Positions 1-64,000 of a DNA stretch of 64,000 nt are shown piece by piece. The translations under genes were made by a program, and so were the position numbers. The DNA is taken from contig JAGTRB010000010.1 in NCBI GenBank assembly GCA_018396865.1, positions 7,967-71,966 of the forward strand, read 5' to 3'. The notes beneath the pieces are model-generated. The model searched no databases. It was not told where the DNA came from and was given only the letters and a program-made list of their open reading frames with translations. Origin of the DNA: Candidatus Bathyarchaeota archaeon (GTDB lineage Archaea > Thermoproteota > Bathyarchaeia > TCS64). How positions within the stretch are numbered: position 1 is the stretch's first letter; every line of letters begins with the position of its first letter.

Positions 1-195
1 ATGCTGGCTTTCAGATCATCCCGATCATGAAACCCTAATATGGGGCTCCAGCCGAGTTGATTAATCTATAACCCGGAGGGGTAAGCACCCCCCGGAGATT
101 AGGCTCAAGTATGTCCTGAAGGGGAATAATGTTTTTTAGGAGGCGTAGGTAAGCCCATAACGGGACAACCCGATTAACGGGCAACCCGAAGGGTT

Positions 196-303
196 AGCGG
201 GGTGGGGCAGCCAGGTTTAGCCCGCGGGGCTCATAACCCCGAGGTCGGTAGTTCAAAAAGGGGTTAGGACTCTAACCCCTTGAAAGTCTACCCCCCGCTA
301 CCA
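196..303 (+). tRNA. Initiator tRNA-Met (anticodon CAU) with a 29-nt intron (258..286) in the T-loop; CCA is encoded
   Basis: Hand-folded cloverleaf. Acceptor stem AGCGGGG/CCCCGCU with an A1:U72 pair. D-stem GGGC/GCCC with GG in the D-loop. Anticodon stem CGGGG/CCCCG (three G:C pairs at 29-31:39-41) and loop CUCAUAA. Variable loop of 5 nt. T-stem GGTAG/CTACC. T-loop TTCAAA[intron]T. The insert forms a 10-bp hairpin (AAGGGGTTAG/CTAACCCCTT). A1:U72 plus GGG:CCC in the anticodon stem are archaeal initiator signatures. Confidence 0.8.
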
Positions 304-567
304 TTCTAAAGATCCCCTTCAACCAGATATCGGAATATGATAGAGATATGATGAGATAAGTTCTACAACAATGAAGGGTCCAGATCTTTCTGTGAATCGG
401 CAAGACCATCATGACCATTCACCTAATATGTTACTATCATTGATCATGCTTATTATTCTAGGTTTTATATTGACAATAAATTAAGGAAGTTGTTTATTTA
501 GAGATCTTGAGTGAAGATTTTAGTGAAAAACTTAAATTTTCATGGTGCCTTGAGATTATGAGCAGAT

Positions 568-2139
568 ATGAGTGGATTATCCAGGGAGAAGCAGGCTGCG
601 TTTGAGTGGGTTAATGAGAACGAGAAGAGGATCTCTGACTTCCACCAGCTCATATGGAACTACGCAGAGCCGGCCTGGAGAGAGTACAAATCCGCCGAGG
701 CCTACTGCAAGCTCCTTAGGGATGAGGGGTTCAGGGTGGTTGAGGGCACGGGGGAGATGCCGACCGCCTTCATGGCCACCTACGGCTCAGGCAGGCCTGT
801 GATAGCCGGTTACGCTGAGTACGACGCGGTTCCAGGATTCTCCCAGAAGCCCGTTCCATACAAGGCTCCAAGGGATGGCCTCCACCCATGGGCGGCTGGT
901 CACACGGATCCCCACTCGGCTCTCGGGGTTGCATCCTTGGCGGGAGTGCTGGCAGCCAAGCATGTGATGGAGAGGTTCGGATTGAAGGGGACCCTTAAAT
1001 TCTTCGGGGAGCCGGCGGAGAAGGTCTGCGGCTCGAAGCCCGTCCACGCTGCTAAGGGATATTACGACGACCTGGATGCGGCGATATGCTACCATCCCGG
1101 GGGCTATAACACATGCCTATGGGAGACCCAGAGCGGAGCCTACTGGAGCGCCGTCTTCACCTTCGAGTGCCTCGAGCCTGAGAAGTGGTTCAAGCCTGTC
1201 GCACCCATGAGGTTGGGGGGCCACGCCGGTGGGCGATGCCCAGCGGCCCTAGACGCCGTCTGCCTGATGTACACGACGACCAAGTACACGAAGGAGGCCA
1301 TGCTCCCCCACACCTCCTACTGGACCCTTAACGAGTTCATAATGGTTGGGGGCCAATGCACCTCTGACAACGTGCCGCCGAGCATAGGCCAGATCCAGTA
1401 CGCCTGGAGGGTTCCAACCCTGGAGATGGCCCAGAGGATCTACGAGGTTTTGGAGAACAACGCAAAGCACGTGGCTGAGATAACCTTCTGCAAGCTCTCG
1501 GTCAGGTGGGTGACGAAGACCAGGGTAGCCCTCCCAAACAACACGATGGCAGAGATAACCTACCGGAACCTAGAGCTTGTAGGCCCTCCGAGATATGGAG
1601 AGGAGGCCAGGAGGGTTGGTAGGGAGATACAGAGGAACCTAGGCCTGGAGCCTATGGAGGACCCCTTCACCGAGGAGTGCCAGAGGCTCACCCCACCCCA
1701 GGAGTATGAGGCTATCCAGAGGAGGACCCTGGAGCCATGGCAGCGCCACATGGGGGCTGACGACTACGTTGACTACACATGGCACGCCCCATCTGTCAGG
1801 CTATACACCGCAAAGGCCATACTGAGGCCCCCGAGCCCAGGCTATGTATATCCCTCATGGGCGGTAAACGCCCTAGGTGGGATAAGGAGCACGATAGACC
1901 CCAGCATAATGGTGGCCGGTAAGACCATGGCCGCCACCTACATAGACCTGCTTACAAGGCCTGAGCTCCTAGCAAAGGCCAAGGAAGAGTTCAACGAGAG
2001 GACGGGCGGGGGAGTAGGAGGAACCAGATGGGTGGCACCCCTCCTCCCAAGGGACTTCAAGCCCCCCGTGGACCTGAGATGGCCCGAGTATGTAACAACA
2101 CCCCGCGGAGAAGAGTGGTGGATACCAACCCCGAAATAA
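568..2139 (+). CDS. M20-family metal-dependent amidohydrolase/peptidase (AbgB-like aminobenzoyl-glutamate hydrolase subunit B family)
   Basis: 523-aa ORF. Its N-terminal region resembles M20D/AbgB amidohydrolases (AGHTDPHSALG.. and metal-binding His/Asp context). The upstream region is AT-rich and promoter-like. Confidence 0.6.
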   Translation: MSGLSREKQAAFEWVNENEKRISDFHQLIWNYAEPAWREYKSAEAYCKLLRDEGFRVVEGTGEMPTAFMATYGSGRPVIAGYAEYDAVPGFSQKPVPYKAPRDGLHPWAAGHTDPHSALGVASLAGVLAAKHVMERFGLKGTLKFFGEPAEKVCGSKPVHAAKGYYDDLDAAICYHPGGYNTCLWETQSGAYWSAVFTFECLEPEKWFKPVAPMRLGGHAGGRCPAALDAVCLMYTTTKYTKEAMLPHTSYWTLNEFIMVGGQCTSDNVPPSIGQIQYAWRVPTLEMAQRIYEVLENNAKHVAEITFCKLSVRWVTKTRVALPNNTMAEITYRNLELVGPPRYGEEARRVGREIQRNLGLEPMEDPFTEECQRLTPPQEYEAIQRRTLEPWQRHMGADDYVDYTWHAPSVRLYTAKAILRPPSPGYVYPSWAVNALGGIRSTIDPSIMVAGKTMAATYIDLLTRPELLAKAKEEFNERTGGGVGGTRWVAPLLPRDFKPPVDLRWPEYVTTPRGEEWWIPTPK

Positions 2140-2296
2140 CCCTTTTTATCTCTTTCCTTTTATTATTTCAATTTAATGGCTGAGAATTCTAGGGTCAATA
2201 TTCTAGCTAAGTAGGCTGGAATCCACTTCAAGTTTAATGGAGAGGGGCCATGCAGCTTAAAAACCTGTAAACATTGTCTATTCTGAGGCGCTTCCT

Positions 2297-3124
2297 TTGG
2301 ATCATAGATTCAAGCGGTTCATCGTCGGTCTAGCATTAGAGAGCTCTCTGGTGAACAGGTGTCCCATTCAGGGGCTTCAGGAGCTATACTTGGAGCCAGT
2401 TTCTGAGAGGGTCAGGGAGCTTCATGACAGGTTGATAATCTCTGAGAGGCATCGGGAGAGAGAGGTGGCGATATGGCTTGAGCCGGCTTTAGATATGGGC
2501 CCCTTAAGATACGACCCTACGAGGATTGTTGGGGAGATGAGGGAGATGGAGTTCCTCCTCTACCTCCTGATCAGGAGGGCTGGGGAGGCCCAGAGGGATG
2601 TTAACTACTGGATGGACTACATCTCCAACGCTGCTCAGAGCCTTAGCGACGGCTTCTGGATAGACGCCAAGATATTCCTCAGCAGGGCCCTCCAGGTCTC
2701 AAGGAGGAACACCATCGAGGGGCTTAAGATGGATCCCAGCCTCGGCTATGAGGTTGATATCCTCCAGAAGGCCACTTTGAGCTATTTCAGGGAGGTTTTA
2801 ACCTATCCAATAGTCCTGGAGGCGCCGGAGGAGAGGCTCGACACCTTGCTTGAGATACAGGGGATAATGCTCGATCTGATGAGGATCCATTACGGTGAAG
2901 GTGAGGGGGGCTCGGCATCCTACCTTAGAGCTATCCACATCCTCAGCGCACTCATACGCCGCCTACTTAACCCTCGATTCACCTTAGAGGATGCCAAGGC
3001 TGACCTGAAGCTGGCATTAGAGTATCTAGAGGCTAATCTCCATGAGGCTAGGGGAGAGGAGGATAGGGATAGGATTAGAGAGCAGAGATCAAGGATCGAG
3101 AAGCTCTTAGAGTCCCTGACCTAA
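2297..3124 (+). CDS. hypothetical protein (predicted alpha-helical)
   Basis: 275-aa ORF with coding-like composition and no recognisable motif. Confidence 0.4.
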   Translation: MDHRFKRFIVGLALESSLVNRCPIQGLQELYLEPVSERVRELHDRLIISERHREREVAIWLEPALDMGPLRYDPTRIVGEMREMEFLLYLLIRRAGEAQRDVNYWMDYISNAAQSLSDGFWIDAKIFLSRALQVSRRNTIEGLKMDPSLGYEVDILQKATLSYFREVLTYPIVLEAPEERLDTLLEIQGIMLDLMRIHYGEGEGGSASYLRAIHILSALIRRLLNPRFTLEDAKADLKLALEYLEANLHEARGEEDRDRIREQRSRIEKLLESLT

Positions 3125-3225
3125 AGGGCCTTTCAGAGCTTAATTAGGGGTATTCTGGTCTCCTCTATCCCCGCATCCTCATTCTATGCCTTCCCTTAAA
3201 TGGGCTTGCTGAGGCAACAATATTC

Positions 3226-4854
3226 CTAGTGCTTAGGGGATTCCCTCATCGATGGAGGGATCGTCTTTTCTAACAGGGCCCTTAGCCAAGGCTCCTCGAG
3301 CCTCATCCTCATGAGGAGGCCCTCTACCGGGCTGTTCTGAAGGGCTTCGAACCCGAACCTTTCATAGAACCTCCTGAGCATCCTCCCCTTCTCGTCGACC
3401 TCCTCAGTATGGAGGTTGACATGCTTGTACCCCTTTTGGAGGCAGTGGAGGAGGGTTAGGGTTATGATGGCTGAGCCTACCCCCCTCCCCTCTATGAGGG
3501 AGGCGACGGTATCTATGTAAAAGGCGTCCCCATCATTTGGATCTCTGTATCCGAAGGCGAATGCCGTGGGGTGCTCCCCTTGGAAGGCGGTGACCATGAA
3601 GAAGTCTTCTTTTCGGGCTCTTGAGGCTATCTCCTCGATGGTGTATTGAAGCTCGGGCCTGAAGGCCTTAGACTCGATGAGCTGGATGTACCTGAGGGCC
3701 TCCTCATCTATCGAGTTGTTAATGGTGATGTGGCAGCTTCCACCAAGTGACTCTGATAGGTGGGCCTCAATGGCCTTAGCGTAGTCCTGGAGGGGCGGGA
3801 GGATTGGAGCCCATATCTCTTCCTGAACCTCTACGACGGGCTTGATGCCGTACCTCTTGAGGGCGGCCTCGATGATCTGCCTTATCATCTCATCGTAGTC
3901 CATACCCGCTGCATAGAACATCATGGGGTAGAAGCTCAGCTCATCTGCCTCGACGTTATAATCTATCCCTGGTAGGGGGTTGATCTCCAAGAAGTATATC
4001 TCCCCATCCCTATCCATCCTGAAGTCCAGCCTTGCGAAGTCCTTACAGTTAAGGGCCCTAAAGGCCCTCTTGGATATCTCCTCAAGCCTCCTCCTAAGCT
4101 CCTCCGGGATCTTGGCGGGACATATATAGTTCTTAGAAGAGTCGTATATGGTCTTGGCCTTCTGGCCTAGAACATTGCCGAGCTCCTCCGGGAACTTGGT
4201 GAAGTCCACCTCCAGTATAGGGAGCACCCTGGGCTCCTCTCCCGGCCCATAGTTCCCTATGAGGCCTACGCTGAACTCCCTCCCGTCTATGAACTCCTCG
4301 ACTAGGATGGGCTGCCTGTAGGTTTCAAGCATCTCCCTGAGCTTCTTCCTCATAGCCTCCTCATCGTAGACGACGTTGTCTATGTTTATGCCCATGCTAG
4401 AGCCCTCATGGCTAGGCTTGAGGATGAGGGGGAACCTCAGCCTAGGGTTGAGGGGCTCATCTGGGCCCGTGAAGACCTGGAAGGGGGATGTCTTCACTCC
4501 ATGGAACTCCAGTATCATCTTCGTGGTCGGCTTGTCTAGGCAGATCGCGGTGGTCAGGATACCTGAGCCTACGTATGGGATGCCTAGCATCTCGCAGAAG
4601 GCTGGGATGTGGGACTCCCTGCTCTCCCCCCTTATACCCTCAGCCCTGTTGAAGACTAGATCCGGCCTGAGCCTCCTGAGCTTCTCGTAGGAGTCCTCAT
4701 CAGCCTCTATGAACAGGTATTCATACCCCGCCTTCTCTATCCCCCTCTTAACCTTCTCAATGGTGTCGGGTGGGTCATACTCAACCTCGAACTCCCCCTC
4801 ACGCCTCCTGGTGTTGCAGACCAGGGCTACCCTCAGCTTTCTGTTAGATGGCAT
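3226..4854 (-). CDS. ATP-grasp ligase (D-Ala-D-Ala ligase-like) fused to a C-terminal GNAT acetyltransferase domain
   Basis: The N-terminal half matches Ddl/RimK-type ATP-grasp (LVFNRAEG..GESRESHIPAFCEMLGIPYVGSG..). The C-terminal ~150 aa carries a GNAT motif (GRGVGSAII). The start overlaps the stop of the upstream gene. Confidence 0.65.
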   Translation of the reverse strand: MPSNRKLRVALVCNTRRREGEFEVEYDPPDTIEKVKRGIEKAGYEYLFIEADEDSYEKLRRLRPDLVFNRAEGIRGESRESHIPAFCEMLGIPYVGSGILTTAICLDKPTTKMILEFHGVKTSPFQVFTGPDEPLNPRLRFPLILKPSHEGSSMGINIDNVVYDEEAMRKKLREMLETYRQPILVEEFIDGREFSVGLIGNYGPGEEPRVLPILEVDFTKFPEELGNVLGQKAKTIYDSSKNYICPAKIPEELRRRLEEISKRAFRALNCKDFARLDFRMDRDGEIYFLEINPLPGIDYNVEADELSFYPMMFYAAGMDYDEMIRQIIEAALKRYGIKPVVEVQEEIWAPILPPLQDYAKAIEAHLSESLGGSCHITINNSIDEEALRYIQLIESKAFRPELQYTIEEIASRARKEDFFMVTAFQGEHPTAFAFGYRDPNDGDAFYIDTVASLIEGRGVGSAIITLTLLHCLQKGYKHVNLHTEEVDEKGRMLRRFYERFGFEALQNSPVEGLLMRMRLEEPWLRALLEKTIPPSMRESPKH

Positions 4855-6202
4855 CCCCTAACACCTCCTTGTATATGCTAACAACCTCATCCCTGATCCT
4901 CGGGGGCATCGTGATGCTCTCGTGTACGCTGAAGAACTCCTTGAAGAGCTCGTCCTCCCTCTCCAAGGCCTCGTCCAAGAAGCGCTTCTCGAACTCCTCA
5001 ACCAGGTCTGCCTTAACCCCCCTCCTCCATGCTAGGTAGAAGGCGAATAGCTGCTCGTCCCTCCCCCTCCCGGTCAGGGCGTAGGTCATGACGCTCCTAC
5101 CCCCGAAGAGGGAGTAGTAGTCCCTGCACTCCTTGGCCAGCATGTTCCTCTCGAGGCCAACCCTCCCCGGGTCGAAGCCCAAGGCAACTAGTAGGAGGTA
5201 CATCTTACCGCAGACCGAGCACTCCTGGCACCAGCGCCTCTCCCTCCCAGCCTCTGTCTCGACGAAGCATGACATATGATATTTGGCTACCTCGGGATAC
5301 CTCCTGTTGAGGACGAGGACCACGGCGATGTCGTTCAGGGGCTCTATCACACTCATCGTCCTCACCCTACCATCCGTCGCCTGCCTGGTCATGGAGTCTA
5401 TCTGGAGGGTCCAGATGTGGGACTGGTCGTAGGCCGGGTAGCATATGTAGCCCTCTCCATCGTAGTAGTACTCCCCGCAGCTCTGCTCATTCCCGAAGAG
5501 GATGTACCCAGCCTCATACCTATGGGCCACGGGTAGAAGAGTTAATGCATACTCCGTTGACTGGAGGCCCCATCCCAGCTCAGTCTTCCCCACCCCCAGC
5601 CTCAAACCATCCCTCAGCTCCCCGGCAGAGTGGTCGATCTTCACCAACCTCACGTTGAACTCCTTGTGGAAGGCCTCGGCCAACGCCGTCTTATGCTTCT
5701 CCTCATAGGTCAGGGAGGGCTCAACTATGTAGCCGATCTGGGGGTTTAGGCCTATCTCCCTCGAGACAGCCCATGTGCAGAGGCTGTCCTTGCCGAATGA
5801 TAGGCTGACAACTGAGGAGTCCTCCCTGGCCGCTCCATTGTAGCTTGGAAACTTGATGATATTATCTCTGAAGTTGACCTTCAGGTTCATGAAATCCCTT
5901 AGGTAGGCCGATGTGCTCTTCCTGTCCACATCAGCGCAGCTTGGGAAGTCCATGACCATGTTCTGGAAGAAGTAGGTCTGGAAGTATGGGGGTGAAGTAT
6001 CGTAGGTTATCTCACCAGCCCCCATTATGAGGGGTAGGTGTATGGTCTGGGCGTAGACGAGGTTATCCACAAGGAAATCCCTAGCCTCCCTCGGATACTC
6101 GCCCCAGATCCCGTCGGGGTAAAAGGTACTGTAGGATCTACCCCCGAATCGGATCATAAACCCATCCGCAGTCTGCTCAGAGGTGATATTCAGAGACTTC
6201 AT
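4844..6202 (-). CDS. PP-loop ATP-pyrophosphatase superfamily protein (PAPS-reductase-like), function unknown
   Basis: SLSFGKDSLCTW PP-loop-like motif and a C-terminal Cys cluster (CQECSVCGK). The ORF track extends to 6271, but the ATG at 6200-6202 overlaps the upstream TGA by 4 nt (ATGA coupling), so this start is preferred. Confidence 0.5.
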   Translation of the reverse strand: MKSLNITSEQTADGFMIRFGGRSYSTFYPDGIWGEYPREARDFLVDNLVYAQTIHLPLIMGAGEITYDTSPPYFQTYFFQNMVMDFPSCADVDRKSTSAYLRDFMNLKVNFRDNIIKFPSYNGAAREDSSVVSLSFGKDSLCTWAVSREIGLNPQIGYIVEPSLTYEEKHKTALAEAFHKEFNVRLVKIDHSAGELRDGLRLGVGKTELGWGLQSTEYALTLLPVAHRYEAGYILFGNEQSCGEYYYDGEGYICYPAYDQSHIWTLQIDSMTRQATDGRVRTMSVIEPLNDIAVVLVLNRRYPEVAKYHMSCFVETEAGRERRWCQECSVCGKMYLLLVALGFDPGRVGLERNMLAKECRDYYSLFGGRSVMTYALTGRGRDEQLFAFYLAWRRGVKADLVEEFEKRFLDEALEREDELFKEFFSVHESITMPPRIRDEVVSIYKEVLGDAI

Positions 6203-7206
6203 CTCAGTGGATCCCCTTCTAGATTGCCCCAAGGGCATCTGGGCCTCCCAGCCGTGAGGACGGCGACGCATGAGACATCTTCAAGCCTCTCCCGCTCCGA
6301 GACCTTCCTCAAGGCGGCCAGAGCAGAGGCCGATGCTGGAAGTACAGATAGCCCCTCTAAGGAGGCAAGCAACTCAGAATAGTGGGCCATCTCCTGGTCT
6401 GGCACTGGGACCGCCCAGCCCCCGCTCTCCCATAAAGCGTCGAGGGCCAGCTGACCGTCGAAGGAGTGCCAACTCACCAGGGGCTCATTAACCACGGTCT
6501 CCTTAATCTCCGAGGGTTGGAGATCCTCTATCATCCTCCTCCCGGAGAGGAAGCTCCTGACTATTGGGTTGTCATGAGGTGTGCTCACGGCGATCATCCT
6601 GGGTATCCCACCGGACACCCCATCATCGTGGAGCATCCTGAAGCCATGATAGACCCCTGAAAGGGTGGTTCCATTACCCACGGGAACCGCCACCACATCG
6701 GGCGTATACCCCAGCTCCCTGTAGATCTCGAGGGCTATGGAGGCATAGCCTCTAAGCGAGGCAATAGTGTTCTGCTCCACCCCAGGGTTGGCGTCATACC
6801 AATCGTTCTCCCTCGCCTCCCTCGATGCCAGCTCAACAGCATCCTCATAAGTTCCTTCAACGAGGTGGATGAGGGCTCCATATCCGGCTATCTCCCTAAG
6901 CCTCCCCCCGCTGTAGCTGGATGGGATATAGATGTGGGCCCTCATCCCATAGAGGGGGGCGAAGTAGGCGAAGGAGGCACCGAAGTTACCGCACGTAGCT
7001 ATGGCTAAGGAGTTGTAGCCACCCTTCCTAGCCTCCTCCAGGCACTCCACCGCCGCGCGATCCTTATGGGATCCTGTAGGGTTGGAGCCCTCAAGCTTGA
7101 GGTAGAGGCGTCTACAACCCACGAGGGATTCCAGGCTTCTAGAACGGAGTAGGGGTGTCCCACCTATCATATGGGACTTATCCGGGGGCTCGTCGAGCTC
7201 CTCCAT
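6199..7206 (-). CDS. PLP-dependent fold-type II enzyme (threonine synthase / cysteine synthase-like)
   Basis: GSHKDRAA lysine motif and a glycine-rich loop (VPVGNGTT) typical of tryptophan-synthase-beta superfamily enzymes; 335 aa. Confidence 0.65.
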   Translation of the reverse strand: MEELDEPPDKSHMIGGTPLLRSRSLESLVGCRRLYLKLEGSNPTGSHKDRAAVECLEEARKGGYNSLAIATCGNFGASFAYFAPLYGMRAHIYIPSSYSGGRLREIAGYGALIHLVEGTYEDAVELASREARENDWYDANPGVEQNTIASLRGYASIALEIYRELGYTPDVVAVPVGNGTTLSGVYHGFRMLHDDGVSGGIPRMIAVSTPHDNPIVRSFLSGRRMIEDLQPSEIKETVVNEPLVSWHSFDGQLALDALWESGGWAVPVPDQEMAHYSELLASLEGLSVLPASASALAALRKVSERERLEDVSCVAVLTAGRPRCPWGNLEGDPLR

Positions 7207-7325
7207 CCTTCCCCTTGATGACCTCGATCCATCAACGTATATTGAGATGAATATATACTTTGTGAATTAGACACGAACAGGAGGCCCGCAACACCTTTAA
7301 TTCACAGTTAAACAGTTTCTGTTGG

Positions 7326-10214
7326 ATGCCCCCTGTCTTCGGGCTGCTACATCCCATCATAAGGGAGGCCCTAGAGGAGTCAGGAATACATGAGCCTACA
7401 CCTTCTCAGGAGATGGCTATAGGCCCGATCATGGAGGGGGATAATGTCCTTCTCGTAGCACCGACCGCCAGTGGTAAGACTGAGGCTGCCCTCCTCCCGG
7501 TCTTCGACCACCTCCTGAGGGATGAGAAGAGGGGTGGCGTAAGAGCCATCTACATAACCCCCCTGAGAGCCCTTAACAGGGATCTGATGAGGAGGCTCAA
7601 CTTCTGGAGGGATAGGCTGGGTATAGATATCCAGGTTAGGCATGGAGATACAGGGGCTGGAGAGAGGCGTAGACAGGCGGAAAGGTCCCCGGAGATGCTC
7701 ATAACAACCCCTGAGACCCTCCAAGCCCTCCTTCCCTCTGAGAAGATGAGGAGCCACCTTTCCTCCACGGGGTGGGTTATAGTTGACGAGATCCATGAGA
7801 TCGCATCTTCTAAGAGGGGTTCACAGCTCTCAGTGGGCCTAGAACGCCTAGAGAAACTGACGGGGAAACCTTTCCAGAGAATAGGCCTCTCGGCCACTGT
7901 TGGAAACCCAGATGAGGTGGCATCCCTCCTGGGGGGAAGGCGCAATGTATCCATTATAGTCGTCGAATTGGAGAAGCCCTTCGAATATAGGATGGAGTAC
8001 CCAACTCCAGAGGATCTGGACTTCGATCTATCATACGAGCTTGGAACCACGGCGGAGGCAGTCTCCAGGCTCAGGAGGTTAAGGATGCTGGTCGAGGGGC
8101 ATGCCTCAACCCTCATCTTCGCCCAGGGGAGGGGGCAGGTTGAACTCCTAGGGAATAGGCTCCTCAGGATTGAGCCTAGGATAGATGTCCATCACGGTTC
8201 TCTATCGAGGGAGGAGAGGCAGAGGGTAGAGGACCAGCTTAAGGAGGGTATTCTAAGGGGTATAGTCTGCACCTCCACCCTCCAGCTTGGAATAGACATA
8301 GGGACTATAGACCTATGCATCCAGTACCTGAGCCCGAGGAGGGCCTCAACCCTAATACAGAGGGTTGGGAGATCGGGGCATAGGCTGGAAAGGCGTTCAA
8401 AGGGGGTCATAATACCAGCCTATGGGGAGGACGCCCTAGAGTCGGCGGTTATCATTGGGAGGGCTGAGAGGGGGAAGGTTGAGAGGTTGGATATACCGGT
8501 GAAGCCTCTAGATGTCTTGGCGCATCAATTAACCGGCCTCGCACTTGACATGAGGGGGGTTCGGAAGGATGAGGCGTACGAGGCCATTGCCGGGGCATAC
8601 CCCTATAGAAGCCTTGATAGAGGGGAGCTAGATGAGGTTGTCGGGTTCATATCATCCATGGGCCTTATCTCAGATGACGGGGGCATCCTAAAACCCACCG
8701 GGAAGGGGCGTAGATACTACTACATGAACCTCAGCATGATAAGGGATGAGAGGCGCTACCCATTTGTCAACCTCGTAACGGACAGGGTAATAGGAACGGT
8801 TGGAGACGAGTTCTGGACCCTGAGAGCCCGGGTGGGATTGAATGTCATCATGAGGGGGAGGGTCTGGAAGATCATCCACATAGACGATGAGAGAGGCATC
8901 CTATTCGTCCTCCCCTCGGAGGACCCTCTAGGAGCCCTGCCGGGCTGGGATGGGGAGCTCATCCCCGTCCCAAAGGAGGTAGCGTTGGAGGTGGGGGAGA
9001 TGAGGGAGAAGATAGCCTCCGAGATCACCAGGCTGGGCTCGGCTGAGAGGGTTGTTGAGAGCCTGTCGTCTTCCATGAATGTCGAAGCCGAGGCGTTGAA
9101 GGCTATGGTGGGGGAGGTGGAGATGCAGCTTTCCCATGGATTCCCAATACCTTCTGGGAGGAGGATGGTTCTAGAGGGATATGAGAGGTACCTCATCGTT
9201 CACAGCTCCTTTGGGGAGAAGGTGAACAGGACTCTGGGCTGCATCTTCGACGCCATCCTTTCGGATCATGACATGATATATAGCTGGTGGAACGACGCAT
9301 ACAGGATCCTAGTAGAGGCTCCCAGTAGATTAAGCGGAAAGGACCTCGAGGAGATGGAGGCTTGGCTCCTCCACATATCAGGGGAGGAGGCGGAGAGGAG
9401 GCTCTTGGAGTTCATGGAGGCAAGGTTCCCCTTCGGATACATGATGAGGTTTGTGGCGGAGAGGTTCGGGGCGATCCCTAGGGGGAGAACCCTCAGCCCA
9501 AGGGAGCTAGAGAGGCTTCAGGAGAGGTTCAGGGGCACCCCAATATACATAGAGACCTTAAGAGAGGCTTACAGGGAGAAGCTGGACCTTGATGAGGTGA
9601 AGAGGATTCTAGGCTCCATCAGGTCTGGCGAGATAGAGGTTGTTAGGGTTATGAGGGGTAGGCCAAGCCCCCTAGCCAGGCACGTGCTGGAGAAATACGC
9701 CGATATCCCTGAGCTCTTGGCCTCCAGATTCTCCATGGATGATCAGTTGGACTACATGAAGAGAAGCATAGATTCAAGGAAGGTGAACTTGGCATGTATG
9801 GGGTGTGGGGGATGGAGCAAGTCCAGCAGGGTGAGGGAGCTTGCGGAGGCCCCGGCCTGCGATGCCTGCGGCTCCAGGCTCCTAGCGGTCCTGAAACGGG
9901 GGCAGACCCCGGAAGCATTCCTCTCGATGGTTAAGAGGTGGATGAAGGGAGAACCCTTAGATGGAGGGGAGATGGAGGCCATCTCTTATGGGAGGAGGAC
10001 GGCTGATCTGGTCCTCTCCCATGGGAAGAGGGCTGTAATAGCCTTAACAGTTCAAGGGGTTGGACCATCAACAGCCTTCGGCATCCTATCTAGGATGCAT
10101 AGAGATGAGAGAGAATTCTATAGGGATCTACTGAGGGCTAAGATAAGATACATAAGGACTAGACCATATTGGGATGAGGATGGACTCGACAGGCAGAGGT
10201 TGAAGGCTCGGTGA
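7326..10214 (+). CDS. lhr: Lhr-type large ATP-dependent DEAD/DEAH-box helicase
   Basis: Walker A (APTASGKTEAA), DEIH box and helicase C motifs. Length 962 aa with a C-terminal domain carrying a Cys4 zinc ribbon, as in archaeal Lhr/Lhr2. Confidence 0.75.
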   Translation: MPPVFGLLHPIIREALEESGIHEPTPSQEMAIGPIMEGDNVLLVAPTASGKTEAALLPVFDHLLRDEKRGGVRAIYITPLRALNRDLMRRLNFWRDRLGIDIQVRHGDTGAGERRRQAERSPEMLITTPETLQALLPSEKMRSHLSSTGWVIVDEIHEIASSKRGSQLSVGLERLEKLTGKPFQRIGLSATVGNPDEVASLLGGRRNVSIIVVELEKPFEYRMEYPTPEDLDFDLSYELGTTAEAVSRLRRLRMLVEGHASTLIFAQGRGQVELLGNRLLRIEPRIDVHHGSLSREERQRVEDQLKEGILRGIVCTSTLQLGIDIGTIDLCIQYLSPRRASTLIQRVGRSGHRLERRSKGVIIPAYGEDALESAVIIGRAERGKVERLDIPVKPLDVLAHQLTGLALDMRGVRKDEAYEAIAGAYPYRSLDRGELDEVVGFISSMGLISDDGGILKPTGKGRRYYYMNLSMIRDERRYPFVNLVTDRVIGTVGDEFWTLRARVGLNVIMRGRVWKIIHIDDERGILFVLPSEDPLGALPGWDGELIPVPKEVALEVGEMREKIASEITRLGSAERVVESLSSSMNVEAEALKAMVGEVEMQLSHGFPIPSGRRMVLEGYERYLIVHSSFGEKVNRTLGCIFDAILSDHDMIYSWWNDAYRILVEAPSRLSGKDLEEMEAWLLHISGEEAERRLLEFMEARFPFGYMMRFVAERFGAIPRGRTLSPRELERLQERFRGTPIYIETLREAYREKLDLDEVKRILGSIRSGEIEVVRVMRGRPSPLARHVLEKYADIPELLASRFSMDDQLDYMKRSIDSRKVNLACMGCGGWSKSSRVRELAEAPACDACGSRLLAVLKRGQTPEAFLSMVKRWMKGEPLDGGEMEAISYGRRTADLVLSHGKRAVIALTVQGVGPSTAFGILSRMHRDEREFYRDLLRAKIRYIRTRPYWDEDGLDRQRLKAR

Positions 10215-11421
10215 CACCCCGCATGGGTCCTCTGCCTAACAACTCCTCTATAGCCTTAATTGTGTTTGATACCCCATCCCCTGGGCTCTTGGAGGTGATC
10301 TCTCTAATACGCTCCCCATAAATACCAAGCTCTATGACCCTCTCAACTGCTCTAAGTAGGTTATCCCTGGTGATGTCCCTCTGGTGGAGGGCCTCCGCGA
10401 TCCCGAGTTCCTTCGCCCTCCTCGCGTTAGCGTACTGCTCCGTATGCCCAGGCGTAGGTATTAGGATCTGGGGTTTCCCATAGCATAGGTTCTGCAGGAC
10501 AGTTCCATGGCCGGCCCTGGATATGACAGCGTCGCAGGCCTTTAGGTATCTGAAGCGGTCTGGTAACCATGGGAGGATCGTCAGAGGGCCATATGTGCGG
10601 GGCCTAGTATCAAGCCGGGGCATCCCCATGGACAGCAGGATCCTATAATCACCTGGAAACTCCTTGAGGATCGGGATCAGCTTGGAGATCAGGGGAATTC
10701 GCTCCTTCTCTGGGCCGCTTATGCTGGCCAGGATGAGGTGCCTCCCCTTATCAACGCCTGGAAGGTCTACTGTACCTTCGCACTCCTCGGGCCTCTTAGG
10801 GAGGATCGGCCCAACAAACCTAACCAGGTTCCTATGCCTCTTCGGGATCCTTAGGAGGTCTAGGCTTATGGTGTATGGCTCCGGGAAGTCCGGGATAAGG
10901 ATTATGTCGCTTAGAGCCCATCCTCCCCCTATAAGGGTTAACAATACGCCGTCGGCGATCTTTGAGAGGTTGAAGTTCCTCTTGCTCCTGGGCACTATGG
11001 GCTGAAACTGGTTCAGGATTGAGGTTGAGGGCAACCCAAGCAGCCTCGCCGCGAAGATGGATGAGAGCCTAGTGTCCGATATGACTATCTCGGGCTCGAA
11101 TCTCCTCATGTTCTCCAATTCAACCCGGACTTGGTTCAGAAAGCGGGGTGGGGCTTTTAATCCTCCCTTGACCGATGACATCTTCAGGTCTATTCGTCCT
11201 TCTAAGACCTCCATCCTCATAGATGGGGCCGATACCACTGGGAACCCCCCCTTCTTGAGGTATTCAAGCCCCTCCTGATAGGTAGAGAAGAGGATCTCGG
11301 CCCCTCTCCTCCGAAGCTCCTCCGCTATGGGTAGGCATCTACCCACATGCCCGAGGCCTAGGCCACACGGGCTGATGTAGATCCTCACCTCCTCTAGCCT
11401 TCCCAAGTGGAACCCATCCAC
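10159..11421 (-). CDS. glycosyltransferase, GT1/GT28 (MurG/UDP-glycosyltransferase-like) family
   Basis: GT-B fold signatures; the C-terminal half resembles MGT/UDP-glucuronosyltransferase family. The overlap with the helicase gene suggests the true start lies downstream of the track start. Confidence 0.55.
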   Translation of the reverse strand: MDGFHLGRLEEVRIYISPCGLGLGHVGRCLPIAEELRRRGAEILFSTYQEGLEYLKKGGFPVVSAPSMRMEVLEGRIDLKMSSVKGGLKAPPRFLNQVRVELENMRRFEPEIVISDTRLSSIFAARLLGLPSTSILNQFQPIVPRSKRNFNLSKIADGVLLTLIGGGWALSDIILIPDFPEPYTISLDLLRIPKRHRNLVRFVGPILPKRPEECEGTVDLPGVDKGRHLILASISGPEKERIPLISKLIPILKEFPGDYRILLSMGMPRLDTRPRTYGPLTILPWLPDRFRYLKACDAVISRAGHGTVLQNLCYGKPQILIPTPGHTEQYANARRAKELGIAEALHQRDITRDNLLRAVERVIELGIYGERIREITSKSPGDGVSNTIKAIEELLGRGPMRGVTEPSTSACRVHPHPNMV

Positions 11422-12063
11422 TCAGGGGGATAGGCTTACCTTCTTGACGGCCCCTCCAGGCCTCTCCTCTGCGAAGATTATCGCCTGGAACCTCGAGACC
11501 TCAGTCCTCTTGTCCAGCCATGCATCGGGGGGTAGGCCAGCCTTTAGGCAGCAGTTCGTAAGGAACTCCTCGGCGTCCCACCCCCACTCCACAGCCACCT
11601 GTGGGAGGAGAAGCCCCCTTCTAACCCCCCTACCCACCATCAGCCCGTCCCTTCCAATCACTATCTTCCCAGGATACTCCGAGGGATCCTCTACCTTTAT
11701 GGTCTCAGGTGGGGTGAGGACGCTGACCTCCACGGCTATATGCCCCATCTCGTCGCTGGAGACCGGATGGAACCTCGGATCCTCGAAGGCAGCCCCCAAC
11801 GCCGCCTCTACGACCGCCTCCGCCAATGGCATAACCGGATAGGGGAAACCTATGCATCCCCTTAGGATATGGGCGCCATCCTCCACCCTGTTCAGGGTTA
11901 CGAATACGCCACACCGACGGGTGAGCTTCTCGGATGCTGAGGAAGGCCTTATGGCCTCCCCTGTCTTCAGCCTGGTCTCTATCGCCCTCCTTGCTAGTTT
12001 AACCAGGTACTCCCCTTCCTCAAGAGTTAGGTCAAGATTCAACCCCATCCCCCCGATGTTCAT
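11422..12063 (-). CDS. AMMECR1 domain protein
   Basis: Conserved AMMECR1 core (CGVFVTL...RGCIG). Confidence 0.75.
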   Translation of the reverse strand: MNIGGMGLNLDLTLEEGEYLVKLARRAIETRLKTGEAIRPSSASEKLTRRCGVFVTLNRVEDGAHILRGCIGFPYPVMPLAEAVVEAALGAAFEDPRFHPVSSDEMGHIAVEVSVLTPPETIKVEDPSEYPGKIVIGRDGLMVGRGVRRGLLLPQVAVEWGWDAEEFLTNCCLKAGLPPDAWLDKRTEVSRFQAIIFAEERPGGAVKKVSLSP

Positions 12064-12084
12064 ATAAGATGATCAGCCATCCTA

Positions 12085-12558
12085 TTAGGGCCTTTCCCCG
12101 CCCGTCGCCTCCTCAACCATCTCCAGGATACTCTTCCAGTGGCTCCCCTTCCAGTATACCTGGCCGCAGGAGGTGCAGATCCAGAAGTCCTCGTAGGCCT
12201 TGAGGGTCCTCGTTGGAACCTTACCCCTGACAGCCTCTCTATCGGCTGCCTTGAGCTCGGCCCCGCAGATTGGGCACCTGGATCTCTCAGGGTCTAGCTT
12301 CAGGTTGAACCTCATGGAGACTGATCTCAACATCTCCGCGTCGCTTCCGCCCTCTACGAGGAGGGACTCCAATCCCTCCCTCACCGCCCTCCTGTAGAGT
12401 AGCTCGTCCCTTGTGAGGAGGATCCTTCCCTCTTTTGATGCAAGCCTGATCAGCTCCTCGTCTGGGATGTTTCCTGGATATTCGGCGTCATACCCGCATA
12501 TTCTCAGCCAACGAGCTAGGGAGCCCAACATCGCGTCCAGAAGAAACCTCGGCTCCAA
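12085..12558 (-). CDS. Mut7-C RNase domain (DUF82) protein with C-terminal zinc ribbon
   Basis: N-terminal FLLDAMLGSLARWLRICGYD matches the PF01927 family. C-terminal CPICG...CTSCG. Confidence 0.7.
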   Translation of the reverse strand: MEPRFLLDAMLGSLARWLRICGYDAEYPGNIPDEELIRLASKEGRILLTRDELLYRRAVREGLESLLVEGGSDAEMLRSVSMRFNLKLDPERSRCPICGAELKAADREAVRGKVPTRTLKAYEDFWICTSCGQVYWKGSHWKSILEMVEEATGGERP

Positions 12559-12650
12559 CCTCGACGGACCCCCTCATCCCCGCTCATAACCATCATAAAT
12601 CATGGATGGTGAATTAGTTAAAATTGGGTCTAGCCCTAGTTCTTTGGAGG

Positions 12651-13211
12651 CTAGACCTCCTCATCGGCTACACAATCCTCACATAGATACATCCCTTCCA
12701 CCGCCTTAAGGTTCATAGAGTACGCCCCGCACCTCTCGCATATCCCTGTTAATGAGGGGGATCCGGCTCCCACACCACCCTGGATCTTTGAGCGCTCCCG
12801 TACTATCTCTATAATGGTTGGGACTATTCTTAGGATATCCCTCTCAGTCACGACCCCGACTAGGCTCCCCTTATAGGTTACGCCCAACCGCCTTATGTTA
12901 AGCCTACTCATCAGCATCATGGCGTCTATCAGGGGGGTTTCTGAGACCACGGTTATCAGGGGGGAGGACATAACCTCCCCCGCCTTGATGTTCCAAGGGT
13001 TACGCCCCTTTGCCACAACCCTCACGACTATATCCCTCTCAGTCACGATCCCTACGGGTCTATCCTCCCGGTCCAGGACTATGACGGCGCCTATGTTATT
13101 CTCATCCATCACCCTTGCAACCTCCGTGATCTCCTTATCCTCACCTATCGTTATGGCGGGGCTAGACATTGCCTCCCTGACGATCATCCTATAGGTCAGC
13201 TCGAGCTCCAA
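12651..13211 (-). CDS. CBS-domain pair protein with C-terminal zinc ribbon
   Basis: Two CBS motifs (GAVIVLD.., VGVVTERDIL) and CERCG..CEDC. Confidence 0.7.
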   Translation of the reverse strand: MELELTYRMIVREAMSSPAITIGEDKEITEVARVMDENNIGAVIVLDREDRPVGIVTERDIVVRVVAKGRNPWNIKAGEVMSSPLITVVSETPLIDAMMLMSRLNIRRLGVTYKGSLVGVVTERDILRIVPTIIEIVRERSKIQGGVGAGSPSLTGICERCGAYSMNLKAVEGMYLCEDCVADEEV

Positions 13212-13291
13212 TCAGGCCTCACGACATGATAAAGGGATTCAACCTCTAGGTAAAAAGCTTACCAAGCCTAGGCTCTCGGATCCTTTGGGGA

Positions 13292-13627
13292 TCATTCTGC
13301 GGAGTGGAGGGTGCAGCCGCAGCCTTCACACCTTATCTTTTCATCGCTGGAGCCCTTCCTGAGGTCCACCCTCATCCAGCTCCCGCAGTTGGAGCATCTA
13401 ATTAAGAGACCCTCATAGTCCCCTTCTCCCCTGCATATGAGGATAGGAGAATGGAGATATCTTGGTTGTGGGACCTCCCTTCTCAGCCCTAGCCTAGAGG
13501 CCTTCTGCCTAATTGCCTGTGTGGTCCTCCCCGGGAGGGCCTCGGAGAGGCTATCTATGGAGACATCTGAGGAGTAATGGGCTCTGAGCCTGTTGATCTC
13601 CTCCTCAGTCCACCTCCTCCTAGACAT
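13292..13627 (-). CDS. small zinc-ribbon / putative DNA-binding protein
   Basis: CSNCG...CEGCGC motifs and a basic helical N-terminus. Confidence 0.4.
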   Translation of the reverse strand: MSRRRWTEEEINRLRAHYSSDVSIDSLSEALPGRTTQAIRQKASRLGLRREVPQPRYLHSPILICRGEGDYEGLLIRCSNCGSWMRVDLRKGSSDEKIRCEGCGCTLHSAE

Positions 13628-14011
13628 ATCCCCTCCCCCGATGTGGGGGGCTAGGCCGGTTTATGAGCCGGACCCCGGACAAACGGCCCCCCGTCCTAGA
13701 CCTCAGCGGCATGTCCTTTCAACCAGCCATGCCCGGGATCCATTTGAAGATATGATTTGTCCCGACTCTAAAGCTGGATGCCCGGTTTAATTATAACAAC
13801 CTTTTAAAAACGGGTTCCTATGAGAAATCCCCTTTAAGGTTTTCCAAATCTATATGGGGAGAGGAGCTTAAGATTCTTTTAAACATCTAGGAGGATCCCA
13901 AGATTAGATTTACCAGGAGAGGTTCAATGGGCGGTGTTTTAAGTAAGAGCTCTGATGGTTCTCCTCCGAAAGGTTTAATGGAGCCCCATCATCCCTAGAG
14001 GGGTGAGTTAG

Positions 14012-14752
14012 ATGGAGACCATATACTACAAGAGACCGAGGCTTTCTAGGCCCAGCATGGTCGCCGTCTGGCCGGGAATGGGGCACCTGGCCAAGATGGC
14101 GGGCGACTATCTGAGGAGGAGGCTTAATGCAAAGATCTTCGCTGAGATCAGATACTACCAGAACGCGGTCATCTACGTCAATGGACTTGCCGAGTTGTCA
14201 TATGTGAGGCACAGGCTCTACGCCTCTCCAAAGCACGATCTCATCATCTGCGTGGGAGAGGCCCAGCCTTCCATCCCTGAGATGGCCTATAGGCTTGCGA
14301 GGCAGATCATTAGGGTGGCCGAGAAGTTCAACGTAAGGAGGATATACACCCTAGCAGCCTACCCAAACGATTATCAGGATACCCCCGGGGTCTATGGGAT
14401 TTATACCGACGAATGCCTTAGGGGGCTACTTTTGAAGCAGGACATAAGGCTCCTCGAGGGGGAGGGGGCCATAAACGGTTTGAACGGCATACTGATCGGG
14501 GTGGCCAAGAACAGGGGTATAGAGGGCATATGCCTCATGGCCGAGATCAAGTACACCAACCTTCCACAGCACTTCTCATCAAAGGTGGTCCTAGACAAGT
14601 TAGCCTCCCTCCTTGGGATAAGCGTGGACACCTCATACCTCATGAAGAGGGCTGAGAGGTTTGAGACCCTGATGCGTAGGCGTCTAAGTATGAGGCAGGA
14701 GTGCGAGGAGTACATAAAGGTGGATGAGAAGAATTTGAGGTACATCAGCTAG
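14012..14752 (+). CDS. PAC2-family (proteasome assembly chaperone-like) protein
   Basis: The N-terminal VAVWPGMGHLAKMAGDYL motif resembles the GxPGxGxVG motif of archaeal PAC2 proteins; 246 aa. Confidence 0.45.
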   Translation: METIYYKRPRLSRPSMVAVWPGMGHLAKMAGDYLRRRLNAKIFAEIRYYQNAVIYVNGLAELSYVRHRLYASPKHDLIICVGEAQPSIPEMAYRLARQIIRVAEKFNVRRIYTLAAYPNDYQDTPGVYGIYTDECLRGLLLKQDIRLLEGEGAINGLNGILIGVAKNRGIEGICLMAEIKYTNLPQHFSSKVVLDKLASLLGISVDTSYLMKRAERFETLMRRRLSMRQECEEYIKVDEKNLRYIS

Positions 14753-14795
14753 GTTAGGGGACAGGGTTTATGGAAGGGCTGGGGAGGATAGCTGG

Positions 14796-15059
14796 ATGAA
14801 CCAGGCCGAGAGGATCTGGTGGGGGAAGATCTCCATCTCACTGCCAGGAGCCCTGATCACTTATATCATGCAGACGTATATGGGCCTGAGCGAGCTGTCC
14901 TCCTTCCTCACGGGAGTGATCATATACCTACTGGCTTCAAACATCATCTCCCGTACGATGGGGGTTGACAGGATTAAGGGGCTTAAGATAGGTGTTGGGG
15001 CCTACTTCTTCACCTGGATAACCCTCTGGATAATCCTGTACACCTATTTTAGGTTCTAA
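14796..15059 (+). CDS. small membrane protein (2-3 TM)
   Basis: Hydrophobic 87-aa ORF. Confidence 0.35.
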   Translation: MNQAERIWWGKISISLPGALITYIMQTYMGLSELSSFLTGVIIYLLASNIISRTMGVDRIKGLKIGVGAYFFTWITLWIILYTYFRF

Positions 15060-15478
15060 ATTCCACCTTGATCCCGCATAGAGCCGGGAGCCTTGATCTT
15101 CTTTCCGCTGCTGATGTAGTATCTTATGAAGTCCCACCATGCTGAGAAGTAACCTTGGTCGTAGGGGGCTCCGCTGCACTCCCTGGCCTTCGCCCTGAAA
15201 GCCCTATCATATCTACCAAGGGATTCGGCCTCCCTCAAAATTTTATTTACGAAGTCCCTCGGATCCCCTGCCCTGAGGGACAGGTAGATCCCGTTAAGGG
15301 CATTTAGGTATCCCTCACCGAACTCGTCCCCCCTGATCCTCTTCTCTCCAATCGCCCTTAGGGATCTCTCTGCCTCAGAGAATCTCCTCTCAAGTACGGA
15401 GCTGAAGAAGTTGAGGATATCCTCCCTAGCGTTTATGGTGTGGTGAGCATCCTCCCTCCCCTTAGGCCTCCTCCCCAC
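15056..15478 (-). CDS. hypothetical protein
   Basis: 140-aa ORF immediately downstream of radA on the same strand. Confidence 0.4.
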
Positions 15479-16439
15479 TCTCTATACCCCTCTCCGTTAT
15501 CCTGATGGGGGCCTCCCCCTCGGGCAGAAATGGGCTTACTATGAGCCTGGCGATCCTTATGTTCTCCTTACCCTTCCTCAGGTAGACCCTGGTATGGCTT
15601 GTGTGCCCTATTATATGCCCCCCGACGGGCTGGACGCCCTTGAGGAAGAACACGTCCGGCTGCGCCATGACCTGGTTGGTTATGACCGCCGCCGCGTTGA
15701 ATGCCCTGGCCAGCCTTATCAGCTTGTGAAGGTGCTTGTTGAGCTGCTGCTGCCTTGAGGCGAGCATCTCCCTCCCTATATACTCGCTCCTGAAGTGGCT
15801 GGTCAGGCTGTCTATTATTATGAGCTTGATGTTGTTCTCCTTTATCACCTCATCGGCGTTCTCGAGGAGCATCATCTGGTGGCTCGATGTATAGGCCTCG
15901 GCGAAGATTATCCTCTTCAGGGCCTCTTTAGGGTCTAGGTTGAAGTGGGGGGCTATCTGCATAATCCTCTCAGGCCGGAAGGTGTTCTCGGTATCAATGT
16001 ATAGGGCACCCCCCTCAAGCCCCCCCCTCTCGTATGGTAGCTGGACTGTTACGCAGAGCTGCTGGCATATCTGTGACTTTCCAGTCCCGAACTCCCCATA
16101 GAACTCGGTTATCGACTGGGTCTCTATACCTCCCCCCAGGAGGTTATCAAGGCTTGAGCAGCCCGTTGTGAGGTGGCGGACGCTGCTCCTGAGCTTGACC
16201 AGCTCGTCCCCCCTTACGAAGGTTATGGCTATGGACCTTCTAGCAGCCTCTATTATCCTCTCAGCCGTCGCCTCGCTTATCCCCGCCTCCACGAGTTCCC
16301 CGACGGCCGCTGTGGCTAGGGATTCAACGGTCTTGAAGCCTATCTCCCTAAGCTTGGAAGCGGTCGCAGGCCCTACTCCGGGAAGATCCTCAAGCCTCTG
16401 ATACCTCTGCTTATAGTACTCCACCTGCTCCTCGCCCAA
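15462..16439 (-). CDS. radA: DNA repair and recombination protein RadA
   Basis: N-terminal HhH domain plus a RecA core with Walker A (GEFGTGKSQ) and Walker B; 325 aa. Confidence 0.95.
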
Positions 16440-16778
16440 CTATTTGGCCTCCTTTGATCTCTCCTCGAGTCTCCTTAAAAATGATTCATCATATCCATGA
16501 GGAGGGGGTGGCTCTTTTCCCAGTTCCTCCATTTCTCCCGAGCCGCTTTCTCGGGGGAGGGCCTCTCCAACCAGCCCACGTTCCCCTTCCGCCTCATCAT
16601 GGACCTCTAGGGCCAATGAGCCCCTGTACCCGCAGCTCTCACACACATATATGGGGGGTATGATCCCTAGAAGGGCCTGTTTTATCCTTGGGCTTCCACA
16701 AACCGGACAGAGCTTAGGGGAGGGGCTTCTATACCTCAGCTCTCCCAAGATCCTCACAAGCTCTCTCAGGGGCGTCAC
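16440..16778 (-). CDS. zinc-ribbon protein encoded immediately upstream of radA
   Basis: CPVCG...CESCG. The stop abuts the radA start with 0-nt spacing. Confidence 0.5.
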   Translation of the reverse strand: MTPLRELVRILGELRYRSPSPKLCPVCGSPRIKQALLGIIPPIYVCESCGYRGSLALEVHDEAEGERGLVGEALPRESGSGEMEELGKEPPPPHGYDESFLRRLEERSKEAK

Positions 16779-16779
16779 T

Positions 16780-17142
16780 TCAGTGGACCTCTATGTTCTC
16801 CCTCGGGAACCCCATCTGGATAAGGGCCTCTCTCACAGCCTCCCTGTGATCCCCCTGTAGAAGTATCTGATCGTTCTTAGCGGTTCCTCCGCATGCGCAC
16901 TTCGCCTTCAGGGTAGCGGCCATCCTGCTCAGGTTAACATCCTTCGGATCCAAGCCGTCTATAACAGTCATTATCTTCCCCCACTTCCTCGACTCCAGCC
17001 TTATCCTGATCCTCTGCTCCTCCTTGCTCATCTCCTCACAGACGCAGAGATCCTTAGGCAAGCCGCATACAGGACAGATCTCGGCCATTCCTGAATCATA
17101 AAACCCGCAACATATTCTAAAAGCTTTGCTATTCTGAGGCAT
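16780..17142 (-). CDS. translation initiation factor aSUI1 (eIF1 homologue) with N-terminal zinc ribbon
   Basis: SUI1 core (KWGKIMTVIDGLD...QGDHRE) and CPVCG..CVC. Confidence 0.85.
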   Translation of the reverse strand: MPQNSKAFRICCGFYDSGMAEICPVCGLPKDLCVCEEMSKEEQRIRIRLESRKWGKIMTVIDGLDPKDVNLSRMAATLKAKCACGGTAKNDQILLQGDHREAVREALIQMGFPRENIEVH

Positions 17143-17151
17143 GGAGCTTGA

Positions 17152-17757
17152 CTAGATATAGTTCTGTAGTAGGGAGAAGGCCTTCAAGGCATCCTTTGGT
17201 TCCAGGACGATGACGGTGTTAGTTGAGCAGCTTATGAACTCGACTATGTTGATGTTCCTACCAGCTAGGAGCTGTGTTATAAAGGCTACAAACCCAGGCG
17301 TCGTCTCCACTCTTGGAGGGCTTATGAGGATTAAGGCGACGAGGTTGCTGGTGACCCGGGCGCTCCTGGGAAGGCCTCCTCTAAGCCTAGTTTGATCAAC
17401 GACATATACATAGCTGTCCGTGAGGTAGGCGGTCACGAGGTAGGGGATCTCGAGCATCTCCGGGGAGATGATGACAGCTATCTTGTCCTGGAGCCTGACC
17501 TTAGACTCCCTAAGGATGGATAGAATCCTCTCCTCCTGGAGGCCCCTCTCAGAGGCCAATTCCTCCCCTATCCTTATCACCGCCGCCTTTATAGCCTCCA
17601 CGCTCCCCTGGCCTATCTCCTCCCTAAGCCTTCTTGCTAGGGCTGAGTAGTTAACCACCCTCATCTTCAGGGCGTCTAGGATGGAGGGCCTCATCTGGAT
17701 GGTCTCCCGGACAAGCTCGGCGATAGACTTTGTCTCATTTACGTCATTATTACTCAT
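17152..17757 (-). CDS. ACT-domain regulatory protein (possible HTH N-terminus)
   Basis: C-terminal ACT-like fold (NINIVEFISCS..VIVLEPKD). Transcribed divergently from argG. Confidence 0.5.
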   Translation of the reverse strand: MSNNDVNETKSIAELVRETIQMRPSILDALKMRVVNYSALARRLREEIGQGSVEAIKAAVIRIGEELASERGLQEERILSILRESKVRLQDKIAVIISPEMLEIPYLVTAYLTDSYVYVVDQTRLRGGLPRSARVTSNLVALILISPPRVETTPGFVAFITQLLAGRNINIVEFISCSTNTVIVLEPKDALKAFSLLQNYI

Positions 17758-17779
17758 CTTTGTAACATTTAAGCCACAA

Positions 17780-17792
17780 AATATATAAATCT
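17780..17792 (+). promoter_or_regulatory. TATA-box-like element (AAATATATAAAT) in the divergent promoter region upstream of argG
   Basis: AT-rich octamer about 45-50 nt upstream of the TTG start at 17833, followed by a GGAG SD-like motif. Confidence 0.4.
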
Positions 17793-17832
17793 ATCCCATT
17801 TTATCAAGTCATCAAATAAAGGAGTTGAGGGT

Positions 17833-19071
17833 TTGGCTAAGAAGAAGGTTGTCCTAGCCTACTCGGGAGGCCTAGACACCTCGGTCTCTGTTAAGTGGAT
17901 CCAGGAGAGGTACGACAGCGATGTGATAACCGTCACTGTCGATGTGGGCCAGGGGAAGGACATGAAGGCGATAGAGGAGAAGGCCTGGAGCCTCGGAGTC
18001 CTGAACCATTATTCCATAGACGCGAAGGAGGAGTTCGTAGAGGAGTATGTGGTCCCAGCAATTAAGGCGAACGCCCTCTACATGGATGCCTACCCGGTCA
18101 GCAGCTCCCTGTCCAGACCTCTGATAGCCTCGAAGCTGGTCGAGGTTGCGGAGAAGGAGGGGGCCCAGGCCGTCGCCCACGGATGCACAGGCAAGGGGAA
18201 CGACCAGGTGAGGTTCGACGTCACAATAAAGGCGTTAAACCCAAGCCTCGAGATAATAGCCCCGGTGAGGGAGTGGAGCATGACCAGGGATAAGGAGATA
18301 GAGTGGGCCATGGAGAGGGGCATACCCATACCCGTCACGGTGAAGTCCCCGTACAGCATAGACCAGAACATATGGGGGAGATCCATAGAGTGCGGCGTCC
18401 TTGAATACCCAGATGTGGAGCCACCGAGCGAGATCTTCGAGTGGACAAAGCCGATAGAGGAGACACCAGACAAGCCGGACTACATAAAGATAGGCTTCGA
18501 GAAGGGGAAGCCGACCACCCTTAACGGGGAGAAGATGAACACCCTGAGCCTGATAGAGAAGATCCAATCCATAGCCGGGGAGCACGGAGTAGGCCGGATA
18601 GACCACATGGAGGATAGGATAGTCGGGATAAAGTCTAGGGAGGTTTATGAGGCCCCTGCGGCTACGGTCATAATAAAGGCCCACACAGACCTCGAGAAGA
18701 TGGTCCTCACGAGGCATGAGAAGCTCTTCAAGCGCCACGTGGACCACGAATGGGCCGTGCTGGCATATGTAGGCCTATGGGTGGACCCCCTCAAGGAGGC
18801 CTTAGACGCCTTCATAGAGAAGACCCAGGAGAGGGTGACAGGGGAGGTGACCTTGAAGCTCTTCAAGGGGAACGCGCAGGTCACGGGGAGGAGCTCGCCA
18901 TACTCGCTATACGATCTGAGCCTAGCCACATACGATATATCAACGACCTTCGACCAGACCGCTGCCCAAGGGTTCATAAAGCTGTGGGGCCTCCCAACCG
19001 TCACCGCCTGGGCTTTGAAAAGGAAGCTCGGGGCCTCCTCGTGTGTTAAAGGGGTGGAGGCCACCAGGTAA
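17833..19071 (+). CDS. argG: argininosuccinate synthase
   Basis: PP-loop AYSGGLDTS and full-length similarity to ArgG; TTG start. Confidence 0.95.
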   Translation: MAKKKVVLAYSGGLDTSVSVKWIQERYDSDVITVTVDVGQGKDMKAIEEKAWSLGVLNHYSIDAKEEFVEEYVVPAIKANALYMDAYPVSSSLSRPLIASKLVEVAEKEGAQAVAHGCTGKGNDQVRFDVTIKALNPSLEIIAPVREWSMTRDKEIEWAMERGIPIPVTVKSPYSIDQNIWGRSIECGVLEYPDVEPPSEIFEWTKPIEETPDKPDYIKIGFEKGKPTTLNGEKMNTLSLIEKIQSIAGEHGVGRIDHMEDRIVGIKSREVYEAPAATVIIKAHTDLEKMVLTRHEKLFKRHVDHEWAVLAYVGLWVDPLKEALDAFIEKTQERVTGEVTLKLFKGNAQVTGRSSPYSLYDLSLATYDISTTFDQTAAQGFIKLWGLPTVTAWALKRKLGASSCVKGVEATR

Positions 19072-20008
19072 AGGGGTTACGGGGCTCTATATGGTTAGGC
19101 ATCTGCTCAGCGACCTCGACCTCTCAAGGGAGGAGGTTCTTGAGATACTAGACCTTTCAGAGAGGATCAAACTCAACCCCGCGAAGTATGGGAGATCCCT
19201 CGAGGGGAAGGTCCTGATAATGCTCTTCGAACTCCCATCACTGAGGACCCACGTCTCCTTCGACGCCGGGATGGCCCAGCTTGGAGGGCACGCGATATTC
19301 TACGACATCAAGGGAGGGGGCTTCACAAGGGGGGAAGGGCTGGAGGATGGCGTGAAGGTGCTAAGCAGATACGGTGATTGTATAATGGCCAGGGTGTTGA
19401 GGCAGAGGGATATGGAGAGGATAGGGGCGGCCGCAACCGTGCCGGTGATAAATGGGATGACGGAGAGGTATCACCCATGCCAGAACCTGGCCGACCTATT
19501 GACCATAAGGGAGGCTAAAGGTGGCCTAGAGGGGTTGAGGATAGCCTACGTCGGCGACGGGGGATGCAACACCGCAAACTCGACGATGATCGGGTGCTCA
19601 TCTGTCGGAATGGAGGTGGCGGTTGTCTGCCCTGATAACCCCAGATACAGCCCTGATCCGGAGATCCTCAAGCTCGTGGAGAAACATTCAGGTAGGAGGG
19701 TCATGGTCTTCCACGATCCCCATGAGGGAGTGAAGGGAGCTGATGTCGTATACACGGATGTATGGGTGAGCGCAGGGATGGAGGAGGAGAAGGAGGAGAG
19801 GATGAAGGTCTTCCCGCCATACCAGGTAAACGAGGAGCTCCTATCCCACGCTGAGCCAGACTGCATCGTCATGCACTGCTTACCGGCCCACAGGGGCTTT
19901 GAGATCACAAGTGAGGTGATGGACTCCCCAAGATCTGTCGTCTTCGACCAGGCGGAGAACAGGATGCACGCCCAGAAGGGCCTCCTCTACTGGCTGCTCA
20001 AGAAGTGA
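19043..20008 (+). CDS. argF: ornithine carbamoyltransferase
   Basis: STRTR-like SLRTHVSF and the HCLP motif (MHCLPAHRG). The true start is probably the downstream M (MVRHLL..). Confidence 0.85.
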   Translation: MLKGWRPPGKGVTGLYMVRHLLSDLDLSREEVLEILDLSERIKLNPAKYGRSLEGKVLIMLFELPSLRTHVSFDAGMAQLGGHAIFYDIKGGGFTRGEGLEDGVKVLSRYGDCIMARVLRQRDMERIGAAATVPVINGMTERYHPCQNLADLLTIREAKGGLEGLRIAYVGDGGCNTANSTMIGCSSVGMEVAVVCPDNPRYSPDPEILKLVEKHSGRRVMVFHDPHEGVKGADVVYTDVWVSAGMEEEKEERMKVFPPYQVNEELLSHAEPDCIVMHCLPAHRGFEITSEVMDSPRSVVFDQAENRMHAQKGLLYWLLKK

Positions 20009-20193
20009 CATCGAATCGATATTTCCATTTCCCCTCCCTTCACTGTTTTTCTCCTCAAAACATCGGTATTCTCATCTACATACCCTCTAGGATAGGCAGT
20101 AGATGAACCCAGTTTAGCCCGCAAGGGTTAACCCAGCCGGAGACGTTTTTATGTCTCCTCTCCCCTATTAACCTGCTCTAAGCTGGGATTCTC

Positions 20194-20517
20194 TTGTCCA
20201 GGGAGAGGGAACTCATAGAGATATTGGAGAAGGCGTTGCCATTCCCCCCGAAGGTCATTCTGGGCTATGCGAATCTCAACTCCTCCTTCACGAGCGGGGA
20301 TCTAGCCAGGATATGCGGAATATCCACATCCTCGGCGAAGTTCTATCTGGGGAAGATGGTTGAGCTCAGGATGGTGACGAGGATACCACATAGGAAGAGG
20401 TATCAAAAGTACTCCAACGCCAAGACCTTCTCGAGCTGGCTTAGGGATCTGATAAAGCTGGCTCTGGTGCCCCTAGAGTCCGGGATCCTTAAGATACCTG
20501 ATGAGGCTGGAGAATAG
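20194..20517 (+). CDS. winged-helix DNA-binding protein (MarR/ArsR-like)
   Basis: HTH segment GDLARICGISTSSAKFYLGKMVE; 107 aa. Confidence 0.55.
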   Translation: MSRERELIEILEKALPFPPKVILGYANLNSSFTSGDLARICGISTSSAKFYLGKMVELRMVTRIPHRKRYQKYSNAKTFSSWLRDLIKLALVPLESGILKIPDEAGE

Positions 20518-20519
20518 CC

Positions 20520-20996
20520 ATGTCCCTGAGGGAGCTGGCGAAGGGGAGGAGCTCGGCCCGCCGGGGAGGGAGGCTACTTTCAGGGAGGGAGGTGAGGAGG
20601 ATGAAGAAGAGGGGATACGACGCCGAGAGGGAGCTCGTCCAGAAGCTCCGGGAGATGGGCTTCGAGGCGGTGAGGATCCCCGTGAGCGCCCCGAGCAGCG
20701 AGCCCCTCCCAGACGTCTTCGCCATCAAGGGGGACATGATCCTCGCCTTCGAGGTCAAGAGCCAGGGGAGCTACACATACTTTAAAAAGGAGCAGGTGGC
20801 GAAGCTCCACGAGTTCCTCAACATCCACCGGCAATATCCAAAGCGGCTCGCGGTGCTGGCCGCCAAGTTCAGATACAAGGGGTGGGCCTTCATAATAACC
20901 GAGAAGCCGATGGACTACTCCATAAGGATGGGGGGAGGAATGAGCTTGAGAGAACTCTTGAGGAGGATATCTCAGGGAAAGTCAGCCCAAGACTAG
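20520..20996 (+). CDS. hjc: Holliday junction resolvase Hjc
   Basis: YDAERELVQKL...DVFAIKG..LAFEVKS matches the Hjc catalytic core. The Arg-rich N-terminal extension suggests the true start may be the internal Met near 20601. Confidence 0.85.
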   Translation: MSLRELAKGRSSARRGGRLLSGREVRRMKKRGYDAERELVQKLREMGFEAVRIPVSAPSSEPLPDVFAIKGDMILAFEVKSQGSYTYFKKEQVAKLHEFLNIHRQYPKRLAVLAAKFRYKGWAFIITEKPMDYSIRMGGGMSLRELLRRISQGKSAQD

Positions 20997-21006
20997 ATGG
21001 CATCAG

Positions 21007-21033
21007 ATTTTAATTAAGTTTTTTAATTAAAAT
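21007..21033. terminator. perfect 11-bp inverted repeat (ATTTTAATTAA-GTTTT-TTAATTAAAAT) between hjc and lon
   Basis: The palindrome is visible directly and contains a T6 run. It is a candidate terminator or operator. Confidence 0.4.
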
Positions 21034-21046
21034 GTAGACGGCGTGG

Positions 21047-23434
21047 TTGATATTGGTTAGAGAACTCCCTTATAATGAGGCTACGGTGAGGCTCCCCGAG
21101 GGATTATTAACCTGTACCTCCGCCGAGATGCCTCCCCTAGGGGAGATAATAGGGCAGGAGCAGGCTGTGAGAGCCCTAAGGTTCGGCCTTAAGACTAGGG
21201 GAAGAGGGTTCAACGTCTATGTGGCGGGTATGCCCGGAACGGGGAGAAAAACGGCCATCTCCAACTTCCTCGAGGAGATGGCTAAGGGCATGCCAGTCCC
21301 CAATGACTGGTGCTACGTATACAACTTCAGGGATCCCATGAGGCCGAGGGCCCTTAAGCTACCCCCGGGCATGGGGAGGGAACTCAAAGGGGATATGGAG
21401 AAGTTCGTCTCCGAGGCTAGGAAGGCCCTAACCACGGCCTTCGAGAGCCAAGAGTACGCCAGGAGGAGGGAGGAGATCGTGGACGCCCTCCAGAGGGAGA
21501 GCGGCGAGCTGGCTGAGGAGCTCGACAGGCTGGCTAAGAGGGAGGGATTCATCCTGCAGAGGTCTCCCATCGGGTTCCTGATGATACCCGTCCTGGATGG
21601 CAGGCCTGTGACGGAGCAGGAGTTCGGGCTCCTCCCCCCAGCCCTCAGGAGGGAGATCCAGTCAAGGCGTGAGGCGCTTGAGGATAAGGTCAGGGTTTTT
21701 CTGGGCCGGTTGAGGGAGGCCGAGAGGAGGGTTGACGAGGCCGTGAGGGAGCTTAACAGAAAGGTCGCCATCTTCGCGATGGAGCCCCTCATCAACTCCC
21801 TAATGGAGAAGTACGGCTCCCTTGGAGAGGTCAAGGATTACCTGATGGAGGTTCACTCTGACATCTTGGAGAACCTGCCCCTCATCCTTGGAAAGGGTAA
21901 GGAGCAGCAGAGGATCACCTTCCAGATACCTGAGATAATGGAGGATCCCACTGAGCGATACAGGGTAAACCTGATAGTGGATAACTCGAGTCTTAAGGGT
22001 GCCCCGGTGGTCATGGAGCTCAACCCGACCTATCAGAACCTCTTCGGGAAGATCGAGAAGGAGGCGAGATTCGGCGTCCTAATAACGGACTACACGATGA
22101 TCAGGTGCGGCTCGGCCCACAGGGCTAATGGCGGGTTCCTGGTGTTACCGGCCGAGGACCTGCTCGCAAATCCCCTATCCTGGGAGGGGCTGAAGAGGGC
22201 AATGATGAGCTATAGCCTAGAGATAGAGGAGATACCTGAGAGGCTCGGATTCTGGACCGCGAAGACGTTGAGGCCTGAGCCTATCCCCTTCCACGCGAAG
22301 GTCATCCTCATAGGGAGCCCCTGGCTATACCACCTCCTCTACGTGCTGGACAGGGACTTCAAGGAGCTCTTCAAGGTCAAGGCAGAGTTCGACACGACCA
22401 TGGAGAGGAATGAGGAGAACATAAGGAAGTATGCATCCTTCATATGCACACTCTGCAGGAAGGAGGGGCTGAGACACCTCGACCCATCGGGGATAGCCGC
22501 CATAATAGACTACAGCTCAAGGCTCGCCTCGGATAAGAGGAAGCTCTCAACCCTCTTCGCAAACGTCTCCGATATTATAAGAGAGGCGGACTTCTACGCG
22601 TCTGAGGAGGGGGCTGAGTACATATCTAGGATGCATGTGGAGAGAGCCCTTGAGGAGAGGGTCTACAGGTCAAGCCTCATCCAGAGGAAGATAGAGGAGA
22701 TGATAGCTAGGGGGATACTCCTAATAGATACAGAGGGGGAGGCGGTTGGGCAGGTAAACGGCCTATCGGTCATAGACCTTGGAGACTACAGCTTCGGGAG
22801 GCCCAGCAGGGTTACAGCCACGGTCGGGCTGGGTAGGGAGGGAGTTATAGACATAGAGAGGGAGGCGAGGATGGGGGGGCCCATCCACACAAAGGGGGTG
22901 ATGATACTATCTGGCTTCCTTAACGAGAGGTATGCGAGGGATAAACCCCTAAGCCTGAGCGCGAGGCTCGTCTTCGAGCAGAGCTACTCCGGGGTCGAGG
23001 GCGACAGCGCATCGAGCGCGGAGCTATACGCCATCCTATCAGCCCTATCAGGGGTTCCTATAAAGCAGTACCTCGCCGTGACGGGATCCGTCAACCAGAA
23101 GGGGGAGATCCAGGCCATCGGCGGGGTCAACGAGAAGGTAGAGGGGTTCTACCAAGTCTGCAAGGCGAAGGGGCTTAATGGGAGGCATGGAGTCGTCATA
23201 CCTGAGAGCAATGTCCAGAACCTCGTATTAAGGGAGGAGGTGGTTGATGCGATAAGGAGGGGGATGTTCCATATATACCCCGTCAGGACCATAGATGAGG
23301 GGATCGAGATACTAACAGGCCTGAAGGCGGGGGAGAGGAGGCCAGATGGATCCTTCGAGGAGGGAACGATAAACTATCTCGTCCAGAAGAGGCTGGAGGA
23401 GATGGCGGAGGCCATAAAGGAGTACCCAGCCTGA
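21047..23434 (+). CDS. Lon-related ATP-dependent protease (AAA+ module plus S16 Ser-Lys dyad domain), soluble type
   Basis: Walker A GMPGTGRKT and a C-terminal S16 catalytic region (GDSASSAELYAILSAL..). No obvious TM helices; 795 aa. Confidence 0.75.
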   Translation: MILVRELPYNEATVRLPEGLLTCTSAEMPPLGEIIGQEQAVRALRFGLKTRGRGFNVYVAGMPGTGRKTAISNFLEEMAKGMPVPNDWCYVYNFRDPMRPRALKLPPGMGRELKGDMEKFVSEARKALTTAFESQEYARRREEIVDALQRESGELAEELDRLAKREGFILQRSPIGFLMIPVLDGRPVTEQEFGLLPPALRREIQSRREALEDKVRVFLGRLREAERRVDEAVRELNRKVAIFAMEPLINSLMEKYGSLGEVKDYLMEVHSDILENLPLILGKGKEQQRITFQIPEIMEDPTERYRVNLIVDNSSLKGAPVVMELNPTYQNLFGKIEKEARFGVLITDYTMIRCGSAHRANGGFLVLPAEDLLANPLSWEGLKRAMMSYSLEIEEIPERLGFWTAKTLRPEPIPFHAKVILIGSPWLYHLLYVLDRDFKELFKVKAEFDTTMERNEENIRKYASFICTLCRKEGLRHLDPSGIAAIIDYSSRLASDKRKLSTLFANVSDIIREADFYASEEGAEYISRMHVERALEERVYRSSLIQRKIEEMIARGILLIDTEGEAVGQVNGLSVIDLGDYSFGRPSRVTATVGLGREGVIDIEREARMGGPIHTKGVMILSGFLNERYARDKPLSLSARLVFEQSYSGVEGDSASSAELYAILSALSGVPIKQYLAVTGSVNQKGEIQAIGGVNEKVEGFYQVCKAKGLNGRHGVVIPESNVQNLVLREEVVDAIRRGMFHIYPVRTIDEGIEILTGLKAGERRPDGSFEEGTINYLVQKRLEEMAEAIKEYPA

Positions 23435-23480
23435 GATGAAAAGCAAAATTTTTCTCACAGAAACTCTAGGAGACTAATGG

Positions 23481-24398
23481 ATGGAGCAGCTCTACGACGT
23501 CATAGTGGTGGGGGGAGGGCCGGCAGGCCTAACCGCCGGAATGTACACGGCTAGGCACGGCCTGAAGACCCTCATCCTCGACGGAAAGAGGCATGGCGGG
23601 AGGGCATCAGAGGCTGCGCTCATAGATAACTTCCCTGGGTTTCCAGATGGGATATCTGGAAAGGAGCTTATGGAGAGGTTCATAGCCCATACCAGGAGGT
23701 TCAATGCCGAGCTCAAGATAGATAAGATAATTGGCCTCAACCTTCACGGGCAGCCTAAAGAGGTCTACGCGAGGGAGGGGGTCTACAGGGCTAGGGCCAT
23801 AGTGATCGCCACCGGAATCCAGCGCAGGAGGCTGAAGGTTCCGGGGGAGGAGGAGTTCAAGGGGAGGGGGGTCTCCTACTGCACGATATGCGATGGCCCG
23901 TTATTCGAGGGTAAGGTGATAGCCGTAGTCGGCTCGTCTAAAGAGGCTGTTGAGGACACCCTAGCCCTCTCCAAGATTGCTCGGATGATTTACCTCATTC
24001 CCGGCGCTGAGAGGTTGGATAAGGAAACCAGTGGAGAGCTGGCCGTCAACCCGAACATAGAGATCATAGAAGGTAGTGTGGAGTCTATAGGAGGGAGCGA
24101 TATAGTCACCCATATCTGGATAAAGGGGGAAACGAGGAGAAGGCTGGAGGTGGACGGGATTTTCATACTATTAGACCACATCCCGATGATGGATATGCTT
24201 AGAGAGGCGGGGGTAGAGATGGATGAGAGGGGCTGTATAATGGTTGACGGCTATAACCAGACCAATATCTCCGGCGTCTTCGCAGCGGGGGAGTGCACCT
24301 GCGGAGGCGGGATCCAAGTCATAACCGCGGCGGGGGATGGAGCGAGGGCTGGGATATCCGTTATAAGATACCTCCAAACCCAGAGGGGTAGAGGTTAA
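23481..24398 (+). CDS. trxB: thioredoxin reductase (FAD/NADPH-dependent)
   Basis: GGGPAG FAD motif and a CTICDG-like / CTCGG redox context; 305 aa. Confidence 0.8.
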   Translation: MEQLYDVIVVGGGPAGLTAGMYTARHGLKTLILDGKRHGGRASEAALIDNFPGFPDGISGKELMERFIAHTRRFNAELKIDKIIGLNLHGQPKEVYAREGVYRARAIVIATGIQRRRLKVPGEEEFKGRGVSYCTICDGPLFEGKVIAVVGSSKEAVEDTLALSKIARMIYLIPGAERLDKETSGELAVNPNIEIIEGSVESIGGSDIVTHIWIKGETRRRLEVDGIFILLDHIPMMDMLREAGVEMDERGCIMVDGYNQTNISGVFAAGECTCGGGIQVITAAGDGARAGISVIRYLQTQRGRG

Positions 24399-24411
24399 AG
24401 GGAAAGCCTCC

Positions 24412-25779
24412 TCAAAATCTCTCATCAAAACATCTCTTCTTATAAGTTGGAGTTAGAAACCTTCCATATCCTGGTCTGCCCACTATCTTCCCCTCCTCCC
24501 ACACGGTTTTTCCCCTCACAATGGTGAGGATGGGTTTGCCCCTCCCCCTATAGCCCTCGAACGGCGTTATCTTCTGCCTGGAGTGGAGGGCGCCGCCCCT
24601 TATCTCAAACTCGGCTTTTGGATCGACGACCACTAGGTCCGCATCCGAGCCTATCGAGATGCAGCCTTTTCTTGGATAGAGCCCCAGTATCCTGGCCGGA
24701 TTTGTGGAGAGGACCTCCACCATCCTCTCAAGGCTTAGTAGACCCTTATCCACGGAGTCGAGCATCAGTGGTAGGGTCGTCTCCACTCCCACGCCGCCGG
24801 ATGGGGCGTCAAAGATGTCGCTCCATCCCCTCTCCTTCTCCTCCCTGGTGTAGGGGGCATGGTCACTCGCCACTACATCAAGAAGGCCGCTTCCGAGGGC
24901 CTGCCATAAAGCCCTTTGATGTTCAGGCTCCCTCAGGGGTGGGTCGACCTTGCCGTATGGGCCGAGCCTCTTGAGGTCATCTGTAGATAGTAGCAGGTAG
25001 CAGGGGGAGGTCTCGCCTGTCACCTTAACACCTCTCCCCTTGGCCCATGAAAGGAAGCCTAGGGCCTCGGAGGAGGTCATATGGCATATGTGGAGATGAG
25101 CCGAGGCCTCCTCCGCCAGGAGGATGGCCCTCATGGTGGCCTCAGCCTCAGCTAGGGGGGGCCTGAACTCGGAGTGGGCTAGTGGATCCCTCCTGCCTAG
25201 GTTTCTAGCCCTCTCTATACCCCTGGAGACAAGCTCCTCATTCTCGGCGTGGACCAGGCAGGGGAGCCCAGTCTCGGCTATTAGGAGAAGGTTCTCAAGC
25301 ATATCGGCGTCTGAGACGGCTAGCTCCTTAAACCTAGAGATCATGAACATCTTATAGGCTATGGCCCCCTCCGCCGCTAGGGGTTTTATCTCCTCCCTGC
25401 TCATCGATCCTGCCCCGGCCACTAGGGCGAAGTCTACATAAGCCTTCCCCTCAACTATCCTCCTCTTCTCCCTCAACCTCTCAGCGGAGGTCACGGGGGG
25501 AGCGGTATTCGGCATCTCGACGACGGTTGTCACGCCACCAGCCGCCGCCGACATCGTGCCGGTCTCGAAGTCCTCCCTCTCAGGCGATCCCGGATCCCTG
25601 AAGTGAACATGCATATCTATCATCCCCGGGAGGACAAGTTTACCATCCACGTCTAGTATCCTCCCCCCCTCTGGGGCTCCCCTGCCCATCCAGGCTATCT
25701 TCCCATCCTCAACACCTATCGAGGCATTCACAAGGCCGTATGGAGTATACACAATCCCATTCCGTACTACCAGATCCAA
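24412..25779 (-). CDS. cyclic amidohydrolase (dihydroorotase / allantoinase / dihydropyrimidinase family)
   Basis: DMHVHFRDPG metal-binding motif; 455 aa. Confidence 0.75.
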   Translation of the reverse strand: MDLVVRNGIVYTPYGLVNASIGVEDGKIAWMGRGAPEGGRILDVDGKLVLPGMIDMHVHFRDPGSPEREDFETGTMSAAAGGVTTVVEMPNTAPPVTSAERLREKRRIVEGKAYVDFALVAGAGSMSREEIKPLAAEGAIAYKMFMISRFKELAVSDADMLENLLLIAETGLPCLVHAENEELVSRGIERARNLGRRDPLAHSEFRPPLAEAEATMRAILLAEEASAHLHICHMTSSEALGFLSWAKGRGVKVTGETSPCYLLLSTDDLKRLGPYGKVDPPLREPEHQRALWQALGSGLLDVVASDHAPYTREEKERGWSDIFDAPSGGVGVETTLPLMLDSVDKGLLSLERMVEVLSTNPARILGLYPRKGCISIGSDADLVVVDPKAEFEIRGGALHSRQKITPFEGYRGRGKPILTIVRGKTVWEEGKIVGRPGYGRFLTPTYKKRCFDERF

Positions 25780-26005
25780 CCCTATCCCCAGCTATTCGAT
25801 TAAACCCTTAATCAATCTTTGGACCACCTCTAAACATGTTAAAGCTAGATCATCCTAAGATGAAGAAGAGAGCCAGGGTTATGGGACCTGATGGGGTCGA
25901 CATCCATTCGAGGCTCCAGAGAAAATTGAGAAGGCAAGCACAAGAGGGCTGAGATGATCCCCAGGAAAGGGATAAAAATCCGGCGCATCCCTGCTTTGAT
26001 GACGA

Positions 26006-26938
26006 GTGTTGTCGAGTGAGGATGAGATACTAGACGTCCTGGAGCGTGTTATTAGGAGCGTTGTCCATGTAAACACCGTGAGGGTTCTCAGGGACAGGTT
26101 CTATAGGCCCATGCCCCTCAGGGGGATGGGGAGCGGCTTCGTAGTAGAGCAGGGTGGGTTGATAGTCACCAACGCCCATGTGGTTAGAGGGGCGGAGAAG
26201 ATCGGGGTGATCCTACACGACAGAACCCTACTAGAGGGGAGCATAATCGGGGAGTGCCAGAGCATAGACACCGCGGTGATAAGGGTTGACTCCAAGGGGC
26301 TTGAGGCCGCTGAACTAGGAGATTCGGATAGGTTAAGGGTTGGGCAGAGGGTTTACGCCATAGGCAACCCATTCGGGCTTGAGGGGGGGCCAACGGTCAC
26401 ATCAGGGGTTGTCAGCGCCCTGAACAGGTCGATACATAGCGGCGAGTTATCGCTTGCCAACCTGGTCCAGACGGATGCCCCGATAAACCCTGGAAACAGC
26501 GGTGGCCCATTGGTCGATACCAGGGGTAGGGTGGTGGCAATGAACACTGCGATCATACCCTACGCCCAGGGCATCGGGTTCGCCATCCCCATAAACACCG
26601 TGAAGGAGTGCCTTGACCAGATAAGAACCTATGGGAGGTTCCTGACCCCCTGGCTCGGGGTGTACGGGCTCACCTTGAACCCCCAGCTGGCCTCCTACTA
26701 TGGCGTCGCGGCCTACTCCGGGTTCCTGGTCACCAACATAATCCCGGGAGGTCCAGCCCATAAGGCGGGCCTAGAGGCCGGTGATGTAATCCTAGCCATA
26801 GATGGAAGTAGGATAATGGATGTTGATGATCTTAGGAGGGAGATCGCCCGCAAGAGGGTGGGAGACCATGTGAGGGTTGAGCTCCTCAGGGATGGACATA
26901 GGAAAATTATCGATATGGTTATAGAGGGGAGGAGGTAA
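26006..26938 (+). CDS. HtrA/DegP-family trypsin-like serine protease with C-terminal PDZ domain
   Basis: GNSGGPL catalytic-serine motif and a PDZ-like C-terminus. Confidence 0.8.
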   Translation: MLSSEDEILDVLERVIRSVVHVNTVRVLRDRFYRPMPLRGMGSGFVVEQGGLIVTNAHVVRGAEKIGVILHDRTLLEGSIIGECQSIDTAVIRVDSKGLEAAELGDSDRLRVGQRVYAIGNPFGLEGGPTVTSGVVSALNRSIHSGELSLANLVQTDAPINPGNSGGPLVDTRGRVVAMNTAIIPYAQGIGFAIPINTVKECLDQIRTYGRFLTPWLGVYGLTLNPQLASYYGVAAYSGFLVTNIIPGGPAHKAGLEAGDVILAIDGSRIMDVDDLRREIARKRVGDHVRVELLRDGHRKIIDMVIEGRR

Positions 26939-26968
26939 GAGTAAGAAGGCCTGGAGCTGATAATCTGC

Positions 26969-28279
26969 TTGAAGTATTCCATTTCGAGGATTAAGGGTAG
27001 GGAGATCCTGGACTCTAGGGGAGAGCCCACCATAGAGGTTGATGTCTACACGGAGGGGGGCGCCATAGGAAGAGCCGCGGTGCCCAGCGGGATCTCAAGG
27101 GGAAGATATGAGGCCTTTGAGCTTAGGGATGGTGGAGCTAGATACCATGGAAAGGGGGTCCTCAGGGCTGTTGCATCCGTCAACGAGGTGATCGCCCCCC
27201 ACCTCATTGGGGAGGATGTCAGGGATCAGCTGAGGATAGATAATATCATGATAGAGCTGGATGGAACCCCTGACAAGTCCAGGCTAGGCGCAAACGCCAT
27301 CCTGGGAGTGTCCCTGGCCTGCGCGAAGGCGGCCGCCGAGGCGGAGGGAAAACCACTATACACGTATATAGGGGGTGGCGATGCATGCCTCCTACCCATC
27401 CCCCTCTTCAACGTCATCAACGGTGGTCTGCACGCTGGGAACAACCTCGAGTTCCAGGAGTTCCTCATCCTCCCAGAGAGGGCTGAGAGCTTCAGCGAGG
27501 CCTTGAGGATAGGCTCCGAGATCCACCACGAGTTGAGGAGGATCCTATCCTCAAGGCATGGGAGGGCCGCGACAAACCTCGGAGATGAGGGGGGCTTCAG
27601 CCCACCGTTGAGCCGGCCTGAGGAGGCATTGGAGGCGATCTCAGAGGCCGTCTCGGAGGCTGGATACGGGGATGTCACCTCCCTAGCCCTGGACGCGGCC
27701 GCCTCAAACTTCTACAGGCCGGGAGAGGGGTACAACCTCATGGGGAGGCGCCTCGACCGGGGGGAGCTCCTCGACTATTATGGAGAGCTGGTTGAGAAGT
27801 TCCATCTGGTCTCGCTGGAGGATCCCTTCCACGAGGAGGATTTCGAGGGATTCGCGGAGGCGAGGAATACCCTTTCAATACAGATAGTTGGAGACGACCT
27901 CTTCACAACAAGTCCAGATCGATTGAGGAGGGGGATAGAGGCGGGGGCGGCGGATGCCCTGCTGCTGAAGGTGAACCAGATTGGAACCCTCAGCGAGGCC
28001 CTCCTGGTGGCGAGGATAGCAAGAGGGCATGGCTACAACATCATAACCTCCCACAGGTCAGGGGATACAGAGGACACCCTCATAGCAGACCTCGCTGTGG
28101 GGATAGGCTGCGGCCAGATAAAGGCGGGGGCCCCATGTAGGGGTGAACGCACAGCGAAGTATAACCGGCTTCTCAGGATCGAGGAGGAACTCGGATCCGC
28201 AGCCAGATATCCAAGAGGATTATCCAGCCTTAGGGGGCTGAACCTCCAAGCCTCAGGCCTCCTAGCCCAAATACGCTGA
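26969..28279 (+). CDS. eno: enolase (phosphopyruvate hydratase)
   Basis: Full-length enolase signatures (REILDSRGEPT, SHRSGDTEDT). Confidence 0.95.
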   Translation: MKYSISRIKGREILDSRGEPTIEVDVYTEGGAIGRAAVPSGISRGRYEAFELRDGGARYHGKGVLRAVASVNEVIAPHLIGEDVRDQLRIDNIMIELDGTPDKSRLGANAILGVSLACAKAAAEAEGKPLYTYIGGGDACLLPIPLFNVINGGLHAGNNLEFQEFLILPERAESFSEALRIGSEIHHELRRILSSRHGRAATNLGDEGGFSPPLSRPEEALEAISEAVSEAGYGDVTSLALDAAASNFYRPGEGYNLMGRRLDRGELLDYYGELVEKFHLVSLEDPFHEEDFEGFAEARNTLSIQIVGDDLFTTSPDRLRRGIEAGAADALLLKVNQIGTLSEALLVARIARGHGYNIITSHRSGDTEDTLIADLAVGIGCGQIKAGAPCRGERTAKYNRLLRIEEELGSAARYPRGLSSLRGLNLQASGLLAQIR

Positions 28280-28452
28280 AATCATTAAAGCCTCAAATAT
28301 TCGCGGCGAGGTTCACTCCCTTTGGGATAAACAAACCCTGATCTACTAATTTAATCGGAGTGGATCCGGATACATCCAGGGCCTGAAGGCCTATGATAGT
28401 GTTATATAGTTTTTGAAAGTTTCTTGATGGATCTGTTTAGGGGGATTCAACT

Positions 28453-29205
28453 GTGAGGAATGAGTTGAAGAGGAGGATAAAGGCTGGGGGACAGGCCCTG
28501 GGCGTTTGGGTGACCATAGAGAGCCCGATAGTCACCGAGCTCCTATCCACCCTGGGCTTCGACTACCTGGTCTTCGACACCGAGCACAGCCCTCTGGACA
28601 TATATCAAGCCCAGACCCTGATGCAGGCCATCAGGGGAAGCGGAACCACCCCAATAGTCAGGGTTTGGTGGAATGACATGGTCGCGATCAAGAGGGCCCT
28701 CGACATAGGGGCCTATGGGGTCGTCATACCCTGGGTGAATAACAGGGAGCAGGCCGAGATGGCCGTGAAGGCCTGTCTATATCCACCAAGGGGCCTTAGG
28801 GGATGCGGACCAAGGAGGGCGGCTCTACTGGACCCAGAATACCTTAAGACAGCAGACGATGAGATCCTAATAATAGCTCAGATAGAGACGAGGGAGGCCG
28901 TGGAGAGGATAGAGGAGATCGTCTCGGTTGAGGGCATCGACGTGACCTATATAGGTCCATCAGACCTATCAGCCTCATACGGCCACCTGGGAGACATGGG
29001 GCACCCGGAGGTCCAAGAGGCGATTGACAGGGTATTCGACGCCTCCAGGGAGGCCGGAGTGGCGACAGGCATCCACATGGGCTCTGGAAAGCCTATCATC
29101 GAGAGGGTAAAGAAGGGATACAACCTGATAACTGTGGGAAATGACCTGGGCTTCGTGAGATCTGGAGCTATAGAAGTCTTAAAAGGGCTTGGAAAGAAGG
29201 TTTGA
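28453..29205 (+). CDS. HpcH/HpaI-family 2-keto-3-deoxy-acid aldolase
   Basis: Family-typical length and motifs (e.g. IAQIET). GC-rich like the surrounding genome. Confidence 0.7.
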   Translation: MRNELKRRIKAGGQALGVWVTIESPIVTELLSTLGFDYLVFDTEHSPLDIYQAQTLMQAIRGSGTTPIVRVWWNDMVAIKRALDIGAYGVVIPWVNNREQAEMAVKACLYPPRGLRGCGPRRAALLDPEYLKTADDEILIIAQIETREAVERIEEIVSVEGIDVTYIGPSDLSASYGHLGDMGHPEVQEAIDRVFDASREAGVATGIHMGSGKPIIERVKKGYNLITVGNDLGFVRSGAIEVLKGLGKKV

Positions 29206-29282
29206 AAATTTTATTTTAAATTTTAAAGTAGTTATTCGAAACTCTTTTAAGTAATAAAATAAATGAAGTTGGAGGTGTTGAT

Positions 29283-30044
29283 TTGGTTTATATTGATGCT
29301 CATACGCATTTTGGAAAGGGGATGCCTCAGGGGATACCGCCAGAAGGTGTGGAAAAATATATTCAAATGATGGATAAGATCGGCATGAATGCGGTTATTA
29401 TAACTCCCTGTTATGCTTCAATATCCCCTGATAGAACCTATGATGAGGCAAATAGACTTCTTGCTAATGCCATGAAGAAATATCCAGATAGGCTTTTTGG
29501 TTTAGCTAGAGTCAACCCGCATTTTATGAAGAGATCCGTTGAAATTGCTGAGAAATACCTGAAAGAGGGCTTCTGGGGGATTAAATTTCATCCCCGAAAT
29601 GAAGCTTTTCCAATAAATCATAAGGATCTGGTTTTTCCAATAATGAAAAAGGTAGAGGAGCTCGGCGGGCTTGTGCTATTTCACAGCGGCTGTCCTGTCT
29701 ATTCGCATCCTACTCTCGTAGGAGATGTTGCTGATAATTTTCCAGAAGTCCCGATAATTATCGGTCATATGGGTGGCCGGTTTGTGGACGACGCCATTCT
29801 GGTTGCTAAGTGGTTTGATAATGTTTTTATAGATACTAGTTTCTGCAGAGGCGTTGGTTACATTGAAAAGGCTGTCGAAGTAGCGGGAGCCGAAAAAGTT
29901 TTATATGCATCAGACTACCCGCAGGGGAGCATGGAAGTTGAAACTTTGAAAGTTAAGTTGGCCGAGATATCGAGCAGGGATAAGGAGTTAATATTGGGAA
30001 GAAATATAAAGAATATTTTATTATCTATAAGAAAAGAGAGGTAA
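29283..30044 (+). CDS. Amidohydro_2 (PF04909) TIM-barrel metal-dependent hydrolase, predicted active
   Basis: IDAHTH metal-binding motif, HMGG and a D(Y)P acid motif. Confidence 0.7.
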   Translation: MVYIDAHTHFGKGMPQGIPPEGVEKYIQMMDKIGMNAVIITPCYASISPDRTYDEANRLLANAMKKYPDRLFGLARVNPHFMKRSVEIAEKYLKEGFWGIKFHPRNEAFPINHKDLVFPIMKKVEELGGLVLFHSGCPVYSHPTLVGDVADNFPEVPIIIGHMGGRFVDDAILVAKWFDNVFIDTSFCRGVGYIEKAVEVAGAEKVLYASDYPQGSMEVETLKVKLAEISSRDKELILGRNIKNILLSIRKER

Positions 30045-30050
30045 TGTAAT

Positions 30051-30806
30051 TTGAAAGTTATTGATGCCCTTTCGTATGTTGGAAAAAGTGTATATTTCAA
30101 GAGGGAGTTTAAGGTGGAGGATCTAATTGAGCGAATGAATATGAATGGAATAGTAATGGCAGTTATAACCGCTCCACCTCCTGGGCCAGATTATACAGAG
30201 GCTAACAAAATTGTGTATGAAGCTGTGAAGAAATATCCAGAAAGTTTAATAGGTTTTTACAAAATGAATCCCTGGTTTGGAAAGGAAGAATTAGAGAGAG
30301 CAAAATCTGCCATAAAGGAATGGAACTTCAAGGGTTTAAAACTAGATCCGAAAGACGATGGATATAACGTCAATGATCCTATAGTGACCCCGGTGATGAA
30401 ATTGGCGGAGGAACTTGAGATACCGATATTCTTCCAATCCGGCGACTCAGACTTCTGTCCACCTGAGAAGGTAGTGCTCCTGGCGATCTCCTTTCCAAAC
30501 GTGACCGTTATGATGCAGCATGGAGGCTCTGATATAGTGACCCTCCTAGCTACCCACCCCCTCCTTTGCGATAGGACGAGAAATCTAGTACTTGGAACTC
30601 ATCCCCTAAGAGGCTCAGGACCCGATGGGGCGGACCGATCCTTGAAGAATCTACCTAAGGCTTTAGAGAGAAACATCGTGTTTACATCTGAAATGCCCTT
30701 CGGATATCCCGAACTGGAACTGAAAATCATTGAACTAACAAATCTGAATAAAGAGATTAAGGAACTAGTTTTAAGAGAAAACATCAGAAGGATTTTAAAG
30801 ATATAG
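30051..30806 (+). CDS. Amidohydro_2-like paralogue with degenerate metal site (predicted non-catalytic)
   Basis: Colinear with the upstream gene, but IDAHTH becomes IDALSY, HMGG becomes QHGG and SDYPQG becomes SEMPFGYP. Lies 6 nt downstream of its paralogue. Confidence 0.6.
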   Translation: MKVIDALSYVGKSVYFKREFKVEDLIERMNMNGIVMAVITAPPPGPDYTEANKIVYEAVKKYPESLIGFYKMNPWFGKEELERAKSAIKEWNFKGLKLDPKDDGYNVNDPIVTPVMKLAEELEIPIFFQSGDSDFCPPEKVVLLAISFPNVTVMMQHGGSDIVTLLATHPLLCDRTRNLVLGTHPLRGSGPDGADRSLKNLPKALERNIVFTSEMPFGYPELELKIIELTNLNKEIKELVLRENIRRILKI

Positions 30807-30910
30807 TTTTCTAGATCCCTTTTTTATTATATTTTAAATCAAACTCTTCACTACGAATTTTATTAACCGTAAATTTTAAATATATCTTTGAAATTGTCGG
30901 TAAGTGAAAA

Positions 30911-31687
30911 ATGGTCGCAATAAGATATACTTTAGTTGGAGCAATGCTAATTTTACTGATTGCCCTATATGCTATCTGTTTATACTTGATAAAAAGGGGG
31001 AGGTTCCCGACGTTTCGAGCGCTCCCTGGTCTGCTTGCCATAGATGAATGTATTGGAAGAGCTACAGAGATGGGGAAACCCGTCCTATTTACGGCTGGTC
31101 GAGGAGAGTTATATGAGTCTGGAGTGGGAACAATACTTGCAGGATTCGCTATATTGGGCAAAGTCGCAGAAGAATGTGTAAAGAAAAATACTGAGCTTAT
31201 TGTAGGTATTGGGACTGCTGCACATATCCCTATAATCACAAGTATTGTAGAACAAGCCTATTTAGCTGGAGGATCACCTGAGAACTTCAAGCCTGAAAAC
31301 CTGATCTTCCAAGGAGGAACGCAGTACTCCCAGATAGCAGGGATATGTGGCATTCTAGAAAGTAGAAAACCAGCAGCCTTCATAGCAACTGGCGGTTTTG
31401 CAGCTGATGTTTGCACATTAGGAGTGGTTGCGAGAGGTGTAGGAGCTTTATCGATATCTGGGCTTACTAATTATTACCAATTCCCCTATGCTGTCGCCGC
31501 CTACGACTACTGGCTTTTAGGAGAGGACCTGCTAGCAGCTTCTGCTTCCCTCACGAAGGAGCCTGGACAGGTATCAAACATCTGGAGCGGTGATCTCTTC
31601 AGATTCATATTGGTGGGCATAATTATACTTGGATTCATCGTATCATGGCTGGGATTTGATTTCTTCATAAAATACTTTAAACCTTAG
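30911..31687 (+). CDS. bitopic membrane protein (N- and C-terminal TM helices flanking a ~190-aa Gly-rich domain), unknown function
   Basis: Hydrophobic termini, with a stop-start overlap with the next gene. Confidence 0.5.
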   Translation: MVAIRYTLVGAMLILLIALYAICLYLIKRGRFPTFRALPGLLAIDECIGRATEMGKPVLFTAGRGELYESGVGTILAGFAILGKVAEECVKKNTELIVGIGTAAHIPIITSIVEQAYLAGGSPENFKPENLIFQGGTQYSQIAGICGILESRKPAAFIATGGFAADVCTLGVVARGVGALSISGLTNYYQFPYAVAAYDYWLLGEDLLAASASLTKEPGQVSNIWSGDLFRFILVGIIILGFIVSWLGFDFFIKYFKP

Positions 31688-31690
31688 GAG

Positions 31691-32338
31691 GTGTGTAAAA
31701 TGAGTTTTCTTAGAAAAAGGGAGATTCCCATGGGAATTATATTGATAGTAGCTTTGCTATGCATTTTCGACTACTTTATTACAGGAATAATTGAACTATC
31801 TAATGTTGTGAAAATGATTGGGAATTGGGCAATCGTGATCTCAGCAATAGCTATGGGTCTTGGAATGCTGAACTTACTTGTAGTAAATGCTAGAAACATT
31901 ATGCAAAGAAGAGGGAACTACTTTTATAGTTTATGGACTATAATAGTCATGTTGCTTACATTTTTCCTCGCTGCATATGGAGGTATGGACTATCCACCCT
32001 ACAAATGGATCTTTGATAACATATATCAACCAACAGGACAGGCCTTCTTCGGCCTATCATTTCTCTACACGTGTGCAGCTGCTTACATAGCCTTCAGGGT
32101 GAGAACACTAGAAACCTCCATGCTTCTAATAGCGGGCATTATAGGTATGATAGGAAGGACACCAATAATTTTAACCCTCTGGGGTGGCTTCACCCCGATA
32201 TCTGACTGGATCACTAACGTTCCAGGAGGAGGGACTTTTGCGGCATTCAAAATAAGCATTGGTCTGGGAACTATTTTGATAGGGATAAGAACCATACTCG
32301 GAATCGAAAGATCTTATCTGGGAGAGGAGATAGGTTGA
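31691..32338 (+). CDS. polytopic membrane protein (~6 TM), unknown function
   Basis: Six hydrophobic segments; overlaps the downstream gene by 4 nt. Confidence 0.5.
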   Translation: MCKMSFLRKREIPMGIILIVALLCIFDYFITGIIELSNVVKMIGNWAIVISAIAMGLGMLNLLVVNARNIMQRRGNYFYSLWTIIVMLLTFFLAAYGGMDYPPYKWIFDNIYQPTGQAFFGLSFLYTCAAAYIAFRVRTLETSMLLIAGIIGMIGRTPIILTLWGGFTPISDWITNVPGGGTFAAFKISIGLGTILIGIRTILGIERSYLGEEIG

Positions 32339-33189
32339 CATCAGAAAGAAAAAGTTTGGCTGAAAAGATTCTAACAATTAATCCAAAAATTGTGATGATA
32401 ATTTTACTGATTTTACTTATCATACCTTTAGCTAAGCCGTTAGCTCTTCCACTTGCAATAAGCAAAAACACTAAACATTTCTACGAAATTATAGATAGTT
32501 TTAATCCTGGAACAAAAGTGCTTTTCAGTTATATACCGACCACTGCAACAATGGGTGACCTATGCCCTCCATCCGTACCAGTGATTTATCATCTGTATAC
32601 AAAACAGGCGAAAATCTATTTCGTAGGAGTTGGGGTGGCGGATGGAATATTGACCTTAATAGATACACAGGTTTTTTCTACGATCCCACCGCAGAGATTT
32701 GGATATAAGTATGGAGAAGACTGGTGTAATCTAGGCTTTCTTGCAGGTGGAGATATATCTTGGGCAACATTCGCTAAAGATATTAGAGCAGCCGTAAAAT
32801 TTGATAGATATGGAAATCCAATAGATAGTCTTCCAATGATGAAAGGAATAAACTCTATAAAAGATTTTGATTATGTAATACATTGCGGGGAGTCTATCAC
32901 AATCCTTGTCCGGCAGTGGGGTGACCCATATAAAATGCCGCTTCTCGTGATATCAACAACCGCCGCAGTACCTATGGATGTTATACCATTCTATAGAACA
33001 GGTCAAATATATGAGTATCTAGGTGGGTTAGGCGCCGGAGCTGAATATGAGAAGTTAGTAAATAGACCAGGTAAGGCGATAGCATCGGTGGATGCTATCA
33101 CATTAACTCACCTATTTCTAATAGGTATAATCTTGCTAGGTAATATAGTTTACTCTTCAGTGAGATTAAGGGGAGGAAAGGTAAGATGA
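32335..33189 (+). CDS. bitopic membrane protein with large central domain (second copy of the module), unknown function
   Basis: Same architecture as 30911..31687; overlaps the downstream gene by 4 nt. Confidence 0.5.
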   Translation: MTSERKSLAEKILTINPKIVMIILLILLIIPLAKPLALPLAISKNTKHFYEIIDSFNPGTKVLFSYIPTTATMGDLCPPSVPVIYHLYTKQAKIYFVGVGVADGILTLIDTQVFSTIPPQRFGYKYGEDWCNLGFLAGGDISWATFAKDIRAAVKFDRYGNPIDSLPMMKGINSIKDFDYVIHCGESITILVRQWGDPYKMPLLVISTTAAVPMDVIPFYRTGQIYEYLGGLGAGAEYEKLVNRPGKAIASVDAITLTHLFLIGIILLGNIVYSSVRLRGGKVR

Positions 33190-33803
33190 TATCAACTGAT
33201 GTAGGGATATGGGTCTCAGTTATTCTAATAATATGTGTCTTAACTTTTATTATCAAGGATACACCTCTGTTTAGATTTTCTGAAAGTACCATTGTGGGAG
33301 TGACTGCGGGAGTGCTTGCTGCGCAGGGACTACAGAATGTTAAAAATCTCGCATGGAATCCTCTAATAACCAAAGCTGACTACATAAATATCATACCAAT
33401 CATCTTGGGAATCCTCGTTTTTACAAGGATTTCAAAGCAGATTGCTTATATAAGCAGGATACCGGTCGCCTTAATGCTCGGAGCTGGGGTCGGGGTCGCT
33501 GTAACTAGGACGATGGCAACTGAGATAATCCAGCAGGCTGCCGGTCTTTTTAAACCAATGCCAGCTGCAACGCCGGATATCATAAATCAGATCATCTTTC
33601 TATTATGTACCGTGGGAGTCCTTCTATTCTTCACATACACAAGAGCCCATGTTGGCGGATTGGGGATCTTAACAAAGATAGGAAGATATGCTTTGATGCT
33701 TGGTCTGGGCTCGATATACGCTGGACACATATACGCAAGGGCAGCGTGGCTCCTCCCAATACTCCAAAGAATAGTATGGGACTGGCTTGGAATAACCCTG
33801 TGA
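33186..33803 (+). CDS. polytopic membrane protein (~6 TM), unknown function
   Basis: Six hydrophobic segments; last gene of a 6-gene plus-strand operon. Confidence 0.5.
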   Translation: MISTDVGIWVSVILIICVLTFIIKDTPLFRFSESTIVGVTAGVLAAQGLQNVKNLAWNPLITKADYINIIPIILGILVFTRISKQIAYISRIPVALMLGAGVGVAVTRTMATEIIQQAAGLFKPMPAATPDIINQIIFLLCTVGVLLFFTYTRAHVGGLGILTKIGRYALMLGLGSIYAGHIYARAAWLLPILQRIVWDWLGITL

Positions 33804-33862
33804 AACTTTACTCTCCCCATTTTTATTTATTAAAACTTTATAAAGATAAAAGACATTTTTAA

Positions 33863-34903
33863 TCATTTTAGTATCTTTTCGATTACTCTTAAATTGTTGC
33901 CCCCCAAGATCTTAGTGATATCTTCATCTGAATATCCTCGAGCTACTAATCCTCTTGTAATGTTCGGAACCTTTGATATATCATCCAACCCAGGGAAACC
34001 ACAGCCTCCATCGAAATCTGAACCGAGACCTACATGGCTGGGCCCAACAAGGTCTATGACATGATCTAGATGATTAAGCCAATCATCCAAGCTCACTTTT
34101 GATAGTTCCTCTCTCGATGTGACATCTTTCATGAAGCCACCGCAGAAACTCAAGTTTATAACTCCATCATTCCTTGCCAAGGCTTCTATTTGGTCATCTT
34201 TAAGGTTTCGATGATGATCGTATAACGCCCTGCAGTTAGAATGAGAAGCAATCACTGGATCCTTAGTTATCTTCATAACATCCCAAAATCCAATCTCATT
34301 GAGATGTGAAACATCTATGATCATTCCAAGTCTGTTCATCTCCTTTACAACTTCAACCCCAAACTCAGATAGATGAGACCCTGAATCAAAGAGAGATCCA
34401 TCACCCAACTCGTTTCTATAGAAGTGGGTGAGGGTGATGGATCTAACCCCAAGCTTATAGAGCATCCGCAAAACTCCAAGATCCCCCTCTAATACCTCAC
34501 CTCCTTCTATTGAGATAATTGCAGCTATTCTTCCACTATCAACGATGTCCATTATGTCTTGATATTTTATAGCTAGAGCTATGTCACTTGAATTTTTCTC
34601 TATCTCTGAGTAAAATACATCTAGCATCTGAAGAAGTCTTCTGAGCCTTCGACCCCTATAGATAGGACGAGAGACCACCATTGCAAAGAAGAGACAGTCC
34701 ACTCCTCCCTCTCTAATTCTAGGTATGTCTACCTGACCCTCGATAGACCTCTCGCCGAGGGTACGTTTCAGTGTGAACTCTACGCCGTGTGGCACGGGGC
34801 CAGACATTAAATCTTGAATGGTATCATTATGGGTGTCCACAACAATGGATTTACGGTGAATGGTTAATGCTCTTTCCTCTTCTTCCATTGTAAGTCTAAA
34901 CAT
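33863..34903 (-). CDS. membrane dipeptidase, peptidase M19 (renal dipeptidase) family
   Basis: VDTHNDT N-terminal motif and M19-like metal ligands; 346 aa. Confidence 0.75.
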   Translation of the reverse strand: MFRLTMEEEERALTIHRKSIVVDTHNDTIQDLMSGPVPHGVEFTLKRTLGERSIEGQVDIPRIREGGVDCLFFAMVVSRPIYRGRRLRRLLQMLDVFYSEIEKNSSDIALAIKYQDIMDIVDSGRIAAIISIEGGEVLEGDLGVLRMLYKLGVRSITLTHFYRNELGDGSLFDSGSHLSEFGVEVVKEMNRLGMIIDVSHLNEIGFWDVMKITKDPVIASHSNCRALYDHHRNLKDDQIEALARNDGVINLSFCGGFMKDVTSREELSKVSLDDWLNHLDHVIDLVGPSHVGLGSDFDGGCGFPGLDDISKVPNITRGLVARGYSDEDITKILGGNNLRVIEKILK

Positions 34904-35227
34904 TAAGCAAACACCTCATCATGTATTGTTAAATGTATCTTATTTATTTTTAAATTTTTCTGTGATAAGACCATCCTTTGAACTAAGAAAATAGTTTAAA
35001 ATACGGATAAAAATCAAAATCCCTGTAAAATCATTAAATAATAAATCAATTTTTATCCACATTGATTTTATTATAGAGAAAATGGACCCGGAAGTGTTAC
35101 ATACATGTTGTTTTAAATATTTTTATATAGAAGTAAATAATATTTCAGAGTCAGAATTTAATAGTTTGATGGGCTTTTATTTTTTATTTATTATTAAATT
35201 TCCTCATCTTATGATATGCTGTGGGTC

Positions 35228-36436
35228 TTACTCAAACTCTATTGTTCCCGGGGGCTTTGGGGTGACATCATAGTAGATGCTGGAGACCATTTCACACTTA
35301 TTCAGGATCTTTCTTGACAGCTCCTCCAGCGCTCTCCACGGGATTTCCGCTGGCAGGGCCCTCAGGAAGTCCTCGGTGGTTACCGCTCGTAGGGCGATGG
35401 AGTACCCCCTCTTTTCCTCTCTGTCTATTAGGTATAATATTCTGGTTATCTCAGGGTGGTGTTCTTGGAGTCTAATCCTCATCCTTTCAAGCACTTTGGG
35501 ATCGTAGGATCTAGCCCTAGTGGTGGGCTCCGGGATCTCTACTTCTGCTATCAGTCCATAGGAGCGCTTTCCCTCTATGATGCCTGTGGCCCTTTCCTTC
35601 GGGAGCTTGACCTCAGCCTGGGATGGGTCTAGGCCGAGAGCCCTTGACGCCTCTATCGATAATGCCTTTGAGGGCTCTGATTCCATTCCTAGGATGGCTG
35701 GGAAGTACTGGTCAGGCTCGTGGGATTCAAGCTCTTTTTCTACGATCTCGGTGGCTGCCTTCAGGGTTTCAAGCTTCTCCAGTGTGACCTCTCCAAGAAC
35801 CCTGATGGAGAGGCCTGGGCCTGGGAAGGGCTGCCTCTCTGAGATGGCCTTCGGAACCCCAAGGTATCTTGCGACCTCCCTCACCTGCTCCTTGTATAGA
35901 TCCGAGATGGGCTCCAGAACCCTCAGGCCGTATCTCTCAGCGGGGTCGATACCTATCTGCTCTAGGACATTGTGCTGGGTCTTGATCCCCCTCTCTGTCT
36001 CTACGATATCGGCCCTTATCGTCCCCTGAACCAGGAAGCTGCAGTTCTCCCTCTGCGATACCTCCCCTAGGGTTCTGTAGAAGGCCTCCCTGAAGGCCTT
36101 CCTCTTCTCCTCCGCGTCCCTCAAGCCCTTCAAGGCCTCCATGAACATGTCCCTCTCATCCACGATCTTTACTTGGAGGTTCAATGGTGGTGAGGATAGG
36201 AGTCCCCTGACTCTTTCAGGCTCTCCTTGACGCATGAAGTTGTCGTCGATGAATATGCAGAGGAGCCTATCCCCAAGGGCCCTCCTCGCTATGACGGCGG
36301 AGACCGTGCTGTCCACCCCTCCTGAGACAGCTACCAGGGCCCTCCCATCCCCGACAGCCCTTCTGATGGCCTCAACCCTCTCGGATATGAGCCTTGGGAT
36401 ATCCAGGCTTCGCATGCCTAAAGATCGGAGGGGCAT
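35228..36436 (-). CDS. guaA: GMP synthase, ATP-pyrophosphatase subunit B
   Basis: PP-loop VSGGVDSTV and the GMP-synthase dimerisation C-terminus ending PGTIEFE. Confidence 0.85.
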   Translation of the reverse strand: MPLRSLGMRSLDIPRLISERVEAIRRAVGDGRALVAVSGGVDSTVSAVIARRALGDRLLCIFIDDNFMRQGEPERVRGLLSSPPLNLQVKIVDERDMFMEALKGLRDAEEKRKAFREAFYRTLGEVSQRENCSFLVQGTIRADIVETERGIKTQHNVLEQIGIDPAERYGLRVLEPISDLYKEQVREVARYLGVPKAISERQPFPGPGLSIRVLGEVTLEKLETLKAATEIVEKELESHEPDQYFPAILGMESEPSKALSIEASRALGLDPSQAEVKLPKERATGIIEGKRSYGLIAEVEIPEPTTRARSYDPKVLERMRIRLQEHHPEITRILYLIDREEKRGYSIALRAVTTEDFLRALPAEIPWRALEELSRKILNKCEMVSSIYYDVTPKPPGTIEFE

Positions 36437-36479
36437 CTAATAACTCTTCTTTTGGACTACCAGAAAGGCTTAAGAGAGG

Positions 36480-37331
36480 ATGGTTTGCCCTCTTGACTTA
36501 CAGCTGATGAGGGATTTTATGGGCGAGGACATCTCGATAATAGGGGCTGGAGTTATAGGAGGGGCCATTGCCAGATGCCTTGTGAGGAGCGGGTCCTTCC
36601 GACGGATAATAGCCACGAGGAGGAGGGCCGAGAAGCTTAAGCCCCTATCCGACCTGGGCGTGGAGGTCACTACAGATAACCTCAGGGCCGCAAGGGAAGG
36701 GGAGATAATCATCATCTGTGTCAAGCCTAAGGATGTATCGGGCGTCCTAAGGGAGCTGAGGGAGGCAGTGGAGGGTAAGCTGGTCATCTCCACAGCCGCA
36801 ACCATTCCACTATCCATATACAGGTCTACAGCCCCTGGGGCGAGGTATGTCAGGGCCATGCCCAATATCGCGGCATTGGTGGGGGAATCCTTCACCGCCT
36901 ACTGCTGCGATGAGATGATAACCGAGAGGGATAGGGATGTGGTTAAGAGGATATTTGAGACCATGGGCCCATGTGAGGAGGTTGAGGAGGGATACATGGA
37001 CGCCGTGACCGGCCTAAGCGGAAGCGGCCCAGCCTATATAGCAACAATAATAGAGGCGATGATGTACGCAGGCCTGAAGGTGGGCCTACCAAGGGAGCTA
37101 TCCCTCTCCAGCTCAGCTCAGGCCGTTCTAGGGACTGCGAAGCTGATCCTCGAGGGTGGGCTCACCCCTTCCGAGATTAAGGAGATGGTCACCACCCCGG
37201 GAGGCACAACGATAGAGGGACTATACCAGCTCGAGGATGGGAAGGTGAGAACAGCCCTGATGAGAGCTGTTGAGGCGGCCACGGAGAAGTGCACGACGAT
37301 AAGGAGAAACTGGGTGAATGAGAAAACCTAG
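36480..37331 (+). CDS. proC: pyrroline-5-carboxylate reductase
   Basis: Rossmann motif IGAGVIGGAIA and the ProC C-terminal domain. The likely start is the internal Met near 36510. Confidence 0.85.
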   Translation: MVCPLDLQLMRDFMGEDISIIGAGVIGGAIARCLVRSGSFRRIIATRRRAEKLKPLSDLGVEVTTDNLRAAREGEIIIICVKPKDVSGVLRELREAVEGKLVISTAATIPLSIYRSTAPGARYVRAMPNIAALVGESFTAYCCDEMITERDRDVVKRIFETMGPCEEVEEGYMDAVTGLSGSGPAYIATIIEAMMYAGLKVGLPRELSLSSSAQAVLGTAKLILEGGLTPSEIKEMVTTPGGTTIEGLYQLEDGKVRTALMRAVEAATEKCTTIRRNWVNEKT

Positions 37332-37462
37332 CCTACAGAAGCCTGAAGACCGGCTGCAGGTTTATACATATTTCTATCATCTAAACTCTAAATATTTGTT
37401 CATAGGGATTGTAAGAGTTTAAGAGAATTATAAGTGGACTGCAATTTTTGGTGTACATCGAT

Positions 37463-38215
37463 TCATATAATCCTGAGCTCTGGCCTATGGAACTCCTCCG
37501 TAGCCTTCAGGATCCATATCCCTTCTTTCACTCCCCTTTCGATAAGGCCTGGAAGTGGGAGGCATACATAAATTACCTTTATGAGATTCCTCCTAAGCAT
37601 CTCCGGGTGATTCAGTCTAAGTCTCTCAATCTTCCTTAATAGCTCCTCGGCTATCTCTGTTCCTCCCCTCACAGTCGACTCTCCAACCACGCAGAGGTCA
37701 TTCGTCGCGCCATAGATGTTGAGTTCCATATCGGGGAGGATCAGCGAGGTCAAATCTAATTCGACCCCAAGCTCGTTTCTAATTCTCCACTTCAAAATGG
37801 ACTTGGCCTCATCCTCAACATCCACAGTGAGCTTCTCCAAGGTTCGTTCAACCCTGTTCAGCCTCCCCTCCATCCTATTAATAGTAGCCAGCATCTTATT
37901 GAAGTCCTCCCTGAGCTTAATCTGCTCCTCCCTAAGACCCTGAATCTCCTTCCAGATCTTACCCTGCTCCTCCCTAAGACCCTGAATCTCCTTCCAGATC
38001 TTACCCTGCTCCTCCCTAAGACCCTGAATCTCCTTCCAGATCCTATTCTGGCCTTTCCTGAGTCTAACTTGTTCCCTCCTGAGGTTAACCAGCTCCTCGG
38101 TGATGGAGTCGAGTCTCTTTAGGATCTCAGATAGGCCTAGGTATCCTGCAACCGCGTATCTGAACTCGATATCGCTGTCGAGAAGCTGTAGGAAATCCCT
38201 CTTCGCAGCTTCCAT
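37463..38215 (-). CDS. coiled-coil protein with 14-aa tandem repeats (DUF3782-like)
   Basis: Three repeats of GKIWKEIQGLREEQ and a conserved C-terminal region (VIYVCLPLPG). Both flanks are AT-rich. Confidence 0.6.
   Translation of the reverse strand: MEAAKRDFLQLLDSDIEFRYAVAGYLGLSEILKRLDSITEELVNLRREQVRLRKGQNRIWKEIQGLREEQGKIWKEIQGLREEQGKIWKEIQGLREEQIKLREDFNKMLATINRMEGRLNRVERTLEKLTVDVEDEAKSILKWRIRNELGVELDLTSLILPDMELNIYGATNDLCVVGESTVRGGTEIAEELLRKIERLRLNHPEMLRRNLIKVIYVCLPLPGLIERGVKEGIWILKATEEFHRPELRII
37925..38050. repeat. 42-nt tandem repeat x3 inside the coiled-coil gene (two identical copies plus one diverged)
   Basis: The unit CTCCTCCCTAAGACCCTGAATCTCCTTCCAGATCTTACCCTG is directly visible with a period of 42 nt. 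Confidence 0.9.
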
Positions 38216-38426
38216 TTAAAGTCTTTTAAATTTATGACATGGAAGCTTATAAACGATTGAGCGCTATGGCCCTAGTTAATTATTTTAATTTCATCCCTTG
38301 GATTTTACCTTGGTTACGACCTGAACTTGGATGGTTTGGAGCTTAATCCAGGGATCTCCCTTCTATAGAGTTATTTTGGAATGTAGGTTTATGGGTCAAT
38401 CTATTTGGCTCTTGGTGAGGCTAGGT

Positions 38427-39845
38427 TTACCTTTGCTCCTTAATCCTCCTCGCCGCGTTATCTGAGGCTAGGGTTAGGGCCTCCCATGTCTCGTTGAGGG
38501 GTGGCGCATAGCATGTGTCCGACTTGGATAGCTCCCAGACAGTCATCCCCATCTGTATTGCGATGGATGCCGCGTTTATCCTCTGGGTTACCTCCTCGCC
38601 TCCTATGATCTGGCATCCTATAACTCTCCCTGAGTCCGGCTCTGCCACCACCTTCACCCTTATGTCCTTCCCCCCTGGGTAGTATCTGGCTCTGGTCTTG
38701 GAGGTCAAGACGCCTGAGACGGTTTTGAATCCGAACCTCTGGGCCTGCACCTCCGTGAGCCCAGTCGATCCGATCTCTATATCGAAGGCCTTGGTGACGG
38801 CTGATGATAGGACTCCTGGGAATGTTGAGTATCCTCCGGCTGCGTTTATCCCTGCGATCCTGCCCATCCTCACGGCGGTTGTCCCTAGCTGGCTGAGGGT
38901 TGGCTGGCCTGTCAGCAGGCTGTAGGACTCTGCGCAATCCCCTGCGGCGTAGATGTCCTGTATTGAGGTCATCATCTTTGGGTTCACCCTTATCCCTCTG
39001 GTTGGCCCGATCTCGGCTCCAGCCTGCCTTGCAAGCTCCGTGTTTGGCCTAGCTCCTGTTGAGACTATTACCATGTCGGCTTCTATGCTACCTCCTCCGG
39101 CTGTGACCCCTTCGACCTTTTCTCCTCCTAGGATCTCCTCCACGCTGGTTCCTGTCAGCACCCGGACGCCTCTCTCCTCGAGAACCCTCTGGGCGGCTTG
39201 AGCCATATCCCTGTCGAGGGCTGCGGGCAGGATGTTGGGTAGGAGTTCCACCATCGTCGTCTTTATCCCATGCTCCCTGAAGGCGTGGGCCATCTCTATC
39301 CCTATGAAGCCCGCACCTATTATGACTGCCCTCTCAGCGCTCTCCATAGCCTCCTTTATCCTCATACCATCTTCTATGGTTCTTAGGGTGAAGACTCCCC
39401 TCTTCTCCAGGCCCTTTATGGGTGGTGTGAAGGGGCTGGCCCCTGTTGAGATTATGAGGGCGTCGTACTCTTCTTGTTCAATCCCCTCCTCAGACTTGAG
39501 TTCCACCTTCTTCTCCTTTGGGTTTATGGAGACCGCGTGGGTCTCTGTCCTAACCTCGAGCCTCATCATCTTATAGTAGGAGGGGGGGAAGACTATGAGG
39601 TCTTGGAAGCTTGGTATCTCCCCCGCGAGCACGTAGGGAAGCCCGCACCTGGAGTAGGCGAGGTGGGGCTCGCCAGTAACTAGGGTTATCTCGGCCTCCC
39701 TGTCGGTTTTTCTAGCCGCAGAGGCCGCCTCCAACCCCGCGGCGTTAGCTCCGATTATAATGATCCTCCTTGACATAGCATCCCTCAACAATGGAACCCC
39801 AGATCGATTTAAAATATGGGCGTATAGAAGCCTATAGAACTCCAA
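38427..39845 (-). CDS. FAD-dependent pyridine nucleotide-disulfide oxidoreductase (NADH oxidase / CoA-disulfide reductase family)
   Basis: GANAAG FAD motif and the active Cys in SRCGLPYV. The true start is probably the internal Met (MSRRIIIIG). Confidence 0.8.
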   Translation of the reverse strand: MEFYRLLYAHILNRSGVPLLRDAMSRRIIIIGANAAGLEAASAARKTDREAEITLVTGEPHLAYSRCGLPYVLAGEIPSFQDLIVFPPSYYKMMRLEVRTETHAVSINPKEKKVELKSEEGIEQEEYDALIISTGASPFTPPIKGLEKRGVFTLRTIEDGMRIKEAMESAERAVIIGAGFIGIEMAHAFREHGIKTTMVELLPNILPAALDRDMAQAAQRVLEERGVRVLTGTSVEEILGGEKVEGVTAGGGSIEADMVIVSTGARPNTELARQAGAEIGPTRGIRVNPKMMTSIQDIYAAGDCAESYSLLTGQPTLSQLGTTAVRMGRIAGINAAGGYSTFPGVLSSAVTKAFDIEIGSTGLTEVQAQRFGFKTVSGVLTSKTRARYYPGGKDIRVKVVAEPDSGRVIGCQIIGGEEVTQRINAASIAIQMGMTVWELSKSDTCYAPPLNETWEALTLASDNAARRIKEQR

Positions 39846-39917
39846 TCTAAGGGCTTGAGGCCTCCCCTTGAGGGATTGAGGTAAATTTTCAGGTGTAGGG
39901 GGTCATTAATCCTATAT

Positions 39918-40913
39918 TTAAACGTTGGAGGTGATGGAGCGGAGCCATCTGCTCGCCTTAACGGCGGGGGTGAGGCCCCTCCTCCTAGACGCCATTGAGG
40001 AGAAGAATAGGATGCACCCAGGTATTAAGAGGGATATGATGAGGTTATACACAGGATGGAATGAGGAGGCCTCCCAGAATAGGAGCCATCCCATCGTGAG
40101 GAGACCCCCCCTATTGTACCACCATAGGTTTGGGGTTATCCCGGTCAACCTCATGGATATGTCGCATGCCGTTGGCAGAACGATGAGGATCATGTGGTAG
40201 AGCCAAAGCATCGTGCAGAGGTCTTCGTCCCTGAAGGATAGGGGGGCTGTGAGGCACCAGAGGTACCAAATGGCTATGGATAAAGCCTCAAGGCCTACGC
40301 TGAGGGAGCCGGCGAAGTAGGGAGATAAGAGGATCAGGGGGGAGGCCAGGAATGGTATGAGGATGACCCATGGGAATCTCCCATCTACCTTTATGCCCTC
40401 CCTCGGGGGGGATATCCTGTCAATTATGACGGCCACTGTTATTATTGAGACTATGAAGAGGATGCCCCTCATGGTCCTGATGAATAGGGGAAGATAGCCC
40501 ATTATGGGGATCCTCCAGACAACCCTGCCTATCACCCTCTCCTCCGGAACTGGCTGGCTGTCCCTGAAGGGGTTGTTGTCCCCCTTCGTTATAAACCACC
40601 ACTGGCCTCCCTGGAGGTACTTCTCGACCGCCCTGTGGACTATGTACTCCTCTGAGGCCCCGCCCCTGGAGAAGACTATTATCTCCCCTGTGGGCCTTGG
40701 CGCAGCCGTCAAAGCGTCGTAGTCCTCTATCCTGGCTACGAATATGAAGTCTCCTACGCCTAGGGTTGGAACCATGCTCTGGGATACTACGACCATCACT
40801 GGATGCTCGGTTCCCAGGGTAACCCTTAGCAGCTGGACCCCACCGAAGATTATGATGGCGAAGATGATGACGGAGGCTAGCTGTCCCGCCAGCTCTCTCC
40901 TACGGGGCCTCAA
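39918..40913 (-). CDS. signal peptidase I (archaeal SEC11/S26 type) with extended C-terminal membrane domain
   Basis: Catalytic-Ser region VVVSQSMVPTL and multiple TM segments in the C-terminal half. Confidence 0.7.
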   Translation of the reverse strand: MRPRRRELAGQLASVIIFAIIIFGGVQLLRVTLGTEHPVMVVVSQSMVPTLGVGDFIFVARIEDYDALTAAPRPTGEIIVFSRGGASEEYIVHRAVEKYLQGGQWWFITKGDNNPFRDSQPVPEERVIGRVVWRIPIMGYLPLFIRTMRGILFIVSIITVAVIIDRISPPREGIKVDGRFPWVILIPFLASPLILLSPYFAGSLSVGLEALSIAIWYLWCLTAPLSFRDEDLCTMLWLYHMILIVLPTACDISMRLTGITPNLWWYNRGGLLTMGWLLFWEASSFHPVYNLIISLLIPGCILFFSSMASRRRGLTPAVKASRWLRSITSNV

Positions 40914-40920
40914 CCACCCC

Positions 40921-41286
40921 TCAGCCTCTTCTCCCCTCTCCAGAGTTCTCCATTATCCACCTTGTCAGATACTCACAGCTTATGGGGGACCTCTCCCCTC
41001 CCTCAAAGCATCTATCTATATCGTCGCACCTCAGGCATGGGCTATCCCTTATGGAGTCTAGGCTTGCATGCCTCCTCTTCGAGTAGAGCTTGTAGGTCCA
41101 CCTCCCCTCGTGGAGCACCCGGTCCCTCTCGATCTCCCCCTTCTCCTCGAACCTCTGGGCGAGCCTGGAGCCCTCCCTGCTGCTCAGGCCAAGCCTCTTC
41201 CACATCTCACATTGTAGGATGCCATTCTCAGACTCCATTATCAGCCTCAGAGCCTTCTCCTCGAGCCCATTGTTTCTCTGGGGCAA
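40921..41286 (-). CDS. winged-helix protein with C-terminal Cys cluster (putative transcription factor), co-operonic with TBP
   Basis: wHTH-like N-terminus (GILQCEMWKRLGLSSREGSRLAQRFEEKGEI) and CLRCDD..C..C. Lies between tbp and the signal peptidase with 7-18 nt spacers. Confidence 0.45.
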   Translation of the reverse strand: MPQRNNGLEEKALRLIMESENGILQCEMWKRLGLSSREGSRLAQRFEEKGEIERDRVLHEGRWTYKLYSKRRHASLDSIRDSPCLRCDDIDRCFEGGERSPISCEYLTRWIMENSGEGRRG

Positions 41287-41304
41287 TTCGCGATCCTCCT
41301 ACGG

Positions 41305-41865
41305 TCAATCGTAGTATATCAGGCCCTCTTTCTGGAGGAGGTCGTGGAGCTTCTCGACCGCTTCTCGGACCATCATCTCCTTTTTTGCGCCCGTGCAGAC
41401 CAGCTTCCCGCTGGCGAACAGGAGCATCACTACTTTTGGGTCGGTCATCCTGTAGATGAGGCCCGGGAACTGCTCTGGCTCGTACATTATGTTCTCCATC
41501 ACGTTCGCCGCCATCTCGAGGTCTATTCTTCCCCCCAGGTTGGCTGAGGCGACGATGTTCTGGATGACTATCTCAGGCCTCCCCAGTATAACGATCCCGC
41601 TGTTCTTCAGCTCCCTCACAACCTTCTTCACGGCCCCCCTTGCCTGTTTCTCGGACTTCGCCCCCGTGCAGACCATCTTCCCGGAGGCGAATATGAGGGT
41701 CGCAGTCTTGGGCCTCTTAAGCCTGAAAACCAACCCTGGGAACTGTTTGGGCCTGTACTCAACGTTCCTGAAGGCCTTCATGATGGAGAGTAGGTCTATC
41801 TTCTGATCTAGGGTTGCGGAGGCCACCACGTTCTCGATGCTTATCTGGAGCTTTCTAGTGGACAT
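41305..41865 (-). CDS. tbp: TATA-box binding protein
   Basis: Two TBP repeats (ENVVAS...FPGL.YR...). Confidence 0.95.
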   Translation of the reverse strand: MSTRKLQISIENVVASATLDQKIDLLSIMKAFRNVEYRPKQFPGLVFRLKRPKTATLIFASGKMVCTGAKSEKQARGAVKKVVRELKNSGIVILGRPEIVIQNIVASANLGGRIDLEMAANVMENIMYEPEQFPGLIYRMTDPKVVMLLFASGKLVCTGAKKEMMVREAVEKLHDLLQKEGLIYYD

Positions 41866-41879
41866 TCCCCAAATTCCCC

Positions 41880-42236
41880 CTAGTCGGATAAGACCCTGGA
41901 GAGCTGATCGGGTGGGATGATGTCCTGACTGCTCACCTCCACTATCGGGATGGAGCTTATGTTGGGATCGGTCCTCAACCTATCGCTGTAGGAGATATCG
42001 CCTGAGAAGTTATTGTAGATGATGAAGCTTCCGGGCAGGGGCTTATCCTCCCTGACGAAGAATAGGAAGACCTCGCTCATTGTTCCCCCAATGATGAAGT
42101 AGATGTGTACCCCTCCTGATTCAAAGTGCTGGATAACGTTCATCGAAGGCGAGGAGGCTACCAGCATGACGAGGTCCCTTATAGACCTCAATCGAATATA
42201 CTTCATCTCCCTCGATAAGGAATATAGGCGAATCAT
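41880..42236 (-). CDS. hypothetical protein
   Basis: 118-aa ORF upstream of tbp. Confidence 0.35.
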   Translation of the reverse strand: MIRLYSLSREMKYIRLRSIRDLVMLVASSPSMNVIQHFESGGVHIYFIIGGTMSEVFLFFVREDKPLPGSFIIYNNFSGDISYSDRLRTDPNISSIPIVEVSSQDIIPPDQLSRVLSD

Positions 42237-42383
42237 GTTTAAATAGTTTAAATAGTCCGGCTCCTCTCACTGGGATATCCACCCCCTCTATGGGCAGGTT
42301 AAAAGGTATTATGAGAGGTGACCCGCACAAATCCTTTTTATCTATCCTCGGATGGATAGAGATAAAATGGAGGAGATGGCCGA

Positions 42384-42896
42384 GTGTTCGTCAATAGTGT
42401 TTCTCTTGCCCCATATGTGGCGACCCCAGTGAATGTTGTAAGGGAGATGCTCAGGATAGCGGATGTGAGGCCAGGGGAGTCAGTCTACGACCTTGGCTGC
42501 GGGGATGGAAGGATAGCCATCACAGCGGCCCTCGAGTTCGGCGCCAGGGGGGTTGGCGTGGACATCAATCAGAACCTTGTCAGGGAGGCCCGTAAGAGGG
42601 TGGAGGAGCTCCACCTCGGGGATCGGGTGAAGATCATCCACGGCAACCTCTTGGAGATAGACCTCAGCCAGGCCGATGTGGTGACCATGTATCTGACCAC
42701 CTCTGCGAATGAGAAGGTTAGGCCAAAGCTGGAGCAGGAGCTTAAACCTGGGGCCAGGGTCGTCACCCATGACTTCCTGATCCCGAAATGGGAGGTCACA
42801 AATAGCATGAAGGTTCAAGGGGAGTATAGAACCCATTTAATATACCTCTATATCTGGCATCCGAGGGAGGGGGTTAGACCCCCCGCCAAGAGGTGA
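42384..42896 (+). CDS. class I SAM-dependent methyltransferase
   Basis: SAM motif I VYDLGCGDGRI. Confidence 0.7.
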   Translation: MFVNSVSLAPYVATPVNVVREMLRIADVRPGESVYDLGCGDGRIAITAALEFGARGVGVDINQNLVREARKRVEELHLGDRVKIIHGNLLEIDLSQADVVTMYLTTSANEKVRPKLEQELKPGARVVTHDFLIPKWEVTNSMKVQGEYRTHLIYLYIWHPREGVRPPAKR

Positions 42897-43073
42897 ATAT
42901 TCCGGCTACTCCACCGATATCCCATTTAGCCTTAAGGGAGTTTCATGATCACTTCTTATATAGGTAGCATATTTTTGATTGATATTCAGTACACATTTTT
43001 CTATGTATATTTCGCCCTATCCTTATATGGAAAAATCTTATTAGGAACTTGAAATATTTTCATTTGATGTAAG

Positions 43074-44009
43074 TTGAGTGAATCGGTAAAAAGGGCTCTG
43101 GAAAAGATCGGCATTCCAGGTAGAGATTTGTATGATCTTCCAACATCGAAGAAAACATTCCCAGATGGATGTAACTATAGGATAGAGATCTCAGGGGTTG
43201 AGAGGCCAGAGGTATTGGAGGCCTTAATCGACGAGAGGGATAAGAGGGATGTGCCCGTCCATAGGCTCATCAGCATGTGTATGGGGGCCACCCTTCTCGA
43301 CGATAGGGAGATTGTAAGGTTCGCCGAACTCGCAAGGGACGCGAGGATGGAGGTGATAGTAGTGCCAGGGCCCAGGCCCTCCTGGGATATAGGGAGGCAG
43401 GTCTTGACGGAGGAGGGGAAGAGGAGCGGATTCAGGCACAGGGGCTGTGACCAGCTCAACTACTTCATCTCCGATATGATGAGGTGCTATGAGCTCGGGA
43501 TCAGGGGCGTCATGGTCACCGACGAGGGGCTTCTATGGGCCATCACCGAGCTCAAGAAGATAGGGGAGCTCCCAAGAGACATCAAGGTGAAGCTCTCCGT
43601 CTGGGCTGGCTGTGCGAACCCCGCAGGGGCAAAGCTGATAGAAAGCCTGGGGGCCGATACCTTCAACCCCGTTGGCGACCTGACTCTCCCCATGTTAGCA
43701 TCGATAAGAAGTGTGGTGAACATACCTATGGATGTCTACATCTACTTCTTCGAGTCATTCGGGGGCAGCAATAGGTTCTGGGAGACCCCCGAGATAGCTA
43801 GGATAGCCTCGCCATGCTACTTCAAACTCGAGCCTGAGACCTCTTCGGGAGAGGCATACAAGCCCTGGACCGACCCTAAGAAGCTGGCCTTTCTGGCGAG
43901 GGAGAAGGTGAAGTACGCCGAGATAATCATGAACCTGATCGATAAACATTACCCGGAGGCTAAAATCTCGGAGCAAGGCGCAAGCGACCTAGCCATACCA
44001 AAGCCTTAA
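43074..44009 (+). CDS. conserved hypothetical protein (possibly TIM-barrel enzyme)
   Basis: 311-aa ORF with coding-like composition; family not recognised with confidence. Confidence 0.4.
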   Translation: MSESVKRALEKIGIPGRDLYDLPTSKKTFPDGCNYRIEISGVERPEVLEALIDERDKRDVPVHRLISMCMGATLLDDREIVRFAELARDARMEVIVVPGPRPSWDIGRQVLTEEGKRSGFRHRGCDQLNYFISDMMRCYELGIRGVMVTDEGLLWAITELKKIGELPRDIKVKLSVWAGCANPAGAKLIESLGADTFNPVGDLTLPMLASIRSVVNIPMDVYIYFFESFGGSNRFWETPEIARIASPCYFKLEPETSSGEAYKPWTDPKKLAFLAREKVKYAEIIMNLIDKHYPEAKISEQGASDLAIPKP

Positions 44010-44181
44010 AACGGCGTATCTCATTACCCCATTTTTATTCCCCATTAATTCAGTATAAATGGTCTCTTTGAGCTTTTAAGATTCAGAATCATTTTTGAAT
44101 AGAAATAACAATTTTTATAGGCGAAGAAATTCATATAATATTTAATTGATAATATTTAGGTTCATTGGAGTTTTTTTGAGT

Positions 44182-44880
44182 TTAAGGATCAGATTTTGAG
44201 AGTTCTTCTATGACCTCTGGAAGCTGGCATATGCTTCTAATCGTGGGCCCGCACCAATCGTGGGTTCTTCCCTCCTTATCTACTAGAACCGCCTTTATCC
44301 CAGTTCTCTGGGCTCCTTGGAGATCTGTCTCAGGCTCGTCTCCGACGTGGACCGCCTCTTTGGCCTCCACCCCAAGCCTCCCCAATACGTACTGGAATAT
44401 CATGGGGTTGGGCTTCCTAATCCCAAGGTCCCTTGAGCAGACCACGAGGCCGAAGTACCTGATCAGCCCAGTCTGGTTTAGGAAGACCCTGGGGTTATCG
44501 CTCATGGTGTTGGAGATCACCGCAAGCCTATATCTCCTGAATAAGGACTCTAGAGTCCTCTCCACGCATGGGTAGAGCTCAGTCCTGAAGTGCCTCCTGA
44601 AGAGCCCGTGGATCCCTTCCAGCATCTCTGGGGTATCGGGGATCCCAAGCCTGGAGAGGGCGTGGGCATAGACCTCCTCCAAGGTCAGCTCCTCCTCCCT
44701 GCTCCTAACCCTCTCAAGAAGCCTCAGGGCCGCCGATATGGCTCCCTTAAGCTCGTTTAGGTCGACATTAAAGCCTAGGCCCCTTAGATACCTGTGGATG
44801 GATGAGTGATACTCATCCCAATCTATTGAGCCTTCAGCGAGGGTCCCCCCGAAGTCTAGGATTATAAGCCTGATCATCAT
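44182..44880 (-). CDS. HAD-superfamily hydrolase
   Basis: DFGGTL motif I and the C-terminal GDxxxD motif (HVGDEPETD). Confidence 0.75.
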   Translation of the reverse strand: MMIRLIILDFGGTLAEGSIDWDEYHSSIHRYLRGLGFNVDLNELKGAISAALRLLERVRSREEELTLEEVYAHALSRLGIPDTPEMLEGIHGLFRRHFRTELYPCVERTLESLFRRYRLAVISNTMSDNPRVFLNQTGLIRYFGLVVCSRDLGIRKPNPMIFQYVLGRLGVEAKEAVHVGDEPETDLQGAQRTGIKAVLVDKEGRTHDWCGPTIRSICQLPEVIEELSKSDP

Positions 44881-45074
44881 AAAGGCCTCCTCTATACAGA
44901 AGGGTTTCAGGGTGACCCTTAATACCTGTTTCCCCTAAATACTCATAATTTTGTGAAAATTTTCGTGCATCGCTTGGTTTTGGGTATTCACGCCCCAACA
45001 ATCTATGAAAATGGCCATCTGTCGTGGTAATCAGGCCGTCTCTATATAGACCTTCGGGGGGTTTGATTTAAGCC

Positions 45075-45521
45075 ATGAGCCGCCCCCTCATATTGATCCA
45101 GTTGGCTTCCGGGGGCTCCTACTGCCTATGCCTAAGGGTCGACAGGGATCTTTGCCTCAGGATTGGGTCTCTCGGTGTTTTACTCCTCCCCCCTGGGAGG
45201 TATATCTATGTGGGCTCGGCCTTGAGGGGTCTCGAGGGGAGGCTGAGGAGGCATATGGACCTACATCTGGGCCGCAGGTCGAAGGCCTTCTGGCATATAG
45301 ATCACCTCTTAATCGAGCCGGGTGTTGAGATAGAGGCGATCTTCATCAAGCAATCTGATAGGAGGATTGAATGCGAGGTGGCAAGCTCGATCTCGAAGAT
45401 TGGCCGCGCCATAAAGGGGTTTGGATCTAGCGACTGCAGATGCCCGAGCCACCTCTTCCAGGTGGAAGATTTCAGATCCCTGTCTGGGTTGGGGTTGAAG
45501 CCTTGGTTCGATGGGAAATAA
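45075..45521 (+). CDS. DUF123-family protein (GIY-YIG-like nuclease superfamily)
   Basis: GxY-YVGSA..R..RH core resembling the GIY-YIG/Uri fold; 148 aa. Confidence 0.55.
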   Translation: MSRPLILIQLASGGSYCLCLRVDRDLCLRIGSLGVLLLPPGRYIYVGSALRGLEGRLRRHMDLHLGRRSKAFWHIDHLLIEPGVEIEAIFIKQSDRRIECEVASSISKIGRAIKGFGSSDCRCPSHLFQVEDFRSLSGLGLKPWFDGK

Positions 45522-45591
45522 ACATCTGGATGATGGGTGAAAGCATTATTTTATCTTAAGTGGAGTAGAGTTCGATCGGGAGAGCAAGCCC

Positions 45592-46227
45592 TTGGTGGAC
45601 GACTTCGCTAGGGATTTGGACGATGCCGTGAGGAGGATGATTGTTGACCTTCAGCCCGAGGAGGGGGAGAAGCTCCTACGCTTAAGGGACCGGCTGCTCA
45701 GGCTTCACAGCCTGAACATGGTTAAGATAAACCACTCCATAATGGAGCTTGTGTGCGCCAAGCACCTCATCCGGAGGGGGTTCGATGTTGAGATCGAGCA
45801 TCTCCTTAACGGCGTCTCATGCGACATATATGCCGCTAAGGGGTATGGAACCCATATTGTTGAGGTTGAGACAGGGTTTGTCCCCCCTGAGAACGCCCTA
45901 GACCCTACTACCTACCTGAAGGCCAGGATAGCTAGCAAGATAACACGTTACAGCATATACTCGGATAAGTTCAGCCTAGGGGTTCCCCCATACTATGTTA
46001 TGCAGATACCCTACATCTTCTCTAGGCCGCCAAGGATGAGGGGGGAGGAGGAGATAGCCGAGGTGAAGAGGCTCTGCGACCTCTACTACAGGAATCCCCC
46101 TGTGACCCTTGAAGAGGTGAGAAACGCCAGGATCCACTCTCTCTACATCATAGATGTGGACTCACTCAAGGTCAGTGAGAGGGGTCTTGAGGACTATCTG
46201 GAGAGGGCTGCCCTCTGGAGCATATGA
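45592..46227 (+). CDS. hypothetical protein, possible PD-(D/E)xK-like fold
   Basis: Candidate D...EVE..K-like arrangement (CDIY...HIVEVETG); 211 aa. Confidence 0.35.
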   Translation: MVDDFARDLDDAVRRMIVDLQPEEGEKLLRLRDRLLRLHSLNMVKINHSIMELVCAKHLIRRGFDVEIEHLLNGVSCDIYAAKGYGTHIVEVETGFVPPENALDPTTYLKARIASKITRYSIYSDKFSLGVPPYYVMQIPYIFSRPPRMRGEEEIAEVKRLCDLYYRNPPVTLEEVRNARIHSLYIIDVDSLKVSERGLEDYLERAALWSI

Positions 46228-46249
46228 GGAGGCTAGGTTCTAAATAGCC

Positions 46250-47179
46250 TCAAACCTGAACCCCTTTGAGGATCCATGGATAGCGCCTAAGAACAGCCTC
46301 TAGGATTATGTGGGGGGAGATCACCCCATCCTCGCAGATAAGGCCGTGTATATAGTCTCTCCTCGTCACGTCGAAGGCCGGGTTCCTTATCATGAGCCCT
46401 TCGGGCGGGTTGGCCCAAACCTCTTGGGGGGATCTCTCCTCTATGGCCTCATAATCGCCGTGTATGGTCTGGGGATCGAACTTTAGGAGCTCGGAGGCCA
46501 CATAGAATGGAACCCGAGCCTCCTGGGCTGCTAGGGCTATGAGGCTGGTCCCCACCTTGTTGATGACATTCCCCTCCGAAGTTATCGCATCAGCTCCCAC
46601 CAGCACCTTGCTGATCCCCCTCATAAAGGACCTTACAGCCGAGTCCACGATCATCGTAGCCCCTATCCCCGCCTCTGAGAGCTCCCTGGCCGTCCTCCTC
46701 CCCTGGTAGAGGGGGCGCGTCTCTGTCAAGACCACCTGGAAGTCTATTCCCCTCTCCTTTGCTCTCTTCAGGATCATCATCACGGTGGAGCTGTGGCAGT
46801 GTGTCAGGATCATATCTCCGTTCAATATCCTCCTAGAGCCGACCTCGGCTATCCTCCTCCTCGCATCCTTGAAGGTTTCGAGAAGCTCTTGGGAGGTCTT
46901 TCTGATGAGGGGCCTCAACTCCTCGATATTCTTCCATTCAGCCTCCTCAACCCTAGACCTCAGGAACCTTATGGCGTTTCTCATGAAGGGCTCCGTCTCC
47001 CTCGCCGAGAAGAGTATCCTACTCGCCTCGTCCAACTCCCGAAGGGCTGAGGCTCGGTCTTGAGCTTTGGATATCTCGATCTGCTCTACTATGGCTCTGA
47101 GGGCGGTTAGGGCCACGCCTGTGGCCCCCTGAACCTCAAGCCTCCTTATCCTCTCAGCCGCCTCTATCACCCGCTCCAA
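46250..47179 (-). CDS. eIF-2B alpha/beta/delta-family protein (ribose-1,5-bisphosphate isomerase type)
   Basis: Family signatures, and a length of 309 aa consistent with R15P isomerase rather than MtnA. Confidence 0.7.
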   Translation of the reverse strand: MERVIEAAERIRRLEVQGATGVALTALRAIVEQIEISKAQDRASALRELDEASRILFSARETEPFMRNAIRFLRSRVEEAEWKNIEELRPLIRKTSQELLETFKDARRRIAEVGSRRILNGDMILTHCHSSTVMMILKRAKERGIDFQVVLTETRPLYQGRRTARELSEAGIGATMIVDSAVRSFMRGISKVLVGADAITSEGNVINKVGTSLIALAAQEARVPFYVASELLKFDPQTIHGDYEAIEERSPQEVWANPPEGLMIRNPAFDVTRRDYIHGLICEDGVISPHIILEAVLRRYPWILKGVQV

Positions 47180-47652
47180 TTCAACCCCTAAAGGCTATCA
47201 CGCCAGATGTTTTATACACTGCCCTAGAGATGCTTAACAAGCCTTCTCTCCCCTCCGACTTTTATGCTCTGATGGGGGCCTACCCTAGCCCGTAATTCAC
47301 AGAAACATTTCAAACTCTATGAGAATGGGCCTGGCGCTGCGAGGTGGATGCTCTTCCTATCCTGTGTTATTGTGATTAAAAGATGGGCTCCAACGGTACC
47401 TTCAACTATTGGGAAGGGCCCAGCAGTGCGAAAGCTTCCGATTTCCCTTATCCATTGGGCCCATGATGCTTATTGTGTACTCTATTGGAAAACCACTCCA
47501 ATGGATGGCCTTAAAGCCCCTTAAAGATAACCTGGCATCATCACCCTCTTTGAGATTTCAGTTTCCTTTTGAGGTTTAAGTTGAGGTAGGGAAAACTGCT
47601 TGAATGGTTGGAGGAAGGGATATTTCAGACTGTGAAAGTGGGGAGAGAAAAG

Positions 47653-48723
47653 TTAGAAGTGCCTGAAGCACCTCTCGTCGGTGAAGGCCATGGCTATCCC
47701 ATGCTCTTCGCAGGCCTTTATGACCTCCTCGTCCCTTATGGAGCCTCCTGGTTGGATGCAGGCTGTGATGCCGTACTTGGCCATGAGCTCGACCGAGTCT
47801 GAGAATGGAAAGAATCCGTCGGAGGCCAGTACAGCTCCCTTCAGCTCCTCTCTGTGGCCCCTCTCAGCGGCCTTCTCTAGGGCCAGCCTGACAGCCGTCA
47901 CCCTGTCCTGCTGCCCTGCGCCGATGCCTAGAGTAGCCCTGTCTCTGGATACTACTATCCCGTTCGATCTCACGTTCATACAGATGTACCAGGAGAATAT
48001 GAGGTCGTCGAGCTCCCTCTCGGTGGGGTTTCTCCTGGTCACTATCCTCAGATCCCCCGGCCCTCTAATCCTCGTCAGAAGGGGGGCTGAGACTATTATT
48101 GAGCCGTCAACGAGGATGGAGATGTTGTATGGCTGGGGGGGATCCCCTATGAACCTGCTTAGAGTGGCTAGATTCTGGAACTGGATTATCCTCAAGTCCC
48201 TCCTACTCGAGAGAACCCCTATGGCCTCCTCCTCGAATGAGGGGGCCGCCACCACCTCAACGAAGGTTGAAGCGACCTCCTCGCCTGTCCCCTCATCCAA
48301 GGTCGAGTTGAAGACTACGACGCTCCCGTAGGCCGCTACGCTGTCGCAGTCCCTAGCCCTTATATAGATATCCCTGAGGCTTTCAAATCCGCCTCTGGAG
48401 GCCGCAACGCCCGAGGGGTTCAGGTGCTTCATGACGGCGCAGGCCGGCTCCTCGAAGTACTTGAGGATGTTTAGGGCGTTGTTGACGTCCTCTATGTTGG
48501 TCTGGCTTAGGCCCCCCTTCCCCCCCTTTATCAACTTCAAGTTCCCAATGACCGGATGGCCTCTCAACGGCCTGTATAGGGCAGCCGGTTGGTGGGGGTT
48601 CTCCCCATACCTGAGGCTCATCGCCTTCTCGTAGATCATCTCCTCCCCGCCTATGTGCATGCTGAGCCTATCGGGAAAACCCTCCTCGGTTGGGGTCCTA
48701 TACCTTTTCCTCATCTCCTCCAA
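47653..48723 (-). CDS. purH: AICAR formyltransferase domain of PurH (C-terminal part)
   Basis: LRYGENPHQ, MKHLNPSGVA and a C-terminus of PurH type (DAFFPF..QPGGS..D). Lies in the same frame as the upstream ORF, separated from it by a single TGA. Confidence 0.85.
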   Translation of the reverse strand: MEEMRKRYRTPTEEGFPDRLSMHIGGEEMIYEKAMSLRYGENPHQPAALYRPLRGHPVIGNLKLIKGGKGGLSQTNIEDVNNALNILKYFEEPACAVMKHLNPSGVAASRGGFESLRDIYIRARDCDSVAAYGSVVVFNSTLDEGTGEEVASTFVEVVAAPSFEEEAIGVLSSRRDLRIIQFQNLATLSRFIGDPPQPYNISILVDGSIIVSAPLLTRIRGPGDLRIVTRRNPTERELDDLIFSWYICMNVRSNGIVVSRDRATLGIGAGQQDRVTAVRLALEKAAERGHREELKGAVLASDGFFPFSDSVELMAKYGITACIQPGGSIRDEEVIKACEEHGIAMAFTDERCFRHF

Positions 48724-48726
48724 GCC

Positions 48727-49410
48727 TCACCCTCCTCCCATGAGGTGTCTATAGATGGCCTCGTCGTAATCTGAGGTCCTCCTGAAGGCCTCCACGGCGA
48801 GCCTCCATCTCAACCCCTCGGGAAGATTCCCATTATGCCTCTTGAGGCCCTCCACCACCTCCTCATACTGGGATGGATCGACTACCACCGCGACCCTTCC
48901 ATGGAGTAGGCTGGCCTTTGCGGCTGCCCTGATCAGGGCGGGGCCTCCTATATCGATTCCAACCGCTGCCTCCCTCCACCCTCCCCTAGCTGCATACTCC
49001 TCGAAGGGGTATAGGTTGACAACCACTAGGTCTATGGGCTCTATTCCCCACCTCTCCATGTAGCTCCTGTGTTCCGGGTTTTCGGGATTGAGGAGTATGC
49101 CTCCATGGATCTTGGGATGGAGGGTCTTGAGCAATCCTCCAGGCGCCTCCGGGAAGCCCGTGTACTCCGAGACCTCCATCACCCTTCGATACCCCGCCCT
49201 CCTTAGCCAGGCCGCGGTTCCCGAGGAGGCGACGACCTCGACCCCCAGGGAGGCCAGAACCTCGACTAGTTTATCTAGGCCCCGTCTATCCGAGACGCTT
49301 ATCAAGGCCCGCCTGATCAAGCCCTTATCAACTCGATTTCTATCTTTGGAGCCATCATTTAAATTGATGATTCTCCCGGGATTTCGGCTCTGAGGGGAGA
49401 GGTTCTCCAA
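48727..49410 (-). CDS. purH: IMP cyclohydrolase (MGS-like) domain of PurH (N-terminal part)
   Basis: ALISVSD..GL, TLHPKIHGGIL and VVVNLYPF match the PurH N-domain. Confidence 0.85.
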   Translation of the reverse strand: MENLSPQSRNPGRIINLNDGSKDRNRVDKGLIRRALISVSDRRGLDKLVEVLASLGVEVVASSGTAAWLRRAGYRRVMEVSEYTGFPEAPGGLLKTLHPKIHGGILLNPENPEHRSYMERWGIEPIDLVVVNLYPFEEYAARGGWREAAVGIDIGGPALIRAAAKASLLHGRVAVVVDPSQYEEVVEGLKRHNGNLPEGLRWRLAVEAFRRTSDYDEAIYRHLMGGG

Positions 49411-49538
49411 AAAAATGGGGAGGAGGCATTTTTATGAAGGGAAAGGCCTCCGAAGGTGACTGCCACGAGTTCGGGTGGTATGGCCTGGGCTGCCTTTTGT
49501 AGCCCCTTGGATTCTCGGGACTAAGATCTGCGCTGAGC

Positions 49539-50990
49539 CTAGGGGGTTCTCCCTGAGCCAGGTAGGAGGATGTCGTGGGGCTTCAGCTCATCGGCTCCCT
49601 TCTCCGTGACGAGGGCTAATCTGGCCTTCTCCCACATCTGGGTTATGTTCTCCGCCCCTACGTAGCCCATGGCTGCCTGGAGGCCTCCCACGAACTCGGA
49701 GACTATGTCGGCGACTGTCCCCCTGTATGGGACCCATCCCTCCACCCCCTCATCTATTGTCTTTGAGGGCTGGGAGTACCTGTCCTGGGCGTACCTTTTC
49801 CTCTTCGCAGCGGCGCTACCCATCCCATAGTACTCCTTGTAGTATCTCCCCTCCAGGGCGACCAGCCGCCCTGGGCTCTCTCTACACCCGGCGAAGACGT
49901 TGCCCATCATGGTCGATGAGGCCCCCATCGCCAGGGCGACCGCTACATCCCCTGGGTTCCTTATCCCTCCATCGGCTATTATCGGGATGTCCGCCCCATA
50001 ATCCCTCACGGCGTCTGCCGCCTGGGATACTGCGAAGAGGGTTGGGGATCCCGCCCTTGTCACCACGCTCGTTGTGCAGATGGAGCCGCTTCCTATCCCG
50101 ACCCTTAGACCCCCTATCCCTTCCAGCTTGGTTATGCAGTCCTCGGCGGCCTCATATGTGCCTATGTTCCCAACCACTAACTCGGCGGAGATCTCCTTCA
50201 ACATCCTCTTTGTCGCCTCGAAGCAGTTTCTATTGTGGAAGTGGGCGACATCGGTGAAGAGGACGTCAACGTATTTGTCGAGGGCCTTGGCCCTAGGGAG
50301 GTCGAAGGGGGATATGGCGGCGGCGCAGACTAGCCTCCCCTCCTCGTCTCTTATCGCGTTGGGGTAGGTGCCCTTCAGGGTTATGTCCCTCATGGTTATG
50401 AGGCCCCTCACCCTTCCCTCCCCGTCGACTATGGGGAGCTTCTCTATCCTCTCCCTGTGGAGGATCCTCTTGGCCTCCTCTAGGGTGATGGCCTCGCTAG
50501 CCGTTATCACGTTCCTCGTCATCACGTCCCTCACCCTCAGGGATGGATCTGCCAGGCGGACATCTCTGGCCGTGACGATGCCTATTAGCTTCTCATCATC
50601 CTCGACAACGGGGAATCCGTGGATGTTGTGGGCCTCCATCAGCCTTAGAAGCTCCTCTACGGTTATATCCGGGCCCACTGTGACCACATCCCTTATGATG
50701 AGGGCCTCAGCCCTCTTAACCCTCCTCGCCATCTCCACCTCCGCCTCCACGGAGCAGTTCCTGTGGAGGACGCCGAGGCCTCCCTGCCTTGCCAGGGCTA
50801 TGGCCATATCGCTCTCGGTGACCGTGTCCATGGGGGAGGAGATGAATGGGACATTCAGCATCACCCTCCTGGTTGCCCTGCTCCTGACATCAACCTCTGA
50901 GGGCTCCACGGAGGTGAATCCTGGAAGCAGAAGGACATCGTTGAAGGTAAGGGCCTGAACGGCTTTAAACAGCTTATCCCTAAAACCCAT
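49539..50990 (-). CDS. guaB: inosine-5'-monophosphate dehydrogenase
   Basis: Catalytic loop GIGSGSICTT and a CBS pair insertion; 483 aa. Confidence 0.95.
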   Translation of the reverse strand: MGFRDKLFKAVQALTFNDVLLLPGFTSVEPSEVDVRSRATRRVMLNVPFISSPMDTVTESDMAIALARQGGLGVLHRNCSVEAEVEMARRVKRAEALIIRDVVTVGPDITVEELLRLMEAHNIHGFPVVEDDEKLIGIVTARDVRLADPSLRVRDVMTRNVITASEAITLEEAKRILHRERIEKLPIVDGEGRVRGLITMRDITLKGTYPNAIRDEEGRLVCAAAISPFDLPRAKALDKYVDVLFTDVAHFHNRNCFEATKRMLKEISAELVVGNIGTYEAAEDCITKLEGIGGLRVGIGSGSICTTSVVTRAGSPTLFAVSQAADAVRDYGADIPIIADGGIRNPGDVAVALAMGASSTMMGNVFAGCRESPGRLVALEGRYYKEYYGMGSAAAKRKRYAQDRYSQPSKTIDEGVEGWVPYRGTVADIVSEFVGGLQAAMGYVGAENITQMWEKARLALVTEKGADELKPHDILLPGSGRTP

Positions 50991-51180
50991 CCGACCACCG
51001 GTGTTTTAACTCACGATGAGAACTTGGGGTTATTAACGTTTTACTTTTAGCTTGATCCGTTGGGAGGAGGGATTCCAGAGGGGTGAAATCTTGAGGTTAT
51101 CCTCAAAGAGGTGTTTCAGGGGATCGAGAGCGTTCGAGAGGTGGCGGCCTCTAAGGGATAGGATATATATAACCTTGTTT

Positions 51181-51188
51181 TTATATCT
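51181..51188 (+). promoter_or_regulatory. TATA box (TTTTATAT) about 25 nt upstream of the 51208 start
   Basis: Spacing and sequence agree with the archaeal BRE/TATA consensus. Confidence 0.5.
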
Positions 51189-51207
51189 GGCCAAGGATGG
51201 TTAGTGG

Positions 51208-51459
51208 GTGGGGGTCTTGAAGGCTTTCGTCCTCATGAACACAGAGCTGGGCCAGGAGGCCTCAGTGGTTGAGGCCTTGACCCGTATGGAGGGGGTTAAA
51301 AAGGCCTACGCCCTCTACGGCATCTATGACGTCATCGCTGAGATAGAGGCCGAGTCCATGGATAATGTAAGAAACATAGTCTTCACTAAGATCAGGCAGC
51401 TGCCGAATGTCAGGAGCACCGTGACACTCATCACATACGGAGAATCCTTTATCAGGTAG
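51208..51459 (+). CDS. stand-alone Lrp/AsnC ligand-binding (RAM) domain protein
   Basis: 83 aa with a beta-alpha-beta-beta-alpha-beta-like pattern matching the AsnC C-terminal domain. Confidence 0.6.
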   Translation: MGVLKAFVLMNTELGQEASVVEALTRMEGVKKAYALYGIYDVIAEIEAESMDNVRNIVFTKIRQLPNVRSTVTLITYGESFIR

Positions 51460-51564
51460 ATCCGGCGGTCCTCAAGCCCTTTGAACCTAACTTCATGATC
51501 TTTTAAACTATGCTTCTCTTATTAGTCAAATCTGATTTGGATTTCCTTTCTTTTTAGTGTTTCT

Positions 51565-52446
51565 CTATTTCAAGATCTTCCCTGTCATCATATACCATAT
51601 ATAGAGGTCTAGTTCTGCGGGGGTTATTCCCATCCTTCCGGCTATGGCCCTCATTAGAGCCTCAAGCCTTATGTATAGGGATTTGCTCAGACCTCTAGGG
51701 ATCTCGGTTATCAGCCCCTTCCCCCATAGAAACCTCAATATGTGCCTGTCTAGGATGGCCAGATTTTTTGACCCCGTGTTCCTGAGGAAGTGGCTCGCCT
51801 CCTTATATCCTAGCCCCTTCACCTCTCTCACAAGCCATTCCCTCGCCTCCATCTCATCCATGTTTCTTAGGGTCTCCTTGAGCCTCCCGTGGAGCCTCCT
51901 GGCCTCGACTATGTACTCAGCCCTTGCCTCGGGGTATCTGTGCCCCAGCCTTCTCAGTTCCCCTGAGAGCTTCTCCCTCTCCAGCGTCAGGAGACCCCTT
52001 CCAAGGGCTTCCTGGATCTTCATCCCCCCCTCTGCGGTGTAGTTGGCTGTGAGGATGCAGAAGCACAACTCCCTGAAGAGGCTCTCCTCGTCCCCTCCAG
52101 CCTCCTCAAACGATCTGATTCTTTCCTCGACGATGGGCCTCACCTCCTCCACCGCTTTCATGAGCTCCCCTAGGAAGTCGAGCCTGGCTATCCAGACTTG
52201 AAATCTGGGTCCTCTAACCTCCTCGTAGCGCCATAGGGTGTGGGGGGCCCCAGAGACCTCCTCTAGGATGTGTACGAGGTCCATGAAGTAGTCTGAGACC
52301 CCGCAGGTCTCGCACATGCTTCCCGAGAACCTGAGCGTTATAACCCTTCCCTTTATCGATAGAAGCTCTACGGAGGCCTCCCTTCCGAAGATCTTTGAGA
52401 ACTCCTCTATAGCTCTCTCTACCTCTCCCCTATCTATGAGGCTCAC
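51565..52446 (-). CDS. ogg: 8-oxoguanine DNA glycosylase / N-glycosylase-DNA lyase (HhH-GPD, Ogg2/AGOG-like)
   Basis: HhH with catalytic Lys (GLGYKEASHFLRN) followed by Asp (LAILDRH). Confidence 0.7.
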   Translation of the reverse strand: MSLIDRGEVERAIEEFSKIFGREASVELLSIKGRVITLRFSGSMCETCGVSDYFMDLVHILEEVSGAPHTLWRYEEVRGPRFQVWIARLDFLGELMKAVEEVRPIVEERIRSFEEAGGDEESLFRELCFCILTANYTAEGGMKIQEALGRGLLTLEREKLSGELRRLGHRYPEARAEYIVEARRLHGRLKETLRNMDEMEAREWLVREVKGLGYKEASHFLRNTGSKNLAILDRHILRFLWGKGLITEIPRGLSKSLYIRLEALMRAIAGRMGITPAELDLYIWYMMTGKILK

Positions 52447-52528
52447 CGTGACATCCCCTGTTCCTGTTGTAACCTTTCAAGTAAAAGTAATATTTGTTCA
52501 ACTAGGGTTAGGGGCTGAAAGGGGCTCT

Positions 52529-52813
52529 TTATCGGGGGTTATTCCCCTTTGCTTTTTGGACCTCATCTAATGCTCTCTCAGCCGCCTGGATGCATGAGAG
52601 GAGGTCGTCTATGGTTGCCGTGAGGCTTTTGATCCCCCTGTGGCACGTGATCGAGAACCGAAGTTCTCCCCCTGAGGCCTCTGATGTTAGGGTTATGCCT
52701 TCGGGGGCTTGGGTGTTGTCGGGTGAGACGGCGTCTAGGACCGCCCTCGCCTCCCTCTCAGAGCTGTATCTTAAAATTATGTGTGCCTCTTGCCTTTCTC
52801 TGCTCCCCGACAA
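52529..52813 (-). CDS. pcc1: KEOPS complex subunit Pcc1
   Basis: Small 94-aa protein with a Pcc1-like beta-alpha pattern (ILRYSSEREARAV.. RFSITCHRGIKSLTATIDDLL). Confidence 0.65.
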   Translation of the reverse strand: MSGSRERQEAHIILRYSSEREARAVLDAVSPDNTQAPEGITLTSEASGGELRFSITCHRGIKSLTATIDDLLSCIQAAERALDEVQKAKGNNPR

Positions 52814-54218
52814 GTCTGTTCACCAGCCTGATGAACTCATCCTCGTATATCTCTTGTATAAATGCTCCTGCGGCTATATCGTGTCCTCCTCCCCTCCCGT
52901 TAAACCTCTCGGCTGCCTCCATCATGACCTTCCCGAGGTTTATTCCCTCCATTGCCAGCTCGTCTGTGAGCCTCCCCGAGACCTTCAGGAGGCCCCCCTC
53001 AGCCTTGGCCAGTGCCACTATCGGCATCTTCTTCTTCAGGATTCCCGTTGAGATGAGGATGGAGGCCACAACCCCTATTATCCTGTCGTCTATCTCATCC
53101 TGGGCGCTGAGGGCGTATATGTTCTCCATCTCGACTATGGAGGCCCTCTCCCTCACCAGGTCTAGGTACTCTGCTATCTTCCTCCTGTACTCGTTCAGGG
53201 TGGCCTCGGCCTCCTCGACTGCTGATCCCCTGTCTCCTAGGCATACGGCTATGCCGAGGCTGGGCCTCTCCATCCTCGCGCAGGCGTTCAGGAGGGAGGC
53301 GTACTCCCTTCCATCCCTCATGGGTGTCCAGGCCTCCTCCTTCTTGAAGGTGTAGACCTTCCCTATGAGCTCGTGGATGGCCTCGACGCTGCACTGCTCT
53401 TGGATCATGTGCTGGGAGAGGGCTGAGAAGAGGCTCCTCTTCTCCTCCTCTGTTAGGTCCCTCAGGGCCCTCCATCTCCCCTCCCTCTTCAGCTCTATCC
53501 CAAGCTCCTTTAGGAAGGCTAGGCATCTGTCCTCCCTCCCGCTCAGGCCTGGTATGTATGGGTTTGTGGTGTATGCTAGGGCCCTGTATAGGGGCCTCGT
53601 CTCATATCCGTATAGGGTTATATCGGTCCTAGTCTCCAGTAAGCCTGCCTCTTTAGCTTCTTCCTCTATCCTCCTGTTCAGGCCTGTGAGGGACTTCCCC
53701 TCTCCCTTATCCTGCTGGTCTGCTAGGGCTCCGACCACTCCCAGGGGGCTCAGGGCTATGTTCCCCTCGTCGATCCGCCTTGAGAAGAGGTATGCGACCC
53801 CCGCGCCGCTTATGCCCCTTGAGCCGTCTAAGCCGTGCGACACCGGGTTTATGTGGACTATCCGGCCCTCCTCTGCCTCTATGGGGGGATGGTGGTCCAA
53901 GATTATGACGTCGGAGTCCGATAGGTGTTTTGCTATGATGTCTAGGTAGCTGCTGCCTATGTCTGAGAATATTATGAGGGGGGCCTTCTCCTCCGAGATC
54001 CCTTTCAGGATCTCCTCGTCGAGCCTGACCTCGCAGGTTGTCTTGAAGGGTACACCAGACCTCAATGAGGTTAGGCTGAGGATCCCGCCAGCGGCTATCC
54101 CGTCGGCGTCGCTGTGGGAGACTATCCTAACGGGGTCTCCCCTCTCCACATGCCGCTCGTATAGCTCCGCCGCCACCTCTATGGAGTCGAGAAACTGCCT
54201 CTCCAGCTCCAGATTCAT
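52758..54218 (-). CDS. RecJ-like DHH-family exonuclease (GAN/Cdc45 homologue)
   Basis: DHH motifs (SHSDADG, DHH) and DHHA1 GGGH (NGRGGGHDIAAGA); 486 aa. Confidence 0.8.
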   Translation of the reverse strand: MNLELERQFLDSIEVAAELYERHVERGDPVRIVSHSDADGIAAGGILSLTSLRSGVPFKTTCEVRLDEEILKGISEEKAPLIIFSDIGSSYLDIIAKHLSDSDVIILDHHPPIEAEEGRIVHINPVSHGLDGSRGISGAGVAYLFSRRIDEGNIALSPLGVVGALADQQDKGEGKSLTGLNRRIEEEAKEAGLLETRTDITLYGYETRPLYRALAYTTNPYIPGLSGREDRCLAFLKELGIELKREGRWRALRDLTEEEKRSLFSALSQHMIQEQCSVEAIHELIGKVYTFKKEEAWTPMRDGREYASLLNACARMERPSLGIAVCLGDRGSAVEEAEATLNEYRRKIAEYLDLVRERASIVEMENIYALSAQDEIDDRIIGVVASILISTGILKKKMPIVALAKAEGGLLKVSGRLTDELAMEGINLGKVMMEAAERFNGRGGGHDIAAGAFIQEIYEDEFIRLVNRLVGEQRKARGTHNFKIQL

Positions 54219-54229
54219 CTCCGCCGCGT

Positions 54230-54676
54230 TTAGAATGTGATCATGCTGGGCCTGTATTCCCAGTCTGGTGGTATGAGGCCCTTCCTCTTGTAGTACTTGG
54301 CCAGCTTGTATATCCTCGCCTCAGCCAGCTGCAGGCCCCTCTTGTTGCTGTAGTCCTTGGGGTTGCGCTCCAGATGCCTCCTGATGTTGGCCGCCCTTGA
54401 GATGAGGTTCTGGAGATCCTCTGGGAGCTTCGGGGCCATCTGGGCCTCCCGAAGGATCTCTAGGATCCCCTCTCCCACGATCGGCTTTACCAGGGGTATT
54501 CCATGCTCATCCCTCAGGATGTTGCCTATCTCGCTGGGGGTTCTCCCCTCCCTGGCTAGGCTTATCACCAGGGCCTTCACCTCCTCGGGCTGGTATACAA
54601 CCCATCCCGGGGGCCTCTTTGAGACAGGCCTTGTAGATCGGGATCCCCCCAGCATTAGCGCCCTTCTTCCAACCAT
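54230..54676 (-). CDS. rps15: 30S ribosomal protein S15 (S13e)
   Basis: Archaeal S15/S13e signature (PPDWEY C-terminus and an S15 helical core). Confidence 0.85.
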   Translation of the reverse strand: MVGRRALMLGGSRSTRPVSKRPPGWVVYQPEEVKALVISLAREGRTPSEIGNILRDEHGIPLVKPIVGEGILEILREAQMAPKLPEDLQNLISRAANIRRHLERNPKDYSNKRGLQLAEARIYKLAKYYKRKGLIPPDWEYRPSMITF

Positions 54677-54811
54677 TCGCCATCAACCGATTATAGTGGC
54701 CGGCTTCTCCATTCGTGAGCGGCTGTCTTTATAAAGGTTTACATTTTAATAGATGCTCGTCTCTAGGGCCTTCTGGGTTGTGGGTTTCTCATGTGGTTCT
54801 ATCCATTCAAT

Positions 54812-55393
54812 TTATATCCTTGGGTTTGATTTGAGCCAGGCTCCGAGCATCCTGAATGCCCTAGCCCTGTGGGATATGGCGTTCTTCTCCTCTATGGTCA
54901 TCTCCCCGAAGGTCCTTCCGTCCCCCTCATCTGGTATGAAGATGGGGTCGTATCCGAAGCCCCCTGTTCCCCGGGGCTCCGGTGAGATCCTCCCCCAGAC
55001 CACGCCTTGGAAGAGGTGTAGATCGCATCCGTGCTTGAGAGCTATCACAGACTTGTAGTATGCCCTTCTATCCTCGAGGCCCTCCATGAGCTTCAGTATC
55101 CCAATGAGGCCGATCTTCCTTAGGGTGTAGGAGGAGTATGGGCCTGGAAATCCCCCGTATCGCTCTATGAAGAGGCCTGACTCCTCGGAGATTATTAGGC
55201 GTGGGTCGTTGATGGATATCCCCTCTAGGCTGTGGGATGCTATCTCCTCCAACTCGTCGGCTTGTATCTCGAGCTTCTCCCCTCTTAATAGGTGGAGGTC
55301 GATTCCCATCTCGGAGAGGGTGAGCCTCCCCTCCTCATACTTGTGGGGGTTACCCGTCAGCATCCATATCGCTCTCGTTTTCCCTCTTGACAT
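54812..55393 (-). CDS. non-canonical purine NTP pyrophosphatase (Ham1/RdgB ITPase)
   Basis: Ham1 family motifs (FGYDPIF, EM..EEKN). Confidence 0.85.
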   Translation of the reverse strand: MSRGKTRAIWMLTGNPHKYEEGRLTLSEMGIDLHLLRGEKLEIQADELEEIASHSLEGISINDPRLIISEESGLFIERYGGFPGPYSSYTLRKIGLIGILKLMEGLEDRRAYYKSVIALKHGCDLHLFQGVVWGRISPEPRGTGGFGYDPIFIPDEGDGRTFGEMTIEEKNAISHRARAFRMLGAWLKSNPRI

Positions 55394-56972
55394 ATCTGCC
55401 CCTCCTCTCTATCTCCCTCACCTTCCTTATGGCCTCCTCTGCCTCAGCCCCCATGATGCTCCTGTAGCCCTCCTCGAAGGCCGTGGAGAGCTCCTTGACG
55501 TGGGGGAAGTGGGTGCTCATGAGCATCCTCCTCATCAGGTGGAGGTCCACCCCCCTCTTCTCAGCCTCCCTTGACAGCTCTGCGAGGCCGAAGTCTATGA
55601 AGAAGGGGGACTCCCCGTTCCAGATTATGTTGGATGTGGTGAGGTCCCCGTGGATTATACCAGCCCCATGCAGCCTCCCCGCCTTCACCCCTATGAGCCT
55701 GAAGAGCCTGACTCTATCCCCGTGGTCGAGGCTCTCCAGGGCCTCCCTGACCCTCACCCCCTCGACGTACTGCATCACTATCGCCTTTCCCTCCGGATCG
55801 ACCTGATAGATGATCGGCGTGGAGACCCCCGCCCTCTTCGCCCTGTGGATGATCTCGGCCTCGTGTACCGTCCTGTACCTCCTCAGCTCCTCATCTAGGT
55901 CAGGGTGGCGATAGCTCTTTTTACCCCTCCTCTTTATGATCACCCTCCTCCCATTCCAGTCTTCGTCGAGCCAGAGGTCCGCCTCAGCCCCCTTTGATAT
56001 CAGAACCATCTTCGAGCCGCTGGGCTCAGCGTCCTCACCTCGCCCGATCTTCAGCTCGGATTTGGAGCCCTCCTTTCTCCATGGGACTTCCACCTCGTCT
56101 ATCCTCCAGTCGCTGTCTATGTGGCTCCTCTCCAGGGGTGTTGTCATCCCGTGGGTGTATGCTAGGATGCCCGTCCAGGCTATCATGGCCCCGTTGTCCG
56201 TGGCGTAGCCCGTGGGCACGTAGTGGGGGGTGGCCCCATGCTCCTCCGCTATGGACTGGATTATGGAGCGGAGCCTCCTGTTCGCGGCGACGCCCCCGGT
56301 GAGGAGGAGCTCGGGCTTTCTCGTGTGGGCTAGGGCCCTCTCAGTGACCTCTCCCAGCATCGCGTAGGCCACCTCCTGGAGGCTGTAGCAGAGGTCCTCT
56401 AGCCTCCAGCATCCCCTCTTCAGCTCCTGCAGGGCGGCTGTCAGGAGGCCTGTGAAGCTCAGGTCCATCCCCTTAACCACGTATGGTAGTGGGATGAGCC
56501 TCTCCCCCTTGAGGGCCATCCTCTCAACCGCTGGGCCTCCCGGATATGGCAGCCCTGCCTCCCTGGCGAAGACGTCTAGGCAGTTCCCGACCGCTATGTC
56601 TAGGGTCTCCCCGTAGACCCTGTACCTTCCGGCCTCGAACCCCGCGACGATGGTGTTCCCACCAGAGACGTATAGGGTGAGGGGGTCCTCTGCCCCTGAT
56701 GAGAGGCGCCCGATCTCTATGTGGGCTACGCAGTGGTTAACCCCGACGAGGGGGACGCCGAGGTATGAGGCTAGAGCCCTGGCCGCCGTGGCCCCGGTTC
56801 TCAGGCAGGGGCCCAATCCCGGCCCCCTGGAGAACGCCACGACATCGATGTCTCCGGCCTCCAGCCCGGCCCTTTCTAGGGCCCTGGCTATGACCTCCCC
56901 GATCTCCATGGCGTGGTGGCGCGCAGCCTCCCTTGGGTGGATACCCCCCTTCTCGGGGGTGTAGGTGCTCAC
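55350..56972 (-). CDS. kae1: Kae1-Bud32 fusion (tRNA t6A threonylcarbamoyl transferase fused to Bud32 kinase/ATPase)
   Basis: The N-terminal ~330 aa is Kae1 (metal ligands in VNHCVAH). The C-terminal ~200 aa is a Bud32 RIO-like kinase (IIHGDLTTSN). The conserved Kae1 N-terminus continues in frame upstream to ~57056 (see findings). Confidence 0.85.
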   Translation of the reverse strand: MSTYTPEKGGIHPREAARHHAMEIGEVIARALERAGLEAGDIDVVAFSRGPGLGPCLRTGATAARALASYLGVPLVGVNHCVAHIEIGRLSSGAEDPLTLYVSGGNTIVAGFEAGRYRVYGETLDIAVGNCLDVFAREAGLPYPGGPAVERMALKGERLIPLPYVVKGMDLSFTGLLTAALQELKRGCWRLEDLCYSLQEVAYAMLGEVTERALAHTRKPELLLTGGVAANRRLRSIIQSIAEEHGATPHYVPTGYATDNGAMIAWTGILAYTHGMTTPLERSHIDSDWRIDEVEVPWRKEGSKSELKIGRGEDAEPSGSKMVLISKGAEADLWLDEDWNGRRVIIKRRGKKSYRHPDLDEELRRYRTVHEAEIIHRAKRAGVSTPIIYQVDPEGKAIVMQYVEGVRVREALESLDHGDRVRLFRLIGVKAGRLHGAGIIHGDLTTSNIIWNGESPFFIDFGLAELSREAEKRGVDLHLMRRMLMSTHFPHVKELSTAFEEGYRSIMGAEAEEAIRKVREIERRGRYVKRENESDMDADG

Positions 56973-57193
56973 CTCGTTAGCTAGGATGGCCCCGTCGGAG
57001 GAGGCGACCCCAACCCCCAGGTTGTCTGCCGTGGACTCTATGCCGAGGCAGATGATCCGAGCTATGTCTCCGCACCTGGGATCAGTCTTGGTGGCCTGTA
57101 AAAAAGGTTTATCGGGGTGCTGAGCATGGGGCGGTTCCCGCGGACCGGAAGTATTTTAACCCAGTTGGTTTATCTCATGCTCGCCTCGAGGGA

Positions 57194-58141
57194 TTGAGGA
57201 TGGGTAATAGGGTTGTCATAGCGCTCGGGGGGAACGCGATAAAGCAGCCCGATGAGAGGGGGACCGCCGAGGAGCAGATTAGGAATGTGAGGGCCGCCTG
57301 CCGCCAGATAGCTGGGATAATCCGCAGGGGGTATGAGGTGGTCCTCACCCACGGGAACGGCCCCCAGGTGGGGAACCTTGCTATCCAGCAGGAGCAGGCT
57401 AGGGATCTGGTGCCCCCCCAGCCCCTCGTGGTTCTGGGGGCTATGACCCAGGGGCAGATTGGGTACCTCTTCCAGCAGGCCCTGAGAAATGAGCTGGCTG
57501 ATGTGAAGAGGCCAGTGGTAACAGTCGTGACACAGGTGCTGGTCGACAAGGATGACCCCGACTTCAGGGATCCCCATAAGCCCGTGGGCCCCTTCTACGA
57601 CGAGGAGGAGGCCAAGGCGTTAATGGGGGAGAGGGGGTGGGTTATGAGGAGGGTCAGGCCTGATGTCAAGGGGTGGAGGAGGGTTGTCCCATCCCCGAGG
57701 CCCCTCGCCATAATAGAGGGGGAGGCTGTTAGAAGGATGGTCGACGACGGGATGATAGTAATAGCATCTGGGGGAGGGGGGATACCCGTGATAGAGAGGG
57801 ATGGAAGGCTTGAGGGCATAGACGCGGTCATAGATAAGGACCTGGCCGGGGAGATCCTGGCGGAGGAGGTGGGGGCTGATATATTCCTGATCCTCACAGA
57901 CGTGGACTGCGTGAAGCTGGACTATGGGAAGCCCTCCGAGAGGCCTATAAGGCGGATGACCTTAGAGGAGGCGAGGAGGTACCTCTCAGAGGGGCATTTC
58001 CCGCCGGGCAGCATGGGGCCCAAGGTTGAGGCATGCATCAGGTTCCTGGAGCATGGTGGGGAGAGGGCGATAATAGCATCCCTACATGATGGGCTGGAGG
58101 CCTTGGAGGGGAGGGCCGGCACCCAGATAACCAGGGAGTAG
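57194..58141 (+). CDS. arcC: carbamate kinase
   Basis: Amino-acid kinase fold with VIALGGNA and THGNGPQVG motifs; 315 aa. Confidence 0.85.
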
Positions 58142-58230
58142 GAGGGGCGTCCAACACACACCCTGAGAGAAGGATAGTCGGAAGTTTTGGATACCGAACT
58201 CTATCACGGGGAGTTCTGGGCCTCTCCACT

Positions 58231-58773
58231 TCAATCCTGGGGCTTCAATAGGACGCAGAACAGCCTCTCGAAGAATAGGGGTAACTCCTCTAGGACCTCT
58301 GCCCTATAACCCCTGAATGCATCCTCATCCAGTCCTGTCAGGTTGGAATATATGAGGAGGATTGCCCCGTCGGGCCTCAGGTGTTCATGGGCCTCCATTA
58401 GGAGCCTCTCTATGGTCTCCCCTCCCCTCTCTCCCCCCGACCAGGATAGCTCGTTGATCCCCTCCTCTCCCGGGAGGTATGGGGGGTTGAAGATGATCCA
58501 GTCCACTCCTCCCCTGAGCCAGTCGATGAGGTCCCCGATGATGAGGTTTATCCTCATGGTGAGGCCGGCCTCTTTTGCCCTCTCAAGGGCCTTCTCCACC
58601 GCCTTTGGGTTTAGATCGACCGCTATGACGAGTTCAACCCCTGGCTTTGAGGCTGCGGCTATGGCCTGGATCCCGCTTCCTGTCCCGACATCGAGAACCC
58701 TGCCTTGAACTAGCCTCTCTACATACCTCAGCAGCAGATACGAGTCCTCCCCGGGTTCGTAGACACCCTCCAA
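58231..58773 (-). CDS. N5-glutamine methyltransferase Mtq2/HemK-like
   Basis: VGTGSG SAM motif and the NPPY catalytic motif (IFNPPYLP). Confidence 0.75.
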   Translation of the reverse strand: MEGVYEPGEDSYLLLRYVERLVQGRVLDVGTGSGIQAIAAASKPGVELVIAVDLNPKAVEKALERAKEAGLTMRINLIIGDLIDWLRGGVDWIIFNPPYLPGEEGINELSWSGGERGGETIERLLMEAHEHLRPDGAILLIYSNLTGLDEDAFRGYRAEVLEELPLFFERLFCVLLKPQD

Positions 58774-58826
58774 GCTTCAGGCCCCTTGACCGATTATCTC
58801 CCATATGATCTTTTATAACGAAGTCA

Positions 58827-59294
58827 TTAGAGGCCTGACTCCAAGTTAAAATCTAGTAGCTCTCCTCCCTCCTCATCGAAGTAGAAGTATCCTTTGAAGC
58901 GCTCCCCTCTCAACAGGAGTGGGAGCCAGTGTCTATCATCCTGCCACATCTCCTGGTAGGGGATCCCCTCCACCGGGAACCATCTCAAAGCCCCCTCCAC
59001 GCTTGGCTTGGGAGAGCCCTCGAAGGTCTCGGTCGAGAAGACGAAGACGATCCAATCGGCTTCATGCCTTTCGCCGAAGTAGAAGTGTAGAACGCCGTTT
59101 AACCTGAGATTCGATACCCTAAGGCCCGTCTCCTCATATACCTCCCTCTTCACACATTCCTCAGGGGTTTCGCCGGCTTCCAGTTTGCCCCCAACCCCGT
59201 TCCACTTACCCCCTCCGAACAGGCCCTTCGACTTTCTCTGGAGGAGGAGTTTATCGTCCTTCACGATGTGGCACAATGTGGCAAGTGTGGGCAT
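58827..59294 (-). CDS. NUDIX hydrolase
   Basis: Nudix box GGKLEAGETPEECVKREVYEETGL. Confidence 0.85.
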   Translation of the reverse strand: MPTLATLCHIVKDDKLLLQRKSKGLFGGGKWNGVGGKLEAGETPEECVKREVYEETGLRVSNLRLNGVLHFYFGERHEADWIVFVFSTETFEGSPKPSVEGALRWFPVEGIPYQEMWQDDRHWLPLLLRGERFKGYFYFDEEGGELLDFNLESGL

Positions 59295-59505
59295 TCGAAC
59301 CCCAGATTTAATAGTGGATCTGAATGAAAAAATAGATTACTGAAGTTCACTGAGGTGGAGATTTTCTAGGAGTTGATTGGGAGACCCGCCCTCATCCCCG
59401 TTCTACTGGCCCTCCTGGCTTTAGAGTTGGTCTTAGCTATAATCGTCTGAACCCCGTTGAACCCCTCGGCTCTTTTAGAGACCCTTCTTGTAGAGGCCTC
59501 TCAGC

Positions 59506-60546
59506 ATGCCTCTGGGCGGAGATAAATCTCAACGGGCTGTATGCATCCTTCGAGCTAGGTCCTTCGAAGAGATTTGGCTGTTGAGAGGGCAGGTATGCCC
59601 ATCCACTCCCTTTTTATCATTCCGGATTAGACTATTGGGTGTGAGGGTCATCATCCTCGGCTCCGGCTCGAATGGTGGGGTTCCCCAGTGGGACTGCTGC
59701 TGCCCCAACTGTGAGCAGGCCCGCTCTGATAGGGTGCTTTGTAGGACCCGTTCCTCGATAGCCTTAACACTGGATGGGGATAGGTATCTCCTCATCGACG
59801 CCTCACCTGATCTTAGGCGGCAGCTGGAGGATTCGGGCATCTATCCAAGCGCGGCCTCAGCCGGCAGGTATGGTAGGAGGAGCCTCGTGGACTCTATACT
59901 TTTAACCCATGGCCACGGGGACCACTGCGTCGGCCTCTTCGAGTTCTCCACCGGGAAGTGCTTCAACATACCCGTCTACGGCCCCCGGGACCTGATCGGG
60001 TATCTCTTCGGGGGTGATGCGGGGGCCGGGTTCTTCGGAAGCCTCGGCAGGCTTGGAGTGGACTATCTAAACCCCGTTCCCCTAGGGGAGGATGAACCCC
60101 TGGAGCTCCTGGGAGGGCTCATTGTGAGGGGTTTCGAGGTCCCCCACACGGAGAGGCTCGGCGACGGCTCTTATAACCCTACAAGAACCTATGCTTATGA
60201 GGTGGAGTTTGGGGGGAGGAGGCTGATCTACGCCCCCGACCTAGGGGGGATCGGTGGGGAGCTCCTCTCCCGCCTTGAGGGGTTGGATGTCTTTATACTG
60301 GACGGGACCTTCTGGTGGGACGACGAGCTGGGGAGGGTTAGCGGGATCTCCAAGACCTCCTACGAGCTTGGACATATCCCCATCAGCGACAGTGTGGAGC
60401 TGCTTAGTGGGCTTGGCCTGGGGAGGGTTATCTATACCCACATAAATCACACCAATCCCCTCCTCAGCCGGGGTGGATCCTATGCCTCGATCCTTAGGGG
60501 TCGGGGTTTCGAGGTAGCCTATGATGGTATGGTTATCGAAATTTAG
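59506..60546 (+). CDS. metallo-beta-lactamase-fold protein (PqqB-like)
   Basis: ILGSGSNGGVPQ and HGHGDH motifs. The true start is probably near 59638 (the ORF-track N-terminus looks like non-coding read-through). Confidence 0.7.
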   Translation: MPLGGDKSQRAVCILRARSFEEIWLLRGQVCPSTPFLSFRIRLLGVRVIILGSGSNGGVPQWDCCCPNCEQARSDRVLCRTRSSIALTLDGDRYLLIDASPDLRRQLEDSGIYPSAASAGRYGRRSLVDSILLTHGHGDHCVGLFEFSTGKCFNIPVYGPRDLIGYLFGGDAGAGFFGSLGRLGVDYLNPVPLGEDEPLELLGGLIVRGFEVPHTERLGDGSYNPTRTYAYEVEFGGRRLIYAPDLGGIGGELLSRLEGLDVFILDGTFWWDDELGRVSGISKTSYELGHIPISDSVELLSGLGLGRVIYTHINHTNPLLSRGGSYASILRGRGFEVAYDGMVIEI

Positions 60547-60555
60547 GTCTGGGGA

Positions 60556-62004
60556 TTAGAAGGTCCTGGCGACGATGGCCACATGCCTGGCATCACCGCC
60601 GCATATTATGCATGGGCCCTTAGCCTCCTCAGCCCCATCCCAGGGGGTTCCTCTCACCTCTCCCGCCACCTCATCCTTTATTCGGAAGGCGCAGTCTGGG
60701 TCCCCGCACCAGTTCACCTTGACTATCTTCCTCTCCTCTATCTGGGCCTTCAGCTCATCGATGTTCTCCGCCCAGACCACCTCCCTCTCCAGGCGTCTCC
60801 AGCTCCTCTCCCTCAGGTTTTGATAGATCCTCTCGAGGAGATCCTCAACCCTTTCCTTTAATTCCTCAAGCTTTGCCTTGCTCCTCTCGAAGGTGTCCCT
60901 CCTTACCAGGGTGACTGTCCTTTCATGGAACTCTGAGGGGCCCACCTCGGCTCTTAGGGGGACCCCGTACATCTCCCACTTGTAGTACTTCTCACCAGGC
61001 CTCAGGCGGTCGTCATCGTCTACAGCAACCCTTATGCCCTCCCTCTTTAGGGTGGCCTCAACCTCCCTAGAATACTTCTTGACGCTCTCCTCGAATCCCT
61101 TGAAGGGTATGGGTACTATGATGACTTGGACTGGGGCCACGGCTGGTGGTAGGATCAATCCATGGTCATCTCCGTGGTGGGCTATGACGGCGGCGATCAC
61201 CCTCCCTATCCCCATCCCGTAGCAGGTTGTTGAGGCGAGGCGGCGTTCCCCATTCTCGTCCTCGTAATCTAGCTCGAAGGCTTTCGCGAAGTTCTCACCG
61301 AGCTCGTGGACTGTTCCGATCTGGTTCACCTTCCCGTCTGGGTTCCAGGTGTCGAAGGCCACGCTGTAGTCGGCCCCTGCGAACTTGTCGAAGTCGGGTC
61401 TTCGGAGGATTAGGTAGCTGAGGCCTAGGCGGTCGTAGACATACCTGTATATCTCGACCCCCTTCCTCACCTGTCTCTCAGCGTCCTCGTAGTCCTTGTG
61501 GGCTGTGTGGGCCTCGTTCCATAGGAACTCCCTCCCCCTGTATAGTGGCCTGGTTGCTTTGGTCTCGTAGCGGTATACGTTGCAGGTCTGGTGGACCCTC
61601 AGGGGGAGGTCGGCGTGGCTCCTTATCCAGAGCTTGAATAGGGGGTAGATAGCCGTCTCCGACGTCGGCCTGAGGAGGAGCCTCCTATCAAGCTTTGTAT
61701 CCCCGGCGTGGGTTATCCAGAAGACGCTGGCGGCGAAGCCCTCTATGTGCTCTGCCTCCCTCATGAAGGCGTCCTCGGGTATGACCACTGGGAACTGGAC
61801 CGGCTGGTGGCCCTCCTCCTCAAGCCTCTCCTCCAATATCCGGGCTATGGCCCTCGCTATCCTGTAGCCCCAGCCCATGTAGACCGTGAAGCCCTTCACC
61901 GGGTATCGGTCGTCCACTATCTGGGCCTCCAGGATGACCCTCTCAAACCAGCCTGTGAAGTCCTCATCCTTCTGCATCATCAAGCCCCTGAGACTAAACT
62001 TCAC
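60556..62004 (-). CDS. proS: prolyl-tRNA synthetase, archaeal/eukaryotic type
   Basis: Class II motifs and a C-terminal zinc-binding domain (CIICGG); 482 aa. Confidence 0.9.
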   Translation of the reverse strand: MKFSLRGLMMQKDEDFTGWFERVILEAQIVDDRYPVKGFTVYMGWGYRIARAIARILEERLEEEGHQPVQFPVVIPEDAFMREAEHIEGFAASVFWITHAGDTKLDRRLLLRPTSETAIYPLFKLWIRSHADLPLRVHQTCNVYRYETKATRPLYRGREFLWNEAHTAHKDYEDAERQVRKGVEIYRYVYDRLGLSYLILRRPDFDKFAGADYSVAFDTWNPDGKVNQIGTVHELGENFAKAFELDYEDENGERRLASTTCYGMGIGRVIAAVIAHHGDDHGLILPPAVAPVQVIIVPIPFKGFEESVKKYSREVEATLKREGIRVAVDDDDRLRPGEKYYKWEMYGVPLRAEVGPSEFHERTVTLVRRDTFERSKAKLEELKERVEDLLERIYQNLRERSWRRLEREVVWAENIDELKAQIEERKIVKVNWCGDPDCAFRIKDEVAGEVRGTPWDGAEEAKGPCIICGGDARHVAIVARTF

Positions 62005-62496
62005 GATCCATAACCACTTTATAAATGGACCGCCTTGGAGTCATGCTTAATCAGTCCCCTAGATGGAGGCTCATCTTTAGGCTGATGATGGTCTACCTGT
62101 GATGGCTGGGTTCACTCAACCTGTTCGTCTGGATATGTATCCTCTTTATCCTCATGTTTTAGTCGTTGAGCATTTCGCCCTTGCTGACTGGAGGATATAG
62201 TAGGACGGGATCAGACTGACTTTTTTATTTATTATTTATCATATTGATTAAAATTGTTGCCACTTATGGTTTTGAGATGTTTTTCTACAATTTTTAATAA
62301 ATTTGTTATCCATAACTGTCACGGGTTTGTTCTTCAATTCCGCTTGAATATATGGCGCATCGTAGAGGCTGAGAAGATAATTAGATGTCTTAGAAGTTAG
62401 AGATATTCTGAATTATTGTTAATGGAGGTGTTAGTGGTGATAGTGGTACCTCCCCGATAACCCTTATAGAGCCCTGAACTCACCCTTTATTGAAGG

Positions 62497-62922
62497 TTGT
62501 TCGACGCGAAGGAGTTCGAGAGGTGGTTCCTCCAGGCTAGGGATACCTTAGAGAGCGCGTATGAGGATCTGAATAATAAGAAGTATAATTGGGCTTGTTT
62601 CAAGGCTCAACAGGCCGCAGAATACGCTGTTAAGGGGCTCATTTATGGACTGGGCTCGATTCCTATAGGCCACTCCGTGCTGAGGCTTTTGGGAAGACTC
62701 AGGAGGAGGGGAGTAGACGTTGAGGGGGTTATGGGATATGCTAGGGTCCTGGATAGACATTATATTCCAACCAGGTATCCAAATGCCCATCCCGAGGGGC
62801 CGCCATATGAGTATTATGATGAGAGGACAGCTAGGGAGGCCTTGGAGGCCGCCGAGAAGATCTTAGGGGCAATTGAGATGGAGGGGGAGAGGAGGAGGGG
62901 TGAGGCCTCGGATACCCTATAG
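62497..62922 (+). CDS. HEPN domain protein (toxin of HEPN/MNT pair)
   Basis: HEPN fold with an R-x4-6-H-like motif (RYPNAHPEG); overlaps the downstream MNT gene. Confidence 0.6.
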   Translation: MFDAKEFERWFLQARDTLESAYEDLNNKKYNWACFKAQQAAEYAVKGLIYGLGSIPIGHSVLRLLGRLRRRGVDVEGVMGYARVLDRHYIPTRYPNAHPEGPPYEYYDERTAREALEAAEKILGAIEMEGERRRGEASDTL

Positions 62923-63322
62923 GAGGGCTCTCATTAGATATGCGGCTAGGGTTAGGAGGAGGATAGGGGCCAGGGCTATCATCCTCTACGGTTCAACGGC
63001 CAGGGGAACCTTCGGCGCAGGAAGTGATATAGACCTCCTGGTGATAGCGGAGGGGTTGCCTGAGAACTTCCTTGAGAGGATTAGGCTTCTAGATGATCTG
63101 AGAGATTCGACGGCCCCTATTGAGGTGATCGGATATACGCCTGAGGAGTTCAGTCGAATGATCGATAAGCCCCACCCCACAGCTCTCTCAGCCATAGAGG
63201 ATGGTATAGTCCTCCACGACGATGGATTCTTCGAGGAGATGAGGAGACGATTCTCAGAGATCCGTGAGAGGATGAGGATCGTCAGGTTGGAGGATGGATG
63301 GGAGATATATAGGGAAAAATAG
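62873..63322 (+). CDS. minimal nucleotidyltransferase (MNT) domain protein
   Basis: GSxxRG...DxD motif (YGSTARGTFGAGSDIDLLV). Confidence 0.75.
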   Translation: MRWRGRGGGVRPRIPYRRALIRYAARVRRRIGARAIILYGSTARGTFGAGSDIDLLVIAEGLPENFLERIRLLDDLRDSTAPIEVIGYTPEEFSRMIDKPHPTALSAIEDGIVLHDDGFFEEMRRRFSEIRERMRIVRLEDGWEIYREK

Positions 63323-63485
63323 CTTAGAGCTGATAAATTGCGCCATATTAAACGGCGTTATCAGTTTTTCTGCTCTTATGATGAGAAAAACCATTTATCG
63401 AACCCGTAAAGGCACAGATATTTATTCGACTTAAACCTTAAAGATTCATAATTAAAAAATTTATATTTATAAATTTGAATAAGCT

Positions 63486-63878
63486 TTAGATTGATCTGCT
63501 GTTCTTTACCATGATTTTATTCTTTATTTTTTCGCTGAGTCTTTCATCATCTGTTACGAGGATGAAGTTTTTCTTAACTGCTATGGTGAGGTATGATGCG
63601 TCGTATATGGTGATCCCGTGTTCAACGGCTTGTTGCAGGATATCCAGCTCCAATCCTTCTATTCCATGTTTTTCAATCACATTGAAGACCTCTGAGACGA
63701 GTTTGGAGAACTCGTAGGCCGTGTTCCAATCCATCCTTTCAAGTAGCACGTGCTCCTTCCAGATGGCGTTGAGAGCTTCATAGAGGACTAGATCCAGCGT
63801 TGCCACGTCCCTCAGCTTGTCCAGCTCAGCCCTCTTGACGATGTTGAGGAGGGCGCTGGCATCTAGTAGGGGCCTCAA
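63486..63878 (-). CDS. vapC: PIN-domain toxin VapC
   Basis: PIN acidic residues (LLDASAL...; TDDERL). TTG start overlapping the upstream stop by 4 nt. Confidence 0.75.
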   Translation of the reverse strand: MRPLLDASALLNIVKRAELDKLRDVATLDLVLYEALNAIWKEHVLLERMDWNTAYEFSKLVSEVFNVIEKHGIEGLELDILQQAVEHGITIYDASYLTIAVKKNFILVTDDERLSEKIKNKIMVKNSRSI

Positions 63879-64000
63879 CGCCCTCTATCCTCCCTTATTA
63901 TCTCAGCGATCTCCTCGTCGCTTATGTGCTCAAGCCTCCCGCTCAGCTCAACAGCCCTCTCCCTAAGCCTCTCTAGGAGAACCCTCCTGACCTCCTCCTC
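63875..64000 (-). CDS. vapB: VapB-like antitoxin (partial, runs off the window edge)
   Basis: Short helical C-terminus (…SGRLEHISDEEIAEIIREDRGR*) with a TTGA stop/start overlap with the PIN gene. Confidence 0.5.
   Translation of the reverse strand, partial: EEEVRRVLLERLRERAVELSGRLEHISDEEIAEIIREDRGR

Follow-up and report, generated by a model that had tools for sequence, protein, structure and literature searches.

Between positions 29206 and 35227 of the window (the whole 64-kb stretch of DNA analysed here, from an archaeon that NCBI names as Bathyarchaeia) lies a 6.0-kb segment of foreign base composition. It precisely fills the interval separating the stop codons of a convergent pair of host genes. 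Searches against Pfam confirmed the gene content originally predicted for this island: a pair of Amidohydro_2 proteins, four membrane proteins and a convergent M19 dipeptidase. The seven genes, designated g1 to g7, and their surroundings are as follows.

28453-29205, plus strand: left flank, HpcH/HpaI-family aldolase, host gene, GC3 0.68 (Pfam HpcH_HpaI, E 8e-44)
29206-35227, no strand: AT-rich island, an insertion/deletion where the aldolase and guaA genes converge (by composition; missing from the syntenic loci L096 and L098)
29283-30044, plus strand: g1, Amidohydro_2 TIM-barrel hydrolase, TTG start (Pfam PF04909, E 8e-29, 101.8 bits)
30051-30806, plus strand: g2, Amidohydro_2 paralogue of g1, 30% identity (Pfam PF04909, E 2.5e-12, 47.6 bits)
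30807-30910, no strand: AT-rich spacer between g1-g2 and g3-g6, 104 nt, GC 0.22 (by composition)
30911-31687, plus strand: g3, DUF6754 protein with a TM helix, a cytoplasmic Rossmann-like alpha/beta domain and a second TM helix (Pfam PF20539)
31700-32338, plus strand: g4, polytopic membrane protein with about 5-6 TM helices by hydropathy; alternative GTG start at 31691
32335-33189, plus strand: g5, TM helix, extracytoplasmic alpha/beta domain and TM helix; no Pfam family
33186-33803, plus strand: g6, polytopic membrane protein with about 5-6 TM helices; overlaps g5 by 4 nt
33863-34903, minus strand: g7, soluble M19 (renal-type) dipeptidase, convergent with g6 (Pfam PF01244 Peptidase_M19, E 3e-100, 335.8 bits)
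34904-35227, no strand: AT-rich spacer upstream of g7, 324 nt, GC 0.238, right end of the island (by composition)
35228-36436, minus strand: right flank, GMP synthase subunit B (guaA), host gene, GC3 0.67 (Pfam GMP_synt_C and NAD_synthase; NCBIfam guaA_Cterm)

Borders and origin of the island

The composition profile of the window assigns the island (6022 nt) a GC content of 0.396 (39.6%), compared with a mean of 0.551 for the 459 other 6-kb windows (sd 0.017, minimum 0.515), placing the island about 9 sd under that mean. GC3 ranges from 0.29 to 0.43 in the seven island genes versus 0.67-0.69 for enolase, aldolase, guaA and P5CR, the spacers between island genes fall to a GC content of 0.19-0.24, and the island stands at a tetranucleotide distance of 0.50 from the rest of the window, versus 0.10-0.16 for other chunks. 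The sliding profiles proposed as a check are therefore not uniform, and the abrupt changes in composition predicted at 29205 and 35228 coincide with the breakpoints that we mapped (29168/29205 and 35228/35229). Alignment to the island-free relatives L096 and L098 stops at 29168, inside the aldolase gene near its 3' end, and restarts at 35229, in the guaA stop codon. Since the stop codons of aldolase and guaA stand 16 nt apart in these two relatives, in perfect synteny, the island represents a true insertion/deletion. The flanking aldolase shares 93% amino-acid identity with its L096 orthologue, and the gene for GMP synthase subunit B is syntenic in both relatives. The island is present in some closely related Bathyarchaeia genomes and not in others; in one locus that bears it (L011), the position of the right-hand spacer is occupied by about 830 nt with an extra 128-aa ORF, for which no family was found.

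Internally, the island is a mosaic of three separable units: the g1-g2 pair, the g3-g6 membrane operon and the g7 dipeptidase. The coupling proposed for the six plus-strand genes is upheld at most junctions, with gaps of 6 nt between g1 and g2 and of 3 or 12 nt between g3 and g4, and overlaps of 4 nt at both g4/g5 and g5/g6, but it fails between g2 and g3. The 104-nt gap at that junction, together with the insertion there of an IS (DDE_Tnp_IS240) gene in the relatives L011 and L012, indicates that g1-g2 and g3-g6 are two units. Nor do the seven genes behave as one fixed system, because pairs of the g1-g2 type are conserved elsewhere without g3-g6 (L099, L100) and the g3-g6 cassette recurs in 129 loci. 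Across those loci the gene order of g3-g6 is conserved, whereas pairing with Amidohydro_2 is confined to the lineage of the window. All seven genes are under purifying selection, with dN/dS values of 0.035-0.093 against the L011 copy.

The island had been proposed to be horizontally acquired. Its foreign composition, its discrete borders and the empty site in L096 and L098 agree with this proposal; its acquisition, however, is not recent, as the two island copies (window and L011) are separated by a dS of 0.8-1.1. As in classical genomic islands, the composition breaks sharply, the DNA is accessory, its chromosomal site is fixed and a sister copy contains an IS. The segment differs from such islands in its site, the 16-nt spacer between convergent stop codons, and in its lack of integrase, tRNA target and flanking direct repeats: Pfam revealed no integrase domain in the island proteins, the 64-kb window contains no tRNA, and the att-like repeats sought at the island ends are absent, the only shared end sequence being an AT-only 11-mer.

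Presence or absence of the island does not follow the phylogeny of its flanks. The flanks of the island-bearing L011 and L012 are 88-93% identical to those of the island-free L096 and L098 and only 75-86% identical to those of the window. The insertion/deletion can also be read otherwise than as acquisition by transfer. It is conceivable, if somewhat unlikely, that the ancestor shared by the window, L011/L012 and L096/L098 already carried the island and that L096/L098 lost it precisely, its AT-richness then not deriving from a recent foreign origin. Besides the flank identities, this scenario would account for the nucleotide identity of the window and L011 islands (83%), which equals the genome-wide identity of window and L096 (82-83%), for an island dS equal to or above that of the flank genes (0.69-0.77), and for the missing integrase, tRNA and terminal repeat. 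The 15-point GC deficit and the low GC3, both confined to the insertion/deletion, nevertheless still call for an earlier foreign origin. Furthermore, the related L001 cassette is also AT-rich (0.33-0.39) within GC-rich flanks (0.5-0.63), and IS6/IS240-type transposase genes or remnants adjoin g3 in L011/L012 and, weakly, in L001. Ancestral presence followed by loss thus alters the timing of the event, not the foreignness of the DNA.

Variable presence of AT-rich accessory DNA and an IS in a sister copy might also be expected of a defence island or of cargo carried by a virus or an integrative element, but such an identity is scarcely credible. It is effectively refuted at the sensitivity of the PADLOC and PHROGs libraries, both of which gave 0 matches for all seven proteins. 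The island contains metabolic enzymes and no integrase, tRNA or att repeats, and no relative of g3 is encoded by a viral contig.

Hydrolases of the island

Both g1 and g2 score above the Pfam cut-off for PF04909 (26.4 bits), the Amidohydro_2 family of ACMSD/LigW/LigI-type enzymes. The metal ligands of ACMSD-type enzymes are an N-terminal HxH, two further His and an Asp on strand 8. Assigned by motif, this set (HxH, His, His, Asp) appears complete in g1, in the segments IDAHTHFG, FHSG, GHMGG and SDYP. The solved structure nearest to g1 is 3cjp, itself functionally uncharacterised, followed by LigW-type decarboxylases; given that the family includes decarboxylases and lactonases, the label "amidase" is not established for g1. 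The corresponding segments of g2, as aligned to g1, read IDALSYVG, FQSG, QHGG and SEMP, from which the HxH and one His are gone and in which Asp is replaced by Glu. The dN/dS of g2 (0.093, compared with 0.065 for g1) indicates that it is not a pseudogene, and it is probably a non-catalytic partner subunit.

The g7 protein, well above the Peptidase_M19 cut-off of 26 bits, aligns with human renal dipeptidase and with Sco3058 (3id7; E 1e-47). Its segments DTHND, IEGGE, DVSHL, ASHSN and GSDFDG retain the binuclear-zinc ligand motifs (HxD, E, H, H, D), and its dN/dS is 0.044. Neither membrane segments nor signal peptides are predicted for the hydrolases of the island from a reading of their sequences. 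Cytoplasmic cleavage after uptake fits better than hydrolysis at the membrane, which had been put forward as one of two possible roles.

In L100, the orthologous Amidohydro_2 pair adjoins a peptide ABC importer of the Opp type, with SBP_bac_5, two permeases and two ATPases, which occupies the same genomic niche as the cassette does in the island. Opp components also neighbour the cassette in L015 and L115. Opp/Dpp importers share the niche of the cassette, whereas ABC_tran, BPD_transp_1 and SBP_bac_5 are all absent from the island.

A widespread four-gene membrane cassette

The original prediction found no recognisable family for the four membrane proteins, which holds for g4, g5 and g6 but not for g3. 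The latter matches Pfam DUF6754 with 174.4 bits (cut-off 27; E 3.1e-51) over residues 12-255, corresponding to positions 16-256 of the 257-position profile, and is named "DUF6754 domain-containing" by NCBI; no mention of DUF6754 or PF20539 was found in the literature searched. The domain between its two helices carries an invariant GRATEMG motif and is placed in the cytoplasm because bacterial g3 proteins possess a signal peptide and an FN3 domain ahead of TM1. The ends of g5 are positively charged, and in its relatives a reading of the sequences points to inserted repeats resembling extracellular beta-sandwich domains. Only generic Rossmann-like or DHS-like matches were obtained for the soluble domains of g3 and g5. 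Alignments reveal conserved motifs in g4 (AAYRAFRAR and a C-terminal GIERSYLG) and in g6 (FRFAE, SR.P and FFFS); neither protein has a significant Pfam or NCBIfam match, profile searches of PDB sequences returned 0 matches for each at E <= 10, and no relation between the two is detectable. The obligatory partners g4, g5 and g6 are devoid of any family model, and the Pfam entry, describing one subunit of four, gives no function.

These Pfam, NCBIfam and PDB profile searches support the earlier view that the membrane genes fall outside known transporter classes and lack an ATPase. No ABC ATPase and no BPD_transp/FecCD-type permease domain was detected in the island proteins (Pfam/NCBIfam, E <= 0.1), nor were DctM/DctQ or TctA/TctB membrane domains or a DctP/TctC binding protein (Pfam, NCBIfam), and the island encodes no component that would supply energy.

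We defined the cassette operationally as co-directional g3-g4-g5-g6 with homologues of all four proteins. Of 129 non-redundant loci, 95 contain the full order and 32 a truncated one that is still consistent; in the other 2 the sole deviation is a split g5. Carriers include Bathyarchaeia, Clostridia, Nitrospira, Zixibacteria and Cloacimonadota, among others. Cassette HMMs match the window g3, g4, g5 and g6 at 1e-98, 1e-74, 5e-91 and 5e-72, respectively, and the four window proteins pair one-to-one with homologues in a bacterial locus. Species-representative genomes contain at least 578 matching stretches, the g5 family comprises 5,525 clusters at 50% identity, and natural g5-g6 fusion proteins exist (P0301, P0334). 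The g3-g6 genes are one copy of a widespread, fixed-order, four-gene cassette found across many bacterial and archaeal phyla. In bacterial loci its commonest co-directional neighbours are not peptidases but Memo, the glycine-cleavage P protein, LplA and a GlmL-like module. This module comprises a GlmL-like ASKHA ATPase, two small membrane proteins and a protein whose barrel-sandwich match, of the RnfC_N/NqrA_N type, is weak.

Hydrolase association and possible import function

The suggested link of the membrane proteins with amide-bond hydrolases recurs in unrelated loci, with M19, Amidohydro_1/3, M24, M28 and M20 enzymes. Cassettes beside such varied hydrolases belong mostly to archaeal or metagenomic loci without the GlmL-like module. 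The cassette has an M19 gene beside it in the window lineage, L029, L120 (three copies) and L126, four independent contexts in which the M19 products share 31-50% identity. Amidohydro_3 genes directly follow g6 in L119, L134, L109 and L121 with gaps of 14-96 nt, pairs of Amidohydro_1 occur at the cassette in L004 and L102, and an M24 prolidase-type gene of L107 stops 2 nt ahead of g3. M28 accompanies Amidohydro_1 in L014, M14 adjoins the cassette in L001 and stands between two cassette copies in L119, M20 lies nearby in L082, L023 and L025, and S9 in L004. Among neighbours within two genes (n=80), Amidohydro_3 (10) and Amidohydro_1 (9) are the top families. A hydrolase of the tested families lies within 3 kb of the cassette in only 19 of the 129 loci, and the enrichment of such genes near the cassette (31 in 558 kb, compared with 7 in 770 kb far from it) is inflated, because the query set was drawn from cassette neighbours.

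The reading that we favour, with a probability of roughly 0.45, is that the g3-g6 proteins of this foreign mosaic island form an importer complex feeding cytoplasmic hydrolases. In this model, a single membrane complex would take up small nutrients containing amide bonds (dipeptides, short peptides or N-acyl amino acids, for example). The tethered domain of g5 would bind substrate or act as a gate on the outside, g4 and g6 would make up the translocation path, and g3 would contribute a cytoplasmic domain for coupling or regulation. After import, the adjacent hydrolase would cut the substrate in the cytoplasm; in the island this role would fall to a g1/g2 heteromer and the M19 dipeptidase. Energy might come from an ion gradient in archaea and Bacillota, with the adjacent GlmL-like ASKHA ATPase module assisting in many bacteria.

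The cassette could instead encode a housekeeping complex for envelope or membrane organisation, acting for instance in export or anchoring of surface material or in membrane remodelling with an actin-fold ATPase, its adjacency to hydrolases being incidental. We judge this unlikely, although several observations speak for it: a very broad distribution that includes chemolithoautotrophs such as Nitrospira and anammox bacteria, the GlmL-like module adjoining 40 of the 129 loci, the extracellular FN3 domain of bacterial g3, and the 2-3 tandem cassette copies of some genomes. Genomic context can also be read in this way, with the cassette preceded by pilin-like N_methyl genes and a glycosyltransferase cluster in L006 and embedded among ribosomal and SRP housekeeping genes in a Bacillota MAG. 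Chance, however, does not readily explain why genes of at least six hydrolase families stand 2-96 nt from the cassette in independent loci. In FCB-group bacteria the cassette is followed by TonB-dependent receptors and Opp components, as in nutrient-uptake loci, and the island copy, which is accessory rather than core DNA, is kept under strong purifying selection.

A very unlikely alternative to a solute importer is a module for ion translocation or energy coupling, with a distant analogy to transhydrogenase or Rnf/Nqr. A partner protein of bacterial loci, h376, resembles RnfC_N (E 2e-4) and NqrA_N (1e-3) weakly, below the Pfam cut-offs, and the cassette has two membrane subunits of about 200 aa, as in NqrD/NqrE. 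Yet neither h376 nor a GlmL-like gene was found in the 64-kb window, Pfam Rnf-Nqr is unmatched at E <= 0.1, prediction puts the g5 domain on the extracellular side, where NAD(P) does not occur, and no conserved Cys/His cofactor motifs occur among the invariant residues. Judged by membrane-subunit homology and cofactor or NAD(P) sites, the cassette does not qualify as an Rnf/Nqr or transhydrogenase-type complex.

Returning to the importer model, we tentatively propose that g3-g6, joined in many bacteria by the GlmL-like module, constitute an unrecognised multi-subunit transport class that delivers substrate to cytoplasmic amide-bond hydrolases and is unrelated to ABC, TRAP, TTT, MFS and PTS systems. 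If true, this new class would encompass thousands of protein clusters and span a dozen or more phyla of bacteria and archaea. TRAP (DctPQM) and TTT (TctABC) transporters offer a working analogy only, as they too combine several membrane subunits with an extracytoplasmic alpha/beta domain, lie beside catabolic enzymes and are encoded in operons without an ATPase. The cassette nonetheless lacks sequence or profile similarity to DctM, DctQ and TctA, and many bacterial copies add the GlmL-like ATPase module. Furthermore, its outer domain is tethered by two helices, and is not free or lipid-anchored, and it possesses in g3 an extra conserved cytoplasmic alpha/beta subunit.

Composition, site and history of the island

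In a 6-kb sliding-window profile of the 64-kb window, the GC content of the island (29206-35227) is 39.6%, compared with 51.5% to about 60% (mean 55.1%, sd 1.7%) in the 459 other 6-kb windows. In tetranucleotide composition it differs from the remaining sequence by a distance of 0.50, where other chunks score 0.10-0.16, and GC3 ranges from 0.29 to 0.43 in the seven island genes versus 0.67-0.69 in four flanking genes. The shift spans about 100 nt at either end. These values bear out the abrupt GC change proposed at 29205/35228 in the original prediction. Pfam also agrees with the predicted gene content, which is flanked by the gene for an aldolase of the HpcH family on one side and that for GMP synthase subunit B (guaA) on the other:

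29283-30044 (+): g1, Amidohydro_2
30051-30806 (+): g2, Amidohydro_2
30911-31687 (+): g3, membrane protein
31700-32338 (+): g4, membrane protein
32335-33189 (+): g5, membrane protein
33186-33803 (+): g6, membrane protein
33863-34903 (-): g7, Peptidase_M19, convergent

The g2-g3 spacing of 104 nt indicates two plus-strand units rather than the single coupled six-gene operon that had been envisaged. Among the four membrane proteins thought to lack a family, g4, g5 and g6 do lack one, but g3 belongs to Pfam family DUF6754 (E 3e-51) and is known solely as such.

The long contigs L096 (152 kb) and L098 (82 kb) of related genomes, whose aldolases cluster with that of the window at 90% identity, are collinear with the window over at least 10 genes per side, and in both the aldolase stop lies only 16 nt from the guaA stop. 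BLAST homology, at about 82-83% nucleotide identity, ends at 29168 and restarts at 35229. This empty site and its breakpoints demonstrate that the island is a real insertion/deletion between the aldolase gene and guaA, at the coordinates first read from composition. A contig of assembly GCA_038852475.1, with the NCBI protein label Candidatus Bathyarchaeia, is 99.9% identical to the window.

Two sister copies (L011 and L012) harbor all seven genes at the corresponding site, with 82-83% nucleotide identity to the window and an additional 128-aa ORF upstream of g7. Comparison of the window with L011 yields dN/dS values of 0.035-0.093 and dS values of 0.8-1.1 for all seven genes, indicating that all of them are functional, the supposedly degenerate g2 included, and that the window and L011 copies are both old. 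The short flanking stretches of L011/L012 gave an unexpected result: they share 88-93% identity with the island-free L096/L098 and only 75-86% with the window, so that island presence or absence is out of step with the flank tree. Either the age of the island matches that of the species group, with a precise loss in one lineage, or there were repeated gains or a spread through recombination.

The island has stayed AT-rich in both island-bearing lineages. A foreign origin is supported by composition, and a related cassette in L001 (66% identity) likewise has a low GC content of 0.33-0.39 within GC-rich flanks (0.5-0.63). The predicted horizontal acquisition finds partial support in foreign composition and in the empty site of L096/L098, but domain, tRNA and end-repeat searches identified no integrase, tRNA or terminal repeats in the island, and its copies are old. 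The only sequence common to both ends, where att-like repeats might be expected, is a TTTTAAATTTT 11-mer, a match to be expected in 20% GC DNA; tRNA and Rfam scans of the 64-kb window returned no matches. IS-mediated mobilisation is suggested, not established, by an insertion sequence encoding a 219-aa DDE_Tnp_IS240-type transposase, placed precisely within the g2-g3 spacer of both sister copies (L011:1961-2620 and L012:865-1524; window counterpart 30807-30910), and by weak remnants of a related transposase upstream of the L001 cassette (7153-7296 and 7730-7939; E 3e-4 and 7e-3); the window itself revealed no remnant of this IS6/IS240-type transposase. A defence or phage island was rejected, with no match of the seven proteins to PADLOC defence or PHROGs phage models and no viral contig bearing g3. 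The island defines a clean natural accessory segment in Bathyarchaeia, with base-level breakpoints and an empty site, that has kept its foreign composition across roughly one substitution per synonymous site.

A conserved membrane cassette with variable neighbours

The island is a mosaic of separable parts. The paralogues g1 and g2 share 30% identity; g1 keeps all of its HxH, His, His and Asp motifs, and in g2 the HxH and one His are missing and Glu replaces Asp. The closest solved relatives of g1, a putative hydrolase of the Amidohydro_2 family, are 3cjp, of unknown function, and then LigW-type decarboxylases. The convergent gene g7 encodes a soluble dipeptidase typical of the M19 family, matching Sco3058 (E 1e-47) with ligand motifs kept. 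Orthologous Amidohydro_2 pairs without membrane genes, 52-61% identical to g2, occur in other archaea, adjoining an Opp-type peptide ABC importer in L100 and near an integrase in L099.

The membrane genes g3-g6 align one-to-one with those of the bacterial locus L006 (38%, 26%, 28% and 25% identity in best BLASTP segments). Across 129 non-redundant genomic and metagenomic loci, g3-g4-g5-g6 lie on a single strand in a complete cassette in 95, in an arrangement consistent up to the contig end in 32, and with a split g5 as sole disturbance in 2. Of the predicted six-gene module, the g3-g6 order persists and the g1-g2 pair is separable. Carriers include Bathyarchaeia, Clostridia, Symbiobacterium, Fermentithermobacillaceae, Nitrospira, Brocadiaceae, Zixibacteria, Cloacimonadota, Poribacteria, Eisenbacteria, Sumerlaeota, Ignavibacteria and others, with at least 578 matching cassette stretches. 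The g5 family, for which there is no Pfam model, comprises 5,525 clusters at 50% identity. Two or three cassette copies were counted in six loci; whole copies side by side were noted in L039, L052, L084, L086, L062, L017, L108 and L119, in tandem except in L108, where they are convergent, which suggests paralogous systems of differing specificity.

A second conserved module adjoins the cassette in 40 of the 129 loci, nearly all bacterial (for example L006:11687-15456, and L018, L021, L055 and L086). Its four proteins are:

e138: 2-TM membrane protein
f89: small membrane protein, about 90 aa
GlmL-like: GlmL-family ASKHA ATPase (PF13941), about 600 aa, E 2e-122
h376: 376 aa, weak RnfC_N/NqrA_N/lipoyl-like barrel-sandwich matches

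None of these four was found in the 64-kb window. The predicted absence of an ATPase holds for the island; the loci with the second module carry the GlmL-family gene.

Loci lacking the module, mostly archaeal or unassigned metagenomic, recurrently present amide-bond hydrolases of differing families next to the cassette.

Table. Hydrolase-family neighbours of the cassette in module-less loci.
Family: loci
M19: window lineage, L029, L126, L120 (three copies plus a proline-racemase-family gene)
Amidohydro_3, 14-96 nt downstream of g6: L119, L134, L109, L121
Amidohydro_1 pairs: L004, L102
M24 prolidase-type gene, ending 2 nt upstream of g3: L107
M28 and Amidohydro_1: L014
M14: L001, L119
M20: L082, L023, L025
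S9 and tricorn-like: L004
Class-A beta-lactamase-family gene: L108

The M19 gene downstream of the L029 cassette (5084-6122; Bathyarchaeota MAG) lies in two frames around 5840, through either an assembly-error frameshift or pseudogenisation.

In the metagenome set, the 80 neighbours at most two genes away most often belong to Amidohydro_3 (10) and Amidohydro_1 (9). Hydrolases of the queried families lie within 3 kb of the cassette in 19 of the 129 loci, and their density of 31 genes per 558 kb near the cassette versus 7 per 770 kb farther away is an inflated contrast, since the query families were themselves picked from cassette neighbours. In the FCB group, the 8-gene cluster of cassette and second module lies between glycine cleavage genes (gcvH-like/gcvPA/gcvPB) and lplA (L021, L040, L044, L075, L086 and L015), and a gene for a TonB-dependent receptor containing a CarboxypepD_reg domain often comes next. 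Clustering of 549 neighbours returned no universal partner other than the eight core genes; the sets obtained are lineage-specific, namely Memo in Nitrospira, GcvP/LplA in the FCB group, and TonB receptors.

Architecture and candidate function of the cassette

The AF2 models of g3 (pLDDT 86.7) and g5 (pLDDT 89.2) each comprise an alpha/beta domain, Rossmann-like in g3, between two TM helices. Invariant residues of g3 include R36, the GRATEMG motif, Q190, D199, E205 and D228. Bacterial g3 proteins have a signal peptide, and often an FN3 domain, ahead of TM1, which places the conserved g3 domain in the cytoplasm. The g5 protein carries positive charge at both termini, and its relatives contain large repeat inserts resembling extracellular beta-sandwich domains, or a domain duplication, indicating that the g5 domain lies outside the cell. 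In a representative library, g5 relatives (P0301, P0334, P0290 and P0251) include natural g5-g6 fusions (P0301 and P0334; 598 aa), a variant of 838 aa with about 560 aa of repeats inserted in the soluble domain, and a tandemly duplicated domain (630 aa). Both g4 and g6 are polytopic, with about 5-6 helices and separate conserved charged motifs. Paralogy inside the cassette was rejected (hhalign probability 0.8% for g3 vs g5 and 7.9% for g4 vs g6).

An uptake system would be expected to combine a constant membrane cassette with soluble hydrolases that vary and are substrate-specific, as observed here, and we therefore propose an import mechanism. The paired hydrolases comprise M19 and Amidohydro_1/2/3, all amidohydrolase-superfamily TIM barrels, as well as M24 and M20. 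For g3-g6 we infer complex formation, energised transport and its substrate class: the four proteins would import small amide-bonded nutrients, with g5 as a tethered outer domain, g4 and g6 as the pathway, and g3 serving on the cytoplasmic side in coupling or regulation. Once imported, the compound would here be processed by cytoplasmic enzymes, a g1/g2 heteromer and the M19 dipeptidase. The main alternative, an envelope or membrane-organisation complex acting with the actin-fold ATPase, is viable because most bacterial contexts of the cassette are not peptidolytic.

The system displays none of the testable defining features of the ABC, TRAP/TTT, Rnf/Nqr, defence or integrative-element families. 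PDB-sequence profile searches with g4 and g6 returned no matches, and no characterised or solved relative of g3-g6, or paper on them, was found in the literature searched, nor any relevant paper on DUF6754, PF20539, PF13941 or GlmL with Nitrospira. We rate g3-g6 as a candidate importer cassette outside the known kinds, g4 and g6 having been compared by sequence profile alone. As an importer, it would add a new architecture to a short list of prokaryotic uptake systems, with two unrelated polytopic and two bitopic subunits, alpha/beta domains on opposite membrane faces and an actin-fold ATPase as an optional addition. One DUF and three families without a name, together encompassing thousands of sequence clusters, would likewise gain a function. 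Many carriers are uncultured protein degraders (Bathyarchaeia, Cloacimonadota, Zixibacteria and Fermentibacterota), and nitrifiers and anammox bacteria are carriers too; peptide and amino-acid uptake capacity would then be inferred differently from metagenomes.

Other atypical segments of the window

Three further segments of the window drew attention. The gene at 37463-38215 (-) encodes a 250-aa coiled-coil protein, with an orthologue annotated as DUF8196, and contains a perfect 42-bp tandem repeat (2.9 copies, 37922-38042) encoding repeated 'GKIWKEIQGLREEQ' units, in a region of lower GC (0.46-0.49). At 42897-44177 lies a second insertion/deletion, of about 1.28 kb versus about 0.35 kb in L096, which is collinear in L098 and has a GC content of about 0.50. 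Finally, the right end (62001-64000) has a GC content of only 0.46 and may be another compositionally atypical segment continuing past the end of the window.

Follow-up and report, generated by a model that had tools for sequence, protein, structure and literature searches.

In bacteria and eukaryotes, PurH is as a rule a fused, bifunctional enzyme. A survey of purine biosynthesis genes showed that pairs of separate genes, purV and purJ, replace purH in 44 bacterial taxa, and that the 137 complete archaeal genomes surveyed all lacked a combination of purV and purJ (Cruz et al., 2019, PMC6486802). For Crenarchaeota, Korarchaeota, and Thaumarchaeota, the same survey recorded neither purH, purV, purJ nor purO. 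In Archaeoglobus fulgidus, AF1811 is an unfused PurH2 that was shown to be active both in vitro and in complementation (PMC6797443), and in Halobacteria PurH1 is fused to PurN (PMC3261824). The two domains of the human enzyme are functional when made separately and no substrate is channelled between them (PMC6797443); thus, a split enzyme is functionally unproblematic.

Here we describe a locus in a 64,000-nucleotide stretch of DNA (the window) from a Candidatus Bathyarchaeota archaeon, in which two ORFs corresponding to the two halves of PurH are separated by a single in-frame TGA. We consider this locus to be a natural two-gene purH, that is, a bicistronic purJ–purV (PurH2–PurH1) pair arranged head to tail on the minus strand, with a probability of about 93%. 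The features of the locus are listed in Table 1.

Comparison with described PurH systems

The locus resembles the bacterial purJ/purV pairs (PMC6486802) in that two genes together replace purH and are divided at the same domain boundary, but it is archaeal (Bathyarchaeia), and its genes are always directly adjacent and in the order purJ–purV. The presence of both PurH halves, unfused and adjacent, in Bathyarchaeia is a combination that was absent from archaea in the 2019 survey. Bifunctional PurH/ATIC (NF002049, TIGR00355; PDB 1g8m, 1p4r, 3zzm, 4ehi) has the same domains in the same order and shares the catalytic motifs, whereas here there are two polypeptides, a linker region that is about 18 residues longer, and a lineage-specific N-terminal motif in purV.

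AF1811 (PMC6797443, PMC3261824) likewise stands alone as an IMP cyclohydrolase, is about 200 aa long and has an MGS-like fold; among unfused archaeal PurH2 proteins, it is the only one with demonstrated activity (PMC6797443). The partner of PurH2 in Archaeoglobi is, however, the folate-independent PurP, whereas here it is the adjacent PurH1/PurV gene. The haloarchaeal PurN–PurH1 protein (PMC3261824) also contains an archaeal AICARFT domain to which no IMPCH domain is attached, but it is a fusion with PurN and the cyclohydrolase is the unrelated PurO, whereas here PurH1 stands alone and adjoins PurH2. In line with that description, no IMPCH match was found near the AICARFT-type gene in two haloarchaeal loci (L035 and L078). 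Besides, ForH (PDB 6nko) is a stand-alone 216-aa homologue of the IMPCH domain (E = 9e-22), but it is much more distant from purJ than the PurH matches are. In the literature that was searched for Bathyarchaeota together with purH, no description of a purJ–purV arrangement was found.

Organization of the locus

Translation of the minus strand from 49410 to 47653 in one frame gave one internal stop. The IMP-cyclohydrolase ORF was found to end in HLMGGG followed by this TGA, and the AICAR-formyltransferase ORF lies in the same frame and begins 3 nt past it. Read 5′ to 3′ on the minus strand, the junction is CAC CTC ATG GGA GGA GGG TGA GGC TTG GAG GAG ATG AGG. The TGA, the TTG and the alternative ATG were all seen on the minus strand at the positions given for them by a previous reading of this DNA that was made from the letters and ORFs only (the sequence-only reading).

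Table 1. Features of the purJ–purV locus (positions in the window).
Feature	Positions	Strand	Basis and remarks
purJ (PurH2), predicted stand-alone IMP cyclohydrolase, 197 aa	48727..49320	-	Pfam, NF002049, homologues, conserved start; start TTG 49320–49318, stop TGA 48729–48727
purV (PurH1), predicted stand-alone AICAR formyltransferase, 356 aa	47653..48723	-	PF01808, NF002049, homologues; start TTG 48723–48721 (alternative ATG 48714–48712), stop TAA 47655–47653
TGA stop codon of purJ	48727..48729	-	Same junction in four independent assemblies (L081–L084)
Shine-Dalgarno-like run GGAGGAGGGTGA	48727..48738	-	Predicted duplex, putative function
Candidate archaeal TATA box ATTTAAAT	49357..49364	-	37–44 nt upstream of purJ start

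Both ORFs matched contiguous parts of the bifunctional PurH profile NF002049 (510 positions), the upstream ORF at positions 4–193 (E = 8e-60) and the downstream ORF at positions 207–510 (E = 3e-98), and this is therefore not a chance resemblance. The two ORFs are the two halves of PurH, with a similarity far beyond what chance would give. Neither of them reached the cut-offs of the bifunctional families NF002049 and TIGR00355 (402 and 528 bits, respectively): the upstream ORF scored 203 and 193 bits and the downstream ORF 330 and 276 bits. The identification of the PurH halves and of their domain order in the sequence-only reading is supported by NF002049 and Pfam, but its statement that the linker has the length found in fused PurH holds only approximately, since about 40 residues lie between the IMPCH match and LRYGENPHQ here, compared to about 22 profile positions in NF002049.

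The upstream ORF showed similarity to Pfam MGS PF02142 (E = 1e-13) and to profile positions 5–57 of PF01808 (AICARFT_IMPCHas). With about 200 aa, an MGS-like domain, an N-terminal PF01808 segment and no AICARFT domain, it has the architecture of stand-alone PurJ/PurH2. A 227-aa version of this ORF beginning at 49410 was rejected as a mechanical over-extension, as homologues start at TTG 49320. One homologue (P0001), which is 99% identical and 197 aa long, begins at exactly this TTG, and the start site is kept as TTG or ATG in relatives.

The purJ motifs KTLHP, NLYPF, IDIGGP, and AAK (RAAAK) were aligned with solved PurH structures, including 9ou7 and 3zzm. These four motifs we take to correspond to human Lys66, Tyr104, Asp125, and Lys137. 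The human residues of these numbers are the catalytic residues of the IMPCH domain (PMC3261824), and judged from the motifs they appear to be conserved in purJ. The product of purJ is predicted to be an IMP cyclohydrolase.

The downstream ORF matched PF01808 at positions 71–311 (E = 1e-63). It thus comprises the AICARFT part of this family with the active-site motifs LRYGENPHQ and K-H (in MKHLNPSG) and without IMPCH, as is characteristic of stand-alone PurV/PurH1. The motifs LRYGENPHQ, MKHLNPSG, RSNG, and FFPF were invariant in the alignment of homologues (alignment A1) and aligned to solved PurH structures (4ehi, 3zzm). The predicted product is a 10-formyl-tetrahydrofolate-dependent AICAR formyltransferase. 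It failed to reach the cut-off of NF005492, the NCBIfam stand-alone equivalog (134 bits compared to a cut-off of 415 bits, with partial matches only), and it resembles the AICARFT half of bifunctional PurH more closely than the NF005492 family. A 100% identical homologue of 356 aa (P0121), from an NCBI Bathyarchaeota record, has the TTG adjoining the stop as its start. A two-gene annotation is already present in public records, in which the formyltransferase half carries the NCBI name “IMP cyclohydrolase”, a label that belongs to the other half.

The split is conserved in Bathyarchaeia

Each half was searched separately against a collection of 5.8 billion proteins, and the best 120 matches per half were considered. 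All 120 best matches of the IMPCH half were stand-alone proteins, mostly of 195–202 aa, at identities from 99% down to about 55%. The 120 best matches of the AICARFT half were stand-alone without exception as well (335–373 aa, mode 357 aa), at identities from 100% down to about 60%. Among these best 120 for each half, every match with a source name was from Bathyarchaeota/Bathyarchaeia. Comparison of the IMPCH half with representatives clustered at 50% identity gave mixed lengths, many of the entries being contig-end fragments.

A genome scan was performed with the alignment of the AICARFT half, using the patterns LRYGENPH and MKH[LV]NPSG, which are universally conserved; it returned at least 80 loci, almost only bacterial fused purH. 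Among the matches listed, both halves were contained in one ORF at 74 of 80 loci, which were bacterial except for one Hadarchaeota locus and one from an unclassified archaeon, and a single locus was from Bathyarchaeia. The loci were used as an outgroup set. As the listed loci are mostly fused and bacterial, the split is lineage-specific.

One stop between the halves of a usually fused gene may on a superficial look suggest a sequencing or assembly error, or a recent nonsense mutation pseudogenising a formerly fused purH, and genuine breaks do exist elsewhere, such as a frameshifted purH in L079 and a neighbouring gene that is broken in L093 compared to L094. However, the exact protein and an identical junction were found on contigs of four runs (SRR27730042, SRR27730037, SRR28530382, and SRR27730040), in addition to the NCBI record, and since these are independent assemblies, a sequencing error is excluded. 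Compared to relatives with dS below 1, dN/dS was 0.17–0.19 for the IMPCH half and 0.13–0.16 for the AICARFT half, which points to purifying selection on both halves. Together with the intact catalytic motifs, these values exclude a recent pseudogenising mutation. Besides, the break is present in relatives, with every Bathyarchaeia homologue examined being split down to 55–60% identity, and selection is not relaxed. Error and pseudogene, both of which the sequence-only reading had listed as options, are refuted by these results, and we regard them as extremely improbable. In Bathyarchaeia, the split is thus genuine and old, and selection maintains it.

The two domains do not share one polypeptide in this genome, where the purJ stop separates them, nor in any of the Bathyarchaeia relatives examined. 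Consequently, the heading under which the locus had been presented, a bifunctional PurH interrupted by a stop, does not describe it, as the homologues of both halves stand alone. A comparison with orthologues had been proposed as a check, and close relatives that carry two separate genes with their own start signals, as were found here, had been named as the outcome that would speak against this heading. The option of a genuine split with a restart at the nearby TTG or ATG, which was also among those listed, is supported by the conservation of the split across Bathyarchaeia and by the start codon lying a few nucleotides from the stop, in most cases together with a Shine-Dalgarno-like run.

Frame, stop codon, and spacing vary among lineages

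Junction DNA was compared for the window and nine further distinct Bathyarchaeia lineages, obtained mostly through contigs encoding homologues (Table 2). The two genes were adjacent and split in all ten lineages. TGA was the upstream stop in seven, TAG in two and TAA in one; the spacing ranged from −29 to +5 nt, and frame offsets of 0, 1, and 2 were all found. A start codon (ATG, GTG or TTG) was located at or adjoining the upstream stop in every one of them.

Table 2. The purJ–purV junction in ten Bathyarchaeia lineages (identity is that of the AICARFT half to the window; negative spacing is overlap).
Lineage	Identity	Stop	Spacing	Frame
Window	100%	TGA	+3 nt	In frame
L086	86%	TGA	+4 nt	+1
L085	84%	TAG	29-nt overlap	+1
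L087	71%	TGA	+3 nt	In frame
L001	69%	TGA	10-nt overlap	Out of frame
L089	69%	TGA	GTGA overlap or +5 nt	Out of frame
L090	68%	TGA	+1 nt (nearby ATG)	Out of frame
L092	63%	TGA	+2 nt	Out of frame
L093	62%	TAA	+1 nt	Out of frame
L095	62%	TAG	+3 nt (GTG start)	In frame

These data also bear on programmed readthrough or recoding, in which the TGA would be decoded at some frequency (by a near-cognate tRNA, or as selenocysteine or tryptophan) to give a full-length bifunctional PurH. Such a product would reproduce the domain order of fused PurH, and in the window and in two of the nine other lineages the ORFs are indeed in the same frame and one codon apart. An in-frame junction in three of ten lineages is, however, what is expected by chance, and the two nearest relatives, L086 and L085, carry purV in the +1 frame. 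Neither the position of the stop nor its frame or codon is conserved, whereas each junction carries a start codon and a Shine-Dalgarno-like run for purV, whose N-terminus shows conservation from this start onwards. In addition, TGA is commonly used for termination in the window: of 59 non-overlapping ORFs with 120 aa or more, 21 end in it, and with the standard code these 59 ORFs account for 85% of the window. A scan of the whole window with Rfam at gathering thresholds found no element, and thus no known recoding element such as SECIS.

A selenocysteine or otherwise reassigned TGA was rejected, based on the frequency of TGA as a stop in the window and on the frame not being conserved. Readthrough as a whole, which the sequence-only reading had likewise offered, is contradicted by the chance-level frame and by the nearest relatives, and is considered very unlikely. 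The varying frame, stop, and spacing fit two cistrons and argue against a conserved readthrough, and it is incidental that the two ORFs share a frame in this genome.

Start of purV and signals for its expression

The N-terminus of purV was found to carry its own conserved, lineage-specific motif, x-x-K-S-M-R-K-R-Y-R-T..E..FP. Of the 95 homologues matching this motif, 54 have Met at the position of the internal Met encoded by ATG 48714, 29 have Leu, and 12 have Ile; the codon at this position in L093 and L095 is CTG or CTA. Because the internal Met is often replaced by Leu or Ile, the family-wide start is the one adjoining the purJ stop, here TTG 48723. It is possible that ATG 48714 serves as the start in this particular species, but from the alignment this seems less likely.

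The archaeal Shine-Dalgarno consensus is GGAGGTGA, and the run GGAGGAGGGTGA upstream of purV resembles it. The run is made up of the last three sense codons of purJ, one base, and the stop, and it ends 3 nt before the purV start. As the window contains no 16S rRNA gene, the anti-Shine-Dalgarno sequence GAUCACCUCCU was assumed to be the archaeal one. Against this assumed sequence, the 20 nt before the purV start gave −12.2 kcal/mol, a value in the top 3.6% by strength among the 20-nt windows within the two genes. With the assumed sequence, the duplex was also stronger than the mean of the lineage's own gene-internal background in all ten lineages (tail fractions 0.02–0.32), and it was modest in three of them (L093, L001, and L090).

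Upstream of purJ, the two nearest relatives have the candidate TATA box equally far from the start, as ATTTAAAT in L085 and as ATATAAAT in L086; no such candidate was seen in the more distant lineages examined. A conserved element was also considered in the 473-nt gene-free spacer downstream of purV, but this was dropped: the spacer is poorly conserved and ends in a conserved TATA-like sequence, GTATAAAA, of the next gene, and only this promoter is conserved.

Transcription and translation of the pair

Since the 3-nt spacer leaves no room for a promoter, purJ and purV are most likely co-transcribed from a promoter upstream of purJ. Ribosomes would terminate at the purJ TGA and translation of purV would start 3 nt on, at TTG 48723; ATG 48714 is the less likely start. 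The Shine-Dalgarno-like run, stop codon included, probably assists initiation of purV. The two genes are probably coupled in translation, through termination-reinitiation, Shine-Dalgarno-guided initiation or both, and the final two reactions of de novo IMP synthesis would then be catalysed by separate enzymes. We infer co-transcription, the choice of start codon, coupling, and enzymatic activity.

Experiments in Haloferax volcanii and E. coli have shown termination-reinitiation coupling to work only with overlaps or very short distances, and intragenic Shine-Dalgarno motifs contribute to it often, but not always (PMC6728339, PMC10666635). The purJ–purV pair is similar to these coupled unidirectional pairs in being co-directional, in the closeness of stop and start, and in having a Shine-Dalgarno motif in the 3′-terminal part of the upstream gene. 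The distance of +3 nt here, and of −29 to +5 nt among the relatives, is within that of coupled pairs (PMC10666635), but the canonical overlap is −4 or −1 and the published experiments were mainly on overlaps of 4 or 1 nt.

Alternatively, purV may be translated independently of purJ, either by de novo loading of ribosomes on the internal Shine-Dalgarno motif or from an internal transcript; this is a variant of the two-gene reading in which only the mode of initiation is different. The fairly strong duplex predicted for the Shine-Dalgarno-like run is consistent with this, and so is the spacing of +1 to +5 nt in most lineages, which is not that of the classic −4/−1 overlaps dominating coupled pairs (PMC10666635). 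On the other hand, the distances, among them the L001 and L085 overlaps and a possible one in L089, are within the range of termination-reinitiation (PMC6728339, PMC10666635), the Shine-Dalgarno motif is weak in the three lineages where the duplex was modest, and there is no space for a separate promoter. We therefore regard independent initiation of purV as somewhat unlikely, yet as an alternative of real weight, and coupled translation of a purJ–purV transcript as the preferred reading.

Evolution and implications

An ancestral unfused condition has been postulated for the pathway (hypothesis of Xu et al., 2007, discussed in PMC6486802). The gene order in Bathyarchaeia equals the order of the fused domains and purV has a conserved, lineage-specific N-terminal motif, and for these reasons the pair might be a surviving pre-fusion PurH rather than the product of a secondary fission. 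Another speculation is that leaky readthrough in this genome might give a small fraction of fused PurH. Both are put forward as unlikely. If the pre-fusion reading were true, the Bathyarchaeia pair would be a living example of the postulated ancestral condition.

The presence of a PurH1-type enzyme would imply that formylation in the purine synthesis of Bathyarchaeia is folate-dependent. The purJ–purV split leaves the understanding of the pathway unaltered, and it matters mainly for annotation, where the in-frame TGA ought not to be marked as evidence of a pseudogene, of misassembly or of recoding.

Gene neighbourhood of purJ-purV

The synteny around purJ-purV (window 46250-52446) was found to be kept in the Bathyarchaeia loci with the split pair (L081-L095), with an AsnC-family regulator and an IMPDH gene (guaB-like, with CBS domains) upstream of the pair; the downstream gene belongs either to the IF-2B family or to PF02274 (ADI family). 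Because of the conserved upstream IMPDH, an IMP-consuming enzyme adjoins the IMP-producing pair. In L093 the neighbouring PF02274 gene (3864-4959) was called as pieces of 81, 274, and 95 aa, and in the otherwise near-identical L094 (3864-5253) as pieces of 81 and 372 aa; this is either a real break or an assembly difference.

Compared with the nearest relatives L085 and L086, the spacer from purV to the IF-2B-family gene in the window was poorly conserved, with 57% column identity and many gaps. The exception was its last ~50 nt, which contained a conserved GTATAAAA that presumably serves as the next gene's promoter. A scan of the window against Rfam showed no match in this spacer.

Features of the split purH genes and related loci
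Feature	Sequence	Positions	Strand	Basis
Conserved N-terminal segment of split AICARFT proteins	window	48640-48723	(-)	alignment A1
Gene-free spacer, 473 nt, purV to IF-2B-family gene	window	47180-47652		
AICARFT-half match	L002, Lentisphaeria MAG CAUZRT010000011.1	3001-4029		
Two purH halves	L079, Gemmatimonadaceae MAG CAVSYH010000020.1	2622-4020		

The purV product

The source name of P0121, an NCBI protein 100% identical to the product of 47653-48723 (-), and of many homologues of the AICARFT half is "IMP cyclohydrolase". This ORF contains only the AICARFT part of PF01808, and the name therefore fits the neighbouring gene instead. The split AICARFT proteins share an N-terminal segment, x-x-K-S-M-R-K-R-Y-R-T..E..FP, in which Y8, E14, and P17 were invariant (alignment A1). 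The bifunctional PurH profile leaves this segment uncovered, the match beginning at residue 29, and the segment may be a stand-in for the linker or a contact with PurJ.

purH halves in bacteria and other IMPCH-domain proteins

Among the matches listed, the bacterial gene of L002 was the best match to the AICARFT half outside Bathyarchaeia (46% identity). Only 62 open codons were present upstream of it and no IMPCH match was found within 3 kb, and this gene looks like a stand-alone purV, which could be related to archaeal purV. In L079 the purH halves did not share a frame and the coordinates of their matches overlapped, which looks like a genuine frameshift or an assembly error, in contrast to the clean split of Bathyarchaeia purJ-purV.

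Among the 50%-identity cluster representatives from the search with the IMPCH half, P0241 (400 aa) and P0245 (407 aa) each contained two IMPCH-like stretches, which suggests that a PurJ unit was duplicated in tandem or that two such units were fused. A stand-alone IMPCH-domain homologue with a solved structure was also found, ForH (PDB 6nko_A; 216 aa, E=9e-22), which shows that unfused PurH2-like proteins also occur outside core purine synthesis.
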